A stretch of DNA of 54,757 nucleotides from a virus (taxonomy: Duplodnaviria; Caudoviricetes). The notes under the pieces are model-generated. The model saw nothing but the letters and a program-made list of their open reading frames with translations, had not been told where the DNA came from and did not search any database. Below are positions 1 through 54,757 of this stretch, piece after piece. A program made the position numbers and the translations under genes. Position 1 is the stretch's first letter. Each line of letters begins with the position of its first letter. The stretch lies in the IMG/VR virus record IMGVR_UViG_3300015190_000002, positions 1 through 54,757 of that record. One strand, 5' to 3'.

Positions 1-1763
1 AAGCGGCCGCTTGTGTCCCGCCAGACCGTTACCGACTGAAGCCGAACGCGGGCCGCCGTGTCCCTGAACGCATTGGCAGATCGCAGCTTGAACCGCGAAG
101 CGGTGTCCTTGTACGTGGGCGCCGTGCCGACGTTGAGACGAATTGCCGTGTCGCGCCACCCTTGAGCCCGAAGGACGACCCTGGTAGCCGTGTCACGCCA
201 GACGACGACACTCTTGAGCCTGAAGCGGGCGCTCGTGTCGCGTACTGAGGTAGCGAGTAGTTTGACTCGGCTCGCCGTGTCTCGATACTGGGTCGCCGAT
301 TGCAGCCTGAACCGGGAGCTGGTGTCCCTGTACGCCGTCGCTAGGAGGCGAACCCGCGTAGCCGTGTCGCGGTACTGAGTTACCGACTGAAGGCGAACCC
401 TGATCGTCGTGTCCCGGAAAGCCGAGGCGAGCAGACGAACCCGCGTACTGGTATCCCGCCAGAGGACAACGGACTGCAAACGGAAGCGGATCGCTTGGTC
501 GCGCCAAGCGCCAGCCGACTTGAGCCGAACCCGCGTAGTGGTGTCACGCCAGTTCGTCGCGGCAAGACGAACGCGAGTAGCCTGGTCCCGCCAGACGGCC
601 GCCGACTGAAGACGGAAGCGCGATGACGTATCTCGCCAGTTGGTCGCCTGGAGCTTGACTCGGGTCGACGTATCCCGCCAGATCGTGACGCTCTGAAGCG
701 CGAACCTCGAAACGGTGTCGCGGTAGACGGCGGCTGACTTGAGCCGCAGCCGAATCGAGGTATCGCGCCAGACGGAGATGCTGAGAGAAACGCGTGTAGC
801 GGTGTCGCGGAAGGTGTTTGCCGACCGCAACCTGACCCGCGCAGACGTGTCCCGGTAGGCTGTCGCCTGGAGCCGAACACGGCTCGCGGTATCGCGCCAT
901 AGGGTGACGGATTGCAGCCTTACCCTGATCGACGTGTCACGATAGGTTGTGGCTTGAAGTCGGACGCGAGCTGCGGTGTCCCTCCAGAGGGTGGCCGATT
1001 GCAGCCTGAGTCGCGTCGAGGTATCGCGGAAATTTGTTGCAGCGAGACGAATCCGCGTCGAGGTGTCGCGGAAGGTTGTTGCAGCCAGACGAACCCGCGT
1101 CGAGGTGTCGCGGTACACGACCACCGACTGCAATCGGACCCTGACGACGGTATCTCGGAAACCAGTCGCCAGCAGACGCACGCGCGTGGCGGTGTCGCGC
1201 CACTGGGTCGTAGAGCCGAGCTGAACCCTCACCGCGGTGTCTCGCCAGCTCGCCGCGTTGAGCTTGACCCGCGTTGCGGTATCGCGCCACTGTGTTACCG
1301 ACTGAAGCCTGACGCGAGACGAAGCGTCCCTGAAGACGTTGGCACTGCGGAGCCGAACGCGGCTGGCCGTGTCTCGCCATTGCGCGGAAGTCAACTTGAG
1401 GCGCGAACTCGTATCCCGCCAGGTCGTCGTTGAGGCAAGACGGACTCTGACAGCGGTGTCTCGCCAGTTGGTTGCGGCTAATTTGGCTCGAGTGGCGGTG
1501 TCTCGAATCGTTGCGACTGACTGAAGACGCAACCGCGAAGACGTGTCCCTGAATACGTTCGCGCTCTTCAGACGGAGCCGGACAGCGGTATCACGCCAGA
1601 TGGCGGCGCTCTGTAGCTTTACCCGGCTACTGGTGTCTCGCCAGGTGCTAGCCGATGCGAGCCTGACCCGAGCCGCCGTATCCCGTATTTGTGTAACCGG
1701 GATCGCAGTGAAGGTGTAGGCTCCGCTGAGCCAATCAATCCAGCCTTTACGCGGACCTGGCAT
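1..1763 (-). CDS. N-terminal 587 aa of a long Arg-rich 14-15-aa tandem-repeat protein (putative virion fibre); runs off the window start
   Basis: Hand translation from ATG at 1763 (TGATG overlap with upstream stop): MPGPRKGWIDWLSGAYTFTAIPVTQ then ~39 repeats of [WFY]RDT[AS][TS]R[VFL]RLxS/Axx with no stop before position 1; absent from the ORF track because it has no stop in the window. Confidence 0.85.
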   Translation of the reverse strand, partial: MPGPRKGWIDWLSGAYTFTAIPVTQIRDTAARVRLASASTWRDTSSRVKLQSAAIWRDTAVRLRLKSANVFRDTSSRLRLQSVATIRDTATRAKLAATNWRDTAVRVRLASTTTWRDTSSRLKLTSAQWRDTASRVRLRSANVFRDASSRVRLQSVTQWRDTATRVKLNAASWRDTAVRVQLGSTTQWRDTATRVRLLATGFRDTVVRVRLQSVVVYRDTSTRVRLAATTFRDTSTRIRLAATNFRDTSTRLRLQSATLWRDTAARVRLQATTYRDTSIRVRLQSVTLWRDTASRVRLQATAYRDTSARVRLRSANTFRDTATRVSLSISVWRDTSIRLRLKSAAVYRDTVSRFALQSVTIWRDTSTRVKLQATNWRDTSSRFRLQSAAVWRDQATRVRLAATNWRDTTTRVRLKSAGAWRDQAIRFRLQSVVLWRDTSTRVRLLASAFRDTTIRVRLQSVTQYRDTATRVRLLATAYRDTSSRFRLQSATQYRDTASRVKLLATSVRDTSARFRLKSVVVWRDTATRVVLRAQGWRDTAIRLNVGTAPTYKDTASRFKLRSANAFRDTAARVRLQSVTVWRDTSGR

Positions 1764-2449
1764 CAGGGGAAACTCACGCCCGGCGGCAGACTCGTCGTCA
1801 CACCTGGATCACTCGCGGCGGTGATCGCTTGAGCCAGTCCCACGCCTCCGGGTAGCCCGGCGAGGCTCGGTTCGGGATACTGTCCGAGCAGTTCGTAGTG
1901 GAAGATACGGTTACGGTTCGTGCGGCCTGTATATAGGATGCGTCTGGCTTCGCGTGCGGTAATTGCTTCGGTGAGTGCGACCAGCCTGAACATCGAGCCA
2001 AGGAGTGCTGCGTCTATCGCGTCGCCAGCAGTGATAGCGGCAGCGGTGAAATTGCCGATGGCGTTGCCGTTGGTGGTTACAGCAGATGTGCTGCACGAGA
2101 CGGCGCTCGTGCCCACTGACACGTCGTCCACCCACAACTGGAAGCTCGCGACACCGATCCGCGTCCAGAGCACGCGATGCCAGACATTATCATCGAACGA
2201 CGCGACCGAGTTGATGTCTGCGAAGTTTGTGGGAGTGCGAAAGAAGCCCTCCATCTGGTGCGAATTGTTGAAACCCAGGCTGACCTGGTCGTTGAACGAC
2301 GCGCCATCTTCGGTGTAGACGTTTCGGCCTATCGTGCCCGAGGGCGCTTTGACCCAGCACATGAGCGACCACGTCAGGCGATTTCTGAGGATCGTGGTTG
2401 TCTTGGCGGGTACGTCCAGTCGCTGACTGGCAGCAAAGTAGCGCGGCAT
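1763..2449 (-). CDS. LamG/concanavalin A-like lectin-fold protein (putative virion-associated)
   Basis: LTWSLMCWVK...DDNVWHRVLWTR...FQLWVDDV...IGN pattern typical of LamG_3 domains; tightly coupled to neighbours. Confidence 0.65.
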   Translation of the reverse strand: MPRYFAASQRLDVPAKTTTILRNRLTWSLMCWVKAPSGTIGRNVYTEDGASFNDQVSLGFNNSHQMEGFFRTPTNFADINSVASFDDNVWHRVLWTRIGVASFQLWVDDVSVGTSAVSCSTSAVTTNGNAIGNFTAAAITAGDAIDAALLGSMFRLVALTEAITAREARRILYTGRTNRNRIFHYELLGQYPEPSLAGLPGGVGLAQAITAASDPGVTTSLPPGVSFP

Positions 2450-2450
2450 C

Positions 2451-3881
2451 TCAGCCGGCCCGCCGCATCTTCACGAAGCAGGAGTTGCCGGCAGCGTTCG
2501 TCGCCTGGCCGGTGCGATTGACCAGCATCACGCACCACGTCTCGGGCAGGATGGCGAGTTTGCCGGCCGTGTCGAAAGTAACGGTCGCGGTCGTGTTGGT
2601 CGCGGTCGGCGCCGGAACGACGCCCAGGAATACGCCACCTGTCGTCGGAAACGTTGGCCCGCCACTCACGCCGCCGTTGACCGCACTTTGCACCCACACT
2701 TCCCAGTGCCGATTAGCCAGGGGCGCAACGCCGCCGGTCTGGACGGTGACCTTGATCGACGCCGCGTGCCCGTTGTAGCGGTCGGTCGTGATCTGTCCAG
2801 ACAGCCCGGAGGCGTTGTTGGCGAGGCTGTTCCATGCCGACACGCCGACCGTCCCGTTCGGCCAGAGCATGCCGCCGGTGAGTGGGTTCTGGACCGCGAC
2901 CGCCGGGGTGGTCAGCGTCGCTTCGCGGCGGTCGCGTTGGTACGGCGTCAGCGCGTTTTCCTGACCGTACCAGACACGAACGGTCGTCCCGTCCACGTAG
3001 ACTGAGATCGAGTCCAAGGGAGTGTCGGTACCGACTGCGAGCACCTGGGTGGGTGTTGCCCAGGCGATGCCGTCCGTCGAGGACGAGTAGTACAGGCCAT
3101 TCGCCGCTGAGGCGAGCCACATATGGAATGCGCCGTTGATGAGTGCGACGTGGAACCCGGTCAGTGTCTGACCGGAGATGAAGTTGGTGGCACACACCGG
3201 ATTGCTGGCGTATGCGGTCCAGGCGATGCCGTCCGAGCTCGTCCAGTAACCGTATGCAACGGCACCGTTGCTGACCAGCCGGCCGCGATTCCATGCCCGG
3301 TAGTCGGTCGCGCTCATGCGGATGACCGAAATGTCAGAGCAGCCGCCTTCGTTCCACGACCCGACGCCGCCGTTGGTGATGATCGGATTGCTGACTGACT
3401 TTGTCCACGTGATTCCGTCAGGACTGGTCGAGTAGCAATTCTGATTCGGGCCGGAGTTGTTGCCACCGTGCCCCCAGTGCTTCCAGATGGCCGCGTCGGG
3501 GTCCCAGAGCACCGTGCCGACGCTGTACTCGTTGTGCTCCCACAATGGCGCGGTGAGCGCTGGTGACGGTTGAATGACGGGGTTGCCGGTGTACTTGACC
3601 CAGTCTGTGCCGTTGGTCGACGTGGCGTAATTGACTGTTGTGTGCGTGTTTCCCGAGCTATCCGGGTTGGTGTCGTCTACGCCCTCGTACCAGCAGCGGT
3701 AGTCGCTTGGGCCAGCCTTGACGACGCAGTTCGGGCCGGCTTTGGTCCAGTCATACTGCGAGTTGGCGTTGCTCGGAGTCTGGCCGGCGTGGTCGCTGTT
3801 GCGCTGACCATTGGACAGCATTGGGTTCGATGCGTTGCGGGTCAGCGTGCCGCTCAGCAGAACGCCGCTATCGACCGGCAC
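2451..3881 (-). CDS. Five-bladed beta-propeller glycoside-hydrolase-like protein with a C-terminal beta-sandwich domain
   Basis: Repeated Y-x-T-S-x-D/N-G-x-x-W-x-K-x-x-x-NP blades (GH32/43/130-like); last ~135 aa align by eye with 3885..4304. Confidence 0.65.
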   Translation of the reverse strand: MPVDSGVLLSGTLTRNASNPMLSNGQRNSDHAGQTPSNANSQYDWTKAGPNCVVKAGPSDYRCWYEGVDDTNPDSSGNTHTTVNYATSTNGTDWVKYTGNPVIQPSPALTAPLWEHNEYSVGTVLWDPDAAIWKHWGHGGNNSGPNQNCYSTSPDGITWTKSVSNPIITNGGVGSWNEGGCSDISVIRMSATDYRAWNRGRLVSNGAVAYGYWTSSDGIAWTAYASNPVCATNFISGQTLTGFHVALINGAFHMWLASAANGLYYSSSTDGIAWATPTQVLAVGTDTPLDSISVYVDGTTVRVWYGQENALTPYQRDRREATLTTPAVAVQNPLTGGMLWPNGTVGVSAWNSLANNASGLSGQITTDRYNGHAASIKVTVQTGGVAPLANRHWEVWVQSAVNGGVSGGPTFPTTGGVFLGVVPAPTATNTTATVTFDTAGKLAILPETWCVMLVNRTGQATNAAGNSCFVKMRRAG

Positions 3882-3884
3882 GAG

Positions 3885-4304
3885 CTACGCCGCTTTCTTG
3901 CCGCGATACGCCAAAGCGTTGCCCGAAGCGAACAGGGTCTGCGCGCCGCGATTCACGATGGTGATGCGCCAGGTCGCCGGCAAGACCGCCAGCGCGGAGT
4001 CAGTCTCGACAGCCATCGAGAACACCGTGCTGCCCGCGGTCGGCTGAGCCAACGTTCCCAGCATCACGCCCTGGTCCGTACCGAACGTCGTACCGCCGTC
4101 GACTGAGCCCTCCAGCCAGACTTCCACGTAGTCGCCCGCGGTCGGCGTGGTGGCGCTCGTCTTGAGCGTCACCAGCAGACTTGCAGCGTGATACAGGTTG
4201 GTGGTGTTGTCGACGTTGGACGAAGCGCCGCGAGCCGCTGCCGCGAGGCTGTTCCAGTTGGTGATCGTGACCGCCTGATTCGCGGTGCCGTAGCTGACTG
4301 GCAT
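3885..4304 (-). CDS. Small beta-rich putative virion (spike/fibre) protein, paralog of the C-terminus of 2451..3881
   Basis: Shared motifs WNSLA, HAAS, EVW, LA[VI]LPxTW, VNR, GN. Confidence 0.6.
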   Translation of the reverse strand: MPVSYGTANQAVTITNWNSLAAAARGASSNVDNTTNLYHAASLLVTLKTSATTPTAGDYVEVWLEGSVDGGTTFGTDQGVMLGTLAQPTAGSTVFSMAVETDSALAVLPATWRITIVNRGAQTLFASGNALAYRGKKAA

Positions 4305-4327
4305 GTTCTAGCGTCCCTCTCCGCGTT

Positions 4328-6535
4328 TCACTGGTCGGTGCAGAACGACGACGGCCTGCTAAACGCCTTCGTTTGACCGTTGACAACGGCTAGCACCTGG
4401 CACGTTGCAACGGTCGTGGTTGGGGTTGGCGTACGGGTTGGTCGCCTGGTCGGCGTGACCTCGCGCGTAGGCTGCGGAGTCGTGGTTACCGTAAGAGTCG
4501 CGGTCGGCGTGTTAGTCCCACCACCACTACCGATCACGCCACCACCGGCGGTGGGCGTGACAGTCGGCGTACGGGTCGCCTGCACGGTCCCTTGCACCGT
4601 TACCGCGGCCGTTCCTGTCGCGGTGGACGTTGCAGCCAAGACCGTAGCCGTCTGTGTCGGCGTGACGGTCGGTATGGACGTCATGGTGGCCGTCGCAGTC
4701 GCTGGCGGGGTATCGGTCGGCTGAGGCGTCGAGGTCGGCGTGGCGGTGAAGGTTGCCGTGGCAGTCGGTGTGAGAGTCGCAGTCGACGTCGGTGTGGCAG
4801 TCGGCACGGTCGTCTGCGTCGGCGTGGGGCTCGGCGTGGTCGTAGGAGGTGCGGAGCCGGCGAGCTGTGGTTGCTGGATAGCCGGCAACTGCGCGATCGC
4901 CGCCGCCTGCGAGAAGTCCGACAGAACCTCGAAACCCATGTTGTCCCAGTGCCGCTCGTCGCTGTACTGCAACCCGTAGCCCGGCGGGTACGCAGTGTTG
5001 CAGTTCGTATCGCCGGCGGCCGTCCCGTTGACCGGATCGTTGAACCAGTACGAGTTCAGCGGGTAGCACAGTCCCTGGCCGCTGAACTGGAAGTTCTTGA
5101 GGTCGCTCACGTCGGCCGTCGAGTGGTACAAGTAGTGGGTGTAGTACGCCTTCAGCGGACCGCTGAACCACGGCATCGCGCCGGCCGGGATAGCGGTCTG
5201 GTAGACCAGCTTGTCGTCCTCGTACAGCATAAGCTGCGTCTGTGAGACGAACAGGTCCAGCTTCGAGCGATCGTCGAGTGCGCGGCCGCTCTCCATCAGA
5301 TCGTTCGGCAGGTAAAGTTCCGGCGAGCCGATAAACGCCGAGTACGTCGCGGTCGGCACCCCCGACCCGCCGTTATAAATGTCGAGCGAGCCTTCGTGGA
5401 CCTTGACCTCGACGAACAGGCCACGGTTTGAGGCGTTGATCTGGTGATTCTTATGCTCCCACGACTGGAGCGGGTCGTCGGCCGGGCTCAAGTCGAAGGC
5501 GAGCCAGCGCCGGAAGCTCTGGTGCGCGTCAACCTCCATCGTCAGGTGCAGCACGCCGCCGTCCGTCATATCGGCTGTCGCCTTCGGGCTCATAGCCATC
5601 GACCCGTAGATCGTATCGGCCGGACCTGAACAACCAGGCGTCATCCCGGCGAAGAGCATGTCCATAAAGTGCCCGTTGGAGATAAACGGCATCGAGTTCG
5701 TGACGTCGGCCTCGCGGTAGTCGAGCCGCCATTCCTTCGCCGTGCCGGCGCCCAGCGTGTAGAAGCCGTTGCCGCCGAGCCCGCCGTACTGATCGTTCCC
5801 ACACAGACTCCCCGAGAACTTACTGAACCCGCTCGCTTCTGTGTTCTCGAACGTATCGAGGAATTGCTGCGTGCCGGACCCGATCGGCTTGACGTTGGGC
5901 TGCGCCTGGACGACAACCTGCTGCGACCTGGCGATGACGCTCGGCCGGTTCGTGTACGGACCCTGGCCGTTGGCCGAGATATCGCCGTCGCCCGTACGCC
6001 CTCGGTTCGAACCGAGCATGCCGTTTGGCGCGAGAGGAGACTTGACCGTCTCGGCGCCGGTGTAGAGGTTCTGCTGCGGCACCGGACCGAGCATATCCAG
6101 CCCTTCGACGACCAGCGTGTGCGGGTTCGAGTCGTTCAGGCCGTTCCACTCGATATCGGTCGCCGCGACGTCCTGCACCGTGTTTGGCCCGCTCTGGACG
6201 GTGCTATCGTCGACGACCTGATACGGGAATCGGACGCTACCGTCCGGGTTTGAGGCGAAGTGATGCAAACAAAAAGAGCCCGGGCAGTTGTCGCCTGGCA
6301 CGTAGTGAGCCTGACCCGCGTACTTCACGTCTGACGGGTTCGCCATGTCGTAGACGCGGTAGTCCTTTGCACCTGGCACCGGGTTGTAGAACAGACGAAC
6401 AGACGAGCCGTTTGGTTGTACGCCGCTGATCGTGACGACCGCTAGTCCGTTGGCGACGTCGAGGTTGCCTGGTAGTGCCAGCACTGCCAGCACGATAACC
6501 GTCGCCAGCAGCGCGACAGACGCCGAGCGGGACAC
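4328..6535 (-). CDS. Secreted/surface protein, 735 aa, with a long Thr/Pro-rich linker
   Basis: Hydrophobic N-terminal signal sequence, ~550-aa beta-rich domain with Cys pairs, ~150-aa TPT/TAT linker, small Cys-bounded C-terminal domain. Confidence 0.75.
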
Positions 6536-7309
6536 CTAACGGCCCTCTCCGTCTCCAATCCCGAGAACGTCCGCATTCAGCTTGCCCACGTTCTGATACT
6601 TGAGGTGGTAGACGTTATCCTCGATCGGACCGGCAAGTCGACCTCTGCCAGCCGCATCCCAAGCTTTGCACTGTCGATGCCAGTCGGCCATCGCAGGGCT
6701 GGCGTTGTATGCATTCCAGGCGTATTGCTGCTGCCTGAATCGCTCGTCGGCTTCCTTGACCGCCCAGAGCGGCTGTTCGCGGTTGAAGTAGTCTGGTTTC
6801 TTCGGCAGAGGCGGGCAACCTGGCGGTGGGGGTGGCTCAGGCAACGGTTCCCAGGCGTAGAGCTGGCACTGACCGTCGTAGCCCGTGACGATGCCGATCA
6901 CGTGTGCCAGAACGTCCTGCCCCTCGAGGCTTGTCGTGACAGCGCCGACCCGCACGTAGCGCACCGACGACTTGAACTGGAACAGTCGGCCAGTCTGGTC
7001 ACCGTCGCCGCCGAGCTCGGCCATCCTGCCGTTCGGCGCGTACAGTCGCAACGCCTGCACTCGCTTGAGTTTGCCAAGCATTGCGAGACGCGGCCAGTCG
7101 GCGTGTCCGTTGGGACTGCCGAGGTCCGCGTCCCACTCGTGAACGATCGTGCCGTCCACATAGCGTAGCGCCCACCAAGAACGGCCGGTACGCCGCGCGT
7201 GCTCGCCGCCAGCGGCGGCCTCCGTGTCGAGGCTGAGCCGCTGCGGTGGACTAAGCCGACTGAGTAGGTTCAGGGGAAGCCTCGAGGACGTTGCGGCCAG
7301 CCGGCACAT
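6536..7309 (-). CDS. Hypothetical protein (start uncertain; possibly CTG at 7273)
   Basis: Long ORF abutting the next gene; GAGG lies ~6 nt upstream of an in-frame CTG at 7273. Confidence 0.6.
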   Translation of the reverse strand: MCRLAATSSRLPLNLLSRLSPPQRLSLDTEAAAGGEHARRTGRSWWALRYVDGTIVHEWDADLGSPNGHADWPRLAMLGKLKRVQALRLYAPNGRMAELGGDGDQTGRLFQFKSSVRYVRVGAVTTSLEGQDVLAHVIGIVTGYDGQCQLYAWEPLPEPPPPPGCPPLPKKPDYFNREQPLWAVKEADERFRQQQYAWNAYNASPAMADWHRQCKAWDAAGRGRLAGPIEDNVYHLKYQNVGKLNADVLGIGDGEGR

Positions 7310-7565
7310 CCGCGCGCATATACGACCGATCTTCTGATGCGGCAGGCACTGTCGAGGCTTCCCACCCGGCGATCGTTGCCGCCGCCTCAGCCAGCCCGCG
7401 GTTCGACGCGCAGCCGGCGCAGTAGTGATGCCCTACGGCGCTACCGATGTTTGGATCGTTGACGGTAAACGGCTGGATGTGCAGTGCCTGGTTGGGACCG
7501 GCATCCGTTCGTCCGCAACCGTCGCACGCTACGGTTTCGCCAGAAGTTTCCTTGAGAACGGTCAT
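7251..7565 (-). CDS. Small Zn-binding hypothetical protein
   Basis: CDGC and HYCAGC motifs; AGGAG RBS. Confidence 0.6.
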   Translation of the reverse strand: MTVLKETSGETVACDGCGRTDAGPNQALHIQPFTVNDPNIGSAVGHHYCAGCASNRGLAEAAATIAGWEASTVPAASEDRSYMRADVPAGRNVLEASPEPTQSA

Positions 7566-7577
7566 GGTTATCTCCTG

Positions 7578-8327
7578 TCAGCCGTACGTGTACTTGCAGC
7601 TTATGACGATAGCTGAGTACGTGCCCGTCGCCATGTTCGGTCCGCAGAACAACATCAAGGCTACCGGCCACGAATCTGCCGTGACCGCCGCAGGTGTTGA
7701 CGGGAACGTGATGTAGTCGTTGTCGCCTTGCAGACCCTGGTAGTTGGTCAGCCAGTTGGCGCCAGCGGTGGGAGCCAGCGAGCCGGTGGTGCCGTCTGTC
7801 ACGACCGGCGCGTTCGTCGGCGCAGCAGCAGGCGCACCAGCCGAGGTCACACGACCGAAACCGTTGCCCTTGAAGTACGAGCGCTGCGTCCCGCCGGTAT
7901 CGGTCGTGTTGCCGCCGAGCGGTGAGTTGTCGCCTCGAGTAACCGCGCCGTGCGCGTTCGTGGGGTACATCGTGAAGATCGGCGCCGAGGCGAACGTACC
8001 GACGTTGTCCCAGTTCCAGCGCTTGTCGTTGTAGTTGGTGTTGGCCCAGGCAGTCGGGGTCGTGCTGCTCGTGCTGACATAGCCAAGGCTGGTCGTATCT
8101 GCCGTAAAAGCATATTGATATTGGAACGTGGCCGCACTCGTGGCTCCAGGGCGCGTGGTGTACAGCCAGGAGACAGACGCAGTCGAGCCTGCCGTCGAAA
8201 CGTCAGAGAACCGGAGCTCATTCGCGCCAGCCGAGCCGCCGTTGTTCAGGGTCGTCCAGACTGGCGTAGCGTTTGTGCCCGTGTTGAGCTGAAGGACCAG
8301 CCCGGTCGTAGCGGCGAAATCAGCCAA
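7578..8327 (-). CDS. Putative virion structural protein, first gene of the fibre block
   Basis: Thr/Gly/Ala/Asn-rich beta-type composition; TTG start with AGGAG RBS after a ~110-bp intergenic gap. Confidence 0.55.
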   Translation of the reverse strand: MADFAATTGLVLQLNTGTNATPVWTTLNNGGSAGANELRFSDVSTAGSTASVSWLYTTRPGATSAATFQYQYAFTADTTSLGYVSTSSTTPTAWANTNYNDKRWNWDNVGTFASAPIFTMYPTNAHGAVTRGDNSPLGGNTTDTGGTQRSYFKGNGFGRVTSAGAPAAAPTNAPVVTDGTTGSLAPTAGANWLTNYQGLQGDNDYITFPSTPAAVTADSWPVALMLFCGPNMATGTYSAIVISCKYTYG

Positions 8328-8436
8328 GGCAGGTTACTCCTGGGGTCCGGCGCCGTTTTAGGCGTGAACTTTAGTCACTAAACGTCGAGCAAAATCGCCC
8401 TGCCGTGAAGGATAACGCAAACGACGCCAGGCTACG

Positions 8437-8781
8437 CTACCCGTGTTCGTCGTGAAGGGTTGCCCCGCTGATAGGTGCCCGAATGGCTCTCTTCCTACCT
8501 AACTTCGGTCGGGCAGGGTCTTTTACTGTCCCGGAATTTAACGTCCGCACGGCGCGTGCAACGGCATGCGTGCCGTAGATACCCGACTCCGCAGCAGTTG
8601 GCGCGTACGTATTGAGCATGTCTCGGAGTGCCGCCCTCAGCCGCTCGATTTCGACTCCCAGCTGCATTTTATCGCCCACCAAGTCAAGCCCAACCGCTTG
8701 CAGCCGCTCAATTTCCGCGTCCTTTTCATCCATTGTGAAGAACTCCTTTCTATCCCAGCCGTTCTCTAGCAGCCACGGCAT
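8437..8781 (-). CDS. Hypothetical phage protein (coiled-coil)
   Basis: Repeated EIERL motif typical of small phage early proteins. Confidence 0.45.
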   Translation of the reverse strand: MPWLLENGWDRKEFFTMDEKDAEIERLQAVGLDLVGDKMQLGVEIERLRAALRDMLNTYAPTAAESGIYGTHAVARAVRTLNSGTVKDPARPKLGRKRAIRAPISGATLHDEHG

Positions 8782-8962
8782 CGCTCAATTGGCGCAAACA
8801 GCCCAGATCGCCGTGGTGGTGGCTAAGCGGGGCCATCGGTTGCTATGCAGGCCACCACGCGCTCCGCGGCCTTGAGCACGGCGTCCTGCGCGTCTACGCG
8901 AGTCAGGAGAGCATCTATGATTTCGCGCTTCGTGTCGTCGGTCATGGGCGATCTACGTAACT

Positions 8963-9274
8963 TTATCGCTTGTCAAGCGGCAGGCCGCGCCACCAATCGA
9001 CACCTACCTGTGGGATTGACGTGTAGCCCCAGAAGGTTTCACCATCGTCGGTCGGGACCGCTGGCACCATCCACCCCACAGAGTCCACGCGGAACCCCAC
9101 TTGCGGATCAAGGTAGCGCCCTTCGCTGTCGATAGCGGCTACGTCCGCGTGCTGATCTGCCGCTGTATGCGCGGCACACAGCAAGCTTTGATGGTTCAGG
9201 AAGGTCTGATACCGTCGCCACAGCTTCACTTCGCTGGCCCCGCATTCACCGCAGACGTAGGGAATCCTGGTCAT
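8963..9274 (-). CDS. Hypothetical phage protein (CxxC)
   Basis: MTRIPYVCGECG...; start refined within ORF 8963..9385. Confidence 0.55.
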   Translation of the reverse strand: MTRIPYVCGECGASEVKLWRRYQTFLNHQSLLCAAHTAADQHADVAAIDSEGRYLDPQVGFRVDSVGWMVPAVPTDDGETFWGYTSIPQVGVDWWRGLPLDKR

Positions 9275-9418
9275 GCTATTCAGGCTTAGGGATGGACGGG
9301 ACCGGCTGACGCAGCCACTCCAGGTCGGCCTTGAGATCGAGCACGGCCGAGACAAAGGCGTCCATGATCCAGGCCAGCAGCACACCCGCGACGGCGCCGA
9401 CGATGAAGTCAGGACGCT

Positions 9419-9628
9419 TCATGTTTGTCTGTCAAAGCGGCCGTGCAGGACGCAGTTGTTGGCGATGACAAATATGCCGCGTACACCCAAATAGCCATAC
9501 CCATGACTGTTGTCCAGCACGGGACACGCGCATCCCTGTTTGAGCGCTCGTTCGCCGCCGGGTGCGTCCTTGCGATCGTCGTCGCTTGTCGGTCGGTCAA
9601 GGGGCATGGTTGATCTACGTGGCCTCAT
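9419..9628 (-). CDS. Small Cys-containing phage protein
   Basis: GCACPVLDNxHGxG...CxLHG pattern; overlaps stop of upstream gene. Confidence 0.5.
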   Translation of the reverse strand: MRPRRSTMPLDRPTSDDDRKDAPGGERALKQGCACPVLDNSHGYGYLGVRGIFVIANNCVLHGRFDRQT

Positions 9629-9873
9629 GTTTGCCCAAAGGGGCGGAAGCGCTCGAGGGCCGAATTGACCTCGTCGTCGTCGAACTGGCGGGTGACATTG
9701 GGATGAGCGTTGTGGATCAGGCCGTCAAGTGCAAGATGCAGCCATGGCGGGATCGGCCGATCGGCTCGTTCCCATCTGCTGACACTCAGCCCGCTGACAC
9801 CAAGCAGGACGGCCAGCCTGAGTTGAGACAAGCCGCGCCGTGTTCGCCAGGCTTTCAACTCGGCGGGTGTCAT
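9625..9873 (-). CDS. XRE-family HTH protein
   Basis: MTPAELKAWRTRRGLSQLRLAVLLGVSGLSVSRWERADRPIP; ATGA overlap with upstream gene. Confidence 0.8.
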   Translation of the reverse strand: MTPAELKAWRTRRGLSQLRLAVLLGVSGLSVSRWERADRPIPPWLHLALDGLIHNAHPNVTRQFDDDEVNSALERFRPFGQT

Positions 9874-10559
9874 GCTGCTTCCTCGTCGTGCTTGCCGCAC
9901 GTACAGCCGAAGACGCTCGACTCGATCAGCTCGTGTATTTCCCGGGCTTTCTCGAATGCGTCGATGATCTGCTGCCCTGTGCGAGTACCGTCCACGAGCT
10001 GAATTTGTCCGGCCGTTCTGGGCAGAATGATGAACGTGAATTTTGGGATGCTGCCGTACTCGTCGGCGTGCGCCTGGGAATAGATCGCGGGCTGGAATAT
10101 CTGCTGGTCGGCCTTGTCCGCCGGCCAATTGTAGCCCGCTGTTTTGAAGTCCCAGATGTGGCCTTCCGACCACAGATCCGCGTAGCCGATGAACGGCAAG
10201 GATATGGCGTAATGCACGGCGGCGATCTGTCGTTCAGGTTCCCCGCTGATGCCCAGTGCGTGCACCATGTCGATCAATTCTAGGCCGCGTTCCGCGAGCC
10301 CTGAACCGAACGATTGGCCGGCAGAGGCGAGCTCCTGTTTTGCCTGGCGCCACGCGCGCATGAATGCCAGCTCGCCGTCGTGCCCGAGAAAGTGTGCTTC
10401 GAGTCCGCTGTGAACGGCAGTACCGAAGAGTCGTTCCACGGACGGCGGCTGATCGATTTTGAGGACGTAGCGTTTATAGAACTCGGCGGGACAGTATGCG
10501 TAGCAACTCAGCCTGGACGGACTGAGGTAACGGTGAGGATGCTTGCCGCGGGGGGTCAC
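9870..10559 (-). CDS. PD-(D/E)XK (RecB/Cas4-like) exonuclease
   Basis: LSPSRL..Y..CP, FGTAVH, GYADL, WDFKT, QPAIY motifs. Confidence 0.85.
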   Translation of the reverse strand: MTPRGKHPHRYLSPSRLSCYAYCPAEFYKRYVLKIDQPPSVERLFGTAVHSGLEAHFLGHDGELAFMRAWRQAKQELASAGQSFGSGLAERGLELIDMVHALGISGEPERQIAAVHYAISLPFIGYADLWSEGHIWDFKTAGYNWPADKADQQIFQPAIYSQAHADEYGSIPKFTFIILPRTAGQIQLVDGTRTGQQIIDAFEKAREIHELIESSVFGCTCGKHDEEAA

Positions 10560-10813
10560 GAGTTGTAACCCCTACACGGGACGCAACACCAACCCGCAAG
10601 CCGATATGGATTGAGTGCAAACATAGGTCGGGCCGGACCACCGCATTTGTCGCATGGCTGCGGTGTTTTCATGGCTTCCTCGTACACCAGCACCCGATCT
10701 GGATAGTTGTCCGCGTACACACGCTTCGCCTTGGTGATCCACTCGGGGTGATCCAGCGATCGCTGCCGAGCCGCCGCCTTTTGGCCTGCGGTCCACACGC
10801 GGCTTGACCTCAT
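10556..10813 (-). CDS. Small Zn-ribbon hypothetical protein
   Basis: CDKC...CCVPC; overlaps the start of the nuclease gene. Confidence 0.5.
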   Translation of the reverse strand: MRSSRVWTAGQKAAARQRSLDHPEWITKAKRVYADNYPDRVLVYEEAMKTPQPCDKCGGPARPMFALNPYRLAGWCCVPCRGYNS

Positions 10814-10829
10814 GTCAGCTCCATCAGAA

Positions 10830-11043
10830 GGGCGGCGCGCGCGCCTTGGGCGCAGCGCGCGCCGCCCCCTATGTATTTGTTATTAACAAATACCGCGGCT
10901 GCGCGCGCGCGAGGTGTCGCGATTTGTCGCGTTCGTGTCGCGATTCTCAATCTCAAAACCTCCCCCAAATGTCGCGATTTGTCGCGATCTTGTCGCGATC
11001 CAAAACAGGCCGTGTCGCGATTTGTCGCGATCGTGTCGCGATC
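10830..11043. repeat. Putative replication origin: GC hairpin, AT-rich palindrome and 9 iterons
   Basis: Hairpin 10830-10867; GTATTTGTTA-T-TAACAAATAC at 10873-10893; TGTCGCG[AT]T x9 in three triplets starting 10915, 10970, 11013; immediately downstream of the primase-helicase. Confidence 0.75.
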
Positions 11044-11053
11044 TTTTTGAGCC

Positions 11054-12943
11054 TCATACGGTCAAGCTGACCCCGGACGACATGGCCCGGTACTCGGCCA
11101 GGCGGAGGCTTTCGGATCGCTCGACCATGCCGTCGGCGATGAGCGTTTTCAGCGTTCGCTGGACGGTCCGGTCGGCTACGCCCGTGTTCTGACAGACGCG
11201 CTCCCTGGTGATCCATTGACCCGGGGTACTGTTCAGAGCCCGCATGATTTGCCGCTCAACCTCGGTCAGGTCGCGTCGTTGGGTGCGAAGGTTGAAGCCG
11301 CTGGCGCTGTCGAATGCGAGGTCGAATGGTGCCGGTGTTTGGCCGCGAAACTTGGTGAAGACTACGCGTGCAGACTGGCTAATCTTGCCGCTGAAGTAGA
11401 TCATGACGTCGGAGATGGCAGACTTCGTTCGGCCGCCGTACAGGAGGTCGAGCGGTTCGGATTCAGGGCTAGTAGTACCGTTGCTTTTCCGCGTGTGGTC
11501 GATGACAATGCAGGCTACGTTCATGCCGGACAGCTTCTGCATCAGCGTGGACAAAGGGTCGAGCTCCTTGCTGGAAAAACGGTCGCTTGGCAGAACGCGT
11601 TCACACGCGTCTATGGCGACGATCCCGGGCCACTGCGGAGCTGTTGTGATCGAGTCCATTATAGTGCTGGTACTGTCAGAATTGATGAGTCGGAAGCCCT
11701 GTTGTCGGTTGATGTAGAACGGCAACACGTCCAGGTCGAAATCGTAAATGTCGGCCAACATTTCTACGTACTCGCTGATGACGCTGAGTGGTGAATCCTC
11801 CTCGATGAGTAAGACTGGTCGTTGTTCGACAGCACGTCCACAGAACGGTTTGCCTGCGGCTACGTGCATCAACGCGGCGATGACGAAGATGGTTTTCCCG
11901 ACACCTGGCGATGAGTACACCCAGTGTGTACGTCCGGCCCAGAGCAGGCCGTGAACAATCTCAGCCTGAACTTCAGGGACGGATCGAATCAGCTCGCCCA
12001 ACGTCTGCCAGGCCGACTGAGTGACCTCGCCTGTCTCGACGTTGACTGTTTGCCCGGGCACAGTAGGCCCTAGCCGCGGACTGCTTGAGGCACCCGAGTA
12101 GAACTCGAATTTACCCTCGAGCGCCTTTTCAATACTGCGATCGCGGTAGTCCTGGCGGTCCCACTTCTCGCGCATCAGGCCCGACGAACGGAATAGCGCG
12201 TCCAGTCGCCCGGGATCCGGGCCGGTCCAGAAGGCGAGATGGTTCAGCAGCGCCAGGTCGGCTTCCGACTGGCTCCCGTAGCTCGAGTAGTCGCCGTTCC
12301 AGAGCGCCCAGAACTTGTTGCCGTTCTCGGCACTGCGGGCCTTGAGCAACAGGTCCGCGTCGGCGAGCTGCACCGGCGACCGTAGTGAATGTCCGTTCTG
12401 ACGTTCAGACGGCGGCGGGCCGAACACCTCGAGGTGCCAGGCCGAGAGCTCGTCCTGCCGGTCCTGAATCGTCTCGGGGTACGTCAAGACGTGCTCGCCG
12501 GTGATGGTCAGGAACCGCGCCTGCGAGTAGATTTCGATCTTGCCCTTGCGGCGGCCGTGTGCCGGCAGGGTGCCGCGGATGAAGATCCGCACCCCCGTGC
12601 CGGACGGGCTGATCTCGGTGTACGAGTCGAGCCGCTTCATGATCGACCGGGCCCAGGCGTCGATTCGGCCGCTTTCCGGGTTACGGCACCCGTCAAGGTC
12701 GACGCCCACGTACGGGTCGTCGGCGGCCAGGACGTAGCCAACACCGGAGTAGTTTTCCCGCGCGCAGAAGGCCGCTGCCTCTTCGAACGTCGTCCACGTG
12801 GACGGATCGGTCGTCGAAGCCAGCCGGCCTGTGCGGGCGTTGTACGGCACCTTGGTAGGCTTTGGCTCACCCGGTCGAGGTGTTAGCTTCCAGGCGACCC
12901 ACTGGGGCCGCCTGGCAAGCTCTACGGGTGCCACGATGGTCAC
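11054..12943 (-). CDS. Primase-polymerase (NrS-1-like AEP) fused to RepA/AAA_25-type helicase and C-terminal wHTH
   Basis: QWVAWK..KVPY, GVDLDGC, YTEISPSGTG, IEIYS..RFLTITG, SQSEADLAL; Walker A SPGVGKT; IDHTRK; C-terminal GVADRTVQRTLKTL. Confidence 0.9.
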   Translation of the reverse strand: MTIVAPVELARRPQWVAWKLTPRPGEPKPTKVPYNARTGRLASTTDPSTWTTFEEAAAFCARENYSGVGYVLAADDPYVGVDLDGCRNPESGRIDAWARSIMKRLDSYTEISPSGTGVRIFIRGTLPAHGRRKGKIEIYSQARFLTITGEHVLTYPETIQDRQDELSAWHLEVFGPPPSERQNGHSLRSPVQLADADLLLKARSAENGNKFWALWNGDYSSYGSQSEADLALLNHLAFWTGPDPGRLDALFRSSGLMREKWDRQDYRDRSIEKALEGKFEFYSGASSSPRLGPTVPGQTVNVETGEVTQSAWQTLGELIRSVPEVQAEIVHGLLWAGRTHWVYSSPGVGKTIFVIAALMHVAAGKPFCGRAVEQRPVLLIEEDSPLSVISEYVEMLADIYDFDLDVLPFYINRQQGFRLINSDSTSTIMDSITTAPQWPGIVAIDACERVLPSDRFSSKELDPLSTLMQKLSGMNVACIVIDHTRKSNGTTSPESEPLDLLYGGRTKSAISDVMIYFSGKISQSARVVFTKFRGQTPAPFDLAFDSASGFNLRTQRRDLTEVERQIMRALNSTPGQWITRERVCQNTGVADRTVQRTLKTLIADGMVERSESLRLAEYRAMSSGVSLTV

Positions 12944-12963
12944 CAGACTCCGGCTTTATGCGT

Positions 12964-13512
12964 TCAGGCCCAGGGCAGTTCGTCGCGCGATGCAGGAGCC
13001 GCGGCAACCGGCTCACGCCGCGGTGCTGGGCGCTCTGCTGGTGTAGGCTGGCCGGCCTTGTACGGCGCCAGCTTGAGTATGCGAAGCCGCATGTACGATT
13101 CGGTCCCGTCCTGGCCGCCGCGTTCGACTTCCTCGAACAGAGCCACGGCTACTTTCTCCCGAAGTGTGTTCGGCAGGCTGTCGTCGATCTCGTTGTCCTC
13201 GATAGGCCGGCCCATCAACGCCTCGGCCCACAGTCGAGCTTTGGCAGTCTTCGTTTTCGACTTACCGGTGCGGTTTGAGGTGTAGTCGTGGTGCTCGTAC
13301 GCGGCGCCGTCGACGTCCAGAATGGGCGAACGGTCCATACGGGCCATCCGGAATATCCATCTCAGGTTGTGGGACGGGTCAGCATCGGCGGGGTCCGAGA
13401 ACTTCGATATTCCTTCATCTTTGATCTCGGACAACTTGACTAGGTATTTTTCATTCACGTCGATCGGTTCGGCTGGTGCGACGTAGTTTGAGCTCTTTGG
13501 CTTGGCGAACAC
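12964..13512 (-). CDS. Putative single-stranded DNA-binding protein
   Basis: Position upstream of primase-helicase; flexible tail ending DELPWA, like phage SSBs. Confidence 0.45.
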   Translation of the reverse strand: MFAKPKSSNYVAPAEPIDVNEKYLVKLSEIKDEGISKFSDPADADPSHNLRWIFRMARMDRSPILDVDGAAYEHHDYTSNRTGKSKTKTAKARLWAEALMGRPIEDNEIDDSLPNTLREKVAVALFEEVERGGQDGTESYMRLRILKLAPYKAGQPTPAERPAPRREPVAAAPASRDELPWA

Positions 13513-13515
13513 GAT

Positions 13516-13989
13516 TCAATCCTTTACGGCGTCGACAGACGCATTGTTTGTACCTTCAACACTCGGCACTCCACTCGTTGTTTCGAAAGTCAACTCGAGC
13601 GCGCGTCTTCCTTTCTCGACGCGAATCTCGACTGGCGCAAGCCGCAACATGTTCGTGCTGTCGCCGTCCAGCCACTGACCCTTGACCAGGCAGTCGATGA
13701 CTGCTTTGGTGACGCCAGTCGAGTAGTTGTCCTGGTCGCGGGCCCGGTGATCCGGCACGACGTAGCAGATTCGGAGCAGCACCGGCGGCCTCATCCGAAT
13801 CAGGCTCTGCTTCACGGCGTAAACTGTGACGACGTTGATGACGTGCAGCCGTGCCTTGCGTTTCACTGCCCAGTGATCGCGTCCATTTGGCGACAGCGAT
13901 CGTGCGATATCCGGTCTTGGAAAGTCGGGTAGCGTCAACGCCTGGGTCCGCGCAGAACGTGCGTCAAGAAGCGCCGGTTGAGTCATCAC
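13516..13989 (-). CDS. rusA: RusA-like Holliday junction resolvase
   Basis: SPN..HW, RARDQDNY...KAVIDCL...DGDS acidic catalytic pattern. Confidence 0.75.
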   Translation of the reverse strand: MMTQPALLDARSARTQALTLPDFPRPDIARSLSPNGRDHWAVKRKARLHVINVVTVYAVKQSLIRMRPPVLLRICYVVPDHRARDQDNYSTGVTKAVIDCLVKGQWLDGDSTNMLRLAPVEIRVEKGRRALELTFETTSGVPSVEGTNNASVDAVKD

Positions 13990-14154
13990 CCTCCCTTTCG
14001 TGTGTCTCTTCGCCTGCTCGATAGCTCAGCGCCAGCAGGCGCAGTTGGCGTGCGTCCAGAGTCAGGTGGGCAGCCCACAGCCGCACGAAGCTCGAGTCGT
14101 TCTGCTCCAGTTCGGCGGCCACCCGTTCCATGTGCTCGGCCAGCTCCGCGAGCG

Positions 14155-14913
14155 TCACGCGACGTCCGCTCCGAACAGCACACCCTGGCTCAGCCTGCGT
14201 GCAGCAATGGCGCAATAGCGCTCCTCGATCTCAATGCCGATGGCACGCCGGCCCAAGTCCTTAGCCGCGCGGAGTGTTGTACCGCTGCCCATGAAGGGGT
14301 CGAGCACGCTACCCGCGCCAGTTGTTTCAAGTGCCCGCATTGGCAGACCGAGTGGGAACGGTGCGGGGTGGTTTGTTTCTTGATACTCCATCCCGAGCCG
14401 CCACACATCGCCGGTGCCGCTCGCTGAATGGCTGACCAATTTGAATTCTGGTTTGGCGAACAGCAGTATCCACTCCTGTCGCGTGCAGTAGTTGCGAAGA
14501 TTCACGTCAATGCCGGTGCCACGATCCCAGATGATGATCTGGCGCAACGGGATGCCGAAGTCCATACCCAAGGGCATCCGCAACACGCCGTGCTCAACGC
14601 GCGGCCGGTGGTTGTAGAACACCCCCATCAGGCAGATGCGCCACATTTCCTGTAGCGCCAACCGCTGCTCACGGTCGTATAGATCTTGCGGCACAGCATC
14701 GCCATGGTCCCCGTAGCCATCTCGGAACCGGCTGGCTTTATTGCTTGCTCCCGGCCGATACATGCCTCGACCGTTTCCACCCGGAACCAAACCCATGTTG
14801 TATTGCGGGCTGGTGACGACAATGTCCACTGGTGCGAGTAGCGGCATCACTTCCATACAGTCGCCGTGATAGATCGTGATGCCGCTAGTGGTGTCCTCGT
14901 AGTACGGAGTCAC
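14155..14913 (-). CDS. DNA amino-methyltransferase (N4-C/N6-A, beta class)
   Basis: IYHGDC, VTSPQY (motif IV variant), HPAPFP, VLDPFMGSGTT, AIGIEIEERYC. Confidence 0.9.
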   Translation of the reverse strand: MTPYYEDTTSGITIYHGDCMEVMPLLAPVDIVVTSPQYNMGLVPGGNGRGMYRPGASNKASRFRDGYGDHGDAVPQDLYDREQRLALQEMWRICLMGVFYNHRPRVEHGVLRMPLGMDFGIPLRQIIIWDRGTGIDVNLRNYCTRQEWILLFAKPEFKLVSHSASGTGDVWRLGMEYQETNHPAPFPLGLPMRALETTGAGSVLDPFMGSGTTLRAAKDLGRRAIGIEIEERYCAIAARRLSQGVLFGADVA

Positions 14914-15076
14914 GCGTGTTTCACGCTAGCCACGCGCTGCATGGCCTGGTCGCGGTGCGTCTTGCAGTAGATCGACTCGGCGACGGTGCGCTGTTTGCAG
15001 GTCGCGTCGCTTCGCGGGTTCGTGCGCGCGAAGCGGCCGTACTGACACCAGCCCGAACTCGGCCCAGGCTGATCGC

Positions 15077-15262
15077 TCACGCCGCCAGCCTTCTAGCGCG
15101 CGCCAGCTCGTCGAAGTACGCCGCGAGCCGTGCCGCCCACCGTTCGCGCAGCATCACCTGGCAGGCTGCGCACACGAAGTGCAGCACGTCTGGTGAGCCG
15201 CAGTGCTCGTCAGGATGGAACTGCAACGGGCGCTGGTCTACGCCGCACTGGGGGCACATCAT
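15077..15262 (-). CDS. Small Zn-finger hypothetical protein
   Basis: MMCPQCG...CAAC; coupled to upstream ORF. Confidence 0.45.
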   Translation of the reverse strand: MMCPQCGVDQRPLQFHPDEHCGSPDVLHFVCAACQVMLRERWAARLAAYFDELARARRLAA

Positions 15263-15483
15263 GTCCGTGAGGCCACCTGGAGTCCGAACGTGCGGGTGAG
15301 CGACACCAGGCCGCCGCACACTCGGCACTTCGGCAGGCCCAGCAGCACCTTCCTGCGCGCCTCGGCCTCGCTCAGCATCCACTCGCCCTGCTGCCTGGAG
15401 CACATCAGGCACGCTCCCTCGAACAGATCGCGCCACGGGCCACGGTGGGTAGGTACGTCGTGCTCGATGTCGATGACGTTCAT
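15259..15483 (-). CDS. Small Zn-ribbon hypothetical protein
   Basis: CLMC...CRVCGG; ATGA overlap. Confidence 0.45.
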   Translation of the reverse strand: MNVIDIEHDVPTHRGPWRDLFEGACLMCSRQQGEWMLSEAEARRKVLLGLPKCRVCGGLVSLTRTFGLQVASRT

Positions 15484-15716
15484 GCCGCAGCCCTCAGTAA
15501 CGTGAATCCGGTCCAGATAAGCCACCCAAACCACCGCACGACCCAGTCGGGCACCCTGTAGAAGTTGATGCTGCCGTCCGGTCGTTTAGTAGCGACCGTT
15601 CGCACGTTGCTGTATAGCAGCCAGTAATTTGTGCCTACCCGCATGCGGCGCGTATCGAGCACCACCGTGCTCACGGCGTGATCGTTGCGTTCAATGTCGA
15701 TGTCGATGTCGTTCAT
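15480..15716 (-). CDS. Hypothetical protein
   Basis: ORF with AGGA RBS, coupled to downstream ORF. Confidence 0.5.
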   Translation of the reverse strand: MNDIDIDIERNDHAVSTVVLDTRRMRVGTNYWLLYSNVRTVATKRPDGSINFYRVPDWVVRWFGWLIWTGFTLLRAAA

Positions 15717-15722
15717 GAGAGT

Positions 15723-15861
15723 TCCTGTGCCATGCTCAGCGGTGAATGTGCAGGTTGCCGCGAAGACTTATTCACTGGCTTACCTTTCTCAACAGAGTTG
15801 GATTCATGCCGCGAACCCCTACCGTTGTGTTCGCTTCACTCACCGCTGGCATGGCGCAGGA
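15723..15861 (-). ncRNA. Candidate structured RNA (family unknown)
   Basis: ~25-bp closing stem (15861-15837 pairs with 15748-15723, two G-U pairs, one bulge) enclosing internal hairpins, in an intergenic gap. Confidence 0.5.
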
Positions 15862-15918
15862 GTTGACGGTCCCGTCGAAAGCGAGCCGAGCCACCAACTG
15901 CCACGTCATGCCGAAATG

Positions 15919-16134
15919 TCAGGCTCCTACGGAAAGTCGTAGGAGTGCGATCAGCCAGCGGAACAGCGTCACCGCCACCACGAACACGACGCCCGTCACC
16001 ACCACCGAGGTCGCCAGGATGCCCACCCAGAACAGCAGCACCACCCAGTCGACACGCTGGCGCCGTTCGCCAATGTGCTGCTCGCGGTGATTCTCCCGCA
16101 GGACGAAAAGACGTCTGGCCTGTACCGGGGTCAT
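15919..16134 (-). CDS. Small membrane protein
   Basis: Long hydrophobic stretch WVVLLFWVGILATSVVVTGVVFVVAVTLF. Confidence 0.55.
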   Translation of the reverse strand: MTPVQARRLFVLRENHREQHIGERRQRVDWVVLLFWVGILATSVVVTGVVFVVAVTLFRWLIALLRLSVGA

Positions 16135-16577
16135 CAGCAGAACCCACCGCTCACTGCAACCCACTCGCGGATGCGTCCTTGCGACACCATCCACTCGGCC
16201 GCCGCCGTCGCCGCGGACGGATCGTAGGGACTGAGCCCCTGCTTTCCCTGCGGCGTCGTCATCCACGTCGACCACAGAAACTGGAACAGCCCCGCGGCCT
16301 TGGAGTACGGGTTGGTAGCGTTCGGATCGTTGTGCGACTCCACCCACGCAATGCACGCCAACCGTCCGCTTGGCCACTTTGCTCGCACCGGTGCCTGCAA
16401 CCTCCCATCGAAAATCAGATACTCGCGTGCGTCCACATCCGGTTGCGAGCTCAGGGCGCCTCGCAAATCGTCCACGTCGACGCTGGCTGATTCCGCCAGG
16501 TCGTCGAGCTCGTCCGCGTGCGCCGCGTGCGCCGTCACCAGGGTCAGCGCGGTTGCTGCTAGGACTGCCAGTCTCAT
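16134..16577 (-). CDS. Secreted lytic transglycosylase (Rpf/SLT-like)
   Basis: Signal peptide MRLAVLAATALTLVTAHAAHA; IAWVES..PNA.N..S.AAGLFQFL.STW motif with catalytic Glu. Confidence 0.85.
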   Translation of the reverse strand: MRLAVLAATALTLVTAHAAHADELDDLAESASVDVDDLRGALSSQPDVDAREYLIFDGRLQAPVRAKWPSGRLACIAWVESHNDPNATNPYSKAAGLFQFLWSTWMTTPQGKQGLSPYDPSAATAAAEWMVSQGRIREWVAVSGGFC

Positions 16578-16927
16578 TGAAGTTCCTCGAGCATCTGCCT
16601 GATGCGGCCTATACGGTTTTCGATCGTCGCCAGCTCGGGCAGAATCCCAGAAGCTTCCCGCATCGCCATGGCCATGTGTCGCGCGCCGGCATTCCACATC
16701 GTCTCGGCAAGAGCAGGCGCGTCGATCTCGCCGTGATGGTCGCGCAAGAACTTCACGTACGCCTTCTCTACATCTGGCGGCATCGCGTGAGCGGTTTCCA
16801 TGGGAATGATTGTGGTGCTCACGCCGTCACCGGCCACGTACGGCCGCAAATCTGACAGAGCTGTCGGCCAATCAGCGGCCACGCGACGAGCGTGTGCCCG
16901 TGCTTGGCGCACTGTGCCACCGACCAC
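16574..16927 (-). CDS. Hypothetical protein (true start probably later)
   Basis: ORF overlapping start of the transglycosylase. Confidence 0.4.
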   Translation of the reverse strand: MVGGTVRQARAHARRVAADWPTALSDLRPYVAGDGVSTTIIPMETAHAMPPDVEKAYVKFLRDHHGEIDAPALAETMWNAGARHMAMAMREASGILPELATIENRIGRIRQMLEELQ

Positions 16928-17004
16928 TCGTACAGACTCTTTGTCACGGCTTCAACCACGCCCCGCTAACCGCTTGCACGCCGGCACATGGCCATGTGTG
17001 ACGG

Positions 17005-17211
17005 TCACGAGTCTGACTCCGCTGTCGTCGTGGACAGCATCGCATCGTCTTGGTCATTCCAGCCGTCTGTAGCCGCGTCTAATAGGGTGTCTATGATGCC
17101 TAAGCGGCGAGCCGTCTCTAGGTCGGCCTGGCGTGTTGTCAAACCGCGGCGTCGACACGCGCGGCCGAATCGATAGGCGCGCTCCTCTGGCGCTGTTCTT
17201 ACTGGTGTCAC
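17005..17211 (-). CDS. Hypothetical protein
   Basis: Coupled small early ORF. Confidence 0.45.
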   Translation of the reverse strand: MTPVRTAPEERAYRFGRACRRRGLTTRQADLETARRLGIIDTLLDAATDGWNDQDDAMLSTTTAESDS

Positions 17212-17435
17212 GGCCGCAGCCAGGCAAAATCGCCGCTCGGCAACCGCTCGAGCACCAGGCCGTCAGATGACATCGTCTTCGACAGCGCAGGCCGCAGTTC
17301 GTCGTCAATGCGTCCGGCCAGGTAGAAGTACTCAGGGCCGAGCGCTGCCCTCGCCTCGCCGAGCAGGCCCAGCAGCCGCGCGTAGTCGCAGGCTACCGCG
17401 CGCATCTCGGCGGCTTCCGCCAGTTCGCCGTTCAT
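17208..17435 (-). CDS. Hypothetical protein
   Basis: ATGA-coupled small early ORF. Confidence 0.5.
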   Translation of the reverse strand: MNGELAEAAEMRAVACDYARLLGLLGEARAALGPEYFYLAGRIDDELRPALSKTMSSDGLVLERLPSGDFAWLRP

Positions 17436-17662
17436 GCCGCCACCTGACCTTTAGTCACGAAAGCATGCTCCGTCAGACGAAGGGTGACCAGCAGATACCG
17501 AGAGAAGGCGAGGTGCTTGACAGCGCTGTCGTCCGCTGGCAGGCCCTTTGCCTGAAGCCACGCCGCCGCCGACTCTGTTTCGAGGTCGCACACTTGCCGT
17601 TCGATGACCTTGAGTAGTTCGACCTCGGACAGATCGGCTACCATGTTCGTAGGTGAGGCCAT
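17432..17662 (-). CDS. Hypothetical protein
   Basis: GGAGG RBS; first gene after Cro-like. Confidence 0.55.
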   Translation of the reverse strand: MASPTNMVADLSEVELLKVIERQVCDLETESAAAWLQAKGLPADDSAVKHLAFSRYLLVTLRLTEHAFVTKGQVAA

Positions 17663-17723
17663 AGGTCGGCCCTCCGTAGGAATGGGCGGCGTTGTAGGGT
17701 GCGCCGCCTGTTTCTTTTGCCGC

Positions 17724-17957
17724 TTAGGCCGCGGCGGGCTCTGGTTCGAGTTCGCGGATGTCGTCGGGCTGGCAGAACAGCGCTTCGGCGAGGCTGGCGT
17801 AGAAGTTCTCGGGCGGATCCGGCACCGGCCGACGCCCGTTGAGGATGTGGTTGAAGCGGTCAGGAGTCAGGTTGACCTTGGCCGCCAGGCGGTCGTAGCG
17901 CAGACCGCGACCGTCAATCAGAGCGCGGGCCTTGCTGTGTACGATCCTCATTCCCAT
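17724..17957 (-). CDS. Cro-like HTH regulator (probably leaderless)
   Basis: GLRYDRLAAKVNLTPDRFNHILNGRR HTH; TTGACA-17-TATCTT ends 6 nt before ATG 17957. Confidence 0.75.
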   Translation of the reverse strand: MGMRIVHSKARALIDGRGLRYDRLAAKVNLTPDRFNHILNGRRPVPDPPENFYASLAEALFCQPDDIRELEPEPAAA

Positions 17958-17984
17958 GCGATAAAGATACATCAACTACGAGAG

Positions 17985-18046
17985 AGTGTCAATAGCTCTT
18001 GACACTGAATCGTAGGCGTGCGAGAGTGTCAACTAAAGATGACACT
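17985..18046. promoter_or_regulatory. Lysis-lysogeny switch with two palindromic operators
   Basis: AGTGTCAA-N6-TTGACACT (17985-18006) and AGTGTCAA-N6-ATGACACT (18025-18046), overlapping TTGACA -35 boxes and the repressor ATG. Confidence 0.75.
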
Positions 18047-18596
18047 TCTCGATTACCTCAAGATCGCGTTACATGACCGTAACTGGACGATTCCCCAGGC
18101 AGCGCGGCATTTCGGGGTAAGCATGCAGTTGGTCTACAAGTGGATGGCGGAAGATCCGGCCACGCGGATCACGCCCGGTCCCAGGTCGTGCTTGAAAATT
18201 GCAGAGGCGCTTGACGCCGATGCTGACTTCGTCCTCGAGCTGGCCGGGCATCGCAAGCCGAGTCCCGAATCCGCGGCCGATCAGGTCAGCGCGCTACGCC
18301 AGTCGGCCCGCGCGCAGCTCGAAGAGTGGCTGAACGCCGTCGGGCCACAATACGAGCAGGCGTACTGGGACTATCTAAAAACCCATGGCTCTTCTGCGGT
18401 CATCCTTGTTCGGAGTATCGGAACCGCCGTTAACACAGGTGGCGAAGGCGCCGTTAACTCGGTTGTTAGCGGCCGAGCCAAGCGTGACCGTCGGCCGCGG
18501 AATGATCCCGACAGTACGTTAACGCACGGCCAACGCACGGCTTCGGGCATGTTAGCCCGCGGTCACCGGCCGTCTAACCAACCCCTCGCTGCCTAA
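18039..18596 (+). CDS. CI-like XRE repressor without an S24 peptidase domain
   Basis: N-terminal HTH (WTIPQAARHFGVSMQLVYKW...KIAEAL); divergent from Cro-like gene. Confidence 0.75.
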   Translation: MTLLDYLKIALHDRNWTIPQAARHFGVSMQLVYKWMAEDPATRITPGPRSCLKIAEALDADADFVLELAGHRKPSPESAADQVSALRQSARAQLEEWLNAVGPQYEQAYWDYLKTHGSSAVILVRSIGTAVNTGGEGAVNSVVSGRAKRDRRPRNDPDSTLTHGQRTASGMLARGHRPSNQPLAA

Positions 18597-18671
18597 CAGC
18601 CGCTCGCGCGTTGAGCCCGAGCGCCGTTACTGGTCGCATTTTCCACCTAACCGCCCCTTTGTCTTGCACCA

Positions 18672-18689
18672 TTAGAACGCACGTTCTAA
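18672..18689. promoter_or_regulatory. LexA (SOS) box, GAAC-N4-GTTC type
   Basis: TTAGAACGCACGTTCTAA palindrome ~40 bp upstream of the recombinase ATG. Confidence 0.7.
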
Positions 18690-18726
18690 AAGAGTGAGGA
18701 ATCAAAGGGGTATGGGAGGCTTACCG

Positions 18727-19653
18727 ATGAACCTCATCGAAGGTGCAGAGTTCCATCAGCGCTGCCTGGAACGGCTCAATCGTTCGGCGATGACCCTGCG
18801 TCTGTATCGCATCTATCAGGATTCGTTTCTTACCTTTCTGCTCGAGCATCAGGTTGATCCCACACTCGACGCGTTGAACCCACAATTTGTGCGTGAGTGG
18901 CAAGCCTGGCTACGGAACAAGTCAACTGGTCGCCGTGGCGGCGTCGTTACCGAGAAGCAAGGCGTCATGACGCTCAAGACGTGGGGCCGGTTTCTCTGGG
19001 AGAACGACGTATACGCCTTCGATCCGCTTGGACGTCTCAAGGTGCCGCGGGTGCAGAAAATACACCGCAAGCCGTTCACCGAGGAGGAAGCACGCCGCCT
19101 CGTTCAGGCAGTTGCCAGTGGTGTCAACCCCATTCGTGACCGAGCCATGCTGCTGCTCCTGCTGGATACCGGCTGTCGCGTGGGCGAGCTGTGTGCGGCC
19201 ACCGTTGCTGATGTCGACCTTGTAGAAGGTTCGATCACGTTCCGTCGTACCAAAAACGGGAGCCCGCGGAAGGTTACGTTCCGCGTAGCCGCCCGCCGTG
19301 ATGGCGGGCCGTCGATGTCAGCACTGCGGAACTGGCTGAAGGTTCGTGAAGCACGCTCCGGCGTCGAGGCCCTGTTCGTTACCCGCGAACGGTTGCCGCT
19401 CTCGACCAGGCGCGTACGCGAGATTTTCAAGGAGCTCGGCGAGAACGCTCGCGTGCCGAATTCTCACCCTCACCGCTGCCGCCACACCAGTGCAAGTCAG
19501 TACCTCGAACAACGACCTGGCGCAGAGCTCCAGTTGCGCTCGAGGTTGGGCCACGTCGCAAAAGACGTGTTGGCCGACTACATAACGTGGTCCGACAAAG
19601 CCCAAGCAGACGCCGCCGACCAGGCGAGCCTATCTCTGAGGTGGAACCTTTGA
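18727..19653 (+). CDS. Tyrosine recombinase/integrase (XerC/D-like)
   Basis: DRAMLLLLLDTGCRVGEL, TKNG, HRCRH, LGH...Y catalytic residues; GGAGG RBS before ATG 18727. Confidence 0.92.
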   Translation: MNLIEGAEFHQRCLERLNRSAMTLRLYRIYQDSFLTFLLEHQVDPTLDALNPQFVREWQAWLRNKSTGRRGGVVTEKQGVMTLKTWGRFLWENDVYAFDPLGRLKVPRVQKIHRKPFTEEEARRLVQAVASGVNPIRDRAMLLLLLDTGCRVGELCAATVADVDLVEGSITFRRTKNGSPRKVTFRVAARRDGGPSMSALRNWLKVREARSGVEALFVTRERLPLSTRRVREIFKELGENARVPNSHPHRCRHTSASQYLEQRPGAELQLRSRLGHVAKDVLADYITWSDKAQADAADQASLSLRWNL

Positions 19654-20627
19654 CGACCGAACTGTTGATCCCTGCTACCCTGAGCCCTTCTATGTCAAAG
19701 TCGAACGCGCGACTTCTGACCGATCAGGAGATAGCCGAGCTCGGGCCGCCTGAAGCAGTGCGGCTCCCGCTCGATCTGGTTGACCCGAACCCGCAGAACC
19801 CACGCGAAGAACTGCTCGAGGTCGACGTGCTGGCCGACAACATTCGTTCGTTCGGTCTGCTTCAGCCGGTCACGGTCAGGCGCGCTGGTGAACGATACGA
19901 GCTCATCGGCGGCCACCGTCGGCGGGCGGCGTTTACTGTGCTCCGGGAACGATTCCCTGAAGACGTCCAGTGGCGCACCATCCCCGCCGTAGTACGAACC
20001 GAGCAGGACGACGACCGCGCATTCCTGATGCTGCTGTCTTCCCAGCTCCACAGCCGCGCTTGGCGCCCACGCGAGGAAGCCGCGGCCCTGGAACGGCTCG
20101 TGATCGGCGGCCGGAACCTGCAACAGATAGGCGAAGCGCTCAATCGCAACGAGTCGTGGGCGAGCAAAAGACTAAGGGTTTACGCCGACAGCGTCCTGTC
20201 TGGCTTCGTCCAGGCCGGTCAAATTCCCGCCTCCGTTGCCGAGGAGCTGTTGGTCGTCCTCGACGTGGACACAAAACGCGACCTGGCCGAGCGAGCCGTA
20301 GCCGAAAAATGGAGTCAGGATCAGGTTCGCGGCCAGGTCCGGGCTCTGCGCCTCGACAAGCAGATTCGTGACATCGCCCGGCGCGCACGCGAACTGCTGG
20401 TCCTGCTTTCGAGCATTGACCCGAGCCGGCTCCCCGACGACGCCGCGGTCGACCTGAACCTGCTACGTCGCCGTATCGTTGCCCTGAGCCGTGCGCCGGT
20501 CATTCCGTCGATCGAGTCGGCTATGGCCGAGGCGAACGTCCGAACGCAGGAGCCCACACGCCGCAGCGGAAAGACGCGTCGACCTCGTCCAGCCGGCTAC
20601 GTGTCAGGAGTCAAGGGGCCGACGTAA
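19650..20627 (+). CDS. parB: ParB/Spo0J-like protein
   Basis: PNPQNPR, GLLQPVTVR, YELIGGHRR, downstream HTH (QQIGEALNRNESWASKRL); TTGA overlap with recombinase stop; start could be ATG 19692. Confidence 0.85.
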   Translation: MTTELLIPATLSPSMSKSNARLLTDQEIAELGPPEAVRLPLDLVDPNPQNPREELLEVDVLADNIRSFGLLQPVTVRRAGERYELIGGHRRRAAFTVLRERFPEDVQWRTIPAVVRTEQDDDRAFLMLLSSQLHSRAWRPREEAAALERLVIGGRNLQQIGEALNRNESWASKRLRVYADSVLSGFVQAGQIPASVAEELLVVLDVDTKRDLAERAVAEKWSQDQVRGQVRALRLDKQIRDIARRARELLVLLSSIDPSRLPDDAAVDLNLLRRRIVALSRAPVIPSIESAMAEANVRTQEPTRRSGKTRRPRPAGYVSGVKGPT

Positions 20628-20655
20628 ACTCGTGGAGGACGAGGCTGTCTGCTCC

Positions 20656-20952
20656 ATGAGCCGTGCCACAGAAGTGCGGGAGCTGGGCGAGTGGAACTGG
20701 TGGTACGCCCGACCCTACAACGTCCTGCACGCCGCTACGGTCGAATACGACCCGCTGTACGACACCGCGGGCGACGGGGTTACCGCCTGCGGCTGGAGGA
20801 CCCGCCTGGCGATCCCCGGTATCTTCTCGCGCATGAGCATGCGCCGCTGCGCTCACTGCTGCCGCCGCCTCGGCTACCCGCAAGGTGTCGGGAGCCCGAA
20901 GAACGACGAGGCCTGCCGCGCCCTTGTAGAACAACGCCTTAGCCATGGGTGA
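20656..20952 (+). CDS. Small Cys/His-rich hypothetical protein
   Basis: LHA...TACG...RCAHC; follows ParB. Confidence 0.5.
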   Translation: MSRATEVRELGEWNWWYARPYNVLHAATVEYDPLYDTAGDGVTACGWRTRLAIPGIFSRMSMRRCAHCCRRLGYPQGVGSPKNDEACRALVEQRLSHG

Positions 20953-22621
20953 CACCGTTACGCTCAGCTGCCCAGCGGTCACGCGAGTTGTCGCCACGAG
21001 TCTGCGGTGTCAGATGGGTCAGGTCACTACAGTCACGGAAACACGAGTCTCGGTGCCCAAGCGTCAGTTTCTTGCCCGTCACCGGATCTCGCCCAATGTC
21101 GCCGTACGCCTGCTTCCACCGCCACCGATGCACGAGCTCTGACTTTTCGTCTTCCTCGAGATAGATGTACCCGTAGCCTTTCGCATCGTGCTTGCCCCGC
21201 CAGCGTAGACAGCCTCGCTCCCGAAATGTCTTCTCCAAGTACGTCTGCATGTTCGTACTCGGCGGCGGTAACGCGGGCAACACCTCCCTCACACGTTCAA
21301 TCGGCACCACCACTATCCGGCGTCTCCCCCCCCAGTCTCCCGGCGCGTCTCCCCTGCTCTCAATTAGATTGGTCACCCCCCGGTAGACACCATTCCTGGG
21401 CTTCGGGAACCGCACCAGCCGCCGAATCTTGCCGTGCGCTACCCAGGCCGTGAAGTCGGCCATGTTGGCCGGGTCGAGTTTCCGATAGTCCAGCCCGAGC
21501 CGGTCCGCGGCGACCCTCTGAAGACTCTTCAGCTCCTGGGCGAAGTACACCCGCGTGGCCGTGTTCGCGCTGATCGCCTCGTCCAGATCTGACTCGGCCT
21601 GCGTCAACGTGTCCACCGCGATCCTGCGGCGGCGTCCTGCGCGGAAGAACGGGTCGGCCAGGTCGATACGCTCCCCGAGCTGCCCGGCTTCCTCGAAGAT
21701 CAGGCGGAATCCTTGCGGTACCAGGCTGGCGCAGCGCTTCGCCTCAGCCAGCCCGAGCGCTACCACGTCGCCGCCTAGACTCGGGTGGTCGAAGCTGTCG
21801 TTGTCGAGCAGCACGGTCTTGCCCTGATTCAACAGGTCGGCCAGGTCGAGGCCGTCCGTGCCGATGCTCGAGCCGAACTGATCGGCCAGGTCGAGAAAGC
21901 GGCTCACCCAACCGGCGCACACTACCTTGAGCTCGCGGTCGGACTGCACCATCTCTTGCAACAGTTCGCCGATAGCCTGCAAAGAGCGTGGCTCACCCCG
22001 CGCGTCGAGGCGGCGGATCACCTCGGCCGTGGCACGTCGGGCCGCGCGCTTCCAGGCGCCAACACCACCCGAACGGAACACTTCGGTCAGTCGCTCGGCT
22101 ACCTCGGTCGGCTCCCCGAGCAGGAAGTTGAAGGGCACACGCGACACGCAGGCCGTCCAGACGACGCCACCCAAGCGCAGCACGGCATCGCGCATCGGGT
22201 CAGACACGTCGGGCGTGACGATAAGCGTGGGCCGTTCCCCGTTGACGCGCACCGTGGCGACACTGGCCGACTTGCCGCCGCCCGTGGGCCCGGACCAGAG
22301 GCAATGCGGCTTGCGCGATCGGTCGACGACCAGACCGTCGATACGCATCAGGTCATGCGGCCTGCGTACCTTCCACCAGAGCCTGCGCCAGAGCGGCGTG
22401 TTGACGGCACGCGGCACGTCGTCGTCGACAGCTCGACGGTCAACCATCACAGGTGAGCGAGTTGCCCGCCAGAACACCAGCAACGCAAATGGGACGACGA
22501 TCGCTAGCCACAACTGATCCTGAGATAATTCCCAGGGAGTTGGGTCAGGCAGGGTCGGGAGAAACGTGCGCCAGGTTGACGCACTTGCCAGGAAGCTGTC
22601 GATTCCCTCGTCCGGGATCAC
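20939..22621 (-). CDS. VirD4/TraD-like type IV coupling ATPase with C-terminal HNH (His-Me finger) domain
   Basis: N-terminal TM; Walker A GPTGGGKS; FNFL; Walker B LIFEEAG, GRRR...TQ...N; C-terminal CLRWRG..DAKGYG...VHRW.W...G...H...C..C..HL...T...N. Confidence 0.8.
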   Translation of the reverse strand: MIPDEGIDSFLASASTWRTFLPTLPDPTPWELSQDQLWLAIVVPFALLVFWRATRSPVMVDRRAVDDDVPRAVNTPLWRRLWWKVRRPHDLMRIDGLVVDRSRKPHCLWSGPTGGGKSASVATVRVNGERPTLIVTPDVSDPMRDAVLRLGGVVWTACVSRVPFNFLLGEPTEVAERLTEVFRSGGVGAWKRAARRATAEVIRRLDARGEPRSLQAIGELLQEMVQSDRELKVVCAGWVSRFLDLADQFGSSIGTDGLDLADLLNQGKTVLLDNDSFDHPSLGGDVVALGLAEAKRCASLVPQGFRLIFEEAGQLGERIDLADPFFRAGRRRRIAVDTLTQAESDLDEAISANTATRVYFAQELKSLQRVAADRLGLDYRKLDPANMADFTAWVAHGKIRRLVRFPKPRNGVYRGVTNLIESRGDAPGDWGGRRRIVVVPIERVREVLPALPPPSTNMQTYLEKTFRERGCLRWRGKHDAKGYGYIYLEEDEKSELVHRWRWKQAYGDIGRDPVTGKKLTLGHRDSCFRDCSDLTHLTPQTRGDNSRDRWAAERNGVTHG

Positions 22622-24945
22622 CGGACGAGGGAGCTGGCTAGAAGCCCAGGCGCCTCGCCGTCCAGCGCAACGTCAGGATCGTTGCCAGTACCGCCATCAA
22701 CGACGGGCCAACCGGCAGGTTGGTTAGCCAGAGCAGCAGATTCAAGCCTTCCATCAGGTAACCCCTTTCGCTCAGCATACCCCCCACCATCCGTGTGCGC
22801 CATCTCGAATTCTTCAGGGGAGTAATCAACGCGAAACGCGACCCGGTGCAGTCCAGCCACCAGCATGGCATCACCGGGTCCGAACCGTTCAATGACCGCG
22901 ATCTGCTCAGGCGTCCAGCGTAGCCGTGCCGATACGTCGCTGATCTCGGCAGGAAACTGCATTCCGTACCACTGGGAGGCGCACTGTGATTGCACCGTCT
23001 TGCCGAGCGCTGAGTCGAGCGCGTCCATCGGTCGTTGCGTCATAAAGAACGACGCTAACTTGATGTGCCGCCCGCGCCGTACGAGGTCTTCTGCTTCGTC
23101 GGCCGCCTCGGCGTCATCCTGAAACGACCACATCTCATCCAGTGCGAACGCGCGCTGCGCCTCATACTCCGCTGCGCGAGCGAACACCGCGCGCTTGAAT
23201 GCTGCCATCGCCTTGCAGCGAGCGAACTTCGAGAGCTCGGCGATGTTGAGCACGATAGCCGGCGGCAGTTTTCTATAGGGGATGTCCCGAAGCGCAACCG
23301 CCAGATCCATCTCCCACGAATCGCGGTGCAGCTTGCGAATCTCGCCACCGACATATCTAGCCCAGCGTCCGTACTCGCCGTCCTTCGATTCCTCAGCCTG
23401 GTCGACCATGAAGCATTCGCGTAGCACGCCCGCGAACAACGCCCGCGACGTCCATACCTTGACACCGAACCCTTTGCCGCCGCCGCTGGCCGCGTACACG
23501 GCCACGTTCGGATTCGGTAGCTGCGGTCGGCGAAACGGCGTCCAGGCGATGCGACGGTTGCCGTACAGCGTGCGGCCCCACGGCACGGCTCCCTGCAAGC
23601 CAAGCTCGCTGGCCGACCACGGGTAGGCGCGACTCAAGCTCGAGGTATCCAATCGGTGCGACCGCTTGAGCAGTTGGCCCCCAAGTGTCGCTGAGCACGC
23701 CAGCACGCCTTCGGTGTGCTCCCACCGCAGCGGGCCCGCCTGACCGCCGAACTCGCCGACGATCTGCTCCACTCGGCGTCGACGCATCGTGAGCTGGGGC
23801 CGAGTGCTCGCACGTACGAGGTAAAGCATCTCCACCTCGAACACACGCTCCTCATTCCGCTCGAGTGAGTTGAGCGTGTCGTCCAGTTGTTCAATAGCAA
23901 CCTTGCGCTGGCGCGTCTCGGACGTCGTCGTGAGCCGTTGTAAGCGCATCTCAAGATCGCGGCGCACCTTCAGCATGTCTAGGGGCTTGATGATCTGAAC
24001 CACGTCGACCGGTTGCGAACCGTCGTACAGCGAGGACATGAAGTCGGTGGTGACCGACGACGGCCAGCGCTGGTGAGCGATCGTGCTCATCCATTCGCCG
24101 TCTGCATGCAGACCGTCCGATTCGACTCTGATGGTGCTAGGACCGATACGCTTACCCCGTCGCGGCTTCGACGTCCAGCCAGAATGAATCGTGTCGGCCA
24201 GGTCGTCATCCTCGAGCCTGCGGCCAGGCAGGCTCGCGCGAGCCAACGCGCCGTCGATATCTTCGGCGTAGCGCGTGAGTTGGTCGTCATCGTCAGCGCT
24301 GATGCTGAGCAGTCGGCGTCGTTCGACTTCACCACCTGCCGCCGTACTGGCCCGAAGGTAGCCGGCAACGATTGACCCATTTCGGTTGGGATGCTCGCTC
24401 ATCGCTTTCAGCGTCGCGTTCAAGTCGACAGGCACGGCGCGTATCGTGGTCTGGATCGGACAGGGCAGGCCGTCGAGAAACGCCGCCCAGCGGGCGCGCT
24501 CAACGGATCGCGCTGCGTCAGATGCCATCCGCATACTTACGCTGGGCATCTCCCAGATAGCAATGCTCTTACCGTGTGCGCGCGCGATGTTGCGCTCCAC
24601 AGTCGGATGCCCAAGCAGCTCATCTATTTCCTTCGGCCCGAGCAACCGTGACGACGCACGATACTTCGCCCAGGAGATCAGGCCGTGCTCCACGGGCGGC
24701 GACAGTGGCAATGCCATAATCGCAGCGCCCACAACCGGCGCAGCCCAGGCAACGGCAGTGCTGAGCGGTAGAAACGCGGGGTCAATTGCGCTCCCGAGCG
24801 CCGGTCCTACCGCAGGCACTAGCATCCCAGCCGCGGGACCGATGAACACCCCGCTTGAGAAGAGCAGCGTCCACTGCCGAATCGTCCACGCGCCCAAGCC
24901 GTCGGCGGTGTCCAGGTGCGTCGGGACAGGGTGGCGGTCAACCAT
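22618..24945 (-). CDS. PrgI(VirB3-like)-VirB4 fusion conjugation ATPase
   Basis: N-terminal VPTHLD..D..G.WTIRQ plus 2 TMs (PrgI-like); NPN..V.AASGGGKG Walker A; FALDEMW; RRGRH....F.TQRP.D. Confidence 0.85.
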   Translation of the reverse strand: MVDRHPVPTHLDTADGLGAWTIRQWTLLFSSGVFIGPAAGMLVPAVGPALGSAIDPAFLPLSTAVAWAAPVVGAAIMALPLSPPVEHGLISWAKYRASSRLLGPKEIDELLGHPTVERNIARAHGKSIAIWEMPSVSMRMASDAARSVERARWAAFLDGLPCPIQTTIRAVPVDLNATLKAMSEHPNRNGSIVAGYLRASTAAGGEVERRRLLSISADDDDQLTRYAEDIDGALARASLPGRRLEDDDLADTIHSGWTSKPRRGKRIGPSTIRVESDGLHADGEWMSTIAHQRWPSSVTTDFMSSLYDGSQPVDVVQIIKPLDMLKVRRDLEMRLQRLTTTSETRQRKVAIEQLDDTLNSLERNEERVFEVEMLYLVRASTRPQLTMRRRRVEQIVGEFGGQAGPLRWEHTEGVLACSATLGGQLLKRSHRLDTSSLSRAYPWSASELGLQGAVPWGRTLYGNRRIAWTPFRRPQLPNPNVAVYAASGGGKGFGVKVWTSRALFAGVLRECFMVDQAEESKDGEYGRWARYVGGEIRKLHRDSWEMDLAVALRDIPYRKLPPAIVLNIAELSKFARCKAMAAFKRAVFARAAEYEAQRAFALDEMWSFQDDAEAADEAEDLVRRGRHIKLASFFMTQRPMDALDSALGKTVQSQCASQWYGMQFPAEISDVSARLRWTPEQIAVIERFGPGDAMLVAGLHRVAFRVDYSPEEFEMAHTDGGGYAERKGLPDGRLESAALANQPAGWPVVDGGTGNDPDVALDGEAPGLLASSLVR

Positions 24946-25206
24946 CTAGCCGCCCGTCGCACCGCCAAGCGCAAAGATTTTCTGGGCGCCAGACACGATC
25001 ACCTTGGCACCGCCAGAGAGCAAGAAGCCCCAGAAGATCGTCGTGAACCAGCCGCGGACGTGCTGCTGGACACCACGCCCGCCAATGTTCGTGAGAATGA
25101 TGAGCCCGGCGATCACCGTTATTAGCAGTGCTACTCCGAATACCGCACCAGCAAGATCGTTTGCCAGTGTGAGCGCCGCCGCTCCGATTGGTGCTCCAAT
25201 ACCCAT
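24946..25206 (-). CDS. Pilin-like (VirB2/TrbC-like) small membrane protein
   Basis: 86 aa, two hydrophobic helices separated by a short basic loop, immediately upstream of VirB3/4. Confidence 0.6.
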   Translation of the reverse strand: MGIGAPIGAAALTLANDLAGAVFGVALLITVIAGLIILTNIGGRGVQQHVRGWFTTIFWGFLLSGGAKVIVSGAQKIFALGGATGG

Positions 25207-25222
25207 AACCCTGATCCTCCTC

Positions 25223-26083
25223 CTAGACGAACCGTCCGCGCGCGACGCCGACTGTGGACTTGACGACTCCCATCAATCCGCCGCCCTTGATATCGGCCAG
25301 CCACGTAGCCATGTCGTAAGCCAGTAACAAGACACCTACGCCGAGTGCGATGCCTCCCCATGTTGAGCCGCTCGGCCCGGCTATAGCGGCCGCGAGCCGC
25401 AAGCAGATCACCACGAGCACCTGGCCGACCAGAAGCCCGATAAAAGTTGTCGTCCACCTCCGTGCATACGGCTGGCCGCCAGGCAACACCCAGCACATCA
25501 TCGCTAGCGGGCCGAGAATCAAGAGCACGTCCAGATACACAAGCCGATAGGCCATCCTCCAGAGAAGCCTGAAGCCGAGCACGATCCACACGATGAGCAG
25601 GACCAGGCGCGTGATCGGGTCCATGTCACCGCCAGGTACGCTCGGTAGTGGCGCGCCGATTATCGCCCCGTCAATTGTGTTGATTAGGTCGATCGAAAAG
25701 ATGTAAACGCGCGGGATGCTGAGCACCAGCAGAACCCCGAGAAACATGCGGGCGGCGTACTCGCCAGGTGCCCACGACCAGCCAAAGTATTCACGTCCGA
25801 GCGCGGCCAATCCCGCCAGCACACAACTGAGCGTGATGACACCAAACACCGCCGGCTCCCAAGATTTGTACAGGTCGGCTACGGCGCCCAGGTTGTAGGT
25901 CATCTCAGGCGGGGTACGAGTGATGAACTGGATCGGCGACGAGTTGGTGGTCGAGGCAATCGACTCCCATACGGCGTTGCTGCGGCCGGTCAGGAGCTCA
26001 GCCAGCCCGTTGAGCACGGCCGTAACAATGGGTACGACACTATCGAGCAGCCACCGCGTGAGCGCACTCGTGTCAGTGAGCAT
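25223..26083 (-). CDS. VirB6/TrbL-like polytopic conjugation membrane protein
   Basis: 5-6 TMs; R...LDVLLILGPLAMMCWVLP...ARRW...F...Q pattern typical of TrbL/VirB6. Confidence 0.8.
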   Translation of the reverse strand: MLTDTSALTRWLLDSVVPIVTAVLNGLAELLTGRSNAVWESIASTTNSSPIQFITRTPPEMTYNLGAVADLYKSWEPAVFGVITLSCVLAGLAALGREYFGWSWAPGEYAARMFLGVLLVLSIPRVYIFSIDLINTIDGAIIGAPLPSVPGGDMDPITRLVLLIVWIVLGFRLLWRMAYRLVYLDVLLILGPLAMMCWVLPGGQPYARRWTTTFIGLLVGQVLVVICLRLAAAIAGPSGSTWGGIALGVGVLLLAYDMATWLADIKGGGLMGVVKSTVGVARGRFV

Positions 26084-26781
26084 CAGCTTGGCGTTCCTGG
26101 CTTGGGTGCTGATGGCGGGGACGTGTCGGCAAAGATGGCCGCTCGCACGTTTCCACGGCTGATAGCCATGCCGTTTATCTGTCCCGCGGTCATCCAGTCG
26201 GAGCCGCCGCGGAGGTCTGTGCCGCTGGTGCCGACGCGGTACACGGGGATGCCGTTCACGTTGGTTCTCACCCCATCCACGAAGTAGTAATGGCCGGGTG
26301 TGTCGAGGATGACCGGCCGACCCGCCGCGGCCTCAGCCGTGACATTGGCCCAGTTGATCGGCTCGAGTCGGCTAGGTAGATTGAGTCTGGCGAGCAACTG
26401 CTGCTCGGCGGCTACGCCGTACATGCCCGAGTTGGCGTCCCACAGTCCGCGAGTCGCTACGCTCATGACCTGGCCGATGGACAGATCCACTCCCCACCAG
26501 CGGCCAAAAGCAATGGCGGCAGCCGGGCCGCACGCGGCATAGGCGTCAATTGGGTTGAGCCCAAGTGCGAACTGCGACGGTCGGCCACCACCAAGAGATA
26601 AGCCCGGTGCAGCCGGGATGGTGGCGACAGGGCCGATGAATGCAGAGCCACCGTCAAGTACCTGGGGCGACGCCGCAGGCGCAATGATGAGCAGCGGCAA
26701 GAGGATAGGCAGAATCGTCATGCCGGCACTGACGGCAACGACGATCACCACCATGACGATCACGATGCCGACAATTACCAT
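26083..26781 (-). CDS. Membrane-anchored C39-like cysteine peptidase (putative cell-wall hydrolase, VirB1 analogue)
   Basis: N-terminal TM; SQF...ACGPAAA catalytic Cys; GRPVIL...GHYYFVDG catalytic His. Confidence 0.7.
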   Translation of the reverse strand: MVIVGIVIVMVVIVVAVSAGMTILPILLPLLIIAPAASPQVLDGGSAFIGPVATIPAAPGLSLGGGRPSQFALGLNPIDAYAACGPAAAIAFGRWWGVDLSIGQVMSVATRGLWDANSGMYGVAAEQQLLARLNLPSRLEPINWANVTAEAAAGRPVILDTPGHYYFVDGVRTNVNGIPVYRVGTSGTDLRGGSDWMTAGQINGMAISRGNVRAAIFADTSPPSAPKPGTPS

Positions 26782-27569
26782 CAGGCGGTAGCCCCGGTCG
26801 GCTGCAAGCGGCTCGGTTCAACCGAACGAATATCGAGCATGCCGTCAGGCAATGGCGGCCCAGGCGTGGCAGGCTTCGGCGGCTTCAGAGGAACGACAGG
26901 CGCAGGCTCGGCAACAGCGACCGGCATAGCCGTCGGTGTTCGAGTCGGCATGATGGTTGGTCGCACCGTTGGCGTCGAAGTTGGCCGTACGGTCGGTGTG
27001 TTTGTCGGAGATGCTGTAGCGGTCACCGTGGGGGTAGGAAATGGCGTTGCCGTGTTGGTCGGCGCCGCGGTGGGAGCACTGGTCGGCAATTCGGGAGCAG
27101 GCATATAGATGATCTGCGGCGGCGGCGCGGGCGCCTGCTGAATGACCGTGATAATCACGGGCGTCTGAGTAGGCGCCAGAGTAGGAATCTGGGTAGGCTC
27201 AGGTGTCGGCGTCTCGGTCGGCTGCTCAATTGGACACGGCACGGGTGCGCCGTTCTCATCGAACACGATCCCGTTCTCATCGGTGAACCAGCACGGCTCG
27301 GGGATCGAGGTCGCTAGGGGGGTAGCAGCCGGTACCTCTGGAGCAGCTGTGGGGGTAACCGTCGGCGTCGGCGAGGGCGTCCATGTCGGCGTCAGCGTTG
27401 ATGTCAGCGTTGGTGTCTCGGTTGGACACTCGGGCCGTCGCTGCGCCCGGCAATTCGCTAACTCGTCGAGCGCATGCTGTGTCGCCGTCGCCGAAGCGCC
27501 TGCGGACTCGGCGCGCGCCGTACCTGGCAGGCTCAGCAGCAGTACGGCTGCACCCACCAGGAGCCGCAC
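26781..27569 (-). CDS. Secreted Pro/Thr-rich protein
   Basis: Signal peptide ending ARA; two Cys pairs; extensive TPT repeats. Confidence 0.7.
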   Translation of the reverse strand: MRLLVGAAVLLLSLPGTARAESAGASATATQHALDELANCRAQRRPECPTETPTLTSTLTPTWTPSPTPTVTPTAAPEVPAATPLATSIPEPCWFTDENGIVFDENGAPVPCPIEQPTETPTPEPTQIPTLAPTQTPVIITVIQQAPAPPPQIIYMPAPELPTSAPTAAPTNTATPFPTPTVTATASPTNTPTVRPTSTPTVRPTIMPTRTPTAMPVAVAEPAPVVPLKPPKPATPGPPLPDGMLDIRSVEPSRLQPTGATA

Positions 27570-27570
27570 G

Positions 27571-27750
27571 TCAGAACAGCGCCTCCTGTCCCACGGCTAC
27601 TTTCCGCAGCTTGCGGCTAGGCTTCGGCGGCAGGTTGGCGCCAATGATCGACGATGCGATGCGCCGCCGCAGTTCACCACGTTGACGCGCGGCCTCTTCT
27701 TGCTTGAGACGGACGACCCCTGGCGCTTCCTTGACGCGACTCGTTCTCAT
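27571..27750 (-). CDS. 59-aa basic protein, first gene of the tra operon
   Basis: Hand translation MRTSRVKEAPGVVRLKQEE...VGQEALF*; stop 1 nt before next start and contains its GGAGG; TAGTGT lies 7 nt upstream of ATG. Confidence 0.5.
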   Translation of the reverse strand: MRTSRVKEAPGVVRLKQEEAARQRGELRRRIASSIIGANLPPKPSRKLRKVAVGQEALF

Positions 27751-27837
27751 GCTGGTTACACTAAACTTACACCGTGGTTATAATCAACCGCAAGGGTGAC
27801 TATCAACACACCTTGGCGTAAACTGCGTTACATCTTG

Positions 27838-28053
27838 GTGCGCCTTACTCGTCTCAAGCGGCGACGTCTTGAGAAGGGCTGGACGCTCCGCGACTTGCGA
27901 GATGCGACCGGGTTCAGCGTCAGGACGTTGAGCCTGCTCGAGCGCGGCGAGACGGAACCTCGGCCGGCGACGATCAGCCGCCTCGCTACTGTGCTCGAGT
28001 GCCGCCCCGTCGACTTGATGGAGCCCGAGTCGCCGTCGCACTTTAGCGACTAA
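27838..28053 (+). CDS. XRE-family HTH regulator divergent from the tra operon
   Basis: LKRRRLEKGWTLRDLRDATGFSVRTLSLLERGETEPR..TISRLA. Confidence 0.85.
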   Translation: MRLTRLKRRRLEKGWTLRDLRDATGFSVRTLSLLERGETEPRPATISRLATVLECRPVDLMEPESPSHFSD

Positions 28054-28055
28054 AG

Positions 28056-28097
28056 AACCGAAGCCCCTCGATTCTCGCCAATCGAAGGGCTCCGGTT
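28056..28097. terminator. Hairpin between convergent XRE and lysis genes (probably bidirectional terminator)
   Basis: AACCGAAGCCCCTCGATT-6 nt-AATCGAAGGGCTCCGGTT. Confidence 0.6.
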
Positions 28098-28155
28098 TGG
28101 GGGAGGACTGCCGGGCGCACCAGGGGAGGAGGTGTGCGTCCGGCAGATCAGGCGA

Positions 28156-28404
28156 TTACTGCGGCGGCGGCTGAGGTGTTGACACGGACGGAACCGAGCT
28201 GCCGACCGACAGGGGTTGATTCGTCTTGAGCACGCGCAGAGCCGCGTTCACGATTGCCAGCGCGGCCGTAGCCCACACACCAACCTGAACAGGCAGGCCG
28301 AGCTGTAGCCAACTGTCTGCAATGGTGCCGAGAATAATCGCCACGATCGAGCCGATGTTCAGCCACATCGTGAACGAGGTGTACCAGGGCTTCGCCGGGC
28401 TCAT
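28156..28404 (-). CDS. Holin-like protein
   Basis: KPWYTS.T.W.N...2 TMs...N..LR..T.QP pattern typical of phage holins. Confidence 0.7.
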   Translation of the reverse strand: MSPAKPWYTSFTMWLNIGSIVAIILGTIADSWLQLGLPVQVGVWATAALAIVNAALRVLKTNQPLSVGSSVPSVSTPQPPPQ

Positions 28405-28610
28405 TCAAATTCCTCTCGGATCAGTTTATCCCGTTGCCGTCGATAAAACACGAGATGGTCGACCAGCACCTGATCCGTCATCACGGCGTTGTGGGCGGCG
28501 CACGTCTCTGTTCGGTTGCCGCCCTCGCCGTAGACGCAAGTGCAGTGGCGCTCGAGCGCTGCTTGCAGCTCACGGCCCTCCTCGCCGCTTCCATTCCACA
28601 TGACCGGCAC
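28401..28610 (-). CDS. Small hypothetical protein
   Basis: Coupled ORF with HCTC...CAAH. Confidence 0.5.
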   Translation of the reverse strand: MPVMWNGSGEEGRELQAALERHCTCVYGEGGNRTETCAAHNAVMTDQVLVDHLVFYRRQRDKLIREEFE

Positions 28611-28619
28611 GACAACGCA

Positions 28620-28805
28620 CTAGCGAATCGGTCCGAACGCGAACGGGATGTTGAGTAGCAGTGCGATGAGCAGGATAAGCGCGATGACAATGCAGATCCA
28701 GCCGACGATAGACATGATCGTCTGAAGCGGCGGTGGCATGCCCAGGCGGGGCGAGTAGTACGCCAGAATAAGAAGGATCACGCCAACTATCAAGAATCCG
28801 ATCAT
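28620..28805 (-). CDS. Small 2-TM membrane protein (holin/antiholin-like)
   Basis: Two hydrophobic helices; AAGGAG RBS; follows endolysin. Confidence 0.65.
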   Translation of the reverse strand: MIGFLIVGVILLILAYYSPRLGMPPPLQTIMSIVGWICIVIALILLIALLLNIPFAFGPIR

Positions 28806-28817
28806 CTGAGTCTCCTT

Positions 28818-29648
28818 TCAGGAGTGTGCGATTCCGTGCTGGTCCGCGACCGTACGGATACCGTTGACGAGGTTTCTGACTGCCGACGATGAAGCCTTCT
28901 GTTTTGCTACCGGCTTGAGCAAGTCGCCGCCGATGAAGCCGATGGCGCTGACCAACCCGTCCCGATCGGACGCGATCGCAGCGCATGGATCCGGTGTGGT
29001 CGGTGGATCTGACGGCTGGCCGAGCTCAGCGGCTTCGCCGTCTGAGAGCACGTTCAGATCAAGCCCACCAACCCCCCCGACAGACGTAGTGCCTCGAAAC
29101 TGCTTGATTCGAGCGTCCCGCCAGCCTCCGTACGGGACAAATCCTACCGCCGCGTCGGCCACCTGATCGTAGTTGGCATCCCAAAGCTCGCGGTCGGCGA
29201 AGGCGTTACTGTTGCCCATGTAGCGACGGTCAGCCCAGAACCAGCGGCCCGAGTAGATACCCGTCTTCTCGCCGCTGGTGGTGACGAACGCATCGCACTC
29301 AACGAGCGCCGCGGTCACCTTCGCCTCACACGTCGCCTGGTCGTATTTGACTGCTGCCGTGTCCTCGACATCGAGCCAGAGCTGCCGAATGGTCAGGCCA
29401 GACAGCAGGCCTAGCTTCCGTTGAGTGTCGGTGACGTCAAGGTCGAACCAGAGCCACACGTACGCGTCGACCGTCAGGCCGCCGTCCAGACACGCCTGAA
29501 TTTGATTGCGCGTCACGCCCGCCGGAAATCCCGGCGGCGGGTCGACAGCCTGGACAATGACGACCTCGACGCCCGCGGCCTTGAGTGCCTGTACTGCGTC
29601 TGGTGTGAGCGGGTCGGTAAAGTTCGAGCAGTCTACGGCAAGCGTCAC
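28818..29648 (-). CDS. GH25 muramidase endolysin
   Basis: AVDCSNF, LWLDVED (DxE), GIYSG..FW, LWDANY, IKQF, LDLN. Confidence 0.85.
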   Translation of the reverse strand: MTLAVDCSNFTDPLTPDAVQALKAAGVEVVIVQAVDPPPGFPAGVTRNQIQACLDGGLTVDAYVWLWFDLDVTDTQRKLGLLSGLTIRQLWLDVEDTAAVKYDQATCEAKVTAALVECDAFVTTSGEKTGIYSGRWFWADRRYMGNSNAFADRELWDANYDQVADAAVGFVPYGGWRDARIKQFRGTTSVGGVGGLDLNVLSDGEAAELGQPSDPPTTPDPCAAIASDRDGLVSAIGFIGGDLLKPVAKQKASSSAVRNLVNGIRTVADQHGIAHS

Positions 29649-30244
29649 GGGTCTACCTTTCCTTTTCGTTCCAACTCGTCGAGTCGCCTATCAGTCTCGC
29701 CGCTATGCTCCGCGACCGCCGTGTCCGTCTTCGTGACCGCGAACTCGATGTTCACGACACGAGGCTGTACGTCTCCGAGCTGGACAGAGATAGAGTCCAG
29801 ATGCGCCTCGTTCGACTTCTGATCGACGGCACGCTGAGCTTCGTCACGGGTGACAGTGTCGCGGTCGACGACAACGTACGTCAGACTACGTAGCCACATA
29901 TGCCGAGTATGAACGTAGTCGACGACGGTCTTGTACCCCCAGATGACGACGCCGCCGATGAGCCCCCACGTCACAACCGTGCCGTACAGCGTGGTCGGCG
30001 GCGGGACTACCGGCGGTGGGATGAGCAGTCCAACGATACCAATCGCCAGGAAGACGAACCAGCCTAAAACGAGGAGCCCCTGGTCTGTTCGCCAATGCTT
30101 CGCATCGTGGAGGACTTCCGCCGGCTCGTTCCGTAGCTGAACAGTGCGGAGCGACAGGCTAGCGAAGCGGAATGACAGGCACGAGGTGATGAACCCGCTA
30201 TTGCAAAACACCAACCAGACCACGATCTCAGCAGTGAAGGTCAC
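29645..30244 (-). CDS. 3-TM membrane protein with C-terminal coiled coil
   Basis: Hydrophobic segments; coupled to endolysin. Confidence 0.6.
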   Translation of the reverse strand: MTFTAEIVVWLVFCNSGFITSCLSFRFASLSLRTVQLRNEPAEVLHDAKHWRTDQGLLVLGWFVFLAIGIVGLLIPPPVVPPPTTLYGTVVTWGLIGGVVIWGYKTVVDYVHTRHMWLRSLTYVVVDRDTVTRDEAQRAVDQKSNEAHLDSISVQLGDVQPRVVNIEFAVTKTDTAVAEHSGETDRRLDELERKGKVDP

Positions 30245-30462
30245 GCGGCGGGCTCCTTGCCTGGCGGAAGTCTACCGCCAGAACGCGCCCGTAGTCGCGC
30301 CTCAGCCACCGATACGTCGGCGTTCAACAGGTCAATATCCCTCTGGAGCTGGTCGACCTTAACGTGCGCCGAGTGCAGATCAAGCGAGTGAGTTACCGGA
30401 ACTGGCGCCGCGGTGCGAGGTGTCGTGTTCATCAGGTGGTCGATAAAATCGAGCACGCTCAT
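30241..30462 (-). CDS. Small coiled-coil protein
   Basis: Coupled ORF in lysis cassette. Confidence 0.5.
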   Translation of the reverse strand: MSVLDFIDHLMNTTPRTAAPVPVTHSLDLHSAHVKVDQLQRDIDLLNADVSVAEARLRARSGGRLPPGKEPAA

Positions 30463-30734
30463 ACGGGATAGTCCTTGGCGTTGTCAGTCACAACCCGAGC
30501 CGCCCTGGTTGTGACTTGCTTGCCCAATTGAGCAACCAGCAACGCTCGCTCTCCCACGCTTCGCCACCCATCACGATCAGCGGCCATAGCGTTCAGGTTC
30601 TCTCTCAGCGCGTCTCTCTCCGCACGCGTAGTCGTGTATAGATGCCACTCGATAACGTGGACCACTATCGCGCCGGCCATAACTACGAACACGAGGCTGA
30701 TGGCAATTAACCATCCAAGTACACCCGTGTCCAT
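30459..30734 (-). CDS. Single-TM coiled-coil protein
   Basis: N-terminal TM followed by heptads. Confidence 0.55.
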   Translation of the reverse strand: MDTGVLGWLIAISLVFVVMAGAIVVHVIEWHLYTTTRAERDALRENLNAMAADRDGWRSVGERALLVAQLGKQVTTRAARVVTDNAKDYPV

Positions 30735-31063
30735 CAGGCCGTGGTATCTGGCGGGACTTCACCCCGAGCCTCCATGAGCTCCTGCTCGAGTCGCTTGATG
30801 GTCGCCTTGGCTTGTTCCAGATTTCCGTTGACGAGCCCGTGAATCAGACTCAACGCCTTGGCTGTACGTTCGTTGTTGACGTCGAGATTCTTGGCGACTT
30901 CTTTTGTCTGTTCAGCGGCGGCGGTAGCGGCGTCTGCTGCCTTCTTGGCGTTGCGGTCAGCTCGCCAGCCGTTGTACACACTCGGAGCAATGGCCGCGAT
31001 CAGGGTGACAAAGAGCCCAATGACGGGCACCCATCCCTGGATTGCGACGGTCGGGTCCTGCAT
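30734..31063 (-). CDS. Single-TM coiled-coil protein (holin-like)
   Basis: N-terminal TM, IHGLVNG motif, coiled coil. Confidence 0.55.
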   Translation of the reverse strand: MQDPTVAIQGWVPVIGLFVTLIAAIAPSVYNGWRADRNAKKAADAATAAAEQTKEVAKNLDVNNERTAKALSLIHGLVNGNLEQAKATIKRLEQELMEARGEVPPDTTA

Positions 31064-31069
31064 TGTCCG

Positions 31070-31528
31070 CTAGGGCGCCAGAACCACAATCGGCTCAGAC
31101 CAGTAGGGGCTGGACTTGTGGCGCGCGGTCGCCTCGCCTTCGAGAATCCAGTAGCCCGGCGGAAGGTCCGTAGGGAGGATCGACAAACGCGACTGCACAA
31201 CCGTGTGACCTGGATCGACGCCGAGCGTGATTGAAGGCAGGACGAGTACTTGCTTAGGCTGAATCTCGTTCCCGTTCTCGTCGCTACGCACAAGTTGGCG
31301 GCTGACCTCAGCCGGGACAGGCGACGAGCCCGTGATGTTCCACGCCGAGCGTCCTACCCGTAACGTAACCGTGTCGCCAGGATGGATCGGCCCCGAGATG
31401 ACACGGAGCGGGTTGTCGTAGGTAACCGCTGGCGGGGCCAGCGCATCGAAAATGAGCGGTGCGTTTAGCATGATGCCGATTGCGAGCAGGACGATGCCGA
31501 GTACGACGCCTATCTGCTGCCTGGTCAT
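31070..31528 (-). CDS. Membrane-anchored Ig-like protein
   Basis: N-terminal TM; PGDTVTL...LPTDLPPGYW beta-sandwich pattern; GGAGG RBS. Confidence 0.6.
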   Translation of the reverse strand: MTRQQIGVVLGIVLLAIGIMLNAPLIFDALAPPAVTYDNPLRVISGPIHPGDTVTLRVGRSAWNITGSSPVPAEVSRQLVRSDENGNEIQPKQVLVLPSITLGVDPGHTVVQSRLSILPTDLPPGYWILEGEATARHKSSPYWSEPIVVLAP

Positions 31529-31565
31529 CGCCTGCCTCCGGTGCTGACTTCATGGTAACCGACCA

Positions 31566-34016
31566 TCACCCGATCACCTGAGCGAACGAGCGGCCGCCAC
31601 TGCGCCCTGTAGAGAATCCGACTCCGGTTCCGGTCCCGGTCCCGGTGCCAGTACTTACTGATGCCGCCGTTCCAGCCCAGAACGAACTAATCTGGTATTC
31701 TCCGATCCACTTCACATTTGTAAGACCGTTCAAAGAGGCGGGCGCAGGAATTTGTGTATCGCGTGCGCCGTTTCCGAACACATAGTATTCTCCAATTACA
31801 TCAGCTTGACTTCCGCCCACTCCACCACCACTCGTATACACTTTGCCGTCACCGCAAAGTACTTGCAACGAGTAGCTAAAGTGCCTGGGAATCTGAACTA
31901 TAGAAAGCGGTAACGGATAGCCAGGATTCTTCCAGCGCGCCGGCGTATTGACGTGCCCAAAAAATTGTGAACCCTGAGTAAAACCGTTCCCTAATTGTCC
32001 AAGATCATTCAGGCCCATCCCCCATATGTCGCCGTTGCTATCAAGCGCGATCGTATTCATGTAACCCGCGCCTGCGTCAACTACATTCTGATAGGGAAGC
32101 GTGAACCATCCTATGCGCGGGGGGACGGTTGGGATGCCGAGCTGACCACCCAGGCCATCCGTGGCACCGGATACGGCTCCGTTACCCATCATCGTTCCAT
32201 CAGTCATCACGGCAAGCAAACAACCCCAGCCCAAAATCACCTTGCGCGCCGTGCCCGGAGGAGTGTAGTCGTTCCACCACGAGGTCGGGAACACCGGACC
32301 AAAAAAGCCTGCTGTTTGCACCGTTCCATTTGTGTACAAGACAATCAGGTACGAACCGTCTGAATCGTAATCCGCAACTCCGGTTGCGACAATCATCGGT
32401 GAGAGTACAAACAACTGTGTTAGTGGACTAAATCCAAATGCCGCAAGCTGGTTGCTTCCCCACCCGTAGAGTGTTCCGTCTGAAGAAAGAGCAAAGCACG
32501 AAGCACCGGCAGTAGCGCGAACAATATTGCTCAATCCCGGTACTGGTGTTGGGGTATAGACGTAGGACCACGAACGCGTACCATCGCCAGCTTGGCCGTC
32601 AGCGGTTGTTCCTGTCATATAGACCCTGCCATCGAGGCCAACAAACATAGCTGAAACGCCGCCAGTCGCATCGGTGCAACTAGCGGAAGTCAGGGGTACA
32701 GATGTACCAAGAACGAGCCCAGGTACTTCAGGCAGGGGTGTGGGACGGGGAATAGCGAACCCCGGAAGTTTTCCTATTCCGCTCGTGCCGTAATTGACCC
32801 CCCAGTAGTAGGTCGATGTGACAGGCGCAAGCCAGTACGAAAGGTATGTACCACTGCCGGCAAGATAGGCACCCCCCGAAGCAACAAGTACGGTCGGGTT
32901 ACTCTGGCCTACAGGTAGGCTTTCACCTGTAGACGTCCACGCGTCTGAGGACGGGGTGTACCGATAAATCAGATTTGAAGTGCTAACGATTGCGCCGGTT
33001 GACGATGCATACGGTGAGCCGAAAGCATAAAGATTGCCACCTACGAAGGCGAGCGGCCCAGAAGCATAGAACGGAGCTGGCGCGAGCACGGTCCATTTGT
33101 CTGTCCGCCAGTTATACCGCTGTGTTGTGGCATATGGATTGGTGGAGAAGGGACCAGCCGGCGCGACCTCATAAATCGAGTTGTCGCCGTCAAGTGCTGT
33201 CTGCGGACCAACGAGGCCGCTGGTGATCGCTCGAATATACCCGTCGGCAAGCTTCGTCCATGTGCCTGTGCCAGTGTCATAGCGCCAGGAACCTATTTGA
33301 GTGCCGCCGTCCGGGTCAATGTCGAGCAGGTACATTCGCCCGTAGCTGTCGACCAGTGGGCGATACAGAGCCTCCAGCGTGCGAAGGATTGGCGCAGCCG
33401 AGCTCGAGGCACCGGCTCGACCCGGACTGCCCGAGGCAGGTATGGCCGATATGGCACTGGTGTACCACCCGCCCCCCGAGAACAGAACGCCATCTGAGAA
33501 GTCCCATGCAGTCGCGCCGCCAGGGAACGCGTCCTGGCCTATCAGGATGTCCTGCCCGCCTGCGGCAGTTGTTCCGCCGATGACCCACATCCGATTCAGC
33601 TCGTCGCCGTAGTACCAGAAGTTGCTGCGCCCGCCGTACAGGCTCGGGCCGGCTCCCCACAGCGGCATTGCGGCGAGTGCAGACCACGCATTCGTGGACG
33701 AGTTGTAGTAGGCAGCGCGCGAGGTCTGCGCAAAGGTGCCGCCGGCATCCGGATACGCCGTTCCGCCGATATAGATGATGCCGCCTGACCCGTCGATGTG
33801 CAGCGCAGAGCCCTCTTGGTACTGGGGCGCGTTCGCTAGCGTTGTCCACGTCTGCGTGGCCGGGTCGTAACGTTCTGGTTGACGGTTAGCCACATCTGGG
33901 CTCGATGTGGTGCCCGTTCCGCCGAATATGGTGAGGCGCTTCGCTGAGTCGAGCCCCATCAAAAACGGCCCGCGATCACGCCTGTACGTGAACGAGGGGA
34001 GGACCGTTATCGACAC
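31566..34016 (-). CDS. Putative receptor-binding protein: Kelch-like propeller plus RCC1-like propeller
   Basis: GG...ERYDP.T.TWT.LA.P Kelch repeats in the N-half; DG.VY..G...GQ.G.G and GDIWGMG.N..GQLGNG RCC1 repeats in the C-half. Confidence 0.7.
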   Translation of the reverse strand: MSITVLPSFTYRRDRGPFLMGLDSAKRLTIFGGTGTTSSPDVANRQPERYDPATQTWTTLANAPQYQEGSALHIDGSGGIIYIGGTAYPDAGGTFAQTSRAAYYNSSTNAWSALAAMPLWGAGPSLYGGRSNFWYYGDELNRMWVIGGTTAAGGQDILIGQDAFPGGATAWDFSDGVLFSGGGWYTSAISAIPASGSPGRAGASSSAAPILRTLEALYRPLVDSYGRMYLLDIDPDGGTQIGSWRYDTGTGTWTKLADGYIRAITSGLVGPQTALDGDNSIYEVAPAGPFSTNPYATTQRYNWRTDKWTVLAPAPFYASGPLAFVGGNLYAFGSPYASSTGAIVSTSNLIYRYTPSSDAWTSTGESLPVGQSNPTVLVASGGAYLAGSGTYLSYWLAPVTSTYYWGVNYGTSGIGKLPGFAIPRPTPLPEVPGLVLGTSVPLTSASCTDATGGVSAMFVGLDGRVYMTGTTADGQAGDGTRSWSYVYTPTPVPGLSNIVRATAGASCFALSSDGTLYGWGSNQLAAFGFSPLTQLFVLSPMIVATGVADYDSDGSYLIVLYTNGTVQTAGFFGPVFPTSWWNDYTPPGTARKVILGWGCLLAVMTDGTMMGNGAVSGATDGLGGQLGIPTVPPRIGWFTLPYQNVVDAGAGYMNTIALDSNGDIWGMGLNDLGQLGNGFTQGSQFFGHVNTPARWKNPGYPLPLSIVQIPRHFSYSLQVLCGDGKVYTSGGGVGGSQADVIGEYYVFGNGARDTQIPAPASLNGLTNVKWIGEYQISSFWAGTAASVSTGTGTGTGTGVGFSTGRSGGRSFAQVIG

Positions 34017-34023
34017 GCTACTC

Positions 34024-34581
34024 TCAGCAGAGTTCCAGCCTGACCGTTGTGCCAGCCGCGAAGTTCCCTGACGACGGCGTCAGAAGGATTGAGGTGATCG
34101 GCGCCGTGTTGCGCCACCAGCCGTTGAATTGATCGCCCGCTACTTGAGTCGTTGCCGTGCCGGTTCTGTAGTGTGAATTTGAGAGAGTAGTCTTTTGGAA
34201 CACCGTGCTGGTGTAATTAGCTATAACGACTTCGGCCTGACCGGCGGCATTAGTTGGTGCCGTGCCGCCGCACATATTAGCTATCTGAATGGACGTTGCA
34301 TTCACGGCACCCTGAGCCGAGCTCGCTCCGTTCGCCAACCATTCAATCGAGTTGTAGTCGTAGTTCGTACCCGTGTCGCCGTTGAATTGACAATTGACCA
34401 CCGCGAACAGAGCGGCCGCGTCACTTCGCCACTGAGCTATCAGCCGGATGTTGTGATAGGTGTAAGACAGCGGCAAGTTCGTGAACTGGATACTCGCTCT
34501 TGGAAAGAGGAGCTCCACACGACTCGCCGCGAACACGTCCGGAACGACTGCCGAAGGCCAACCGACGAAGCCCTGATTCAC
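34024..34581 (-). CDS. Minor tail/fibre-associated protein
   Basis: FNGDTGTNY...W.NTAPITSI.L.PSSGNF.AGT pattern seen in phage fibre-tip proteins. Confidence 0.6.
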   Translation of the reverse strand: MNQGFVGWPSAVVPDVFAASRVELLFPRASIQFTNLPLSYTYHNIRLIAQWRSDAAALFAVVNCQFNGDTGTNYDYNSIEWLANGASSAQGAVNATSIQIANMCGGTAPTNAAGQAEVVIANYTSTVFQKTTLSNSHYRTGTATTQVAGDQFNGWWRNTAPITSILLTPSSGNFAAGTTVRLELC

Positions 34582-34584
34582 GGC

Positions 34585-34986
34585 CTAGAAATCCCCGCCG
34601 TGTGCGATGACGTCGAACGACTCTGCATTCTGAGTTGAGGCTCTGAGCACGTACGCATTCGGGAGTACCAGCAAAGGGTTCGCGTCTGAGCTGATGATCG
34701 TCACCGTATATGCCAGCACCGTGCCGCTCGGCGTAATGGCCGGGATAGACAGCTCACGCCAGAGTCGCGTTGCCGACACGCCATCCCAGATGTACAAGCG
34801 AACCATGCCCGCTGTAGTCGTACTGGTGGCGGTCACGATGATTCGGTCTACTCGTGTACCGTTGATCGCAGCAGTCACGACGTCGCCGAGCGTGCCCGTG
34901 CCGTCGCGATTCGTATTCGAGGTCGAGATGCGGACCATTCCGAGATGCGGAACGATGGTAAAGATTGGCGTCGTGTTTGCTGCCAT
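34585..34986 (-). CDS. Minor tail/fibre-associated protein
   Basis: beta-rich 133-aa ORF between fibre genes. Confidence 0.55.
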   Translation of the reverse strand: MAANTTPIFTIVPHLGMVRISTSNTNRDGTGTLGDVVTAAINGTRVDRIIVTATSTTTAGMVRLYIWDGVSATRLWRELSIPAITPSGTVLAYTVTIISSDANPLLVLPNAYVLRASTQNAESFDVIAHGGDF

Positions 34987-34995
34987 GATCCACTC

Positions 34996-36048
34996 CTAGA
35001 TGTAGTTCTGAATCAGGTAAAGCGAGCTCGCGGTGTTGTTCGTCGTACCGCCACCGCCGCCGCCAGTTGGATTTGCCCAGCCGGGCTGGCCGCCGATCAC
35101 CGTAAGAACCTGACCGCCGCCGCCGATAGGCACCCGAATGGCCGCCCCCGCCGTACCGCCCGAGATCATGTCACCGATGGCAATCATCGGATTGGCAAAA
35201 CCGGCTGCACTCGCCGCCCAGCCAACGACGCCCGAAACTATCGAAAGCACCTGATTGTTGGCGCCGATGCCAAGACGACCAGGCAAACCCGATCCGCCGC
35301 CGACGATCAGATCCTGATTCGTCGTCATCGGGTTAGCCATACCGCCGCCCGCTTGCGTCCACGTACCCGGCGAGCCCGCGCCTGTACAGATCCAGACTTT
35401 ACCCGTCAGGTCGATTACGTACTCGCCTACCGCGTGTGTGCCCGAGGCCGGCGGGCCACTGGGAGTTCCGCCAGCAAAGGTTGCCGGCGAGGTCGCGCCA
35501 GTAAGTCCGGTCGTGGTGTACGACGTGGCGCTGTTGCCCCACGCCGGATCAGTGCCGTTCGAGCCCAGGAATTGCCCGGCAGTACCGATCACGAGCCGCA
35601 CCAGCGCACTCGCGCTGCGGGTAATCAAGTCCCCGCGCGAGGTGGTTGGATCAGACAGCGCAGCCCCAACGAACAACTTGGAGAAGGTGATTGCAGTCGT
35701 GCCGACAGTCACGGCGGCGGACTGCGTATACACCCACATCGACGTGCCGTTGATCGAGCCTTCTCGAACATACGCGAGAAAGCCGAACACGAAATCAGTC
35801 GCCAGCGCGTTGTCTACCGCGCGCGTGGCTGTCGTCACGGCGCCATTCCAGACGTAGATGCCGTTCTGGGACGGAGTCGTTTGGTCCTTGAGCAGGATCC
35901 GGTCGCCGCTGGCGAGCGTGACGCCGTCCATACTCGCGCCAGGAGCGGTCAGCGTGATGTTCACCGTCGAAGCCGCGCGTACAGGCGTCTTCGTGCGCTT
36001 CGCTTCGTGAAGATCCAGGCCGCCGAGATTCGCGTGTGTGGTTGGCAT
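34996..36048 (-). CDS. Tail fibre protein
   Basis: VRAAST.NITL...DGVTL.SGDRILLKDQT..SQNGIY domain and repeated [NA]PMT..GD.I.GG.G.P.RL.IG..QVL motifs. Confidence 0.7.
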   Translation of the reverse strand: MPTTHANLGGLDLHEAKRTKTPVRAASTVNITLTAPGASMDGVTLASGDRILLKDQTTPSQNGIYVWNGAVTTATRAVDNALATDFVFGFLAYVREGSINGTSMWVYTQSAAVTVGTTAITFSKLFVGAALSDPTTSRGDLITRSASALVRLVIGTAGQFLGSNGTDPAWGNSATSYTTTGLTGATSPATFAGGTPSGPPASGTHAVGEYVIDLTGKVWICTGAGSPGTWTQAGGGMANPMTTNQDLIVGGGSGLPGRLGIGANNQVLSIVSGVVGWAASAAGFANPMIAIGDMISGGTAGAAIRVPIGGGGQVLTVIGGQPGWANPTGGGGGGTTNNTASSLYLIQNYI

Positions 36049-36049
36049 C

Positions 36050-36706
36050 CTACGACCTCAATACAACGGGGTTACCATTTGCGTCGACTACGGGCGTGCC
36101 GGTGGTGTCCTGAACACCCGTGATACCAACAGTGACGTCCGTTGCCCGTAGCAACAGGCTGCAAGTAAGCCACGTCGCCAACCCCGTAAACGACGTGAGG
36201 CGAGCAATCAGGATATCGCCCGTGGTGAAATTCGTCACCCATCCTAGAAGGGGAATAGTTGAAACGGACGCCGCCGCAAGAATCGCAGAGACACCAGTGC
36301 CAACGATTGACGCGGCTGTCCCGAAGGTGGTGATCTGCGTCAGCGCGATATCAACCGTAGCGGTGACTACTGTCGGTCTGCCGGTTGCATCACCGGCGTA
36401 CAAATGTACCCACTGAAGGCTGCACGAGAACGGAACCTCTACGAGTATCGGGTCAACAGTTGCCTGCGTTCCTGTGAGTACCAACGGTGGCGATGTGCCC
36501 CCACCTGGCGGTGGGGTCAGCACGAATGACGGCACGACGATCGGAGTGCCCCCGCCAGTCCATTCGAAATTGACCGTGGCCGTACGAGGAGGAGGAGTCG
36601 GCGTGTCGGGCAGTCTTCGCTGCGCCTTGGTGAGCAGTGTCGTAAACGCTTGATCGAGAACGCTGTCAACGCTCACCCGACGTACTCCAGCGTTTGACGA
36701 AACCAC
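36050..36706 (-). CDS. Minor tail protein
   Basis: Position between baseplate hub and fibre. Confidence 0.5.
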   Translation of the reverse strand: MVSSNAGVRRVSVDSVLDQAFTTLLTKAQRRLPDTPTPPPRTATVNFEWTGGGTPIVVPSFVLTPPPGGGTSPPLVLTGTQATVDPILVEVPFSCSLQWVHLYAGDATGRPTVVTATVDIALTQITTFGTAASIVGTGVSAILAAASVSTIPLLGWVTNFTTGDILIARLTSFTGLATWLTCSLLLRATDVTVGITGVQDTTGTPVVDANGNPVVLRS

Positions 36707-37728
36707 TTGTCATCGGTTTCAGCCGTCACGGCGAGTACCCACAGCTTCACGCCGCTCAGCCCCAGCAGCGCCGAGTTGATCTGGTGAATCTGGCCGGGCC
36801 CGAACAGGTCATCCCGCGGCGTCTGTAGCCCGGTAACTTTTGTGATCGGTCGATTCGATTCACCCTGGACGTACGCACACACCGTCTGCGCGCTGATGCC
36901 GCCACGAAGATCTGCGTCTGTAGCCGACTCGATCATCTCGCTCGAGAAGGCGTACGGGACTACTCCCGCTGGTAGTACGCCTGGATTCGAGTACGACACC
37001 GCGCCCAGCCCATCTCCGTAGTCGAAGCCGGTTACCGACCAGGCTGAGTACGTGTCGAACGTTTCAATCTGTGTGTGCGCACCCTCGAAGATGTCCACGC
37101 CTTCGGTCAGCGTGAAGTCTGGACTTCCGCTCGGCGTTCCAAGAACCTGCGTTCTGAAGACAGCGCCGTTGGTCGTCTCGATCATCTTGTAGCCAAGGCT
37201 GGCTTTGGATAACCGGTTCAGATATTCGAGCGCACTTTCCCCCTTGCGCCACGTATAGGCGATTGCAGCCGATGTGCCTCGTACGATGCCCGTCCCGCCG
37301 ATATTGCTCGAGGAAAACGGCACGCCGGCAATCGTCAGAACCGCTTGCGCGATAGCCTGGTCAGTGGCCGGCCCGCTGGTCAGGTCGGTGAGTGTCAGCC
37401 CGAGCGGGTAATTGTTGCGGTACTTCTGAGCTGCAAACAACGGTCCGCGGCAGATGAGCTCGAACGTCGGCCCGCTGTTCAGCCAATCTCCCTGGAGGAT
37501 GGTCCCGGACGGCATACGCGTGATGTTGTTGTTCCCGCCGCCGAGCGTGATGGACACTCCGTCGCCCTGGCTGAATGACGGTGCCGAGATGCACTTCACA
37601 TAGCCTTTGGACACCGGGTCGTGCAGGGACGTCTCTACTCTGCCGCCGAGAAGGATCTGTGTGTCGATCGCCGTACCGTTGATCGTGGCCGTGCAGTACG
37701 GACGCCAGACTGACGATGAGAATGTCAT
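36673..37728 (-). CDS. Baseplate hub/Tal-like tail protein
   Basis: Second gene after the tape measure; size and ESALEYLNRL pattern. Confidence 0.6.
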   Translation of the reverse strand: MTFSSSVWRPYCTATINGTAIDTQILLGGRVETSLHDPVSKGYVKCISAPSFSQGDGVSITLGGGNNNITRMPSGTILQGDWLNSGPTFELICRGPLFAAQKYRNNYPLGLTLTDLTSGPATDQAIAQAVLTIAGVPFSSSNIGGTGIVRGTSAAIAYTWRKGESALEYLNRLSKASLGYKMIETTNGAVFRTQVLGTPSGSPDFTLTEGVDIFEGAHTQIETFDTYSAWSVTGFDYGDGLGAVSYSNPGVLPAGVVPYAFSSEMIESATDADLRGGISAQTVCAYVQGESNRPITKVTGLQTPRDDLFGPGQIHQINSALLGLSGVKLWVLAVTAETDDKWFRQTLEYVG

Positions 37729-38066
37729 GTCAGAACGAACTGAGCTCGCGCGTGAACTTCGCCGTTCGCCAGCGGCGCGTCAGGATTCGCTTCCTTGAGG
37801 ATCGCGCCGACGCTACCCGTGTCCCACCCGTCGATGTAGAGCGAGCCCACGCGACCTCGCTGCACGATGAAATTGATCCAATCACCGCGTGTTGGAAAGA
37901 CGCACGTAACCGTCCGCAAGACTTCCCGCTGCCCGCCCAGGCTGATAGCTACCTTGTCTCCTCCTGGGAAGCCTCTGACGGTGACGGATGACGTTGCCGC
38001 CTCTGACCAGCTCGCCGTGTCAGTCGTGAAGTTTACGGTTGTCCCGCCAGCGCTGAAGGAAGCCAT
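37725..38066 (-). CDS. Distal tail (Dit-like) protein
   Basis: Immediately after the tape measure. Confidence 0.5.
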   Translation of the reverse strand: MASFSAGGTTVNFTTDTASWSEAATSSVTVRGFPGGDKVAISLGGQREVLRTVTCVFPTRGDWINFIVQRGRVGSLYIDGWDTGSVGAILKEANPDAPLANGEVHARAQFVLT

Positions 38067-38067
38067 G

Positions 38068-40866
38068 CTAGATAGAGCTGATGGCCAACTGCGGGAAGCC
38101 GCTGTTATCGGCAGGCTGGTTCACACGCCGCGCTGAGCGATCTACAGCCGCCGCCATCTCGGCAAGGAAGGCCGCGCGTTCAGCCTCATTGCTCACGATG
38201 AGCGTACCGATCGTGATAAGCGAAGCGGTGCCGCCACCGAAGCCGCTGCCGCCGGACCCGCCACCCTGATTCGGGCTGAACGCGGTCGGCGTGAACTGCG
38301 GCCCACCGGCAGGTTGGTTGCCGCTGAACGGGTTAGCGCCACTGCCAGGCGTGAGCCAGGGCGGGAGCTGCAAGTCGCGGATCGCCTTGGCAAACCCGTT
38401 GAGAGCATCCGTGGCGTTCAAGAAGAAGCCGGTAATGGGCTGTACCCGGTCGCCAATCAGGCTCATACTCGTCGCCAGTGCTCCGAACGTCCCGCTCACG
38501 GCTTGAAGCGCTGGTTGAGTAGGCTCGATGACCAGGCCCAGGCGTTGAAAGCCTGGGATGAGCACGTTTTCGAAGAGCCCCTGGAGAGCAGTCGATTTGA
38601 GGTCGCCGAGCGCATTCATGACGTTGATGATCGCGCCGAAGAAGCCGCCGATTGACCCGAACAGTGGCCCAAGCGAAGCTACCTGTGTGCCGAAGTCGAC
38701 CAGTGATTTCGGCAGGTGTTCCCGGAAGTAGGTGAGGACGACTTGGCCGTTGCCGGTTACCAGCGCGTCCATGAGCTTGCCGAGGGTGCTGAATGCGCTC
38801 CCGACATTCGGCCCGATCGCGTCAATTACCTTCTGAAACGCGGGCTGCAATTCACTTGTCCAGATACGGGCTACCTCAGCCGACGCGGACTGGAGTAATG
38901 GCATTGCACGGCCGGCCAGGTCTTGCAGCCACGGTCCGACTGTTCCAGAGACAAATCCACCAACCCGCTCAAATGCAGGCGCGAGTTGTGTAGTCCACAA
39001 TCCGCTGAGCGTGCCCGCCGCCGACTCCAGCGCTGGTAGCGCGTTAGCGGCGAGCGATTGCATGGCCGGCATCACATCCGATGTGATGATTGCGCCGACT
39101 TCTCGAAAGGCGGGGCCGAGCTGCGTATCCCAGAACGCCTTCAATTTTGCCGCCGCCTCGATGACGGTCGGGATGGCCGTCGAGGCGAACATCTGGAATC
39201 GTGGCACCACCTCGCCGAGCAGGAACCCGCCAATTGTTCCGAGCGCTGGCACCAGTTCGCTGCTCACGAACGCGCTGAGCCTGCTGAACGCCGGCATCAC
39301 TTCCGACACCACGAAGTCGGCCACGACGCTCAGCGCCGGCCCGAGCATTTCACCCAACGACGAACCGAGACGGCTGACAGTCGGCACAATAGTCGATTCC
39401 CAGAAGTCGGCCGCAGCTTGGAATCTCGAGCCGACCTCGTCGAGCACACCTGGCAACGCCTCGAACGCCGACCCGACGATATCCTGAATCCCGCCCAGGT
39501 TCGATTGCCACGCCGCGGCGAAGACGGCCACTGCTGCGCCCACCACGAGCAGAACCGGCGCCAATGCCGCCACGACGCCTGCTAAGGCGGCAAACGCCGG
39601 CCCCACGGCTACGATGAACGGCGCAATCAGCACAAAGCCGCCGACCATAACCCCCAGGGCACTGCCGACTGCCGACAGGCCGACAAGCGCTCTAAGCACT
39701 GGCTCAGGCAATCCGCGGATCGAGTCGACGAAGCCAGAGACAACCCCGAGCGCACTCGACAACGGAGGAAGCAGGACGTTGCCGACTGCAATGCCGAGCT
39801 CCTTGATCTGATTCCCGAGCACGCCCCACTGGAAGCCCACAGTAGCCTGGATACGCGCGAAGGCGTCATCGGTAACCCCGAGCGAGTTCTGCATATCACC
39901 CAGGATCGAACGGAAGTCTTCGGCTCCACGGCCGGCCAGAATGAAGCTCGCTGCGCCACCCCGGATGTTCGGAACCAGCCTTAGCCACGTCGACGTCTGC
40001 TGATCGGCGGTCAGCCCGACACGATCCATCGCGTTCCGGGTCATGTCAAGCACGCCGGTTAGCCCGAGCGTATGCACACCTGTTGCGGTAAAGGCGTTGA
40101 CCAGATCGACGCCGCTCCGCGCGCTCAGGTCGGCAATGACTTTCTCTGCGGCCTTGCTTGGGTTGATGAGGTGCTGAATTTCGTCCTTGACCTGAACAGC
40201 AGCCGTGGCCGCGTCAAAGCCGTGGCGAGTCATAGCCGACATCGCAGCGGCGGCTTGGTCGAGCGGAATGCCAACCGCGGCGGCGAATGCGGCGACTTGA
40301 CCGAAGCTCGAACTGAATTGCTCGAGCGTCATGTTGCCTTCGGCCGAGGCGATGTGCAACTGATCCATCGTGCTCGCCGCTTCGCTGCCAGCGATGCCGA
40401 ACTCGTGCATCACCGCTGCCAACACTTCTGCCGTCGCCGAAGTGTTGCCGCCAGTCGACGTGGCCGACCGCATAGCGGCTTCGAGAATCATCGTCGCATC
40501 GGCAGCACCGAAGCCGAAGTTGCTGACGTGCATAAAGCCAGTGGCGAGGTTGTCAAGGGACACAGGCGCTTCTGCACCGAGCCGGAGCACGGTAGCTTGC
40601 ATCGCCTGCATGCCTTCATCGGTCATCGTCGTGTTATTGCGGACCTCAGTCAGCCGTGTCTGAAAGTCAGCCGCATCCGATGCAGCCGCGCCTAACGCCA
40701 GTCCCAGGCCCGCCCCGGCCGCTACTAGCAACTCGGCAGCAGGCGCAGCAGCACGAAACCCTGCCTCAGCAGCGGTCAGTGACACGCCGAGCGTCGACAG
40801 CCCGGCAATGGCAGCAGACACGTCGGCGCTCACCGACACGAACAACTCTGCAATCGGGACCGGAAT
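38068..40866 (-). CDS. Tape measure protein (start ATT 40866 or TTG 40845)
   Basis: TP901-type N-terminal core, Ala/Gly-rich amphipathic helical repeats with W/F periodicity. Confidence 0.9.
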   Translation of the reverse strand: MPVPIAELFVSVSADVSAAIAGLSTLGVSLTAAEAGFRAAAPAAELLVAAGAGLGLALGAAASDAADFQTRLTEVRNNTTMTDEGMQAMQATVLRLGAEAPVSLDNLATGFMHVSNFGFGAADATMILEAAMRSATSTGGNTSATAEVLAAVMHEFGIAGSEAASTMDQLHIASAEGNMTLEQFSSSFGQVAAFAAAVGIPLDQAAAAMSAMTRHGFDAATAAVQVKDEIQHLINPSKAAEKVIADLSARSGVDLVNAFTATGVHTLGLTGVLDMTRNAMDRVGLTADQQTSTWLRLVPNIRGGAASFILAGRGAEDFRSILGDMQNSLGVTDDAFARIQATVGFQWGVLGNQIKELGIAVGNVLLPPLSSALGVVSGFVDSIRGLPEPVLRALVGLSAVGSALGVMVGGFVLIAPFIVAVGPAFAALAGVVAALAPVLLVVGAAVAVFAAAWQSNLGGIQDIVGSAFEALPGVLDEVGSRFQAAADFWESTIVPTVSRLGSSLGEMLGPALSVVADFVVSEVMPAFSRLSAFVSSELVPALGTIGGFLLGEVVPRFQMFASTAIPTVIEAAAKLKAFWDTQLGPAFREVGAIITSDVMPAMQSLAANALPALESAAGTLSGLWTTQLAPAFERVGGFVSGTVGPWLQDLAGRAMPLLQSASAEVARIWTSELQPAFQKVIDAIGPNVGSAFSTLGKLMDALVTGNGQVVLTYFREHLPKSLVDFGTQVASLGPLFGSIGGFFGAIINVMNALGDLKSTALQGLFENVLIPGFQRLGLVIEPTQPALQAVSGTFGALATSMSLIGDRVQPITGFFLNATDALNGFAKAIRDLQLPPWLTPGSGANPFSGNQPAGGPQFTPTAFSPNQGGGSGGSGFGGGTASLITIGTLIVSNEAERAAFLAEMAAAVDRSARRVNQPADNSGFPQLAISSI

Positions 40867-40893
40867 TAGAGTGCCCTTCCGCCCCTACGTGTC

Positions 40894-41307
40894 ATGCAAC
40901 ACTCATTCACCCGCGCCTCAACCTGCCCTCAACATGGACGCGGAATGTTGGTCGCTATGCACTTGCTGGTGGCCTTCACAGTCGCGGCCGTATGGCTCAT
41001 GGCCCAACCGTCCACGCCGGAGTACAAACTGGCTGCCATTCAGGCAGGTAGCCCCGACGACGCTCTGGTCAGCCAGATGTCCGATGCGCTCGATTCGCTC
41101 GGCTCGAAATGCACCGAATCGCGGCCCGTCCTTGCCGACTACACGACCACTATTCGCAACCACATGGCTCTGCGAGGTGTAGACGAAACTCCCCTTTCGA
41201 TCTTGCAACATGTGAGCGCCGCTATCCCTGACGACCTCATCGCCATCGGTCCCATCGCTTGCGATGGGATATTCGCGCTCTACTACGTCGCCCGGCTCGA
41301 CGGCTAG
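40894..41307 (+). CDS. Antisense moron: membrane-anchored protein
   Basis: TM segment then a domain with a Cys pair; fills the gap between TAC extension and TMP; start uncertain. Confidence 0.55.
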   Translation: MQHSFTRASTCPQHGRGMLVAMHLLVAFTVAAVWLMAQPSTPEYKLAAIQAGSPDDALVSQMSDALDSLGSKCTESRPVLADYTTTIRNHMALRGVDETPLSILQHVSAAIPDDLIAIGPIACDGIFALYYVARLDG

Positions 41308-41308
41308 G

Positions 41309-41530
41309 CTAGCCACCCAATCGCACGCCTGCCATACGTTGTGCCCTGGCGTGGTCTTCGGCGCGTTCACGAGCTCGCTCATGTTCGCGTTCCTCGATGC
41401 GGTACAGCGCTGCCCAGTACGCCCGTTCACGCGCTGACATCCGCTGCTGCATCTCCGCGTGCGTCATCCCGCCGATTTCGCGCGTTAGCTGGTACTCGAA
41501 TTTTAGCCAACTGTCCCGACTGAGGACTTT
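41309..41530 (-). CDS. Tail assembly chaperone frameshift extension (gpT-like)
   Basis: +1 frame reads KVLSRDSWLKFEYQLTREIGGMTHAEMQQRMSARERAYWAALY...*, a typical gpT pattern. Confidence 0.65.
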   Translation of the reverse strand, partial: KVLSRDSWLKFEYQLTREIGGMTHAEMQQRMSARERAYWAALYRIEEREHERARERAEDHARAQRMAGVRLGG

Positions 41531-41894
41531 TGTCGGCCTCCGCTACCGCGTCCTCCGATAGACCGTTCGCCGCCAGGAGCGCTTTCATAATCGTGCTGAT
41601 CGCAACCGCCGAGTGCTCTTTCCGTAGCAGTTCATAATCCTCGAGGTCGAACTTTGGATCGACTACCCCCTCGATGAACAGGCGCGCGGAGTATTCCTCT
41701 CGGTCAAGCTCGATCGGGCGGCCAAACTTGGCCGGGTTGGGCCCAGTCGACGCCTTCTGCATGGCTTCGAGCTGATCGAGCGTGAACGTACGGATGCGAA
41801 CCGTGCCGCCCCACTGCGGCACGGGTACGTCCATCTCGTGAATGTCCTGAGCCGCGAGGATTGCCTCGCGGGTCAGCCTGTTCGTTGCTTCCAT
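41427..41894 (-). CDS. Tail assembly chaperone (gpG-like)
   Basis: LTREAILAAQD...VPVPQWGG.VRIR; follows major tail protein. Confidence 0.8.
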   Translation of the reverse strand: MEATNRLTREAILAAQDIHEMDVPVPQWGGTVRIRTFTLDQLEAMQKASTGPNPAKFGRPIELDREEYSARLFIEGVVDPKFDLEDYELLRKEHSAVAISTIMKALLAANGLSEDAVAEADKSPQSGQLAKIRVPANARNRRDDARGDAAADVSA

Positions 41895-41930
41895 GAGCCC
41901 TCCTTCAGGGGTGATGGTGATTGCAGCGGG

Positions 41931-42320
41931 TTACGCGTCAGTAATCGCGCCGACGATTGCCAGCTCCGAGGTCCACTTGGCCGTGTCATCGCCCTGAGTC
42001 TCAACCTTGTACACAGCCACGAACGCGCTGCCGGAGATACCTCGACCCGCGGCACCGGCTGGCCGATGAGTGAACGTCACCAGCGCTGGCGTTGTTGCCA
42101 GCATCAGCGGAGCGATGATGGCGTCCAGCGCGGGGTCGTAGCCGCCGTCGAGTGCGACCGTGCCCATGTAGGGGCCGACGACCTTCGACACGGCTGAGCC
42201 GCCCATTGGCTTGACGTCCTTGATATCCCGCTTGATGTCAGTCGTGACCTTTGTCACGTAGACCGAGATATCCGTACCGTTGAGAGTGAAGGTTGCTACG
42301 TTGCCGCTATTGAATGGCAT
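41931..42320 (-). CDS. Major tail (tube) protein
   Basis: Position and siphophage tube-like beta pattern. Confidence 0.7.
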   Translation of the reverse strand: MPFNSGNVATFTLNGTDISVYVTKVTTDIKRDIKDVKPMGGSAVSKVVGPYMGTVALDGGYDPALDAIIAPLMLATTPALVTFTHRPAGAAGRGISGSAFVAVYKVETQGDDTAKWTSELAIVGAITDA

Positions 42321-42542
42321 CTCACTCGACCCTTTCTGAAGAGGATCGAGCGAGCGTCCCTATAGACGGTGGCTCGTTGTTATGCGGGGCCGACTCCGGC
42401 GCGGCACCTAGTGTGCTGAGTGTATTCGACGGACTTGCGCCTAGAGTATTCATGCTAGTGCGCGGTAAGTTCCAGCGCACCTCAATCGCAGCGACCACAG
42501 TTAGCAATCCCCGCCGTACAGCTATCCACAGGTCGCGGTCAC

Positions 42543-42980
42543 TCATTGATACGACGGCTGGAAGCGGATACGGTAAAACCCGCCCATATACACCGTCCGA
42601 ATGCCGAACTGGCTGTCCATGCGCTGATGTGGCTGTTCACGGAAGCACGTCGAGATCCGTACGCCGTCCACAACCGTGCCGCCAATCGGGACGTTCATCA
42701 CCGCTTCGATCCGATCGGCAAGGTTCGACACGGTTTCATACGTACCGCTCTGAGCAACAGCCCGGATCAGGTACAGCACCTGGGTCAGCCGGCCAGTCGA
42801 GGTCAGCACCTTGTCTGCCCCGCCCAGGAAGGCCGCGATAATCATGGGCGTAGCCGTACCTTCGGGCGCCTCGTCGATGAATATCCGCCCGCCCACCATG
42901 CCCACGAGTGACGCATCGCTGGTCAGCGACGTGATGAGCCACTGGTTGACCCGAGACAGCTCGGCAACAGTGCCAGGCAT
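42543..42980 (-). CDS. Tail terminator/completion protein (DUF3168-like)
   Basis: L..D..L...VGGRIF..APEGT..P pattern. Confidence 0.7.
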   Translation of the reverse strand: MPGTVAELSRVNQWLITSLTSDASLVGMVGGRIFIDEAPEGTATPMIIAAFLGGADKVLTSTGRLTQVLYLIRAVAQSGTYETVSNLADRIEAVMNVPIGGTVVDGVRISTCFREQPHQRMDSQFGIRTVYMGGFYRIRFQPSYQ

Positions 42981-42982
42981 AG

Positions 42983-43435
42983 CTAGAAGTCAGCGACATT
43001 GGCAAACGACTCGGCGAAGCTCGACCGAATGATCTCGCAAGCGGGCGTCAAGAATGCCTGCGGCGCCTGGTAGCGCGTCCCGAACTCCTGAAAGATGCCA
43101 TGCCCAGCCGCCACCCCCACCACGTCGACATACGAGTTCGCCATGTCCGCACTGCTAGAGAAATTGGACAGTACGAACTCGGGCATGATCTCTTCACCGA
43201 TCTGCACACCCGGATTCAGCGACTGCGCGTCTCCGACACGCTGGGAGTAGTCGCTAGTCTCTCCGTTCGTGACGTAGATGCTTGCCGCCAGTGAACCCGT
43301 CGCTTTGGGCGCCAGGGAAGCCGCGAGCTCCTGCAATTGAGCCGCGGCCGCGTCGGTATCCTGCTTCGCCATTTTTGGAATGCTCAACAGCAGCGCGGCC
43401 AGGCCAGTCGTGTTCAGCCGCGTGGTAATCGTCAC
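42983..43435 (-). CDS. HK97 gp10-like tail-completion protein
   Basis: AP..TG.L..SI and F.EFGT....Q.FL.PA motifs. Confidence 0.8.
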   Translation of the reverse strand: MTITTRLNTTGLAALLLSIPKMAKQDTDAAAAQLQELAASLAPKATGSLAASIYVTNGETSDYSQRVGDAQSLNPGVQIGEEIMPEFVLSNFSSSADMANSYVDVVGVAAGHGIFQEFGTRYQAPQAFLTPACEIIRSSFAESFANVADF

Positions 43436-43441
43436 GACTGC

Positions 43442-44722
43442 CTACAGCACACCCGAGTTGCGAACTGCGAACGAATCGCCACTCGTGCCACCCGTCACGC
43501 TGATCGGGCTGGACGGCACCAGCGATGTGTACTTACGAAGGATGACCGTGCCTGCCGGCTGCGCGTTCAGCACCGGCGAGGCGTTGATAGCGGTGGTGAG
43601 CGCCGTGCCCTTGATAGGCGTTTGCACCGCCGCGGTGCCAGTCTGCACCAACGGGATCACCACGCCGTTGAGCGTGTTCGCCGGCACATTTGCTGAGTAC
43701 ACGACAGCGGTCGTCGCGCCCGTGGTTTGCACCGTGACGGTGATCGACGACGAGGACGCGCCGGTCGACACCCCGGTAGTGTTCACCAGCTCAAGCGAGT
43801 CCTGATAGCCGAGGACTTTCTTGAGGTCGACTACGGTCGCGGTCCCGGAGCCGGTGAACGAGATGGTAGCCAGCCGCTGCGAGTGGTCGCGTCCGTTGCG
43901 AAGGATGCGTACGAACTCAGCAAAGCCAGTCGGGAAGTCAAACGGCGTACCCGTCTGGTGAGTAGCCTTGGCCCAGGCCATAAGCGTGATACCAGCGCTG
44001 TTCGCGCCGAGTCCCTGACTCGCCGTCACTGTCTGAACGTACTTGTCCAGCGAGGTCAGCGCGAAGCCGAGCTCGCTCTTTACTGCCGACCGGCTGATGA
44101 GCTTGGTCTGACCGGCGTCGAAGTCGTTGAACATGCGCGCAGCCGGGTCTGTCGTCTGCGCGGCGTAGGCTGTCAACGTTTGACCAGCCGTGATGTTCGC
44201 GGTGGTGATGACGCTTGCGCCTGCCTGGTACACGACGCGGATCATTGCCAGGAGTACGCAGCCCTTGGGGATATTGGGCTTGATTTCAGTATCGTCGCGG
44301 TCCTCGCGCGGTCCACGGAACACGGTCAGCGCTGCAAGATGGTCAGCACACAAGGCCAGGTCATAGAACTGCCCAGGCGCCAGCGCAGACCCGTCAGTAC
44401 ACGTCTGTGAGAAGATCGTCGCGTTGCCGTACGTCGCGTTCGTCGCTACGGCAACCGTCTGCCCGTTGATGACGACGTTACCGCCGGTGATGTTGACGGT
44501 GTTGTTCGGCGAACCCTGCGCGGCGACGGTGAGGGCACTACCAGCGGCGATGCCAGTGGTCAGGTCATTGCCGCCGCGAACGTAGCTCTTGACGGCTTCC
44601 AGCCAGTAGAACGGGCTCTCCTGATTGGCCTCGTCTCCGACAGCCTGAATGTATGCGTTGTGGGCCCGGCCGACCCAGTTGCAAACGTTCGTGAGCAGCG
44701 TGGTGTCAATCGTGAGCGGCAT
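43442..44722 (-). CDS. 426-aa putative neck/collar or fibre-attachment virion protein
   Basis: Within neck cluster; LTVAAQGSPN.TVNITGG segment like fibre N-termini. Confidence 0.5.
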   Translation of the reverse strand: MPLTIDTTLLTNVCNWVGRAHNAYIQAVGDEANQESPFYWLEAVKSYVRGGNDLTTGIAAGSALTVAAQGSPNNTVNITGGNVVINGQTVAVATNATYGNATIFSQTCTDGSALAPGQFYDLALCADHLAALTVFRGPREDRDDTEIKPNIPKGCVLLAMIRVVYQAGASVITTANITAGQTLTAYAAQTTDPAARMFNDFDAGQTKLISRSAVKSELGFALTSLDKYVQTVTASQGLGANSAGITLMAWAKATHQTGTPFDFPTGFAEFVRILRNGRDHSQRLATISFTGSGTATVVDLKKVLGYQDSLELVNTTGVSTGASSSSITVTVQTTGATTAVVYSANVPANTLNGVVIPLVQTGTAAVQTPIKGTALTTAINASPVLNAQPAGTVILRKYTSLVPSSPISVTGGTSGDSFAVRNSGVL

Positions 44723-44955
44723 CAGTCATGCTCCGAATGGAAAACCGGCTCAGGTTCGACAGGCTGAGCAATTTGCGGAGCCGCGGCTACAGACTCGTCT
44801 TCGATCGTAGCGTAAGGTTCGCCAGTCTCGGGATGCGCGGTCTTCGCCTCAGCCAGAGCCACGAGGTCGGGCATTGGATTGCGAACCACGTCGCCGGGCT
44901 CATGAGTGCCGGATGCGTCCGCGATCCTTTCTGAGCCAATCTTGATGGTCACCAT
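44722..44955 (-). CDS. Small hypothetical virion-module protein
   Basis: Coupled ORF. Confidence 0.5.
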   Translation of the reverse strand: MVTIKIGSERIADASGTHEPGDVVRNPMPDLVALAEAKTAHPETGEPYATIEDESVAAAPQIAQPVEPEPVFHSEHD

Positions 44956-44958
44956 AGC

Positions 44959-45318
44959 CTAGTAAATCTCCTGTGCGATGAGTTCCAGTAGCAGTCCGCG
45001 CGAGCCTTCGCCGTGCCCGACCACTTCAAATGTTCGACCACCTGTAACCAGTCTGTCAGTTGGCAGGACATTCGTCCCGGACGGAAAATGGAATGCCCAG
45101 TACGTCACGTCCTGAATACGGACGGTGAACTCAACCTCCCGCGGCCTGATCTGAGACTTTGCAAAGTGACACGGATAGGTGCCCGCCGACACGTACGTGT
45201 CGCGCTGCCCGCCTTGCGTATCGGCAACCGTTGTCTTCCGCATAACCGTCGCGGTGGACGTGAAGACGTCCAGATACGCACCGCGCAACGTGCTGAGCTC
45301 GCCGGGGTGCAGGCTCAT
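44959..45318 (-). CDS. Head closure/stopper protein
   Basis: D..GG..T...P.GT.V..TDRL...GRTFEV pattern; position. Confidence 0.7.
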   Translation of the reverse strand: MSLHPGELSTLRGAYLDVFTSTATVMRKTTVADTQGGQRDTYVSAGTYPCHFAKSQIRPREVEFTVRIQDVTYWAFHFPSGTNVLPTDRLVTGGRTFEVVGHGEGSRGLLLELIAQEIY

Positions 45319-45749
45319 GGCAAACGCTGCGAGTCCTGCAAGACGATGTACGGATCGGCAGGACGATTCATGTTCACGATCGACACGGCGTACGACGGAT
45401 CAAACTCGCGGCACTCAACTTCAGCCAGCTCGAGGGCTTTGAGTGCTTGTTTTTGGAGTAGTTCGCGCTCGAGCGTCTGGTTACTGTCCGTCGTCGTGTA
45501 GTCGGCCGCAACTGCCTGAATGACCGCTCGCCAGATCGCTCGACGTCCAAGTGCCCGCAATCCGCGCAGTTGCCACGAGGTTGTCATCGCCGTCGTGTTG
45601 GTGATGCCAAGCTCCAGCTCTACGTCGTTGATCGCCTCGATAACCTGCACCGATCCGGCATCCCACCCGAGCAACGACGCAAAGTTGCCCAGCACGGACA
45701 CGAGATAGTCCGCGAAGATTGCCTCGGGGTAAGCGGTCGGCGCAGGCAT
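45315..45749 (-). CDS. Head-tail adaptor protein
   Basis: Helical ~144 aa, precedes head closure. Confidence 0.5.
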   Translation of the reverse strand: MPAPTAYPEAIFADYLVSVLGNFASLLGWDAGSVQVIEAINDVELELGITNTTAMTTSWQLRGLRALGRRAIWRAVIQAVAADYTTTDSNQTLERELLQKQALKALELAEVECREFDPSYAVSIVNMNRPADPYIVLQDSQRLP

Positions 45750-45758
45750 CAGAATCGA

Positions 45759-46220
45759 TTACGCGCTCGGGGGCGCGGGCTGGGCGGATGGCGGCAACGT
45801 GGTTCCCTGCGCTGGCGCAGCCGGCTGAGGCACAGGAGCTGGCTGCGGGCCCGGCTGAGGCTGCGGAGCAGGCGCGGGGTCGTCTGCGACGAGCTGCGCA
45901 GTCGCGGCCTCGAGGCGAGAAGACGACGCGTTGAGCTGATCCAACTGTGCCTGCGTCGGCGCCTGGTTGGTCGACAGCTGACCTACGGCCGTCTTGAGCT
46001 GCTGAATCTCGTTTGCGATGGCAGTCGACGCGGCCGTGGTCGCCGCCGTGTTTCGGTCAAGATCGGCCTGCAATTGTTCGGCCATGACGATGATGTGCTC
46101 CTGTCCATTCTCAAGATCAAGGATTCGTTCAACCAGAAAGTCCGCTACCTGTACGAGGTGGCTCAGTTGAGCAAACAGGTTTGCTCGAGGGTTGAGCGGG
46201 CTCGGCGGCGGTAGCGGCAC
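45759..46220 (-). CDS. Coiled-coil hypothetical protein with Pro/Gln tail
   Basis: Heptad pattern; head cluster. Confidence 0.55.
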   Translation of the reverse strand: MPLPPPSPLNPRANLFAQLSHLVQVADFLVERILDLENGQEHIIVMAEQLQADLDRNTAATTAASTAIANEIQQLKTAVGQLSTNQAPTQAQLDQLNASSSRLEAATAQLVADDPAPAPQPQPGPQPAPVPQPAAPAQGTTLPPSAQPAPPSA

Positions 46221-46225
46221 GACGT

Positions 46226-46543
46226 CTACCAGCGCTTCTTGTCCTCGGCCGAGCCCTTTTCCTCACCCCAGGCGTTGACCTTCGTCTTGCCGTCGGCGGC
46301 GATGTAGTAGTGCTTGTCGGGCTTCTGCGGCTCTGTCACGGTGTTCGGGCCGAGCCCGTCATCACCCATCGTCGCGGCCAGACGTGCGTTCGGTGCGTCG
46401 GTAACCGGCCGAGCGTTGAGCTCGCCGCGCCGCTGCTGTACCGCTGCCGCCACGGCTTGATCGTTTCCGCCGGCAGACTGGATCGCGTCGAGTTGATCGG
46501 TCGTCTCCGCGGCCTGCGCTTGTGCTACGTAATCGACTGCCAT
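46226..46543 (-). CDS. Hypothetical head-associated protein
   Basis: GGGAGG RBS; directly after MCP. Confidence 0.6.
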   Translation of the reverse strand: MAVDYVAQAQAAETTDQLDAIQSAGGNDQAVAAAVQQRRGELNARPVTDAPNARLAATMGDDGLGPNTVTEPQKPDKHYYIAADGKTKVNAWGEEKGSAEDKKRW

Positions 46544-46598
46544 TTGTGAACCTCCCGGCTCAGATGAACGGCGGGAGGTTACTCCCGCCCCTCGTCAA

Positions 46599-47651
46599 CT
46601 AGATGACCGGCGTCTGATAGGCCGCGTTGTTGAACTCGAGGACCGCGCCACCGACCCGCTGCCAGACTCCCACACCGAAGATGCGGCCGTAGCTACGCGC
46701 CCGGAGCGGAAGCCTCTCATCCTCGTAATCGAGGTTGAGGTCACCCAGGCCTTCGTACTCCGGGACGCGCATCACGAGCGGGGCTTCCTGGCCCTCAATG
46801 TACGCCGCCGCGTAGCTGGCGATTGCCCACGGGCGGATTCGCAACAGCGCAGCACCGTACAGACCAATCTCACGGTTGTAGATGTTGGAGAAATTCAAGC
46901 GTTCGAGCGGCTGGTTGGCGTTGTAGTTGAGCGTCAACCGCGGATCGATGTACGGCTTGAAGTTCGGCAACGCGCGCCACGCGGCCTCGTCTGCCGAGTT
47001 GATGACGATGACCGGCTGGCCCGAGTTGTAGTGCTCCTGCACCGCCAGCACCAGACTGTCGGCGGCGGCGCCCGTCAGGGTCGCACTCGCCAAGTAGTGT
47101 GTGTGCGAGGTGGCGAAGATTTCACCGTTCGGTCCAACCGGGTAAGCCGAGCCGTCGTTGTTGGCAAACGCCTTGACGTTCAACGGCACGTTCGCCGGGA
47201 TGCCGAGCTTGTCCACGAAAGTGAAGTTGGTCGGGAGGTAGATCGCACGTTTGATCTGCCGCAGCAGGTTGATGCGATCCGAGTCCATGATCGAGTTCAC
47301 TTCAGCGGCGAGCTGGGCAACCGTGTTGCTCATCATCCACTGGCGCGTCCACTGGAGCGAGTTGCCGTACCGACGCAGCGGAAAGTCGACCGCGACTGAA
47401 GCGGTGATCTTCTGCGCGTCGGACTGGCCCCACTGATCCATCTCGTCCATCTGCTTGACGTCGCCAGTGCCGTACGCCCGTCGAGTATCGGTTGTGCGCT
47501 CGACAAGACTTCCGAGCAATGAGTTGAACTGGGCGTTGTGAGCGTCCAGCGCAGCCTGAATCGACGTCCACGCGCGGTCTTCGCCAAACGTCACGACTGA
47601 CTGGCGAATAGACCGAAGGGTATCAAGGGTACTAAGAGTTCCGTAGGCCAT
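46599..47651 (-). CDS. Major capsid protein
   Basis: 350 aa after scaffold and decoration genes; HK97-like size and context. Confidence 0.8.
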   Translation of the reverse strand: MAYGTLSTLDTLRSIRQSVVTFGEDRAWTSIQAALDAHNAQFNSLLGSLVERTTDTRRAYGTGDVKQMDEMDQWGQSDAQKITASVAVDFPLRRYGNSLQWTRQWMMSNTVAQLAAEVNSIMDSDRINLLRQIKRAIYLPTNFTFVDKLGIPANVPLNVKAFANNDGSAYPVGPNGEIFATSHTHYLASATLTGAAADSLVLAVQEHYNSGQPVIVINSADEAAWRALPNFKPYIDPRLTLNYNANQPLERLNFSNIYNREIGLYGAALLRIRPWAIASYAAAYIEGQEAPLVMRVPEYEGLGDLNLDYEDERLPLRARSYGRIFGVGVWQRVGGAVLEFNNAAYQTPVI

Positions 47652-47665
47652 CGTTCAGTACCCCT

Positions 47666-48070
47666 TTACCGCAGGATCAACTGCAAGAGTCGGATTCGGG
47701 TGGCGTCGACCGCATGTCCGAGCGGCGTTGTCCCGCCCGTGCTGGCCGCGTCTGCGATACCGCCGACGACCGTGCCAGACAGGAAGTACGACGCCCCTGG
47801 CGTCAGACCCGCGCCGTAACGGAACGAGACGTTGAACAGCAGCGTCACGGCTTCGCCCGAGTTGCATGCCTCAGACGCCCAGCCATGCACGTTCGCGGCG
47901 GTCGTCGCGGCGGCGCCGTTCGATCGGTACACGAGTCCGTCTGACGCGTTGATGCGGCAGGCATCGCCTGCGGCAACAGCCTCGCCAGTCCGCAAACCCG
48001 CAATCTGACTGCTCTGAGGCGGCAGTACCGAAGCGAGGCTCGGCGTTCCTGCTTTCGCTATTTCAGCCAA
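47666..48070 (-). CDS. Capsid decoration/cement protein
   Basis: GEAVAAGDAC.I...G.VY...GEAVT...GLTPG..YFLS..GG pattern; between scaffold and MCP. Confidence 0.7.
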   Translation of the reverse strand: MAEIAKAGTPSLASVLPPQSSQIAGLRTGEAVAAGDACRINASDGLVYRSNGAAATTAANVHGWASEACNSGEAVTLLFNVSFRYGAGLTPGASYFLSGTVVGGIADAASTGGTTPLGHAVDATRIRLLQLILR

Positions 48071-48109
48071 GGTGAGACTCCTGTCTAAGCCTCACCCGAC
48101 TGATCGTCC

Positions 48110-48793
48110 CTACAGAGGGTCGTACAGCCCGGAGGCTTTGAGTTTGTTGACGTTCTCTTTGACGCGGTCCTCGTGTGTCTGCGTCCCGTTCGATCGCGGC
48201 GTACCTGGCACGCCACTCGCGTTTGCCTTGCCAGCGAGATACGGTTTTGCCTTGAGCAGCGACGTTACGAGCTTCTCAGCGTTCGTCACATTGCCGTTAT
48301 CGTCGTGCTCGAACTCTGATGCGTTCAGCAGTCGGTGTACGTCTTCAGGGTCCATCACGCCGACCTTTGCGGCCGCGCGTTCGACAGCCGCACGGTTACG
48401 TGTGTCCTGAAGTTCACGGTCCTTCGCAACTGCTGCGGCCTCGAGTTCAGCGGCTCGAGCTCGCAATCTCTCCGTCTCGGAAAGTTGCTCGTCGTCTGAC
48501 TTCTTTTGCCTGGCTCGCAGTTCGTCGCGTTCTTTCGCTGCTGCACGCTCGCGCTCTCGCGCGGCCTTTTCGTTCGCTCGCAGCTTCTGGATGGTCCGGA
48601 GTGCTCGATCCTTGTCGAAGTCATCACCAGGCTCATCATCGCCGTCTTCGCCGGTATCGCCGGTGTTAGTGTCAGGTGGCGGGTCTTCCGCTCCAGCGAC
48701 TTGTGGAAATGTACATCCGGTGCTGGCCTGCCAGTACGGGAGCCCGCTCAATATGACCTGGCGAACGGTAGCCTGACCGTCCGCACTCGGCAT
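48110..48793 (-). CDS. Capsid scaffold protein
   Basis: Acidic N-terminus, LSETERL coiled coil, KPYL motif; start uncertain. Confidence 0.8.
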   Translation of the reverse strand: MPSADGQATVRQVILSGLPYWQASTGCTFPQVAGAEDPPPDTNTGDTGEDGDDEPGDDFDKDRALRTIQKLRANEKAARERERAAAKERDELRARQKKSDDEQLSETERLRARAAELEAAAVAKDRELQDTRNRAAVERAAAKVGVMDPEDVHRLLNASEFEHDDNGNVTNAEKLVTSLLKAKPYLAGKANASGVPGTPRSNGTQTHEDRVKENVNKLKASGLYDPL

Positions 48794-49027
48794 CTCGCCT
48801 TTGGGTCGAATATACACGATTTGCCCGTCCTTTCCAAATTCCCTAGTTCCGATTATCCCGCACAAGCCGCTTCAACCCGACGGTCATCTTCCACCGCTCT
48901 TTCTGCCATTGCTTTGCGACTGTCAGCGGCACCCCAAGACGGACAAGCTCGCCGGCATTCGCGAACCAGCCGGGCGGCTTGCCCCTGTACTTGCGCGTGT
49001 CCACGAGCGGAATCACCCACCTGAATT

Positions 49028-49639
49028 TCACGCGGCTTGCCGTACCCGTGCCATGCGATAGCTGATGCTGCAATGGCACCTCGTCAAGCACTGCCGCGCG
49101 CCAGGAGCGGAGAGTGTCCCGATCGGCACCCATCCGTAGGCAGTCTGATTCAGGCAATCAACACAATGGTCGGCTACCCCGAGCACGTTGTACTCCTCTT
49201 GCTCACCCCGCGTCCGTGCGTTCCTGGCAACAGCAGCACGATTGGTCTGCCTGCCCGCGTCAGCGTACATGGTGGCTCGGGCTAATGCCTGAACGACGGT
49301 CAGCCGACCAGCGGCCAGGTCGGAAGCGAAGCCACGAAGATAGGCGTACTGTGCCCTGATCTGCGTGCCAGTCCAGCCGTAACTGGACGCGTTCATGCCA
49401 GCCCAACCGCCATTGGCGACAGCGGCGCCCACGAGGTTGACGCTCTTGATACTCCGCATCATCTGCGTTTGCCACTGGGCAACGGTCAACATTCCGTCGA
49501 ACACGTACTGTGTCGTCCGGCGCATCGTTTCTGCCTCAGAGGCCAGCACGGCGTCGAGCGCACGTCTGACAGCCGCGTCGGGCACCAGTGCGCCTGCCTG
49601 ATCGCGGTATCGGCCGGTCGCAGGATCGAAGGTGAACAC
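49028..49639 (-). CDS. Head morphogenesis (Mu gpF/SPP1 gp7-like) protein
   Basis: C-terminal HC.DC...GWVPIG...PG..QC..RC.C motif; after portal. Confidence 0.65.
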   Translation of the reverse strand: MFTFDPATGRYRDQAGALVPDAAVRRALDAVLASEAETMRRTTQYVFDGMLTVAQWQTQMMRSIKSVNLVGAAVANGGWAGMNASSYGWTGTQIRAQYAYLRGFASDLAAGRLTVVQALARATMYADAGRQTNRAAVARNARTRGEQEEYNVLGVADHCVDCLNQTAYGWVPIGTLSAPGARQCLTRCHCSISYRMARVRQAA

Positions 49640-50351
49640 GCTACCCTCGGCCCATACCTTGCGGCTCAATCGAGTGATAGTGAACCCGCCTGAAAAGCGC
49701 AATCCAGTTTTGCCAGGCGATCATCTCGCCTACCCGGTCGTTCATCCACTGACAGCCAGGGCAGGACTGCCAGAACCCGCCGCAATCGACTCTGTGCCGC
49801 GGCATCAGATCGGGTTCAAGTTTCAAGAGTCGAACTCCTGCACCTGAACCGCGTCAAGCAACTGGGCGTACCGCAGCGGTGAGGCGTGCAGCCAGAGCGC
49901 ACGCGCCAGCACTTCGTCGACCGTGTTCACCTCGGCCGCTGCGTCGAGGGCTGCCGCGGTTAGCGGAAGCGGCTTACCGACATTCGGGGCACCCGCCAGC
50001 CCTGGCGCTCGCCATACGCCCACAGTGTCAGGACTCCGAAGGTGACGCCAAGCCCAGAGGCGAGGCCGATGACGACGGACGCGATGAACTCAAGCATTGC
50101 TCTTCCTCCACTCTCAACATAGATTGCAGGTTGCCTGACCAGTGGTACTCCCCGCGTTCCCATGCCAGCTCCAACAGAACGCGGAAGATCGACCTTTTGG
50201 GGTAGACGTCTTCAGTCACCGTGTGACTCGTCTTCAACAGCTTCTGGGTCGACGTCTACCGTGCCAGTTGCAATAGGCTTCACGAACAGAAGCCAGAGCA
50301 AGGCGAGCACCACCAGAATTATCGCGCCGATGATGATGAGCGGGATCGCGA

Positions 50352-51923
50352 TCACTGTCCAGCGACCTTGCCTGTAGTGGTGTCGTCCTGGGTTACGTCC
50401 TCTTGCGCCAGAGCTTGCTCACGCTGGATAGCTTCAAGGCGAGCCACCGTAAACTGCGCTGCACGCTCTGGCGACCAGCCCCACACCTCTTGTACCGCGA
50501 CCTCGAGCGGCATACCCGCGGCAACGTATGACTGGAGCGCCATACCGTCCGCTTGCTGCGCCTGAGCCCGTTCCAGCTCGTCGTTCGGCAGTACGTCGCG
50601 TTCCTCGAAGTCGTGCTCGAAGTCGCCGTTCTCGAACGTGCCCACATCCCAGAGCCCGGCATTCGTGCCCATCGTCAGAGCCATCTGGTTTGCTCGCGCA
50701 AGCGCTGCCTCTCCGTTACCGCGGGCTTCAGTCAATCGTGCGATAGCCGGCGCGAGCATCAGCCTAACGGCGCGGCCTGACAGCGCACCGACCTCGGACA
50801 CGCGATACATCATCAGCTCGGGCAAGTCGCGTTCCAGCTCGAGCATATGATCCTTCAGGATCTCGAGCGCGGCTCCGTAGTCGATGTTCGGCACCAGTGA
50901 TGCCAGCTTTGCCATACCGGGCAGTTTCAGCATCTTGTCGTCGCCGAGCGTGATCGTCCCATCACTGTCTGTCGTGCCGTCTGTATCGTTCAGTCGCGGC
51001 GGTGGGAGAGGCCGGCCGGCGGCGTCGACGCTGTTCGCCTCGAGCGCCCACACGCCGCCCATATTGCGGAACAACATCTGGTTGAGCCGCGTGGCCTGCC
51101 GACACGCCTCGTCGATCTTGTCGAGCGCCGGCACGATGGCGCCCATGCCGCGGTCCTCGCCAATGTCTGCAAACTTGGCATGCACCAGCGGGACGAAGTT
51201 GATGCCCATCGACTCGATAGTGGCCTGGCGCGTCGGTGCGCCGAGCTCGCTAATGTCCGTGATCTGGAAGCTCGAATACATGCTCTGCGACTCCCAGACG
51301 CGATACGTGCCCGATTCCTTCGACCACTCCTCAGTGTGCAGATACGGCTCGGTCTTGCCTTCGCTGTCGCGCCGCAACATCGGAACGTCGAACCGCACGT
51401 AAGTCACGAAGCCGCGTTCGTCCGTGTCGAAGTCGGTTACCTGCTCGGGCTCGATGTTCTGAAAGAATACCCGCTTCCTATCGGCGGTCTGAGACACCTT
51501 GACGAACCAATCCCCGTACAGCGCCAGGTGCCGCGCTGCTACCTGCTTCTCGCCTGCCCAGTTCGACCACTTCCAGACCTGTTCAATCGGCTTGATGATC
51601 TGCTCGTGGTCGGCCACGATCGGAAGCGCAGCAGGCAGTGTGCCCGGCCAGAGATGGCCCGCGTGAAACTCAACGACCCGGTACGCCGGGTTCCGGAGCG
51701 GCTTCAGCGCTTCGCGCCAGATCCCCTGACGGCGCAGCACGTCCTCGATGATGTCGAACATGCCGTTGCTGAAGTAGTACGCCCGCAGAATGCGGTACAT
51801 CTCCGCGGAACGAATCGTGTGTACCCGCCCGATCGGCGGCATACCCTGAGCCGGACGAAGCCCGTAGAGCGGCTGCGGATTGATGTAGCGCGAAACGGCC
51901 GATCCGAGCCAGTTCATTGCCAT
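50352..51923 (-). CDS. Portal protein
   Basis: 523 aa directly after TerL; YGD.FVKV, G.NFVPLVH, LSGRA.R patterns (SPP1-like). Confidence 0.85.
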   Translation of the reverse strand: MAMNWLGSAVSRYINPQPLYGLRPAQGMPPIGRVHTIRSAEMYRILRAYYFSNGMFDIIEDVLRRQGIWREALKPLRNPAYRVVEFHAGHLWPGTLPAALPIVADHEQIIKPIEQVWKWSNWAGEKQVAARHLALYGDWFVKVSQTADRKRVFFQNIEPEQVTDFDTDERGFVTYVRFDVPMLRRDSEGKTEPYLHTEEWSKESGTYRVWESQSMYSSFQITDISELGAPTRQATIESMGINFVPLVHAKFADIGEDRGMGAIVPALDKIDEACRQATRLNQMLFRNMGGVWALEANSVDAAGRPLPPPRLNDTDGTTDSDGTITLGDDKMLKLPGMAKLASLVPNIDYGAALEILKDHMLELERDLPELMMYRVSEVGALSGRAVRLMLAPAIARLTEARGNGEAALARANQMALTMGTNAGLWDVGTFENGDFEHDFEERDVLPNDELERAQAQQADGMALQSYVAAGMPLEVAVQEVWGWSPERAAQFTVARLEAIQREQALAQEDVTQDDTTTGKVAGQ

Positions 51924-51929
51924 GATGGA

Positions 51930-53195
51930 TCAGTTACCTCCGCGGGCATGGAACCCTTCGGCTAGAAGCCGCTCCGTCCACAGGATCAACTGCGCGAACG
52001 CGTCGGCCTGATCCATAAATTCCGACTGAGGCACTGAAAACAGCTCGTCCTCGAAATCGAGGAGCCAGGGCACGGCGGCACTCGGTGCCGGCAACAGCAC
52101 GCACCCGTTGCGGCACCACACCGCTGCCTGCTCGGCGCGGTACTCCTTGGACCCGCTCGGCATGAACGGCACGAGTAGCGGCGCTAGCCAGCCCTGAGAC
52201 GAGGCCATGAGCGTCTGGTACGCGCTCGTACCGCTGGCCTTGTCTTCGATGATGACGCCGCGCAACTTGCCGTCGTTATAGAGACTGGCATCACGTCCGA
52301 TTGTCTCGGGCAGAGCCGGGAACTGAAGCCGATCACGCCAGACGTTCGTGATGTACAGACGGTAGTCGGGCATCAGGTAGCCGGCGACTCGAGCGGTGTA
52401 CGCGCTGTCGTTCTTGTCCTTGAGCGCCGTATCCCACGACAGCCAGTGCCCGATGCTCTTGTGGGGAATGTCAGGGTTGGTCGCGTCGAACCTGTTTTTG
52501 CCGAGCCACCAGTTGCGGTCGTAAATCATCGACGCGTCGTCTACGAACGACGCCTCATACTCCTGTCGGTAGACCCGTTCAGGCAGCTCCAGACGAGCCG
52601 ATTCGAGCTCGACGGGTGCGAGGTACGGGTTCGTGCTCGACGGCATCTGCCACGAGTTGTAGTCGGGAAACTTAGGGCTCTGGCCGCGTTCGTAGAGCGT
52701 GTGGAAGTAGTTGAAGCCCTTGGGCGTGCTCAACCACCAGGCATCTCCCTGATAGTCAGTCAGCGTCGGGCGTACTGCCTGCTCCCACGACTCCTCGAGG
52801 TTGCGCGCCATAGCCGCCTCGTCAAAGATGGCGCGTTTGTACTTGCGGCCGCGGCCGGCTGATGCGTCCTCGAGCGTCCAGCACTCGACTACCCCGCCGG
52901 TGATGAGCTCGATGCGGTGCTCCGTCTCGGACAATCGTCGAGTGAGCGGGCTAAGCGTGCGCTTCAAGTCCCGCCACGCCTCTGAGAGTAGTTTGTAAGT
53001 CGGGTTGAACCACCCAACCGGGTAGCCGCGCAGGGCCGGCTCGACGGCCAGGTCGATAGCCATCGTGGTCTTGCCCCACCGTCTGCCGCAATCTACGACG
53101 TTCCACCGGCGCGACTCATTCCTGATCTTCTGCTGGGCCGAGTGCGGGCGCTGTAAATAGATACGCGCCTTCGTCGGCGGGGTCGCCGTAGACAA
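51930..53195 (-). CDS. terL: Terminase large subunit
   Basis: GRRWGKT, IFDEAA, STPKG, RQEYEASF, WDTA, DQADA. Confidence 0.95.
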   Translation of the reverse strand: MSTATPPTKARIYLQRPHSAQQKIRNESRRWNVVDCGRRWGKTTMAIDLAVEPALRGYPVGWFNPTYKLLSEAWRDLKRTLSPLTRRLSETEHRIELITGGVVECWTLEDASAGRGRKYKRAIFDEAAMARNLEESWEQAVRPTLTDYQGDAWWLSTPKGFNYFHTLYERGQSPKFPDYNSWQMPSSTNPYLAPVELESARLELPERVYRQEYEASFVDDASMIYDRNWWLGKNRFDATNPDIPHKSIGHWLSWDTALKDKNDSAYTARVAGYLMPDYRLYITNVWRDRLQFPALPETIGRDASLYNDGKLRGVIIEDKASGTSAYQTLMASSQGWLAPLLVPFMPSGSKEYRAEQAAVWCRNGCVLLPAPSAAVPWLLDFEDELFSVPQSEFMDQADAFAQLILWTERLLAEGFHARGGN

Positions 53196-53505
53196 CCTCG
53201 ATCACCACCTTCCCGGTCTGCTCAACGCGATCCTTCGGCTTGTACCCTGCCCGATCAAGGATGTCCCTGATTGCGGCGTACCGTACGGAGTCACTATCGG
53301 CCTCGTCGAGCAACCTTCGGAGGGCGGTAAGTGCCGGGTCGACCATCTGCGCCAGCCGTTCCTGCGCCGATCGCTTGACCTGAGGCGCCGCCCCGCCGTG
53401 TTTGTGGCACACATGCCCGCCCAGGATCGGCGCTAGCTGGCACTGCTTCCCGTGATTGCTATGAGCACGGCAGCGGCGCCGGTTCGGATCGTTAGACAGC
53501 GTCAT
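53116..53505 (-). CDS. Terminase small subunit-like protein
   Basis: RC.A...C....G..VC..HGG motif and AIRDILDRAG; overlaps TerL start. Confidence 0.65.
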   Translation of the reverse strand: MTLSNDPNRRRCRAHSNHGKQCQLAPILGGHVCHKHGGAAPQVKRSAQERLAQMVDPALTALRRLLDEADSDSVRYAAIRDILDRAGYKPKDRVEQTGKVVIEVVYGDPADEGAYLFTAPALGPAEDQE

Positions 53506-53667
53506 GTGTCGGCCTGAACCGTTGCAAGAGGTCATGGAACCGCTTGTATTCCTCGGACATGCTCGTCGGCTCGTACGACCTGGCTAGCAGTACGTCGAGC
53601 TGGACGCAGACATCGAGAAACTCTCCGGGCGACGGCATATCCGAAGGGGTGAACGGAGTGTGATCCA

Positions 53668-53973
53668 TCAGGGCACCTGACTTATGAAAATAGCCTTCTT
53701 ACCGCGGCCTGGAGCAGTTCCGACACCTTGAAACGAGTATTGCCACCAACCGCCGACGTCGGGTGTGAACGAAGCCGTGTACACCCCCAGGCTCAGATGA
53801 GTGATAGCCGGCGACGAGGTTGTCTGGTCAGGCTTCCAGATCGTGAGCGCCATACTTGCGTCGTCGACGCGGACGGGATTACCGCTGCCGTCGACAACAG
53901 CGTTGCCCGTCACCGGGTCAATCTGAGTAACCAACACGGCAACGCTAATAGATTGACCGACGATGTAACTCAC
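53668..53973 (-). CDS. Ig-like (BppU-like) small virion protein
   Basis: KPD...G.YTASFTPD..G.W.Y.F.G.G pattern; coupled to the repeat protein. Confidence 0.55.
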   Translation of the reverse strand: MSYIVGQSISVAVLVTQIDPVTGNAVVDGSGNPVRVDDASMALTIWKPDQTTSSPAITHLSLGVYTASFTPDVGGWWQYSFQGVGTAPGRGKKAIFISQVP

Positions 53974-54757
53974 GCGGCACTATCCACCAGGCTGTAACTG
54001 AATCGAGGCGCGTCGGCAAGAGTGTACGTGTATTGTGGAAAATCCGAGACGGTGTACCTCGACGGCGGCCCGACTAGTCCACCCGCTATAAGCCTGAAAC
54101 GAGTGGCGGTGTCCCGGAATACAGGCGGTGACGCCACCTTGAAGCGGACGGCCGCATCTCGGTAAACCGCGAGCGACAACCGCAAACGAGTGGTTGTGTC
54201 GCGCCATGTCGCGGCACTGGCTAGCCGGTAGCGGGCGGCCGTGTCTCTGAATCCCGACGTACGCAGCCGCAGACGCACAGGACTGTCCCTGAACGACTGA
54301 GCCTGCACGCGAACCCGCGAGGCCGTGTCTCGCCAGAGCGCAGTCGACTGGAGCCTGAGACGTGTCGCGGTATCTCGAAACGTGGCCGGTGAGGCGAGAC
54401 GAATGCGTGCAGCCGTGTCCCGCCACGATTGCGCCTGAATCCTGAGTCTGGTCGAGGTGTCTCGCCACTGAGCGGTGCTCTGGACCCTGAAGCGAGTCGC
54501 GGTATCCCTGAATGCCGACGCACGCAGGCGAATCCGGGCCGCGGTATCCCGATAGCTTGGCGGCGTGCCCAGGTAGAGCCTGACCGCCGTGTCGCGGAAC
54601 CCTTGCGCCTTGAGCCTGACGCGGCTAGAGGTGTCCCTGAGTTGGATTGCCGACTGCAACCGGAAACGGCCAGCGGTATCCCGCCAGACGGTCGCGCTCC
54701 GCAATGCAATCCGAGTTGCGGTATCGCGGACATTCGTCACTTGAAGACGGAAGCGGA
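53970..54757 (-). CDS. C-terminal part of the Arg-rich repeat protein (continues from 1..1763)
   Basis: 15 more RDT..R.RL repeats; frame open to the window end; unique C-terminal tail. Confidence 0.85.
   Translation of the reverse strand, partial: RFRLQVTNVRDTATRIALRSATVWRDTAGRFRLQSAIQLRDTSSRVRLKAQGFRDTAVRLYLGTPPSYRDTAARIRLRASAFRDTATRFRVQSTAQWRDTSTRLRIQAQSWRDTAARIRLASPATFRDTATRLRLQSTALWRDTASRVRVQAQSFRDSPVRLRLRTSGFRDTAARYRLASAATWRDTTTRLRLSLAVYRDAAVRFKVASPPVFRDTATRFRLIAGGLVGPPSRYTVSDFPQYTYTLADAPRFSYSLVDSAA

What the first reader, a model, noticed from the sequence alone, without database searches (positions are those of the whole stretch)
20939..27750. A conjugation-type (T4SS) operon embedded in a complete tailed-phage genome
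Seen: a co-oriented, tightly coupled minus-strand operon encoding a 59-aa protein, a secreted PT-rich protein, a C39-like peptidase, VirB6/TrbL-like, pilin-like, PrgI-VirB4 fusion and VirD4-like ATPase. It lies between the lysis cassette and the recombinase-ParB block, with no transposase or second integrase marking it as a separate inserted ICE. Head, tail and lysis genes look intact. Established: VirB4, VirB6, VirB3/PrgI, a coupling protein and a wall hydrolase form the minimal monoderm conjugation core. Inference: a phage-conjugative hybrid that could spread both as virions and by cell-to-cell transfer while lysogenic.
Basis: partly seen in the sequence, partly recalled or inferred. Interest (0 to 1): 0.92.

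Follow-up and report, generated by a model that had tools for sequence, protein, structure and literature searches.

The report
Tailed phage carrying a conjugation-type machine
A near-complete temperate tailed phage from soil carries an intact-looking bacterial mating-type DNA-secretion operon whose DNA pump is fused to a nuclease and which has no usual relaxase, so the phage may also spread by cell contact, though this is untested.

Summary
Window 27750..20939 (minus strand) is one tightly coupled seven-gene operon: gaps +1, -1, -1, +16, 0, -4 nt. It sits in an IMG/VR virus record that CheckV rates 96% complete, with TerL, portal, scaffold, major capsid and tape-measure genes and a GH25 lysin.

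The 775-aa protein is a true VirB4. The 286-aa protein looks like TrbL/VirB6. The 232-aa protein looks like a C39_2-type wall peptidase. The 560-aa protein is a membrane-anchored ATPase of the TrwB/VirB4/HerA fold fused to an HNH nuclease. It links to coupling proteins only through a distant relative.

Five other near-complete IMG/VR phage genomes carry the same core, three with terminal repeats. The closest head-gene relative lacks it at the same junction. So it is a swappable phage module, not an assembly chimera and not an att-flanked ICE.

Five relaxase families gave no match in any of the six genomes. Conjugative spread is therefore plausible but unproven, at about 0.43. SPP1-type T4SS-like cassettes of unknown role are the main rival.

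This scan has noted similar phages on other DNA.

The parts
27796..28053 (+). XRE-family helix-turn-helix regulator (85 aa), transcribed divergently from the operon; candidate repressor of the module
   Evidence: PHROG transcriptional regulator/repressor families, best E 5.3e-11. Homologues sit next to the module in L002, L014 and L017.
27751..27795 (.). 45-bp divergent intergenic region holding the only sigma-70-like site of the 8-kb stretch (27755-27784, + strand, GTTACA-18-TATAAT)
   Evidence: One site was found against 1.3 expected by chance, so the position is suggestive only.
27571..27750 (-). First gene of the operon: 59-aa basic protein (15 K+R, 5 D+E), function unknown
   Evidence: No family match in Pfam, PHROGs, NCBIfam or PADLOC.
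26781..27569 (-). Secreted or surface protein, 262 aa, 40% Pro+Thr, with a hydrophobic N-terminal leader read by eye
   Evidence: Pfam PT repeat below threshold, E 0.0082. A 38%-identical homologue lies in L002.
26083..26781 (-). Membrane-anchored papain-fold cysteine peptidase of the Peptidase_C39_2 type (232 aa); candidate cell-wall hydrolase of the machine
   Evidence: Two N-terminal hydrophobic segments. ESM Atlas features 0.88 to C39_2 and 'murein hydrolase' clusters, structure TM 0.55-0.71 (a lead only). No Pfam match. Relatives carry an SLT_3 lysozyme-like protein within their module instead.
25223..26083 (-). Polytopic TrbL/VirB6-like channel protein (286 aa, 6 hydrophobic segments)
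   Evidence: Atlas features 0.91 with about 200 of 256 shared, structure TM 0.81 to a TrbL/VirB6 cluster. phrog_3750, E 1.4e-5. TrbL_4 below threshold in the L014 homologue, E 8e-4. Homologues in 4 of 5 relatives.
24946..25206 (-). 86-aa protein with two hydrophobic segments; the 'pilin-like' label is unsupported
   Evidence: 44%-identical homologue in L002. Small two-TM ORFs occupy the same position in L014, L015, L016 and L003.
22618..24945 (-). VirB4 ATPase (775 aa) with an added N-terminal two-helix membrane hairpin (VirB3-like by position only); Walker A is the unusual SGGGKG
   Evidence: NCBIfam conju_CD1110 E 3.5e-20. Pfam AAA_10 29.5 bits against a cut-off of 27.5. A1 profile against PDB: 4AG5 VirB4 E 2.2e-11, TrwK E 2.2e-6. 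AF2 model pLDDT 79.9. Full-length TrwK Z 29.3, rmsd 4.6, 590 aligned; next family HerA Z 23.6, 265 aligned. Walker A.
20939..22621 (-). Membrane-anchored coupling-type ATPase (residues about 70-415; Walker A GPTGGGKS, Walker B LIFEE) fused through a low-confidence linker to a C-terminal HNH_3 nuclease (about 456-554)
   Evidence: HNH phrog_826 E 5.3e-12. HNH_3 in 33 of 54 and AAA_10 in 15 of 54 family members. VIA Z 25.7 VirB4 CTD, 25.3 DndH, 24.8 TrwB, 23.0 HerA (a tie). hhalign 98.5% to a Chloroflexota protein that passes Pfam TrwB_AAD_bind.
18694..20627 (+). Tyrosine recombinase (18694-19653) and ParB-like protein (19587-20627), convergent with the operon; the lysogeny/maintenance neighbours
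   Evidence: Pfam Phage_integrase E 4.4e-27; ParB_N E 1.5e-11. A 76-79%-identical integrase lies near the module in L014 and L016.
28818..29648 (-). GH25 endolysin; end of the late operon upstream of the module
   Evidence: Pfam Glyco_hydro_25, E 2.1e-8.
38068..53195 (-). Virion module: TerL 51930-53195, portal 50352-51923, scaffold 48110-48865, major capsid 46599-47651, tape measure 38068-40845
   Evidence: PHROG matches: TerL phrog_2 E 4e-33, major head phrog_3990 E 2.9e-28, tape measure phrog_991 E 3.8e-48, scaffold E 1e-13, portal E 2.3e-4.

Best explanation
The operon is a compact, monoderm-style type IV secretion machine that belongs to a mosaic group of temperate tailed phages from soil.

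Shown:
- a true VirB4;
- a TrbL/VirB6-like polytopic protein;
- small membrane proteins;
- a membrane-anchored wall hydrolase, which is a C39_2-like peptidase here and an SLT_3 lysozyme-like protein in relatives;
- a Pro/Thr-rich exported protein;
- a membrane-anchored ATPase of the coupling-protein/VirB4/HerA fold fused to an HNH nuclease.

All are translationally coupled and lie in the lysogeny region, divergent from an XRE-type regulator.

Inferred: when the regulator releases the operon, the hydrolase opens the wall locally. VirB6, the small membrane proteins and the VirB4 N-terminal hairpin form the membrane channel, and VirB4 powers it. The coupling ATPase pumps DNA into the channel after its own HNH domain has nicked or cut that DNA, taking the place of the missing relaxase. 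The most likely cargo is the phage genome itself, which the recombinase would establish in the recipient. The phage would then spread by cell contact as well as by virions.
For: Component identity:
- VirB4.
- VirB6-like.
- Hydrolase.
- Coupling-type ATPase-HNH.

Signs of selection:
- Catalytic motifs are invariant across homologues. In the ATPase-HNH family these are G114/G116/K117, E310/E311, H498, H523 and H536 (54 sequences). In the VirB4 family these are K491 and D603/E604 (19 sequences).
- Gene coupling is tight.

The module is part of phage genomes:
- The VirB4 plus ATPase-HNH pair is in 5 of 5 further IMG/VR records. These records were found by searching with those same proteins, so that count is by construction.
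- A TrbL-like gene is in 4 of 5 by tblastn.
- The five records are 97-100% complete and three have terminal repeats.
- phrog_2 TerL is in 4 of 5. G001 has capsid, protease and tape-measure genes.

A wall hydrolase of a different family at the corresponding place in relatives argues that the function is required.

Not a chimera: a second assembler's contig spans 17000-32000 with no differences. That run may be the source sample, so this is not independent data.

Five relaxase families matched in 0 of 6 genomes while the controls rang, so the fused nuclease is the only DNA-cutting enzyme associated with the module.

Context: the phage is temperate, with integrase and ParB next to the module.
Against: - No transfer has been observed, and no oriT or relaxase was found.
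- An HNH nuclease makes no covalent DNA adduct. How DNA would be piloted and recircularised is therefore unknown.
- The ATPase fold does not separate a coupling protein from VirB4, DndH or HerA: Z 25.7, 25.3, 24.8 and 23.0.
- No T4CP Pfam family matches the window protein. PF10412 in the six genomes gave only two sub-threshold matches, and its controls rang in 14 of 14 genomes.
- The VirB4 Walker A reads GKG instead of GK[ST] in 19 of 19 family members, so its ATPase chemistry may be atypical.
- No VirB8-like part was identified, and the PrgI profile matched in 0 of 5 records.
- The closest head-gene relative is 100% complete by CheckV and lacks the module, so the phage type does not need it.
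- The virulent phage SPP1 has a non-essential VirB4/TrwB-like cassette of unknown role (passages read).
- Expression timing is unknown and no RNA data were available.
Confidence: 0.43

Rival explanations
1. The module is a phage life-cycle translocon, not a mating system. It would be a T4SS-like membrane machine used during infection or induction, for example to export a protein or DNA, remodel the envelope or exclude superinfecting phages. It would be analogous to the gp31.1-gp31.2-gp32 cassette of virulent phage SPP1.
For: - In SPP1, gp32 is an 836-aa ATP-binding protein whose C-terminus resembles TrwB, VirB4 and FtsK. It sits next to small membrane proteins, is non-essential and has no known function (passages of PMC6316719 read).
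- An earlier scan note reports such cassettes widely in phages of spore-formers (unchecked).
- Both window ATPases match phrog_2666, a phage protein family labelled 'terminase large subunit'.
- No relaxase or oriT was found.
- The module is dispensable for the head lineage.
Against: - The module here is much fuller than the SPP1 trio. It has two different ATPases that hhalign finds unrelated (probability 2.6%), a polytopic VirB6-like protein, a wall hydrolase and a surface protein.
- The VirB4-like protein found only one weak match among 50,697 phage records, so no sequence tie to any listed phage cassette was seen.
- It lies in the lysogeny region of a temperate phage beside the integrase, not in an early lytic operon.
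Confidence: 0.3
2. The module is a captured mating-pore module without its own DNA processing. The phage picked it up from an ICE or plasmid as cargo. It either provides a pore that other elements (or a host-encoded relaxase) use, or it is on its way to decay.
For: - A distant version of the module lies on a Chloroflexota MAG contig, next to a Toprim primase and ParB. It comprises VirB4 at 30% identity, a TrbL-like protein, an SLT_3 hydrolase, and a 1113-aa protein with TrwB_AAD_bind, HNH_3 and HTH domains.
- The module is accessory and mosaic among phages.
- No relaxase was found.
Against: - All ORFs are open and the catalytic residues are invariant across 19 and 54 homologues.
- The ATPase-HNH gene is 49-63% identical in four phage genomes that share few other genes with the window. 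That is not the pattern of decay.
- I did not test whether the Chloroflexota contig is an ICE or a prophage.
Confidence: 0.15
3. The 560-aa ATPase-HNH protein is a defence or nuclease-motor system of the HerA/DndH kind that merely sits next to T4SS genes.
For: The fold matches DndH C-domain (Z 25.3) and HerA (Z 23.0) about as well as TrwB. There is a weak PADLOC mad8 match, E 0.0079 for the window protein and 3e-9 for the Chloroflexota relative.
Against: - It is translationally coupled to virB4 by a 4-nt overlap.
- It follows a VirB4-like gene in 5 of 5 relatives and in the Chloroflexota locus.
- It has an N-terminal membrane anchor.
- The relative passes the Pfam coupling-protein family.
- The other six operon proteins have no PADLOC match.
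Confidence: 0.06
4. The finding is an artefact: a chimeric assembly of a phage with an ICE, or an ICE inserted independently into a prophage.
For: The record is a metagenome contig with 'linear' ends. Real read coverage could not be examined, because only contigs of the probable source run were available.
Against: - Six near-complete virus records from different IMG/VR data sets carry the module, three with terminal repeats.
- GC content is even across the junctions.
- A second assembler's contig bridges both edges.
- There are no flanking att-like repeats.
- The window has a single tyrosine recombinase gene among the proteins scanned.
Confidence: 0.03

Closest known systems
Minimal conjugative T4SS of monoderm bacteria (MPF-FA/FATA style, e.g. 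ICEBs1, Tn916/CTn-type elements with CD1110-family VirB4; names recalled except the CD1110 family, which is)
   Same: It has VirB4, a TrbL/VirB6-like polytopic protein, small membrane proteins, a membrane-anchored wall hydrolase and a membrane-anchored coupling-type ATPase in one operon. A phage-like XRE regulator sits divergently beside it. The best sequence match of the VirB4 is the CD1110 family.
   Different: It lies inside a tailed-phage genome. Five relaxase families gave no match. The coupling ATPase carries an HNH nuclease. No VirB8-like part was recognised. The VirB4 Walker A is GKG. All NCBIfam scores are far below the family cut-offs.
TrwB/VirD4-type coupling proteins (PDB 1E9R and related entries)
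   Same: It has an N-terminal membrane anchor and a RecA-like nucleotide-binding domain with a helical insertion. VIA gives Z 24.8, rmsd 3.7, 337 aligned of 420. The gene lies directly after virB4.
   Different: It has a C-terminal HNH_3 nuclease and no direct Pfam T4CP match. The fold score ties with VirB4 CTD, DndH and HerA.
SPP1 gp31.1-gp31.2-gp32 cassette (PMC6316719)
   Same: Both are tailed phages encoding a VirB4/TrwB-like ATPase next to small membrane proteins, with the function unproven.
   Different: SPP1 is virulent and its cassette is early, with one ATPase and no VirB6-like protein, hydrolase or nuclease fusion reported in the passages read. No BLAST-level similarity to any listed phage was seen beyond one weak hit.
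Phage-plasmids, and phage-ICE tandems (PMC12282955; PMC13651849)
   Same: These are mobile elements that mix phage and plasmid or ICE functions. ParB and a recombinase are present here.
   Different: [quoted passage not shown] Phage-ICE tandems are two elements joined by site-specific accretion (abstract only). Here a single element holds the T4SS genes, with no second integrase.
Streptomyces plasmid-phage pZL12, and streptococcal 'conjugative prophage' Phi1207.3
   Same: Both are reported to be phage-like elements that also transfer by mating.
   Different: pZL12 transfer needs a major tra gene and adjacent genes; that it is the Streptomyces FtsK-like kind is my inference (citing paper only; the primary paper was not read). 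The Phi1207.3 paper contains no occurrence of 'type IV', 'relaxase' or 'FtsK' and calls the mechanism unknown.

Membership tests
VirB4 (T4SS assembly ATPase) | Sequence-profile homology to VirB4 families | tested here: met
   NCBIfam conju_CD1110 E 3.5e-20, but 71.9 bits against an equivalog cut-off of 325; VirB4_plasma E 3.2e-11. Pfam AAA_10 29.5 bits against 27.5. A1 profile against PDB VirB4 4AG5 E 2.2e-11 and TrwK E 2.2e-6. This makes it a distant member, not an equivalog of any curated subfamily.
VirB4 (T4SS assembly ATPase) | Two-domain architecture (VirB4 N-terminal domain plus RecA-like C-terminal domain) | tested here: met
   The AF2 model (pLDDT 79.9) aligns to full-length TrwK 7O42_A with Z 29.3, rmsd 4.6 and 590 residues (model 106-720). 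The next family, HerA, aligns about 265 residues at Z 23.6.
VirB4 (T4SS assembly ATPase) | Canonical Walker A GxxxxGK[S/T] and Walker B | tested here: inconclusive
   Walker B (D603/E604) is invariant. Walker A reads SG[GAS]GKG, with Gly where Ser/Thr is expected, in 19 of 19 homologues and in L002, L003 and L009. The second VirB4 type, in L014-L017, has GKS.
VirB3/PrgI fused to VirB4 | Profile match to PrgI/VirB3 in the N-terminal membrane hairpin | tested here: inconclusive
   There are two hydrophobic segments at 27-45 and 58-76. PF12666 gave no match in 0 of 5 records at E<=1. Relatives L014 and L016 have a shorter VirB4 (552-553 aa) preceded by a separate 146-159-aa membrane protein, but BLASTP similarity is not significant (E 0.10 and 1.0).
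Type IV coupling protein (VirD4/TrwB/TraG) | N-terminal membrane anchor plus TrwB-type nucleotide-binding domain | tested here: met
   One hydrophobic segment at 32-50. TrwB 1E9R_A Z 24.8, rmsd 3.7, 337 aligned. The fold alone does not discriminate: VirB4 CTD Z 25.7, DndH Z 25.3, HerA Z 23.0.
Type IV coupling protein (VirD4/TrwB/TraG) | Match to a curated T4CP family (PF10412, PF12696, PF02534) | tested here: inconclusive
   The window protein has none, and none of the 54 family members has one at E<=0.01. PF10412 gave sub-threshold matches inside the homologous ORFs of G005 (E 0.0025) and G001 (E 0.013), with controls ringing in 14 of 14 genomes. Indirect link: hhalign 98.5%, E 1.5e-15, over 414 columns to the L003 1113-aa protein. 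That protein passes PF10412 at 24.1 bits against 20.5.
TrbL/VirB6 | Polytopic membrane protein with a TrbL-family profile or fold | tested here: inconclusive
   Six hydrophobic segments. No Pfam match for the window protein. TrbL_4 E 8e-4, below cut-off, for the L014 homologue. Atlas features 0.91 with about 200 of 256 shared, and TM 0.81 to a TrbL/VirB6 cluster. This counts as one source of evidence, and both sides are predicted models.
Self-transmissible conjugative system (VirB4 + T4CP + relaxase, CONJscan logic, recalled) | A relaxase gene | tested here: not met
   Six-frame searches with PF03432, PF02486, PF08751, PF03389 and PF01076 gave 0 of 1 for the window at E<=0.1. The same families gave 0 of 6 phage genomes at E<=0.01, with each control ringing. 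Other relaxase families (MOBH, MOBC, TcpM/MpsA-like) were not searched, and CONJscan itself was not run.
Self-transmissible conjugative system (VirB4 + T4CP + relaxase, CONJscan logic, recalled) | An origin of transfer | not tested
   No oriT search was possible, and no conserved non-coding element was sought across relatives.
Tailed phage (Caudoviricetes) | TerL, portal, HK97-type capsid, tape measure and lysis genes in one replicon | tested here: met
   CheckV completeness 96%. All 7 GenBank phage matches to the capsid protein are actinobacteriophages.
SPP1 gp32-type phage cassette | Sequence relatedness of the ATPase to phage gp32-like proteins | tested here: not met
   tblastn of the 775-aa protein against 50,697 phage records gave 1 record, at 21.5% identity and E 6e-4, in an unannotated 7.7-kb record. 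The 560-aa protein gave no match.

The most novel reading that the evidence does not exclude
A lineage of temperate tailed phages runs relaxase-free conjugation. A coupling ATPase with a tethered HNH nickase both cuts the phage DNA and pumps it through a phage-encoded VirB4/VirB6 channel. One genome would then transmit both as virions and by cell contact. A 2025 review says this combination has not been found in any prophage or phage-plasmid.
Probability: 0.35. Interest if true: 0.92.

Novelty: new variant of a known kind. Interest (0 to 1): 0.78.

Why it matters
Phages and conjugative elements are treated as two separate routes of gene flow, with different host ranges, costs and defences. A phage with its own mating channel would blur that line in several ways:
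- it could reach cells that lack its receptor;
- it could spread without killing the donor;
- it could escape defences aimed at injected DNA.

A coupling ATPase with its own nuclease would also be a new way to start DNA transfer without a relaxase. That bears on how relaxase-less islands move.

The family is compact and testable. Only 49 representatives at 50% identity score E<=1e-30, and some of those are HNH-only matches. More than 100 clusters at 90% identity are known, many on contigs of 45-78 kb.

Even if the module serves another purpose, it would help explain the long-unexplained T4SS-like cassettes of model phages such as SPP1.

Tried and rejected
Searches and tests that led nowhere:
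- Single-protein scan of IMG/VR with the VirB4-like protein: no match. The alignment-based scan worked.
- The window's TerL and capsid proteins were not found in G001 or in the Chloroflexota MAG, so head modules differ between carriers.
- GenBank phages and PLSDB plasmids: no match for the 560-aa protein, and one weak match for VirB4.
- Host assignment failed. Among 401 Chloroflexota species genomes, only HNH-domain matches appeared, in 15 genomes. Cluster look-up gave no names. The only hints are that all 7 capsid matches are actinobacteriophages, that a Chloroflexota-rich TrbL cluster is the nearest structure, and that a distant module lies in a Chloroflexota MAG.
- No tRNA genes were found.
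- PrgI profile: no match in 0 of 5 records. N-terminal BLASTP comparisons were not significant.
- A2 profile against PDB: nothing below E 0.25.
- PADLOC: only a weak mad8 match.
- Promoter and terminator scan: counts were at chance level.
- Read-level coverage could not be examined. Only Logan contigs were available, and the one holder may be the source sample. No RNA holder was listed.
- The 21-nt 'joint' 20019/27933 in run X2 has a 21-nt side and 40 foreign letters between its two sides. I treat it as a chance match from another organism.
- The six-base identity of the contig ends is too short to show circularity.

Literature:
- Seven full-text searches found no paper describing a tailed phage with its own VirB4/VirB6/T4CP set.
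Supplementary Table 3 of preprint 10.64898/2025.12.20.690322 lists vOTUs with T4SS and relaxase hallmarks and may bear on novelty; I could not see it (passages only).

Full report
WHAT IS THERE

The window is a single IMG/VR virus record of 54,757 bp. Its ends are classed as linear, and CheckV rates it 96% complete. GC content is even at about 0.58-0.66 throughout, with no step at the edges of the reported region.

On the minus strand, seven ORFs run from 27750 down to 20939, exactly as reported. The gaps between successive genes are +1, -1, -1, +16, 0 and -4 nt, so this is one translationally coupled operon.

An 85-aa XRE-type helix-turn-helix gene (27796-28053) is transcribed divergently across a 45-bp spacer. 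That spacer holds the only sigma-70-like site of the 8-kb stretch. One site is also what chance would give.

Beyond the operon's 3' end lie a ParB-like gene and a tyrosine recombinase, convergent with it. Upstream lie small membrane proteins and a GH25 lysin.

The rest of the record carries:
- TerL, portal, scaffold, major capsid and tape measure;
- a primase-polymerase/helicase, a PD-(D/E)XK nuclease and a DNA methylase.

So this is a temperate tailed phage.

WHAT THE SEVEN PROTEINS ARE

The 775-aa protein is a VirB4.
- It matches the CD1110 family of VirB4-like conjugal ATPases at E 3.5e-20. The score of 71.9 bits is far below the family cut-off of 325.
- It passes Pfam AAA_10.
- A profile of its 19 homologues finds the VirB4 of Thermoanaerobacter (4AG5, E 2.2e-11) and TrwK (E 2.2e-6) in the PDB.
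- Its AlphaFold model (pLDDT 79.9) aligns to full-length TrwK over 590 residues: Z 29.3, rmsd 4.6, model residues 106-720. This covers both the N- and C-terminal domains. The next family, HerA, aligns only about 265 residues at Z 23.6.
- In front of the VirB4 body sit two hydrophobic helices.
- The 'PrgI fusion' label is plausible by position. Relatives L014 and L016 have a 552-553-aa VirB4 preceded by a separate 146-159-aa membrane protein. But neither the PrgI profile (0 of 5 records) nor BLASTP supports it.
- One oddity: the Walker A reads SGGGKG, with Gly where Ser/Thr is expected. This holds in all 19 homologues.

The 286-aa protein has six hydrophobic segments.
- It is nearest to TrbL/VirB6 clusters in the ESM Atlas: features 0.91, structure TM 0.81.
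- A homologue in L014 has a sub-threshold TrbL_4 match.

The 232-aa protein is membrane-anchored.
- It is nearest to Peptidase_C39_2 and 'murein hydrolase' clusters: features 0.88, TM 0.55-0.71.
- By the tool's own standards this is a lead only.

The 262-aa protein is 40% Pro+Thr; I read a hydrophobic leader at its N-terminus by eye from the translation.

The 86-aa protein has two hydrophobic segments, and the 59-aa protein is basic. None of these three has a family match.

The 560-aa protein needs more care.
- It has one N-terminal hydrophobic segment, Walker A GPTGGGKS and Walker B LIFEE.
- It also has a C-terminal HNH nuclease: phrog_826 E 5.3e-12. HNH_3 is present in 33 of 54 family members.
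- Its model (pLDDT 85) matches several folds about equally: VirB4 C-domain (Z 25.7), DndH (Z 25.3), TrwB (Z 24.8, 337 aligned) and HerA (Z 23.0).
- The fold therefore says 'FtsK-HerA superfamily, TrwB/VirB4 branch' and no more.
- It is not a second VirB4: hhalign of the two families gives 2.6% probability.
- The link to coupling proteins is indirect. The family profile aligns over 414 columns (98.5%, E 1.5e-15) with a 1113-aa protein that follows a VirB4 gene, with one 179-aa ORF between them, on a Chloroflexota MAG contig. That protein passes Pfam TrwB_AAD_bind and also has HNH_3 and an HTH.
- I therefore call the 560-aa protein a coupling-type ATPase-HNH fusion with moderate confidence.

IS IT REALLY PART OF A PHAGE?

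Alignment-based scans of IMG/VR found five more records with a VirB4-like gene followed by the ATPase-HNH gene:
- G001: 59,165 bp, with a 127-bp terminal repeat that I confirmed;
- G003: 61,298 bp, terminal repeats;
- G004: 77,982 bp;
- G005: 58,419 bp;
- G006: 64,960 bp, terminal repeats.

All five are 97-100% complete by CheckV. The count of five out of five is by construction, because these records were found with those same proteins.

What is not by construction:
- A TrbL-like gene is present in 4 of 5 by tblastn. A fragment of one also lies at the start of the G004 locus L015.
- An XRE regulator and an integrase usually sit beside the module.
- phrog_2 TerL is found in 4 of 5.
- Capsid, protease and tape-measure genes are present in G001.
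- Tail genes are shared with G001, G003 and G004, and replication genes with G003 and G006. Head genes are not shared.

The module is itself mosaic.
- The window's ATPase-HNH and integrase are closest to G003 and G005: 63% and 49% for the ATPase-HNH, 79% and 76% for the integrase.
- Its VirB4 and TrbL-like proteins are closest to G001, at 49% and 48%.

In G004, G005 and the Chloroflexota locus, the wall hydrolase inside the module is an SLT_3 lysozyme-like protein rather than a C39-like peptidase. A change of enzyme family with the function kept is what one expects of a working envelope-spanning machine.

The closest relative by head genes is G407: capsid 91%, portal 79%, ParB 58%, 100% complete, 49,405 bp.
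- It has no VirB4, TrbL-like or ATPase-HNH gene.
- Only about 1.9 kb of small ORFs lie between ParB and the holin-like gene, where the window has 7.5 kb.

So the module is an accessory cassette at the ParB-lysis junction.

It is not an assembly error. A contig made by a different assembler bridges 17000-32000 without a difference, although that run may be the source sample. It is also not an att-flanked insert.

WHAT IS MISSING

Six-frame searches used the Relaxase, Rep_trans, TrwC, MobA_MobL and Mob_Pre families.
- They found nothing in the window.
- They found nothing in any of the six genomes.
- The control genomes rang each time.

Other relaxase types, including recombinase-like ones, were not searched. 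No VirB8-like protein and no oriT were identified.

HOW IT MOST LIKELY WORKS

The parts list is that of a small monoderm T4SS: channel, energiser, wall hydrolase, surface protein and substrate motor. It lies in the lysogeny region of a temperate phage, under a divergent XRE regulator.

The only nuclease tied to the module is the HNH domain on the motor. Its catalytic His and the ATPase motifs are invariant in 54 homologues.

My best reading, at about 0.43, is contact-dependent DNA transfer in which the motor's own HNH domain prepares the DNA. The phage genome is the likeliest cargo.

What is shown and what is not:
- Shown: the genes, their homology, their conservation and their residence in phage genomes.
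- Inferred: expression, assembly, cargo, nicking and establishment in a recipient.

RIVALS

The strongest rival, at 0.30, is a non-conjugative phage translocon.
- The virulent phage SPP1 has a non-essential early cassette of two small membrane proteins and an 836-aa protein (gp32).
- HHpred relates the gp32 C-terminus to TrwB, VirB4 and FtsK.
- Its role is unknown (passages read).

The other rivals are:
- a captured pore module without its own DNA processing (0.15);
- a HerA/DndH-like defence motor (0.06; weak PADLOC mad8 match);
- an artefact (0.03).

COMPARISON WITH WHAT IS KNOWN, AND NOVELTY

Related cases in print:
- Phage-ICE tandems are two joined elements (PMC13651849; abstract in search listing).
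- Phi1207.3 is called a 'conjugative prophage' on operational grounds. Its paper never mentions 'type IV', 'relaxase' or 'FtsK'.
- A citing paper lists pZL12 among Streptomyces theta-type plasmids whose transfer needs a major tra gene and adjacent genes (the primary paper was not read).
- A 2026 preprint mentions 'conjugative phage-plasmids' and vOTUs with T4SS hallmarks, but only in a supplementary table that I could not open.

Seven full-text searches found no description of a tailed phage with its own VirB4, VirB6 and coupling ATPase.

This scan has, however, already noted similar phages on other DNA, including the same ATPase-HNH fusion. Those are unchecked AI notes and I do not count them as support.

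I rate the finding a new variant of a known kind. The parts are known, but three things are new: their residence in tailed phages, the nuclease-bearing motor, and the absence of a relaxase.

HOST

The host is unresolved. The source is a soil metagenome. The hints conflict:
- all 7 capsid matches among GenBank phages are actinobacteriophages;
- a Chloroflexota-rich TrbL cluster is the nearest structure;
- a distant copy of the module lies in a Chloroflexota MAG;
- none of 401 Chloroflexota species genomes has a full-length member of the ATPase-HNH family.

Noticed in passing
window 16134-16697 (-): A 187-aa protein with an SLT lytic-transglycosylase domain (25.0 bits against a cut-off of 21.3) lies in the early region, 4 kb from the operon. 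A 44%-identical homologue is in L002. It could be a second wall hydrolase for the machine or an unrelated phage enzyme.
   Followed up: partly
window 22618-24945 (-), residues 486-492; also L002, L003, L009: The VirB4 Walker A is SG[GAS]GKG, with Gly in place of the usual Ser/Thr. This is invariant in 19 of 19 homologues. The second VirB4 type, in L014-L017, has the canonical GKS.
   Followed up: partly
L014 7767-9869; L016 7857-9995; window 22618-24945: VirB4 appears in fused and split forms. It is 775-792 aa with an N-terminal membrane hairpin in the window and L002. In L014 and L016 it is 552-553 aa, preceded by a separate 146-159-aa membrane protein.
   Followed up: partly
window 20939-24945 compared with G001, G003 and G005: There is mosaicism inside the module. 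The ATPase-HNH gene and the integrase are nearest to G003 and G005. VirB4 and the TrbL-like gene are nearest to G001. This implies a recombination point between virB4 and the motor gene.
   Followed up: no
L003 12744-16085 (+) (Chloroflexota MAG contig JAFAOS010000392.1): A 1113-aa protein combines a TrwB_AAD_bind coupling-protein domain, HNH_3 and an HTH. It follows VirB4, TrbL-like and SLT_3 genes. The same MAG has a second large HNH-bearing ORF of 965 aa. Whether this contig is an ICE or a prophage was not tested.
   Followed up: partly
window 1-1763 and 53970-54757 (-): A repeat-rich ORF runs off both contig ends, and both pieces match the same repeat gene in L002. The ends share only 6 bases. 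The assembly probably broke inside this repeat gene, which fits a nearly complete and possibly circular or permuted genome.
   Followed up: partly
G001:C1:37751-39151 (+): The TerL-family match in this DTR-bounded relative is reported with 2 TGA stops inside. This could mean a split or frameshifted terminase, or a gene-boundary effect.
   Followed up: no
window 11054-12943 (-): The replication protein is an NrS-1-type primase-polymerase fused to an AAA_25 helicase-like domain, with a MarR-like tail below threshold. Its nearest phage homologues are in Listeria phages and NrS-1, at about 30% identity.
   Followed up: no
window 20491-20952 (+): A 153-aa Cys/His-rich ORF with no family match overlaps the end of ParB and abuts the 3' end of the ATPase-HNH gene.
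   Followed up: no

What the first reader, a model, noticed from the sequence alone, without database searches (positions are those of the whole stretch)
20939..22621. Coupling protein fused to an HNH-type nuclease domain, with no relaxase in the genome
Seen: after the TM and P-loop ATPase (GPTGGGKS, LIFEEAG) and a ~60-aa linker, the last ~95 aa read CLRWRGKHDAKGYG...VHRWRW...LGHRDSCFRDCSDLTHLTPQTRGDN. This matches the phage HNH_3 pattern with the central Asn replaced by Asp. I see no HUH/MOB relaxase ORF. Established: coupling proteins normally recruit a relaxase-DNA complex. Inference: the tethered nuclease could nick or cut the DNA at the channel (relaxase-free transfer), or act only as a DNA-binding substrate receptor.
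Basis: partly seen in the sequence, partly recalled or inferred. Interest (0 to 1): 0.82.

Follow-up and report, generated by a model that had tools for sequence, protein, structure and literature searches.

The report
Phage coupling ATPase fused to nuclease
An uncultured soil tailed phage carries a small conjugation-type secretion gene set whose membrane-anchored DNA-pump ATPase is permanently fused to a DNA-cutting HNH-type domain, which suggests an untested, relaxase-free way of handling or moving DNA.

Summary
ORF 20939-22621(-) encodes 560 aa: an N-terminal TM helix, a P-loop ATPase whose best structural and language-model neighbours are VirD4/TrwB-type coupling proteins, a ~40-aa disordered Pro-rich linker, and a ~100-aa zinc-type His-Me finger (HNH_3 / I-HmuI / I-PpoI-like) domain. 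The window is a near-complete temperate tailed-phage genome. The gene ends a T4SS-like operon, directly after a VirB4-like ATPase. The fusion is not a read-through accident. 100 of 104 homologues keep the H523/H536/N545 triad. A second ATPase subfamily (29% identity) has the same architecture. Tails have been swapped between subfamilies. VirB4 lies directly upstream in 8 of 9 assessable loci, including six viral genomes of CheckV completeness 96-100%. No canonical relaxase family was found in this genome (6 families) or in five related genomes (3 families), but HMM sensitivity is limited. This protein and three relatives have Gly instead of the usual Asp before the catalytic His. Function is inferred only; the best guess is a coupling motor with a tethered nickase that replaces the relaxase. 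The scan met this architecture before on other DNA (e1-5892227, e1-6270634, e1-6226852). No description was found in the held literature.

The parts
20939..22621 (-). Whole gene: 560-aa membrane-anchored T4CP-like ATPase fused to a His-Me (HNH_3-like) domain. It is the last gene of the T4SS-like block. Its GTG start overlaps the VirB4 stop in GTGA.
22463..22522 (-). N-terminal transmembrane helix (residues 34-53)
   Evidence: AF2 helix 34-53. A hydrophobic 19-mer with KD>=1.6 is present in 82 of the 89 family members that have a complete N-terminus.
21392..22414 (-). ATPase core (residues 70-410), including an inserted helical bundle at about residues 171-252
22268..22291 (-). Walker A GPTGGGKS (residues 111-118)
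   Evidence: K117 in 101 of 104 members, the other 3 being gaps
21683..21706 (-). Walker B region RLIFEEAG (residues 306-313)
   Evidence: E310 in 103 of 104 and E311 in 104 of 104 members
21266..21391 (-). Disordered Pro-rich linker (residues 411-452), ending in the conserved ALPPPS motif
   Evidence: pLDDT 40-48. Mean identity to the query is 26%. L451, P452 and P454 are kept in at least 90% of members.
20954..21256 (-). C-terminal His-Me finger (HNH_3 / I-HmuI / I-PpoI-like) domain, residues 456-556. Catalytic candidates are H523 and N545. Zinc-ligand candidates are C471, C527, C531 and H536. G522 replaces the family's usual Asp.
22618..24945 (-). VirB4-like ATPase, 775 aa, with N-terminal hydrophobic segments
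   Evidence: NF045971 conju_CD1110 E 3.5e-20 and AAA_10 over its cut-off. It lies directly upstream of the fusion gene in 8 of 9 assessable loci.
24946..25206 (-). Small 86-aa hydrophobic protein (VirB2/VirB3-position protein)
   Evidence: sequence; no family hit
25223..26083 (-). 286-aa polytopic membrane protein (VirB6-position protein)
   Evidence: Sequence. Homologues at 28-31% identity in G001, G003 and G004, and 48% in L037. No family hit.
26083..26781 (-). 232-aa protein with an N-terminal TM anchor and a possible papain-like (C39_2-type) peptidase or murein-hydrolase domain
   Evidence: ESM Atlas lead only: scores 0.85-0.88, TM 0.55-0.61. No Pfam hit.
26781..27569 (-). 262-aa protein with a signal peptide and long Pro/Thr-rich stretches
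   Evidence: Sequence. The PT repeat hit is sub-threshold.
27796..28053 (+). Divergent 85-aa Xre-type HTH protein at the head of the module
   Evidence: HTH models in PADLOC. Homologues beside the module in L002, L005, L028 and L037.

Best explanation
Shown: the gene encodes a membrane-anchored, VirD4/TrwB-like type IV coupling-protein ATPase. A flexible ~40-aa linker joins it to a zinc-stabilised His-Me finger (HNH_3-like) nuclease domain. It is the terminal, probably translationally coupled gene of a minimal monoderm-style T4SS-like operon: a secreted PT-rich protein, an anchored peptidase-like protein, a polytopic membrane protein, a small TM protein and VirB4. The operon sits between the lysis cassette and the recombinase/ParB genes of a temperate soil siphophage. 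Inferred mechanism: the ATPase assembles at the membrane at the base of the phage-encoded channel. The tethered HNH domain binds and nicks (or cuts) the DNA substrate, doing the job a relaxase does in conjugation. The motor then feeds the freed strand or end into the channel. This would give the (pro)phage a virion-independent, cell-contact route of DNA transfer. The fast-evolving, exchangeable tail would set which DNA is recognised. Without a covalent relaxase-type intermediate, the molecule would have to be closed in the recipient by other phage functions, such as the Xer-like recombinase or a PD-(D/E)XK-based recombination; this last step is speculation.
For: - Domain identities.
- Context: a VirB4-like gene (NF045971, E 3.5e-20) lies directly upstream in 8 of 9 assessable independent loci, and the fusion gene is always last in the block.
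- The phage is real: TerL, portal, major head protein, tape measure, primase-polymerase, integrase, ParB and a GH25 lysin are present, and CheckV completeness is 96%.
- The module recurs in five further viral records of CheckV completeness 97-100% (58-78 kb, three with terminal repeats). These are otherwise mosaic and lack this window's TerL and capsid genes.
- The fusion is old and selected. H523+H536+N545 are kept in 100 of 104 homologues. Distant fused relatives at E 1e-82 to 1e-19 exist, and 4 of 10 of them pass Pfam HNH_3. A 29%-identical ATPase subfamily has the same architecture beside a VirB4 that is 49% identical to this one.
- Tails have been exchanged between ATPase subfamilies while the architecture stayed: tail 64-67% identical against ATPase 29-31%.
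- The catalytic and zinc-ligand candidates are kept although the tail averages only 38% identity, against 70% for the ATPase. This argues for a working active site with changing specificity.
- No relaxase family matched in this genome or in five related genomes.
- The best structural matches for the tail include I-HmuI; that I-HmuI is a strand-specific nickase is recalled knowledge, not a result of any call.
Against: - Nothing shows nuclease activity, ATPase activity, channel assembly, expression or transfer.
- An HNH enzyme cannot re-ligate as a relaxase does, so the recipient-side step has no known basis.
- This protein and three relatives carry Gly instead of Asp before His523. In I-HmuI the equivalent Asp is a metal ligand (recalled), so this copy may be weakened, although I-PpoI-type enzymes lack that Asp (recalled).
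- PDB fold comparison does not separate TrwB from VirB4-CTD or DndH-C, which are tied within 1 Z.
- No T4CP Pfam family matches the ATPase.
- No conserved cis-site (oriT- or clt-like) was found near the module.
- The relaxase negatives have limited sensitivity: Pfam HNH_3 in six frames also misses the tail itself.
- The host is unknown.
Confidence: 0.4

Rival explanations
1. Recognition module only. The His-Me domain acts as a sequence-reading DNA-binding head on a flexible tether, like the gamma domain of FtsK or the C-terminal winged helix of Streptomyces TraB. It loads the hexameric motor on double-stranded phage DNA, which is pumped uncut and without a relaxase.
Confidence: 0.17
2. Exclusion or weapon. 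The module is not for exporting the phage's own DNA. It acts on other DNA at the membrane, for example by degrading incoming phage or plasmid DNA (superinfection exclusion, anti-conjugation), or by breaking down and releasing host DNA.
Against: PADLOC gave no meaningful hit for either ATPase or for the membrane proteins; the only row was mad8, E 0.0079, with 0 stretches. A full channel set (VirB4, polytopic protein, secreted and anchored proteins) is more than exclusion needs. The nearest language-model and structure clusters are conjugative T4CPs, not defence HerA proteins.
Confidence: 0.15
3. DNA uptake. The T4SS-like set works inwards, as ComB does in Helicobacter or the archaeal Ced system (recalled). 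This would give the lysogen a DNA-import machine in which the HNH domain trims incoming double-stranded DNA.
For: Relaxase-free T4SS-related DNA importers exist (recalled). No relaxase family is present. The nuclease is tethered to a membrane motor.
Against: Known importers of this kind lack a VirD4-type coupling protein (recalled), whereas this motor is T4CP-like. No competence-type genes were seen among the ORFs scanned.
Confidence: 0.08
4. Accident. A homing HNH endonuclease gene landed behind the coupling-protein gene and is read through, so the fusion has no joint function.
For: HNH_3 genes are mobile in phage genomes (general knowledge). Most of the 66,808 profile hits are proteins matched by the tail alone.
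Against: The fusion is kept in 100 of 104 homologues and in a 29%-identical ATPase subfamily. The linker motif ALPPPS is conserved. The approximately 117-aa 'stand-alone' matches include the linker motif and look like fragments of fused genes.
Confidence: 0.02

Closest known systems
VirD4/TrwB-type type IV coupling proteins (TrwB of plasmid R388, PDB 1e9r/1e9s/1gki)
   Different: No T4CP Pfam family matches by sequence. There is one TM helix, not two (the two in TrwB are recalled). No relaxase partner is present. The protein carries a C-terminal His-Me nuclease domain on a long linker. It is encoded by a tailed phage.
Streptomyces TraB / FtsK-type conjugative translocases, and the plasmid-phage pZL12 (Zhong et al. 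2010, seen only as cited in PMC3583192 and PMC4487206)
   Same: Transfer is relaxase-free, by a membrane motor with a C-terminal DNA-recognition domain. pZL12 is an element that is both a plasmid with a tra function and a phage (passages).
I-HmuI and I-PpoI His-Me finger homing endonucleases; Pfam HNH_3 (PF13392) and zf-His_Me_endon (PF05551)
   Different: Only the roughly 100-aa catalytic core is present, without the extra DNA-binding domains of I-HmuI. It is tethered to an ATPase. This copy fails the Pfam models. Gly replaces the Asp before the His.
HerA-nuclease assemblies (HerA-NurA; SIR2-HerA and DUF4297-HerA defence complexes)
   Different: There the nuclease is a separate subunit of a soluble complex. 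Here it is fused to a membrane-anchored motor inside a T4SS operon. PADLOC gave no hit.
Phage-ICE tandems (Sci Adv 2026, PMC13651849; only the search listing and the start of the abstract were seen)
   Same: Phage and conjugation functions are linked on one transferable unit.
   Different: Those are accretions of a separate ICE and phage with ordinary conjugation genes. Here a minimal T4SS set is a built-in part of the phage genome and has no relaxase.

Membership tests
Type IV coupling protein (VirD4/TrwB/TraG/TraD) | N-terminal membrane anchor | tested here: met
   AF2 helix 34-53. Hydrophobic 19-mer in 82 of 89 members with a complete N-terminus.
Type IV coupling protein (VirD4/TrwB/TraG/TraD) | P-loop NTPase with Walker A and Walker B | tested here: met
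   GPTGGGKS 111-118 and LIFEEAG 307-313. K117 in 101 of 104, E311 in 104 of 104.
Type IV coupling protein (VirD4/TrwB/TraG/TraD) | TrwB-like fold with an inserted all-alpha domain | tested here: inconclusive
   TrwB is the top Foldseek hit and the Atlas neighbours are T4CP clusters. By VIA Z, however, VirB4-CTD 25.8, TrwB 25.6 and DndH-C 25.2 are tied.
Type IV coupling protein (VirD4/TrwB/TraG/TraD) | Match to a T4CP sequence family (PF02534, PF12696, PF10412) | tested here: not met
   No such hit for P0001 at E<=0.1, nor for 10 distant fused relatives at E<=0.01.
Type IV coupling protein (VirD4/TrwB/TraG/TraD) | Encoded with VirB4 and other channel genes | tested here: met
   VirB4-like gene directly upstream in 8 of 9 assessable loci. 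The polytopic protein is present in most.
Type IV coupling protein (VirD4/TrwB/TraG/TraD) | Works with a relaxase-DNA complex | tested here: not met
   No relaxase family in six frames: 6 families in this genome and 3 families in five related genomes. Sensitivity is limited.
Type IV coupling protein (VirD4/TrwB/TraG/TraD) | Hexamer formation and DNA-dependent ATPase activity | not testable with these tools
   Needs biochemistry.
His-Me finger / HNH_3 nuclease | beta-beta-alpha-metal fold | tested here: met
His-Me finger / HNH_3 nuclease | Conserved His at the end of strand 1 and Asn/His in the helix | tested here: met
   H523 in 102 of 104. N545 in 100 of 104, plus one His.
His-Me finger / HNH_3 nuclease | Asp immediately before the catalytic His (metal ligand in I-HmuI, recalled) | tested here: not met
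   Gly522 in this protein. Family counts: Asp 93, Gly 4, Gln 4, Asn 2, gap 1, of 104.
His-Me finger / HNH_3 nuclease | Score over Pfam PF13392's gathering threshold | tested here: not met
   No Pfam HNH hit for this tail at E<=10. Relatives do pass: 44 of 104 precomputed and 4 of 10 distant ones. PHROG 826 hits this tail at 2.3e-13.
His-Me finger / HNH_3 nuclease | Metal-dependent DNA nicking or cleavage | not testable with these tools
   Needs an enzyme assay.
FtsK/SpoIIIE/TraB translocases | FtsK-type motor domain | tested here: inconclusive
HerA-type defence ATPases | Match to a known defence-system model | tested here: not met
   PADLOC gave only mad8, E 0.0079, with 0 stretches.
Conjugative relaxases (MOBP, MOBT, MOBF, MOBQ, MOBV, MOBH) | A relaxase domain anywhere in the genome | tested here: not met
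   Atypical relaxases, for example tyrosine-recombinase-like ones, are not excluded.

The most novel reading that the evidence does not exclude
A lineage of temperate soil phages spreads not only as particles but also by cell contact through a phage-encoded minimal T4SS. In this reading the coupling ATPase carries its own HNH nickase, which makes it a relaxase-independent form of conjugation. The exchangeable HNH tails act as the specificity determinants that decide which DNA is exported.
Probability: 0.25. Interest if true: 0.9.

Novelty: new variant of a known kind. Interest (0 to 1): 0.72.

Why it matters
Conjugation through T4SS channels is thought to need a relaxase that nicks the DNA and pilots it. 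A conserved coupling motor with its own tethered nuclease, in genomes without a recognisable relaxase, would be a different solution to substrate processing. Its home in tailed phages would further blur the line between phages and conjugative elements, and would add a particle-independent route of spread for soil phages. The protein is small, modular and well modelled, so the central questions can be tested directly: whether it nicks DNA, where, and whether the tail sets specificity.

Tried and rejected
- **Deposited records.** tblastn of the protein against deposited phages and plasmids gave no match. The VirB4 neighbour gave one weak phage hit and seven weak plasmid hits at 21-25% identity, from Chloroflexota, Actinomycetota, Bacillota and a haloarchaeon. 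These are too distant to name a host.
- **Host.** Scans of 185,579 species genomes found no relative of the fusion and only 26-33% identical recombinases. TerL and the primase-polymerase are at most 35% identical to those of deposited phages of many phyla. The host remains unknown.
- **PDB by sequence.** Nothing useful turned up.
- **Defence reading.** PADLOC gave nothing.
- **Search for a cis-site.**
  - Repeats near the gene were unremarkable.
  - The one strong k-mer cluster in the genome (10915-11042) travels with the replication module, not the T4SS module. I read it as an origin and rejected it as oriT or clt.
  - The perfect hairpin over the VirB4/fusion junction is not conserved in 8 relatives, so I rejected it as a family feature.
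- **Expression.** No RNA holder was listed. Only one soil-metagenome DNA run, possibly the source, holds the stretch.
- **Unfused forms.** I did not run the 'shorter' or 'longer' length searches. Within 308-980 aa, P0065 (421 aa) ends at the linker, and P0121 and P0130 match the ATPase only. They may be truncated, frameshifted or truly unfused.
- **Literature.** Searches listed no paper whose title or abstract start concerns a T4CP-HNH fusion or a built-in T4SS in tailed phages. I judged these papers from the listings (titles and abstract starts); the only one of them I opened was PMC12282955. This covers only the held library. I read passages only of PMC12282955, PMC3583192 and PMC4487206. 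The primary pZL12 paper (PMC2897331) is not held. I did not open supplements.
- **Not used.** Complex prediction was not used, because I claim no specific protein-protein contact.
- **Model coordinates.** These were not available to scripts, so the zinc-site geometry was not measured.
Full report
**What is there.** The window is a whole IMG/VR virus record of 54,757 bases with CheckV completeness 96%. It is a real tailed, temperate phage:

| Coordinates | Strand | Feature |
|---|---|---|
| 51930-53195 | - | large terminase |
| 50352-51923 | - | portal |
| 46599-47651 | - | major head protein |
| 38068-40845 | - | tape measure |
| 31566-34016 | - | RCC1/Kelch propeller protein |
| 28818-29648 | - | GH25 lysin |
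| 11054-12943 | - | primase-polymerase/helicase |
| 14155-14913 | - | DNA methylase |
| 9870-10559 | - | PD-(D/E)XK nuclease |
| 18694-19653 | + | Xer-like tyrosine recombinase |
| 19587-20627 | + | ParB |

The ORF of the finding, 20939-22621(-), 560 aa, is present as described.

**The protein.**
- AlphaFold2 with 104 aligned homologues gives a confident model (mean pLDDT 87.5). It has a TM helix at 34-53, an ATPase core at about 70-410, a disordered linker at 411-452 and a compact domain at 456-556.
- By sequence, Pfam gives only a sub-threshold P-loop hit (AAA_10, E 0.048).
- By structure, TrwB of R388 is the best Foldseek match (E 3e-10).
- The ESM Atlas places residues 60-415 next to clusters carrying TrwB_AAD_bind, TraG-D_C and T4SS-DNA_transf, mostly from Actinomycetota and Bacillota. 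Feature scores are 0.96-0.98 and structural TM is 0.77-0.82.
- The protein has an N-terminal anchor, which is a family feature in 82 of 89 members. A separate VirB4 lies next door. I therefore read the ATPase as a coupling-protein-type motor. I do not file it as a member of a named T4CP sequence family, because that test was not met.

**The tail.**
- The tail alone folds with pLDDT 94.4.
- Foldseek gave only weak matches: I-PpoI at E 0.05 and I-HmuI at TMq 0.50.
- PHROG families annotated 'HNH endonuclease' match at 2.3e-13 and 6e-9.
- This copy fails the Pfam HNH models. Among relatives, 44 of 104 carry PF13392, and 4 of 10 distant fused relatives pass its threshold.
- The conserved pattern is C471, W474, Y483, H498, (D)H523, C527, C531, H536 and N545. 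Mapped from memory on I-PpoI, this reads as a general-base His, a metal-binding Asn and a Cys/His zinc site.

**Conservation of the fusion.**
- A database search returned 104 proteins including the query, at 44-77% identity and 316-695 aa.
- In their alignment, 100 of 104 keep H523+H536+N545. P0016, P0065 and P0080 have gaps or a mismatch at these columns (one, P0065, is only 421 aa), and P0100 has His in place of N545.
- Mean identity to the query is 70% for the ATPase core, 38% for the tail, 26% for the linker and 16% for the N-terminus.
- An exhaustive profile search found 66,808 proteins at E<=0.001. Most are matched by the tail only. Distant full-length fused relatives also appear at E 1e-82 to 1e-19.
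- One such subfamily occurs in a sixth viral genome, L037/G005. Its ATPase-HNH is 29% identical to this one, yet its VirB4 is 49% and its polytopic membrane protein 48% identical to the window's.
- L037's tail is 64-67% identical to the tails of family members whose ATPases are only 29-31% identical to L037's ATPase. Three of its six closest ATPase relatives have tails with no detectable similarity to L037's, and the other three only 30-45%.
- Partners and tails have therefore been shuffled by recombination while the architecture and its place next to VirB4 persisted. This is strong evidence for selection on the fused form.

**Context.**
- The gene is the last of a minus-strand block. The block comprises a 262-aa signal-peptide Pro/Thr-rich protein, a 232-aa anchored protein, a 286-aa polytopic protein, an 86-aa TM protein and the VirB4-like ATPase. 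The 232-aa protein has a lead to C39_2-type peptidase or murein hydrolase.
- The VirB4-like ATPase matches NF045971 at E 3.5e-20.
- A divergent HTH gene heads the block.
- The VirB4 stop and the fusion gene's start overlap in GTGA.
- I examined 10 loci and L037.
  - Dropped beforehand: L029 and L033, which are the same contigs as L003 and L004, and L034-L036, which are under 1.8 kb.
  - L030 has no upstream DNA.
  - L032 duplicates L031.
- Of the 9 independent assessable loci, 8 have a VirB4-like gene directly upstream. L026, with only about 1.1 kb upstream, showed none.
- The five related viral records are 58-78 kb with CheckV completeness 97-100%, and three have terminal repeats. Three of the four tested have a tape-measure match. 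None of those four has this window's TerL or capsid, nor a PF03237 match.
- A proteome comparison shows mosaic sharing. Only the fusion gene (49-63% identity) and VirB4 (20-25%) are common to G001-G004.

**Relaxase.**
- Six-frame searches with six relaxase families found nothing at E<=1 in this genome.
- Three families found nothing at E<=0.1 in five related genomes.
- Caveat: the same method with PF13392 also misses the tail, so a divergent relaxase could escape.
It is Xer-like. It is present in 4 of 5 related genomes and absent from G002, so it is not an obligate partner of the module, on the evidence of one genome.

**Mechanism.**
- Shown: the domain identities, the architecture, the conservation and the context.
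- Inferred: a membrane motor at a phage-encoded channel with a tethered nuclease that processes the DNA substrate.
- I rate the relaxase-substitute nickase reading at 0.4.
- The rivals are a recognition-only head (0.17), exclusion or weapon (0.15), DNA uptake (0.08) and accident (0.02).
- Against the main reading: there is no activity or expression data (one search listed no RNA run), no cis-site was found, no re-ligation chemistry is known for HNH enzymes, and this copy has Gly522.

**Known and new.**
- The closest known kinds are VirD4/TrwB coupling proteins, relaxase-free TraB-type transfer in Streptomyces, and HNH_3/I-HmuI-type nucleases. The Streptomyces examples include the plasmid-phage pZL12, known to me only from passages in PMC3583192 and PMC4487206.
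- Six searches of the held literature listed no paper on a coupling protein fused to an HNH domain or on a built-in T4SS in tailed phages. I judged them from titles and abstract starts.
- The scan itself has met the same architecture on other DNA (e1-5892227 followed up; e1-6270634 and e1-6226852 noted). It has also met analogous HNH-FtsK fusions in other soil phages. Those are AI notes, not independent evidence.
- I class the finding as a new variant of a known kind and score interest 0.72.

Noticed in passing
window 10915-11042: An iteron-like array of 8 exact copies of TGTCGCGAT (all the copies in the genome; 0 of 100 shuffles reach 8) plus one degenerate copy. All are in one orientation, in three triplets at 10-11 bp spacing. 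The array lies next to an AT-rich palindrome (about 10871-10894) and just past the 3' end of the primase-polymerase/helicase gene. G004, which shares that gene, has 6 copies of a different 9-mer in the same place. Probably the replication origin.
   Followed up: partly
window 22604-22632: A perfect 12-bp inverted repeat with a 5-nt loop covers the VirB4 stop and the fusion gene's GTG start. The 61-nt window folds at -30.5 kcal/mol, z -3.9. It is not conserved at the same junction in 8 related loci. It may enforce translational coupling here, or it may mark a recombination joint.
   Followed up: yes
window 22618-24945 compared with L037 5530-7908: The window's VirB4 (775 aa) is 49% identical to that of G005 but only 20-25% identical to those of G001-G004. 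The fusion protein shows the opposite pattern: 29% against 49-63%. The two ATPase genes have therefore been recombined between phage lineages.
   Followed up: yes
window 3-1763 and 53970-54755, minus strand: Open reading frames run off both ends of the record. The frames do not join by simple circular closure according to my hand arithmetic on the coordinates, which no tool checked, so the record may lack some bases.
   Followed up: no
window 18694-19653: The Xer-like tyrosine recombinase is 76-79% identical in G001 and G003, far more conserved than most other shared genes of these mosaic phages. ParB next to it is shared only with L028, at 54%.
   Followed up: partly
window 20491-20952 (+): A small Cys-rich (zinc-ribbon-like) ORF follows ParB. 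It converges on the fusion gene and overlaps its 3' end by 14 nt.
   Followed up: no
window 26083-26781 (-): The 232-aa anchored module protein has C39_2-type papain-like peptidase or 'murein hydrolase' clusters as its nearest Atlas neighbours (scores 0.85-0.88, TM 0.55-0.61). It could be the cell-wall-opening enzyme of the channel. This is a lead only.
   Followed up: partly
window 31566-34016 (-): An 816-aa protein with Kelch and RCC1 beta-propeller repeats lies among the tail genes. It is a possible receptor-binding protein.
   Followed up: no
window 1763-8327 (-): Several large ORFs (228, 476, 735, 257 and 249 aa) have no Pfam match, and the 476- and 735-aa ones also have no PHROG match. 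The 249-aa ORF is 62% identical to an ORF of G002.
   Followed up: no
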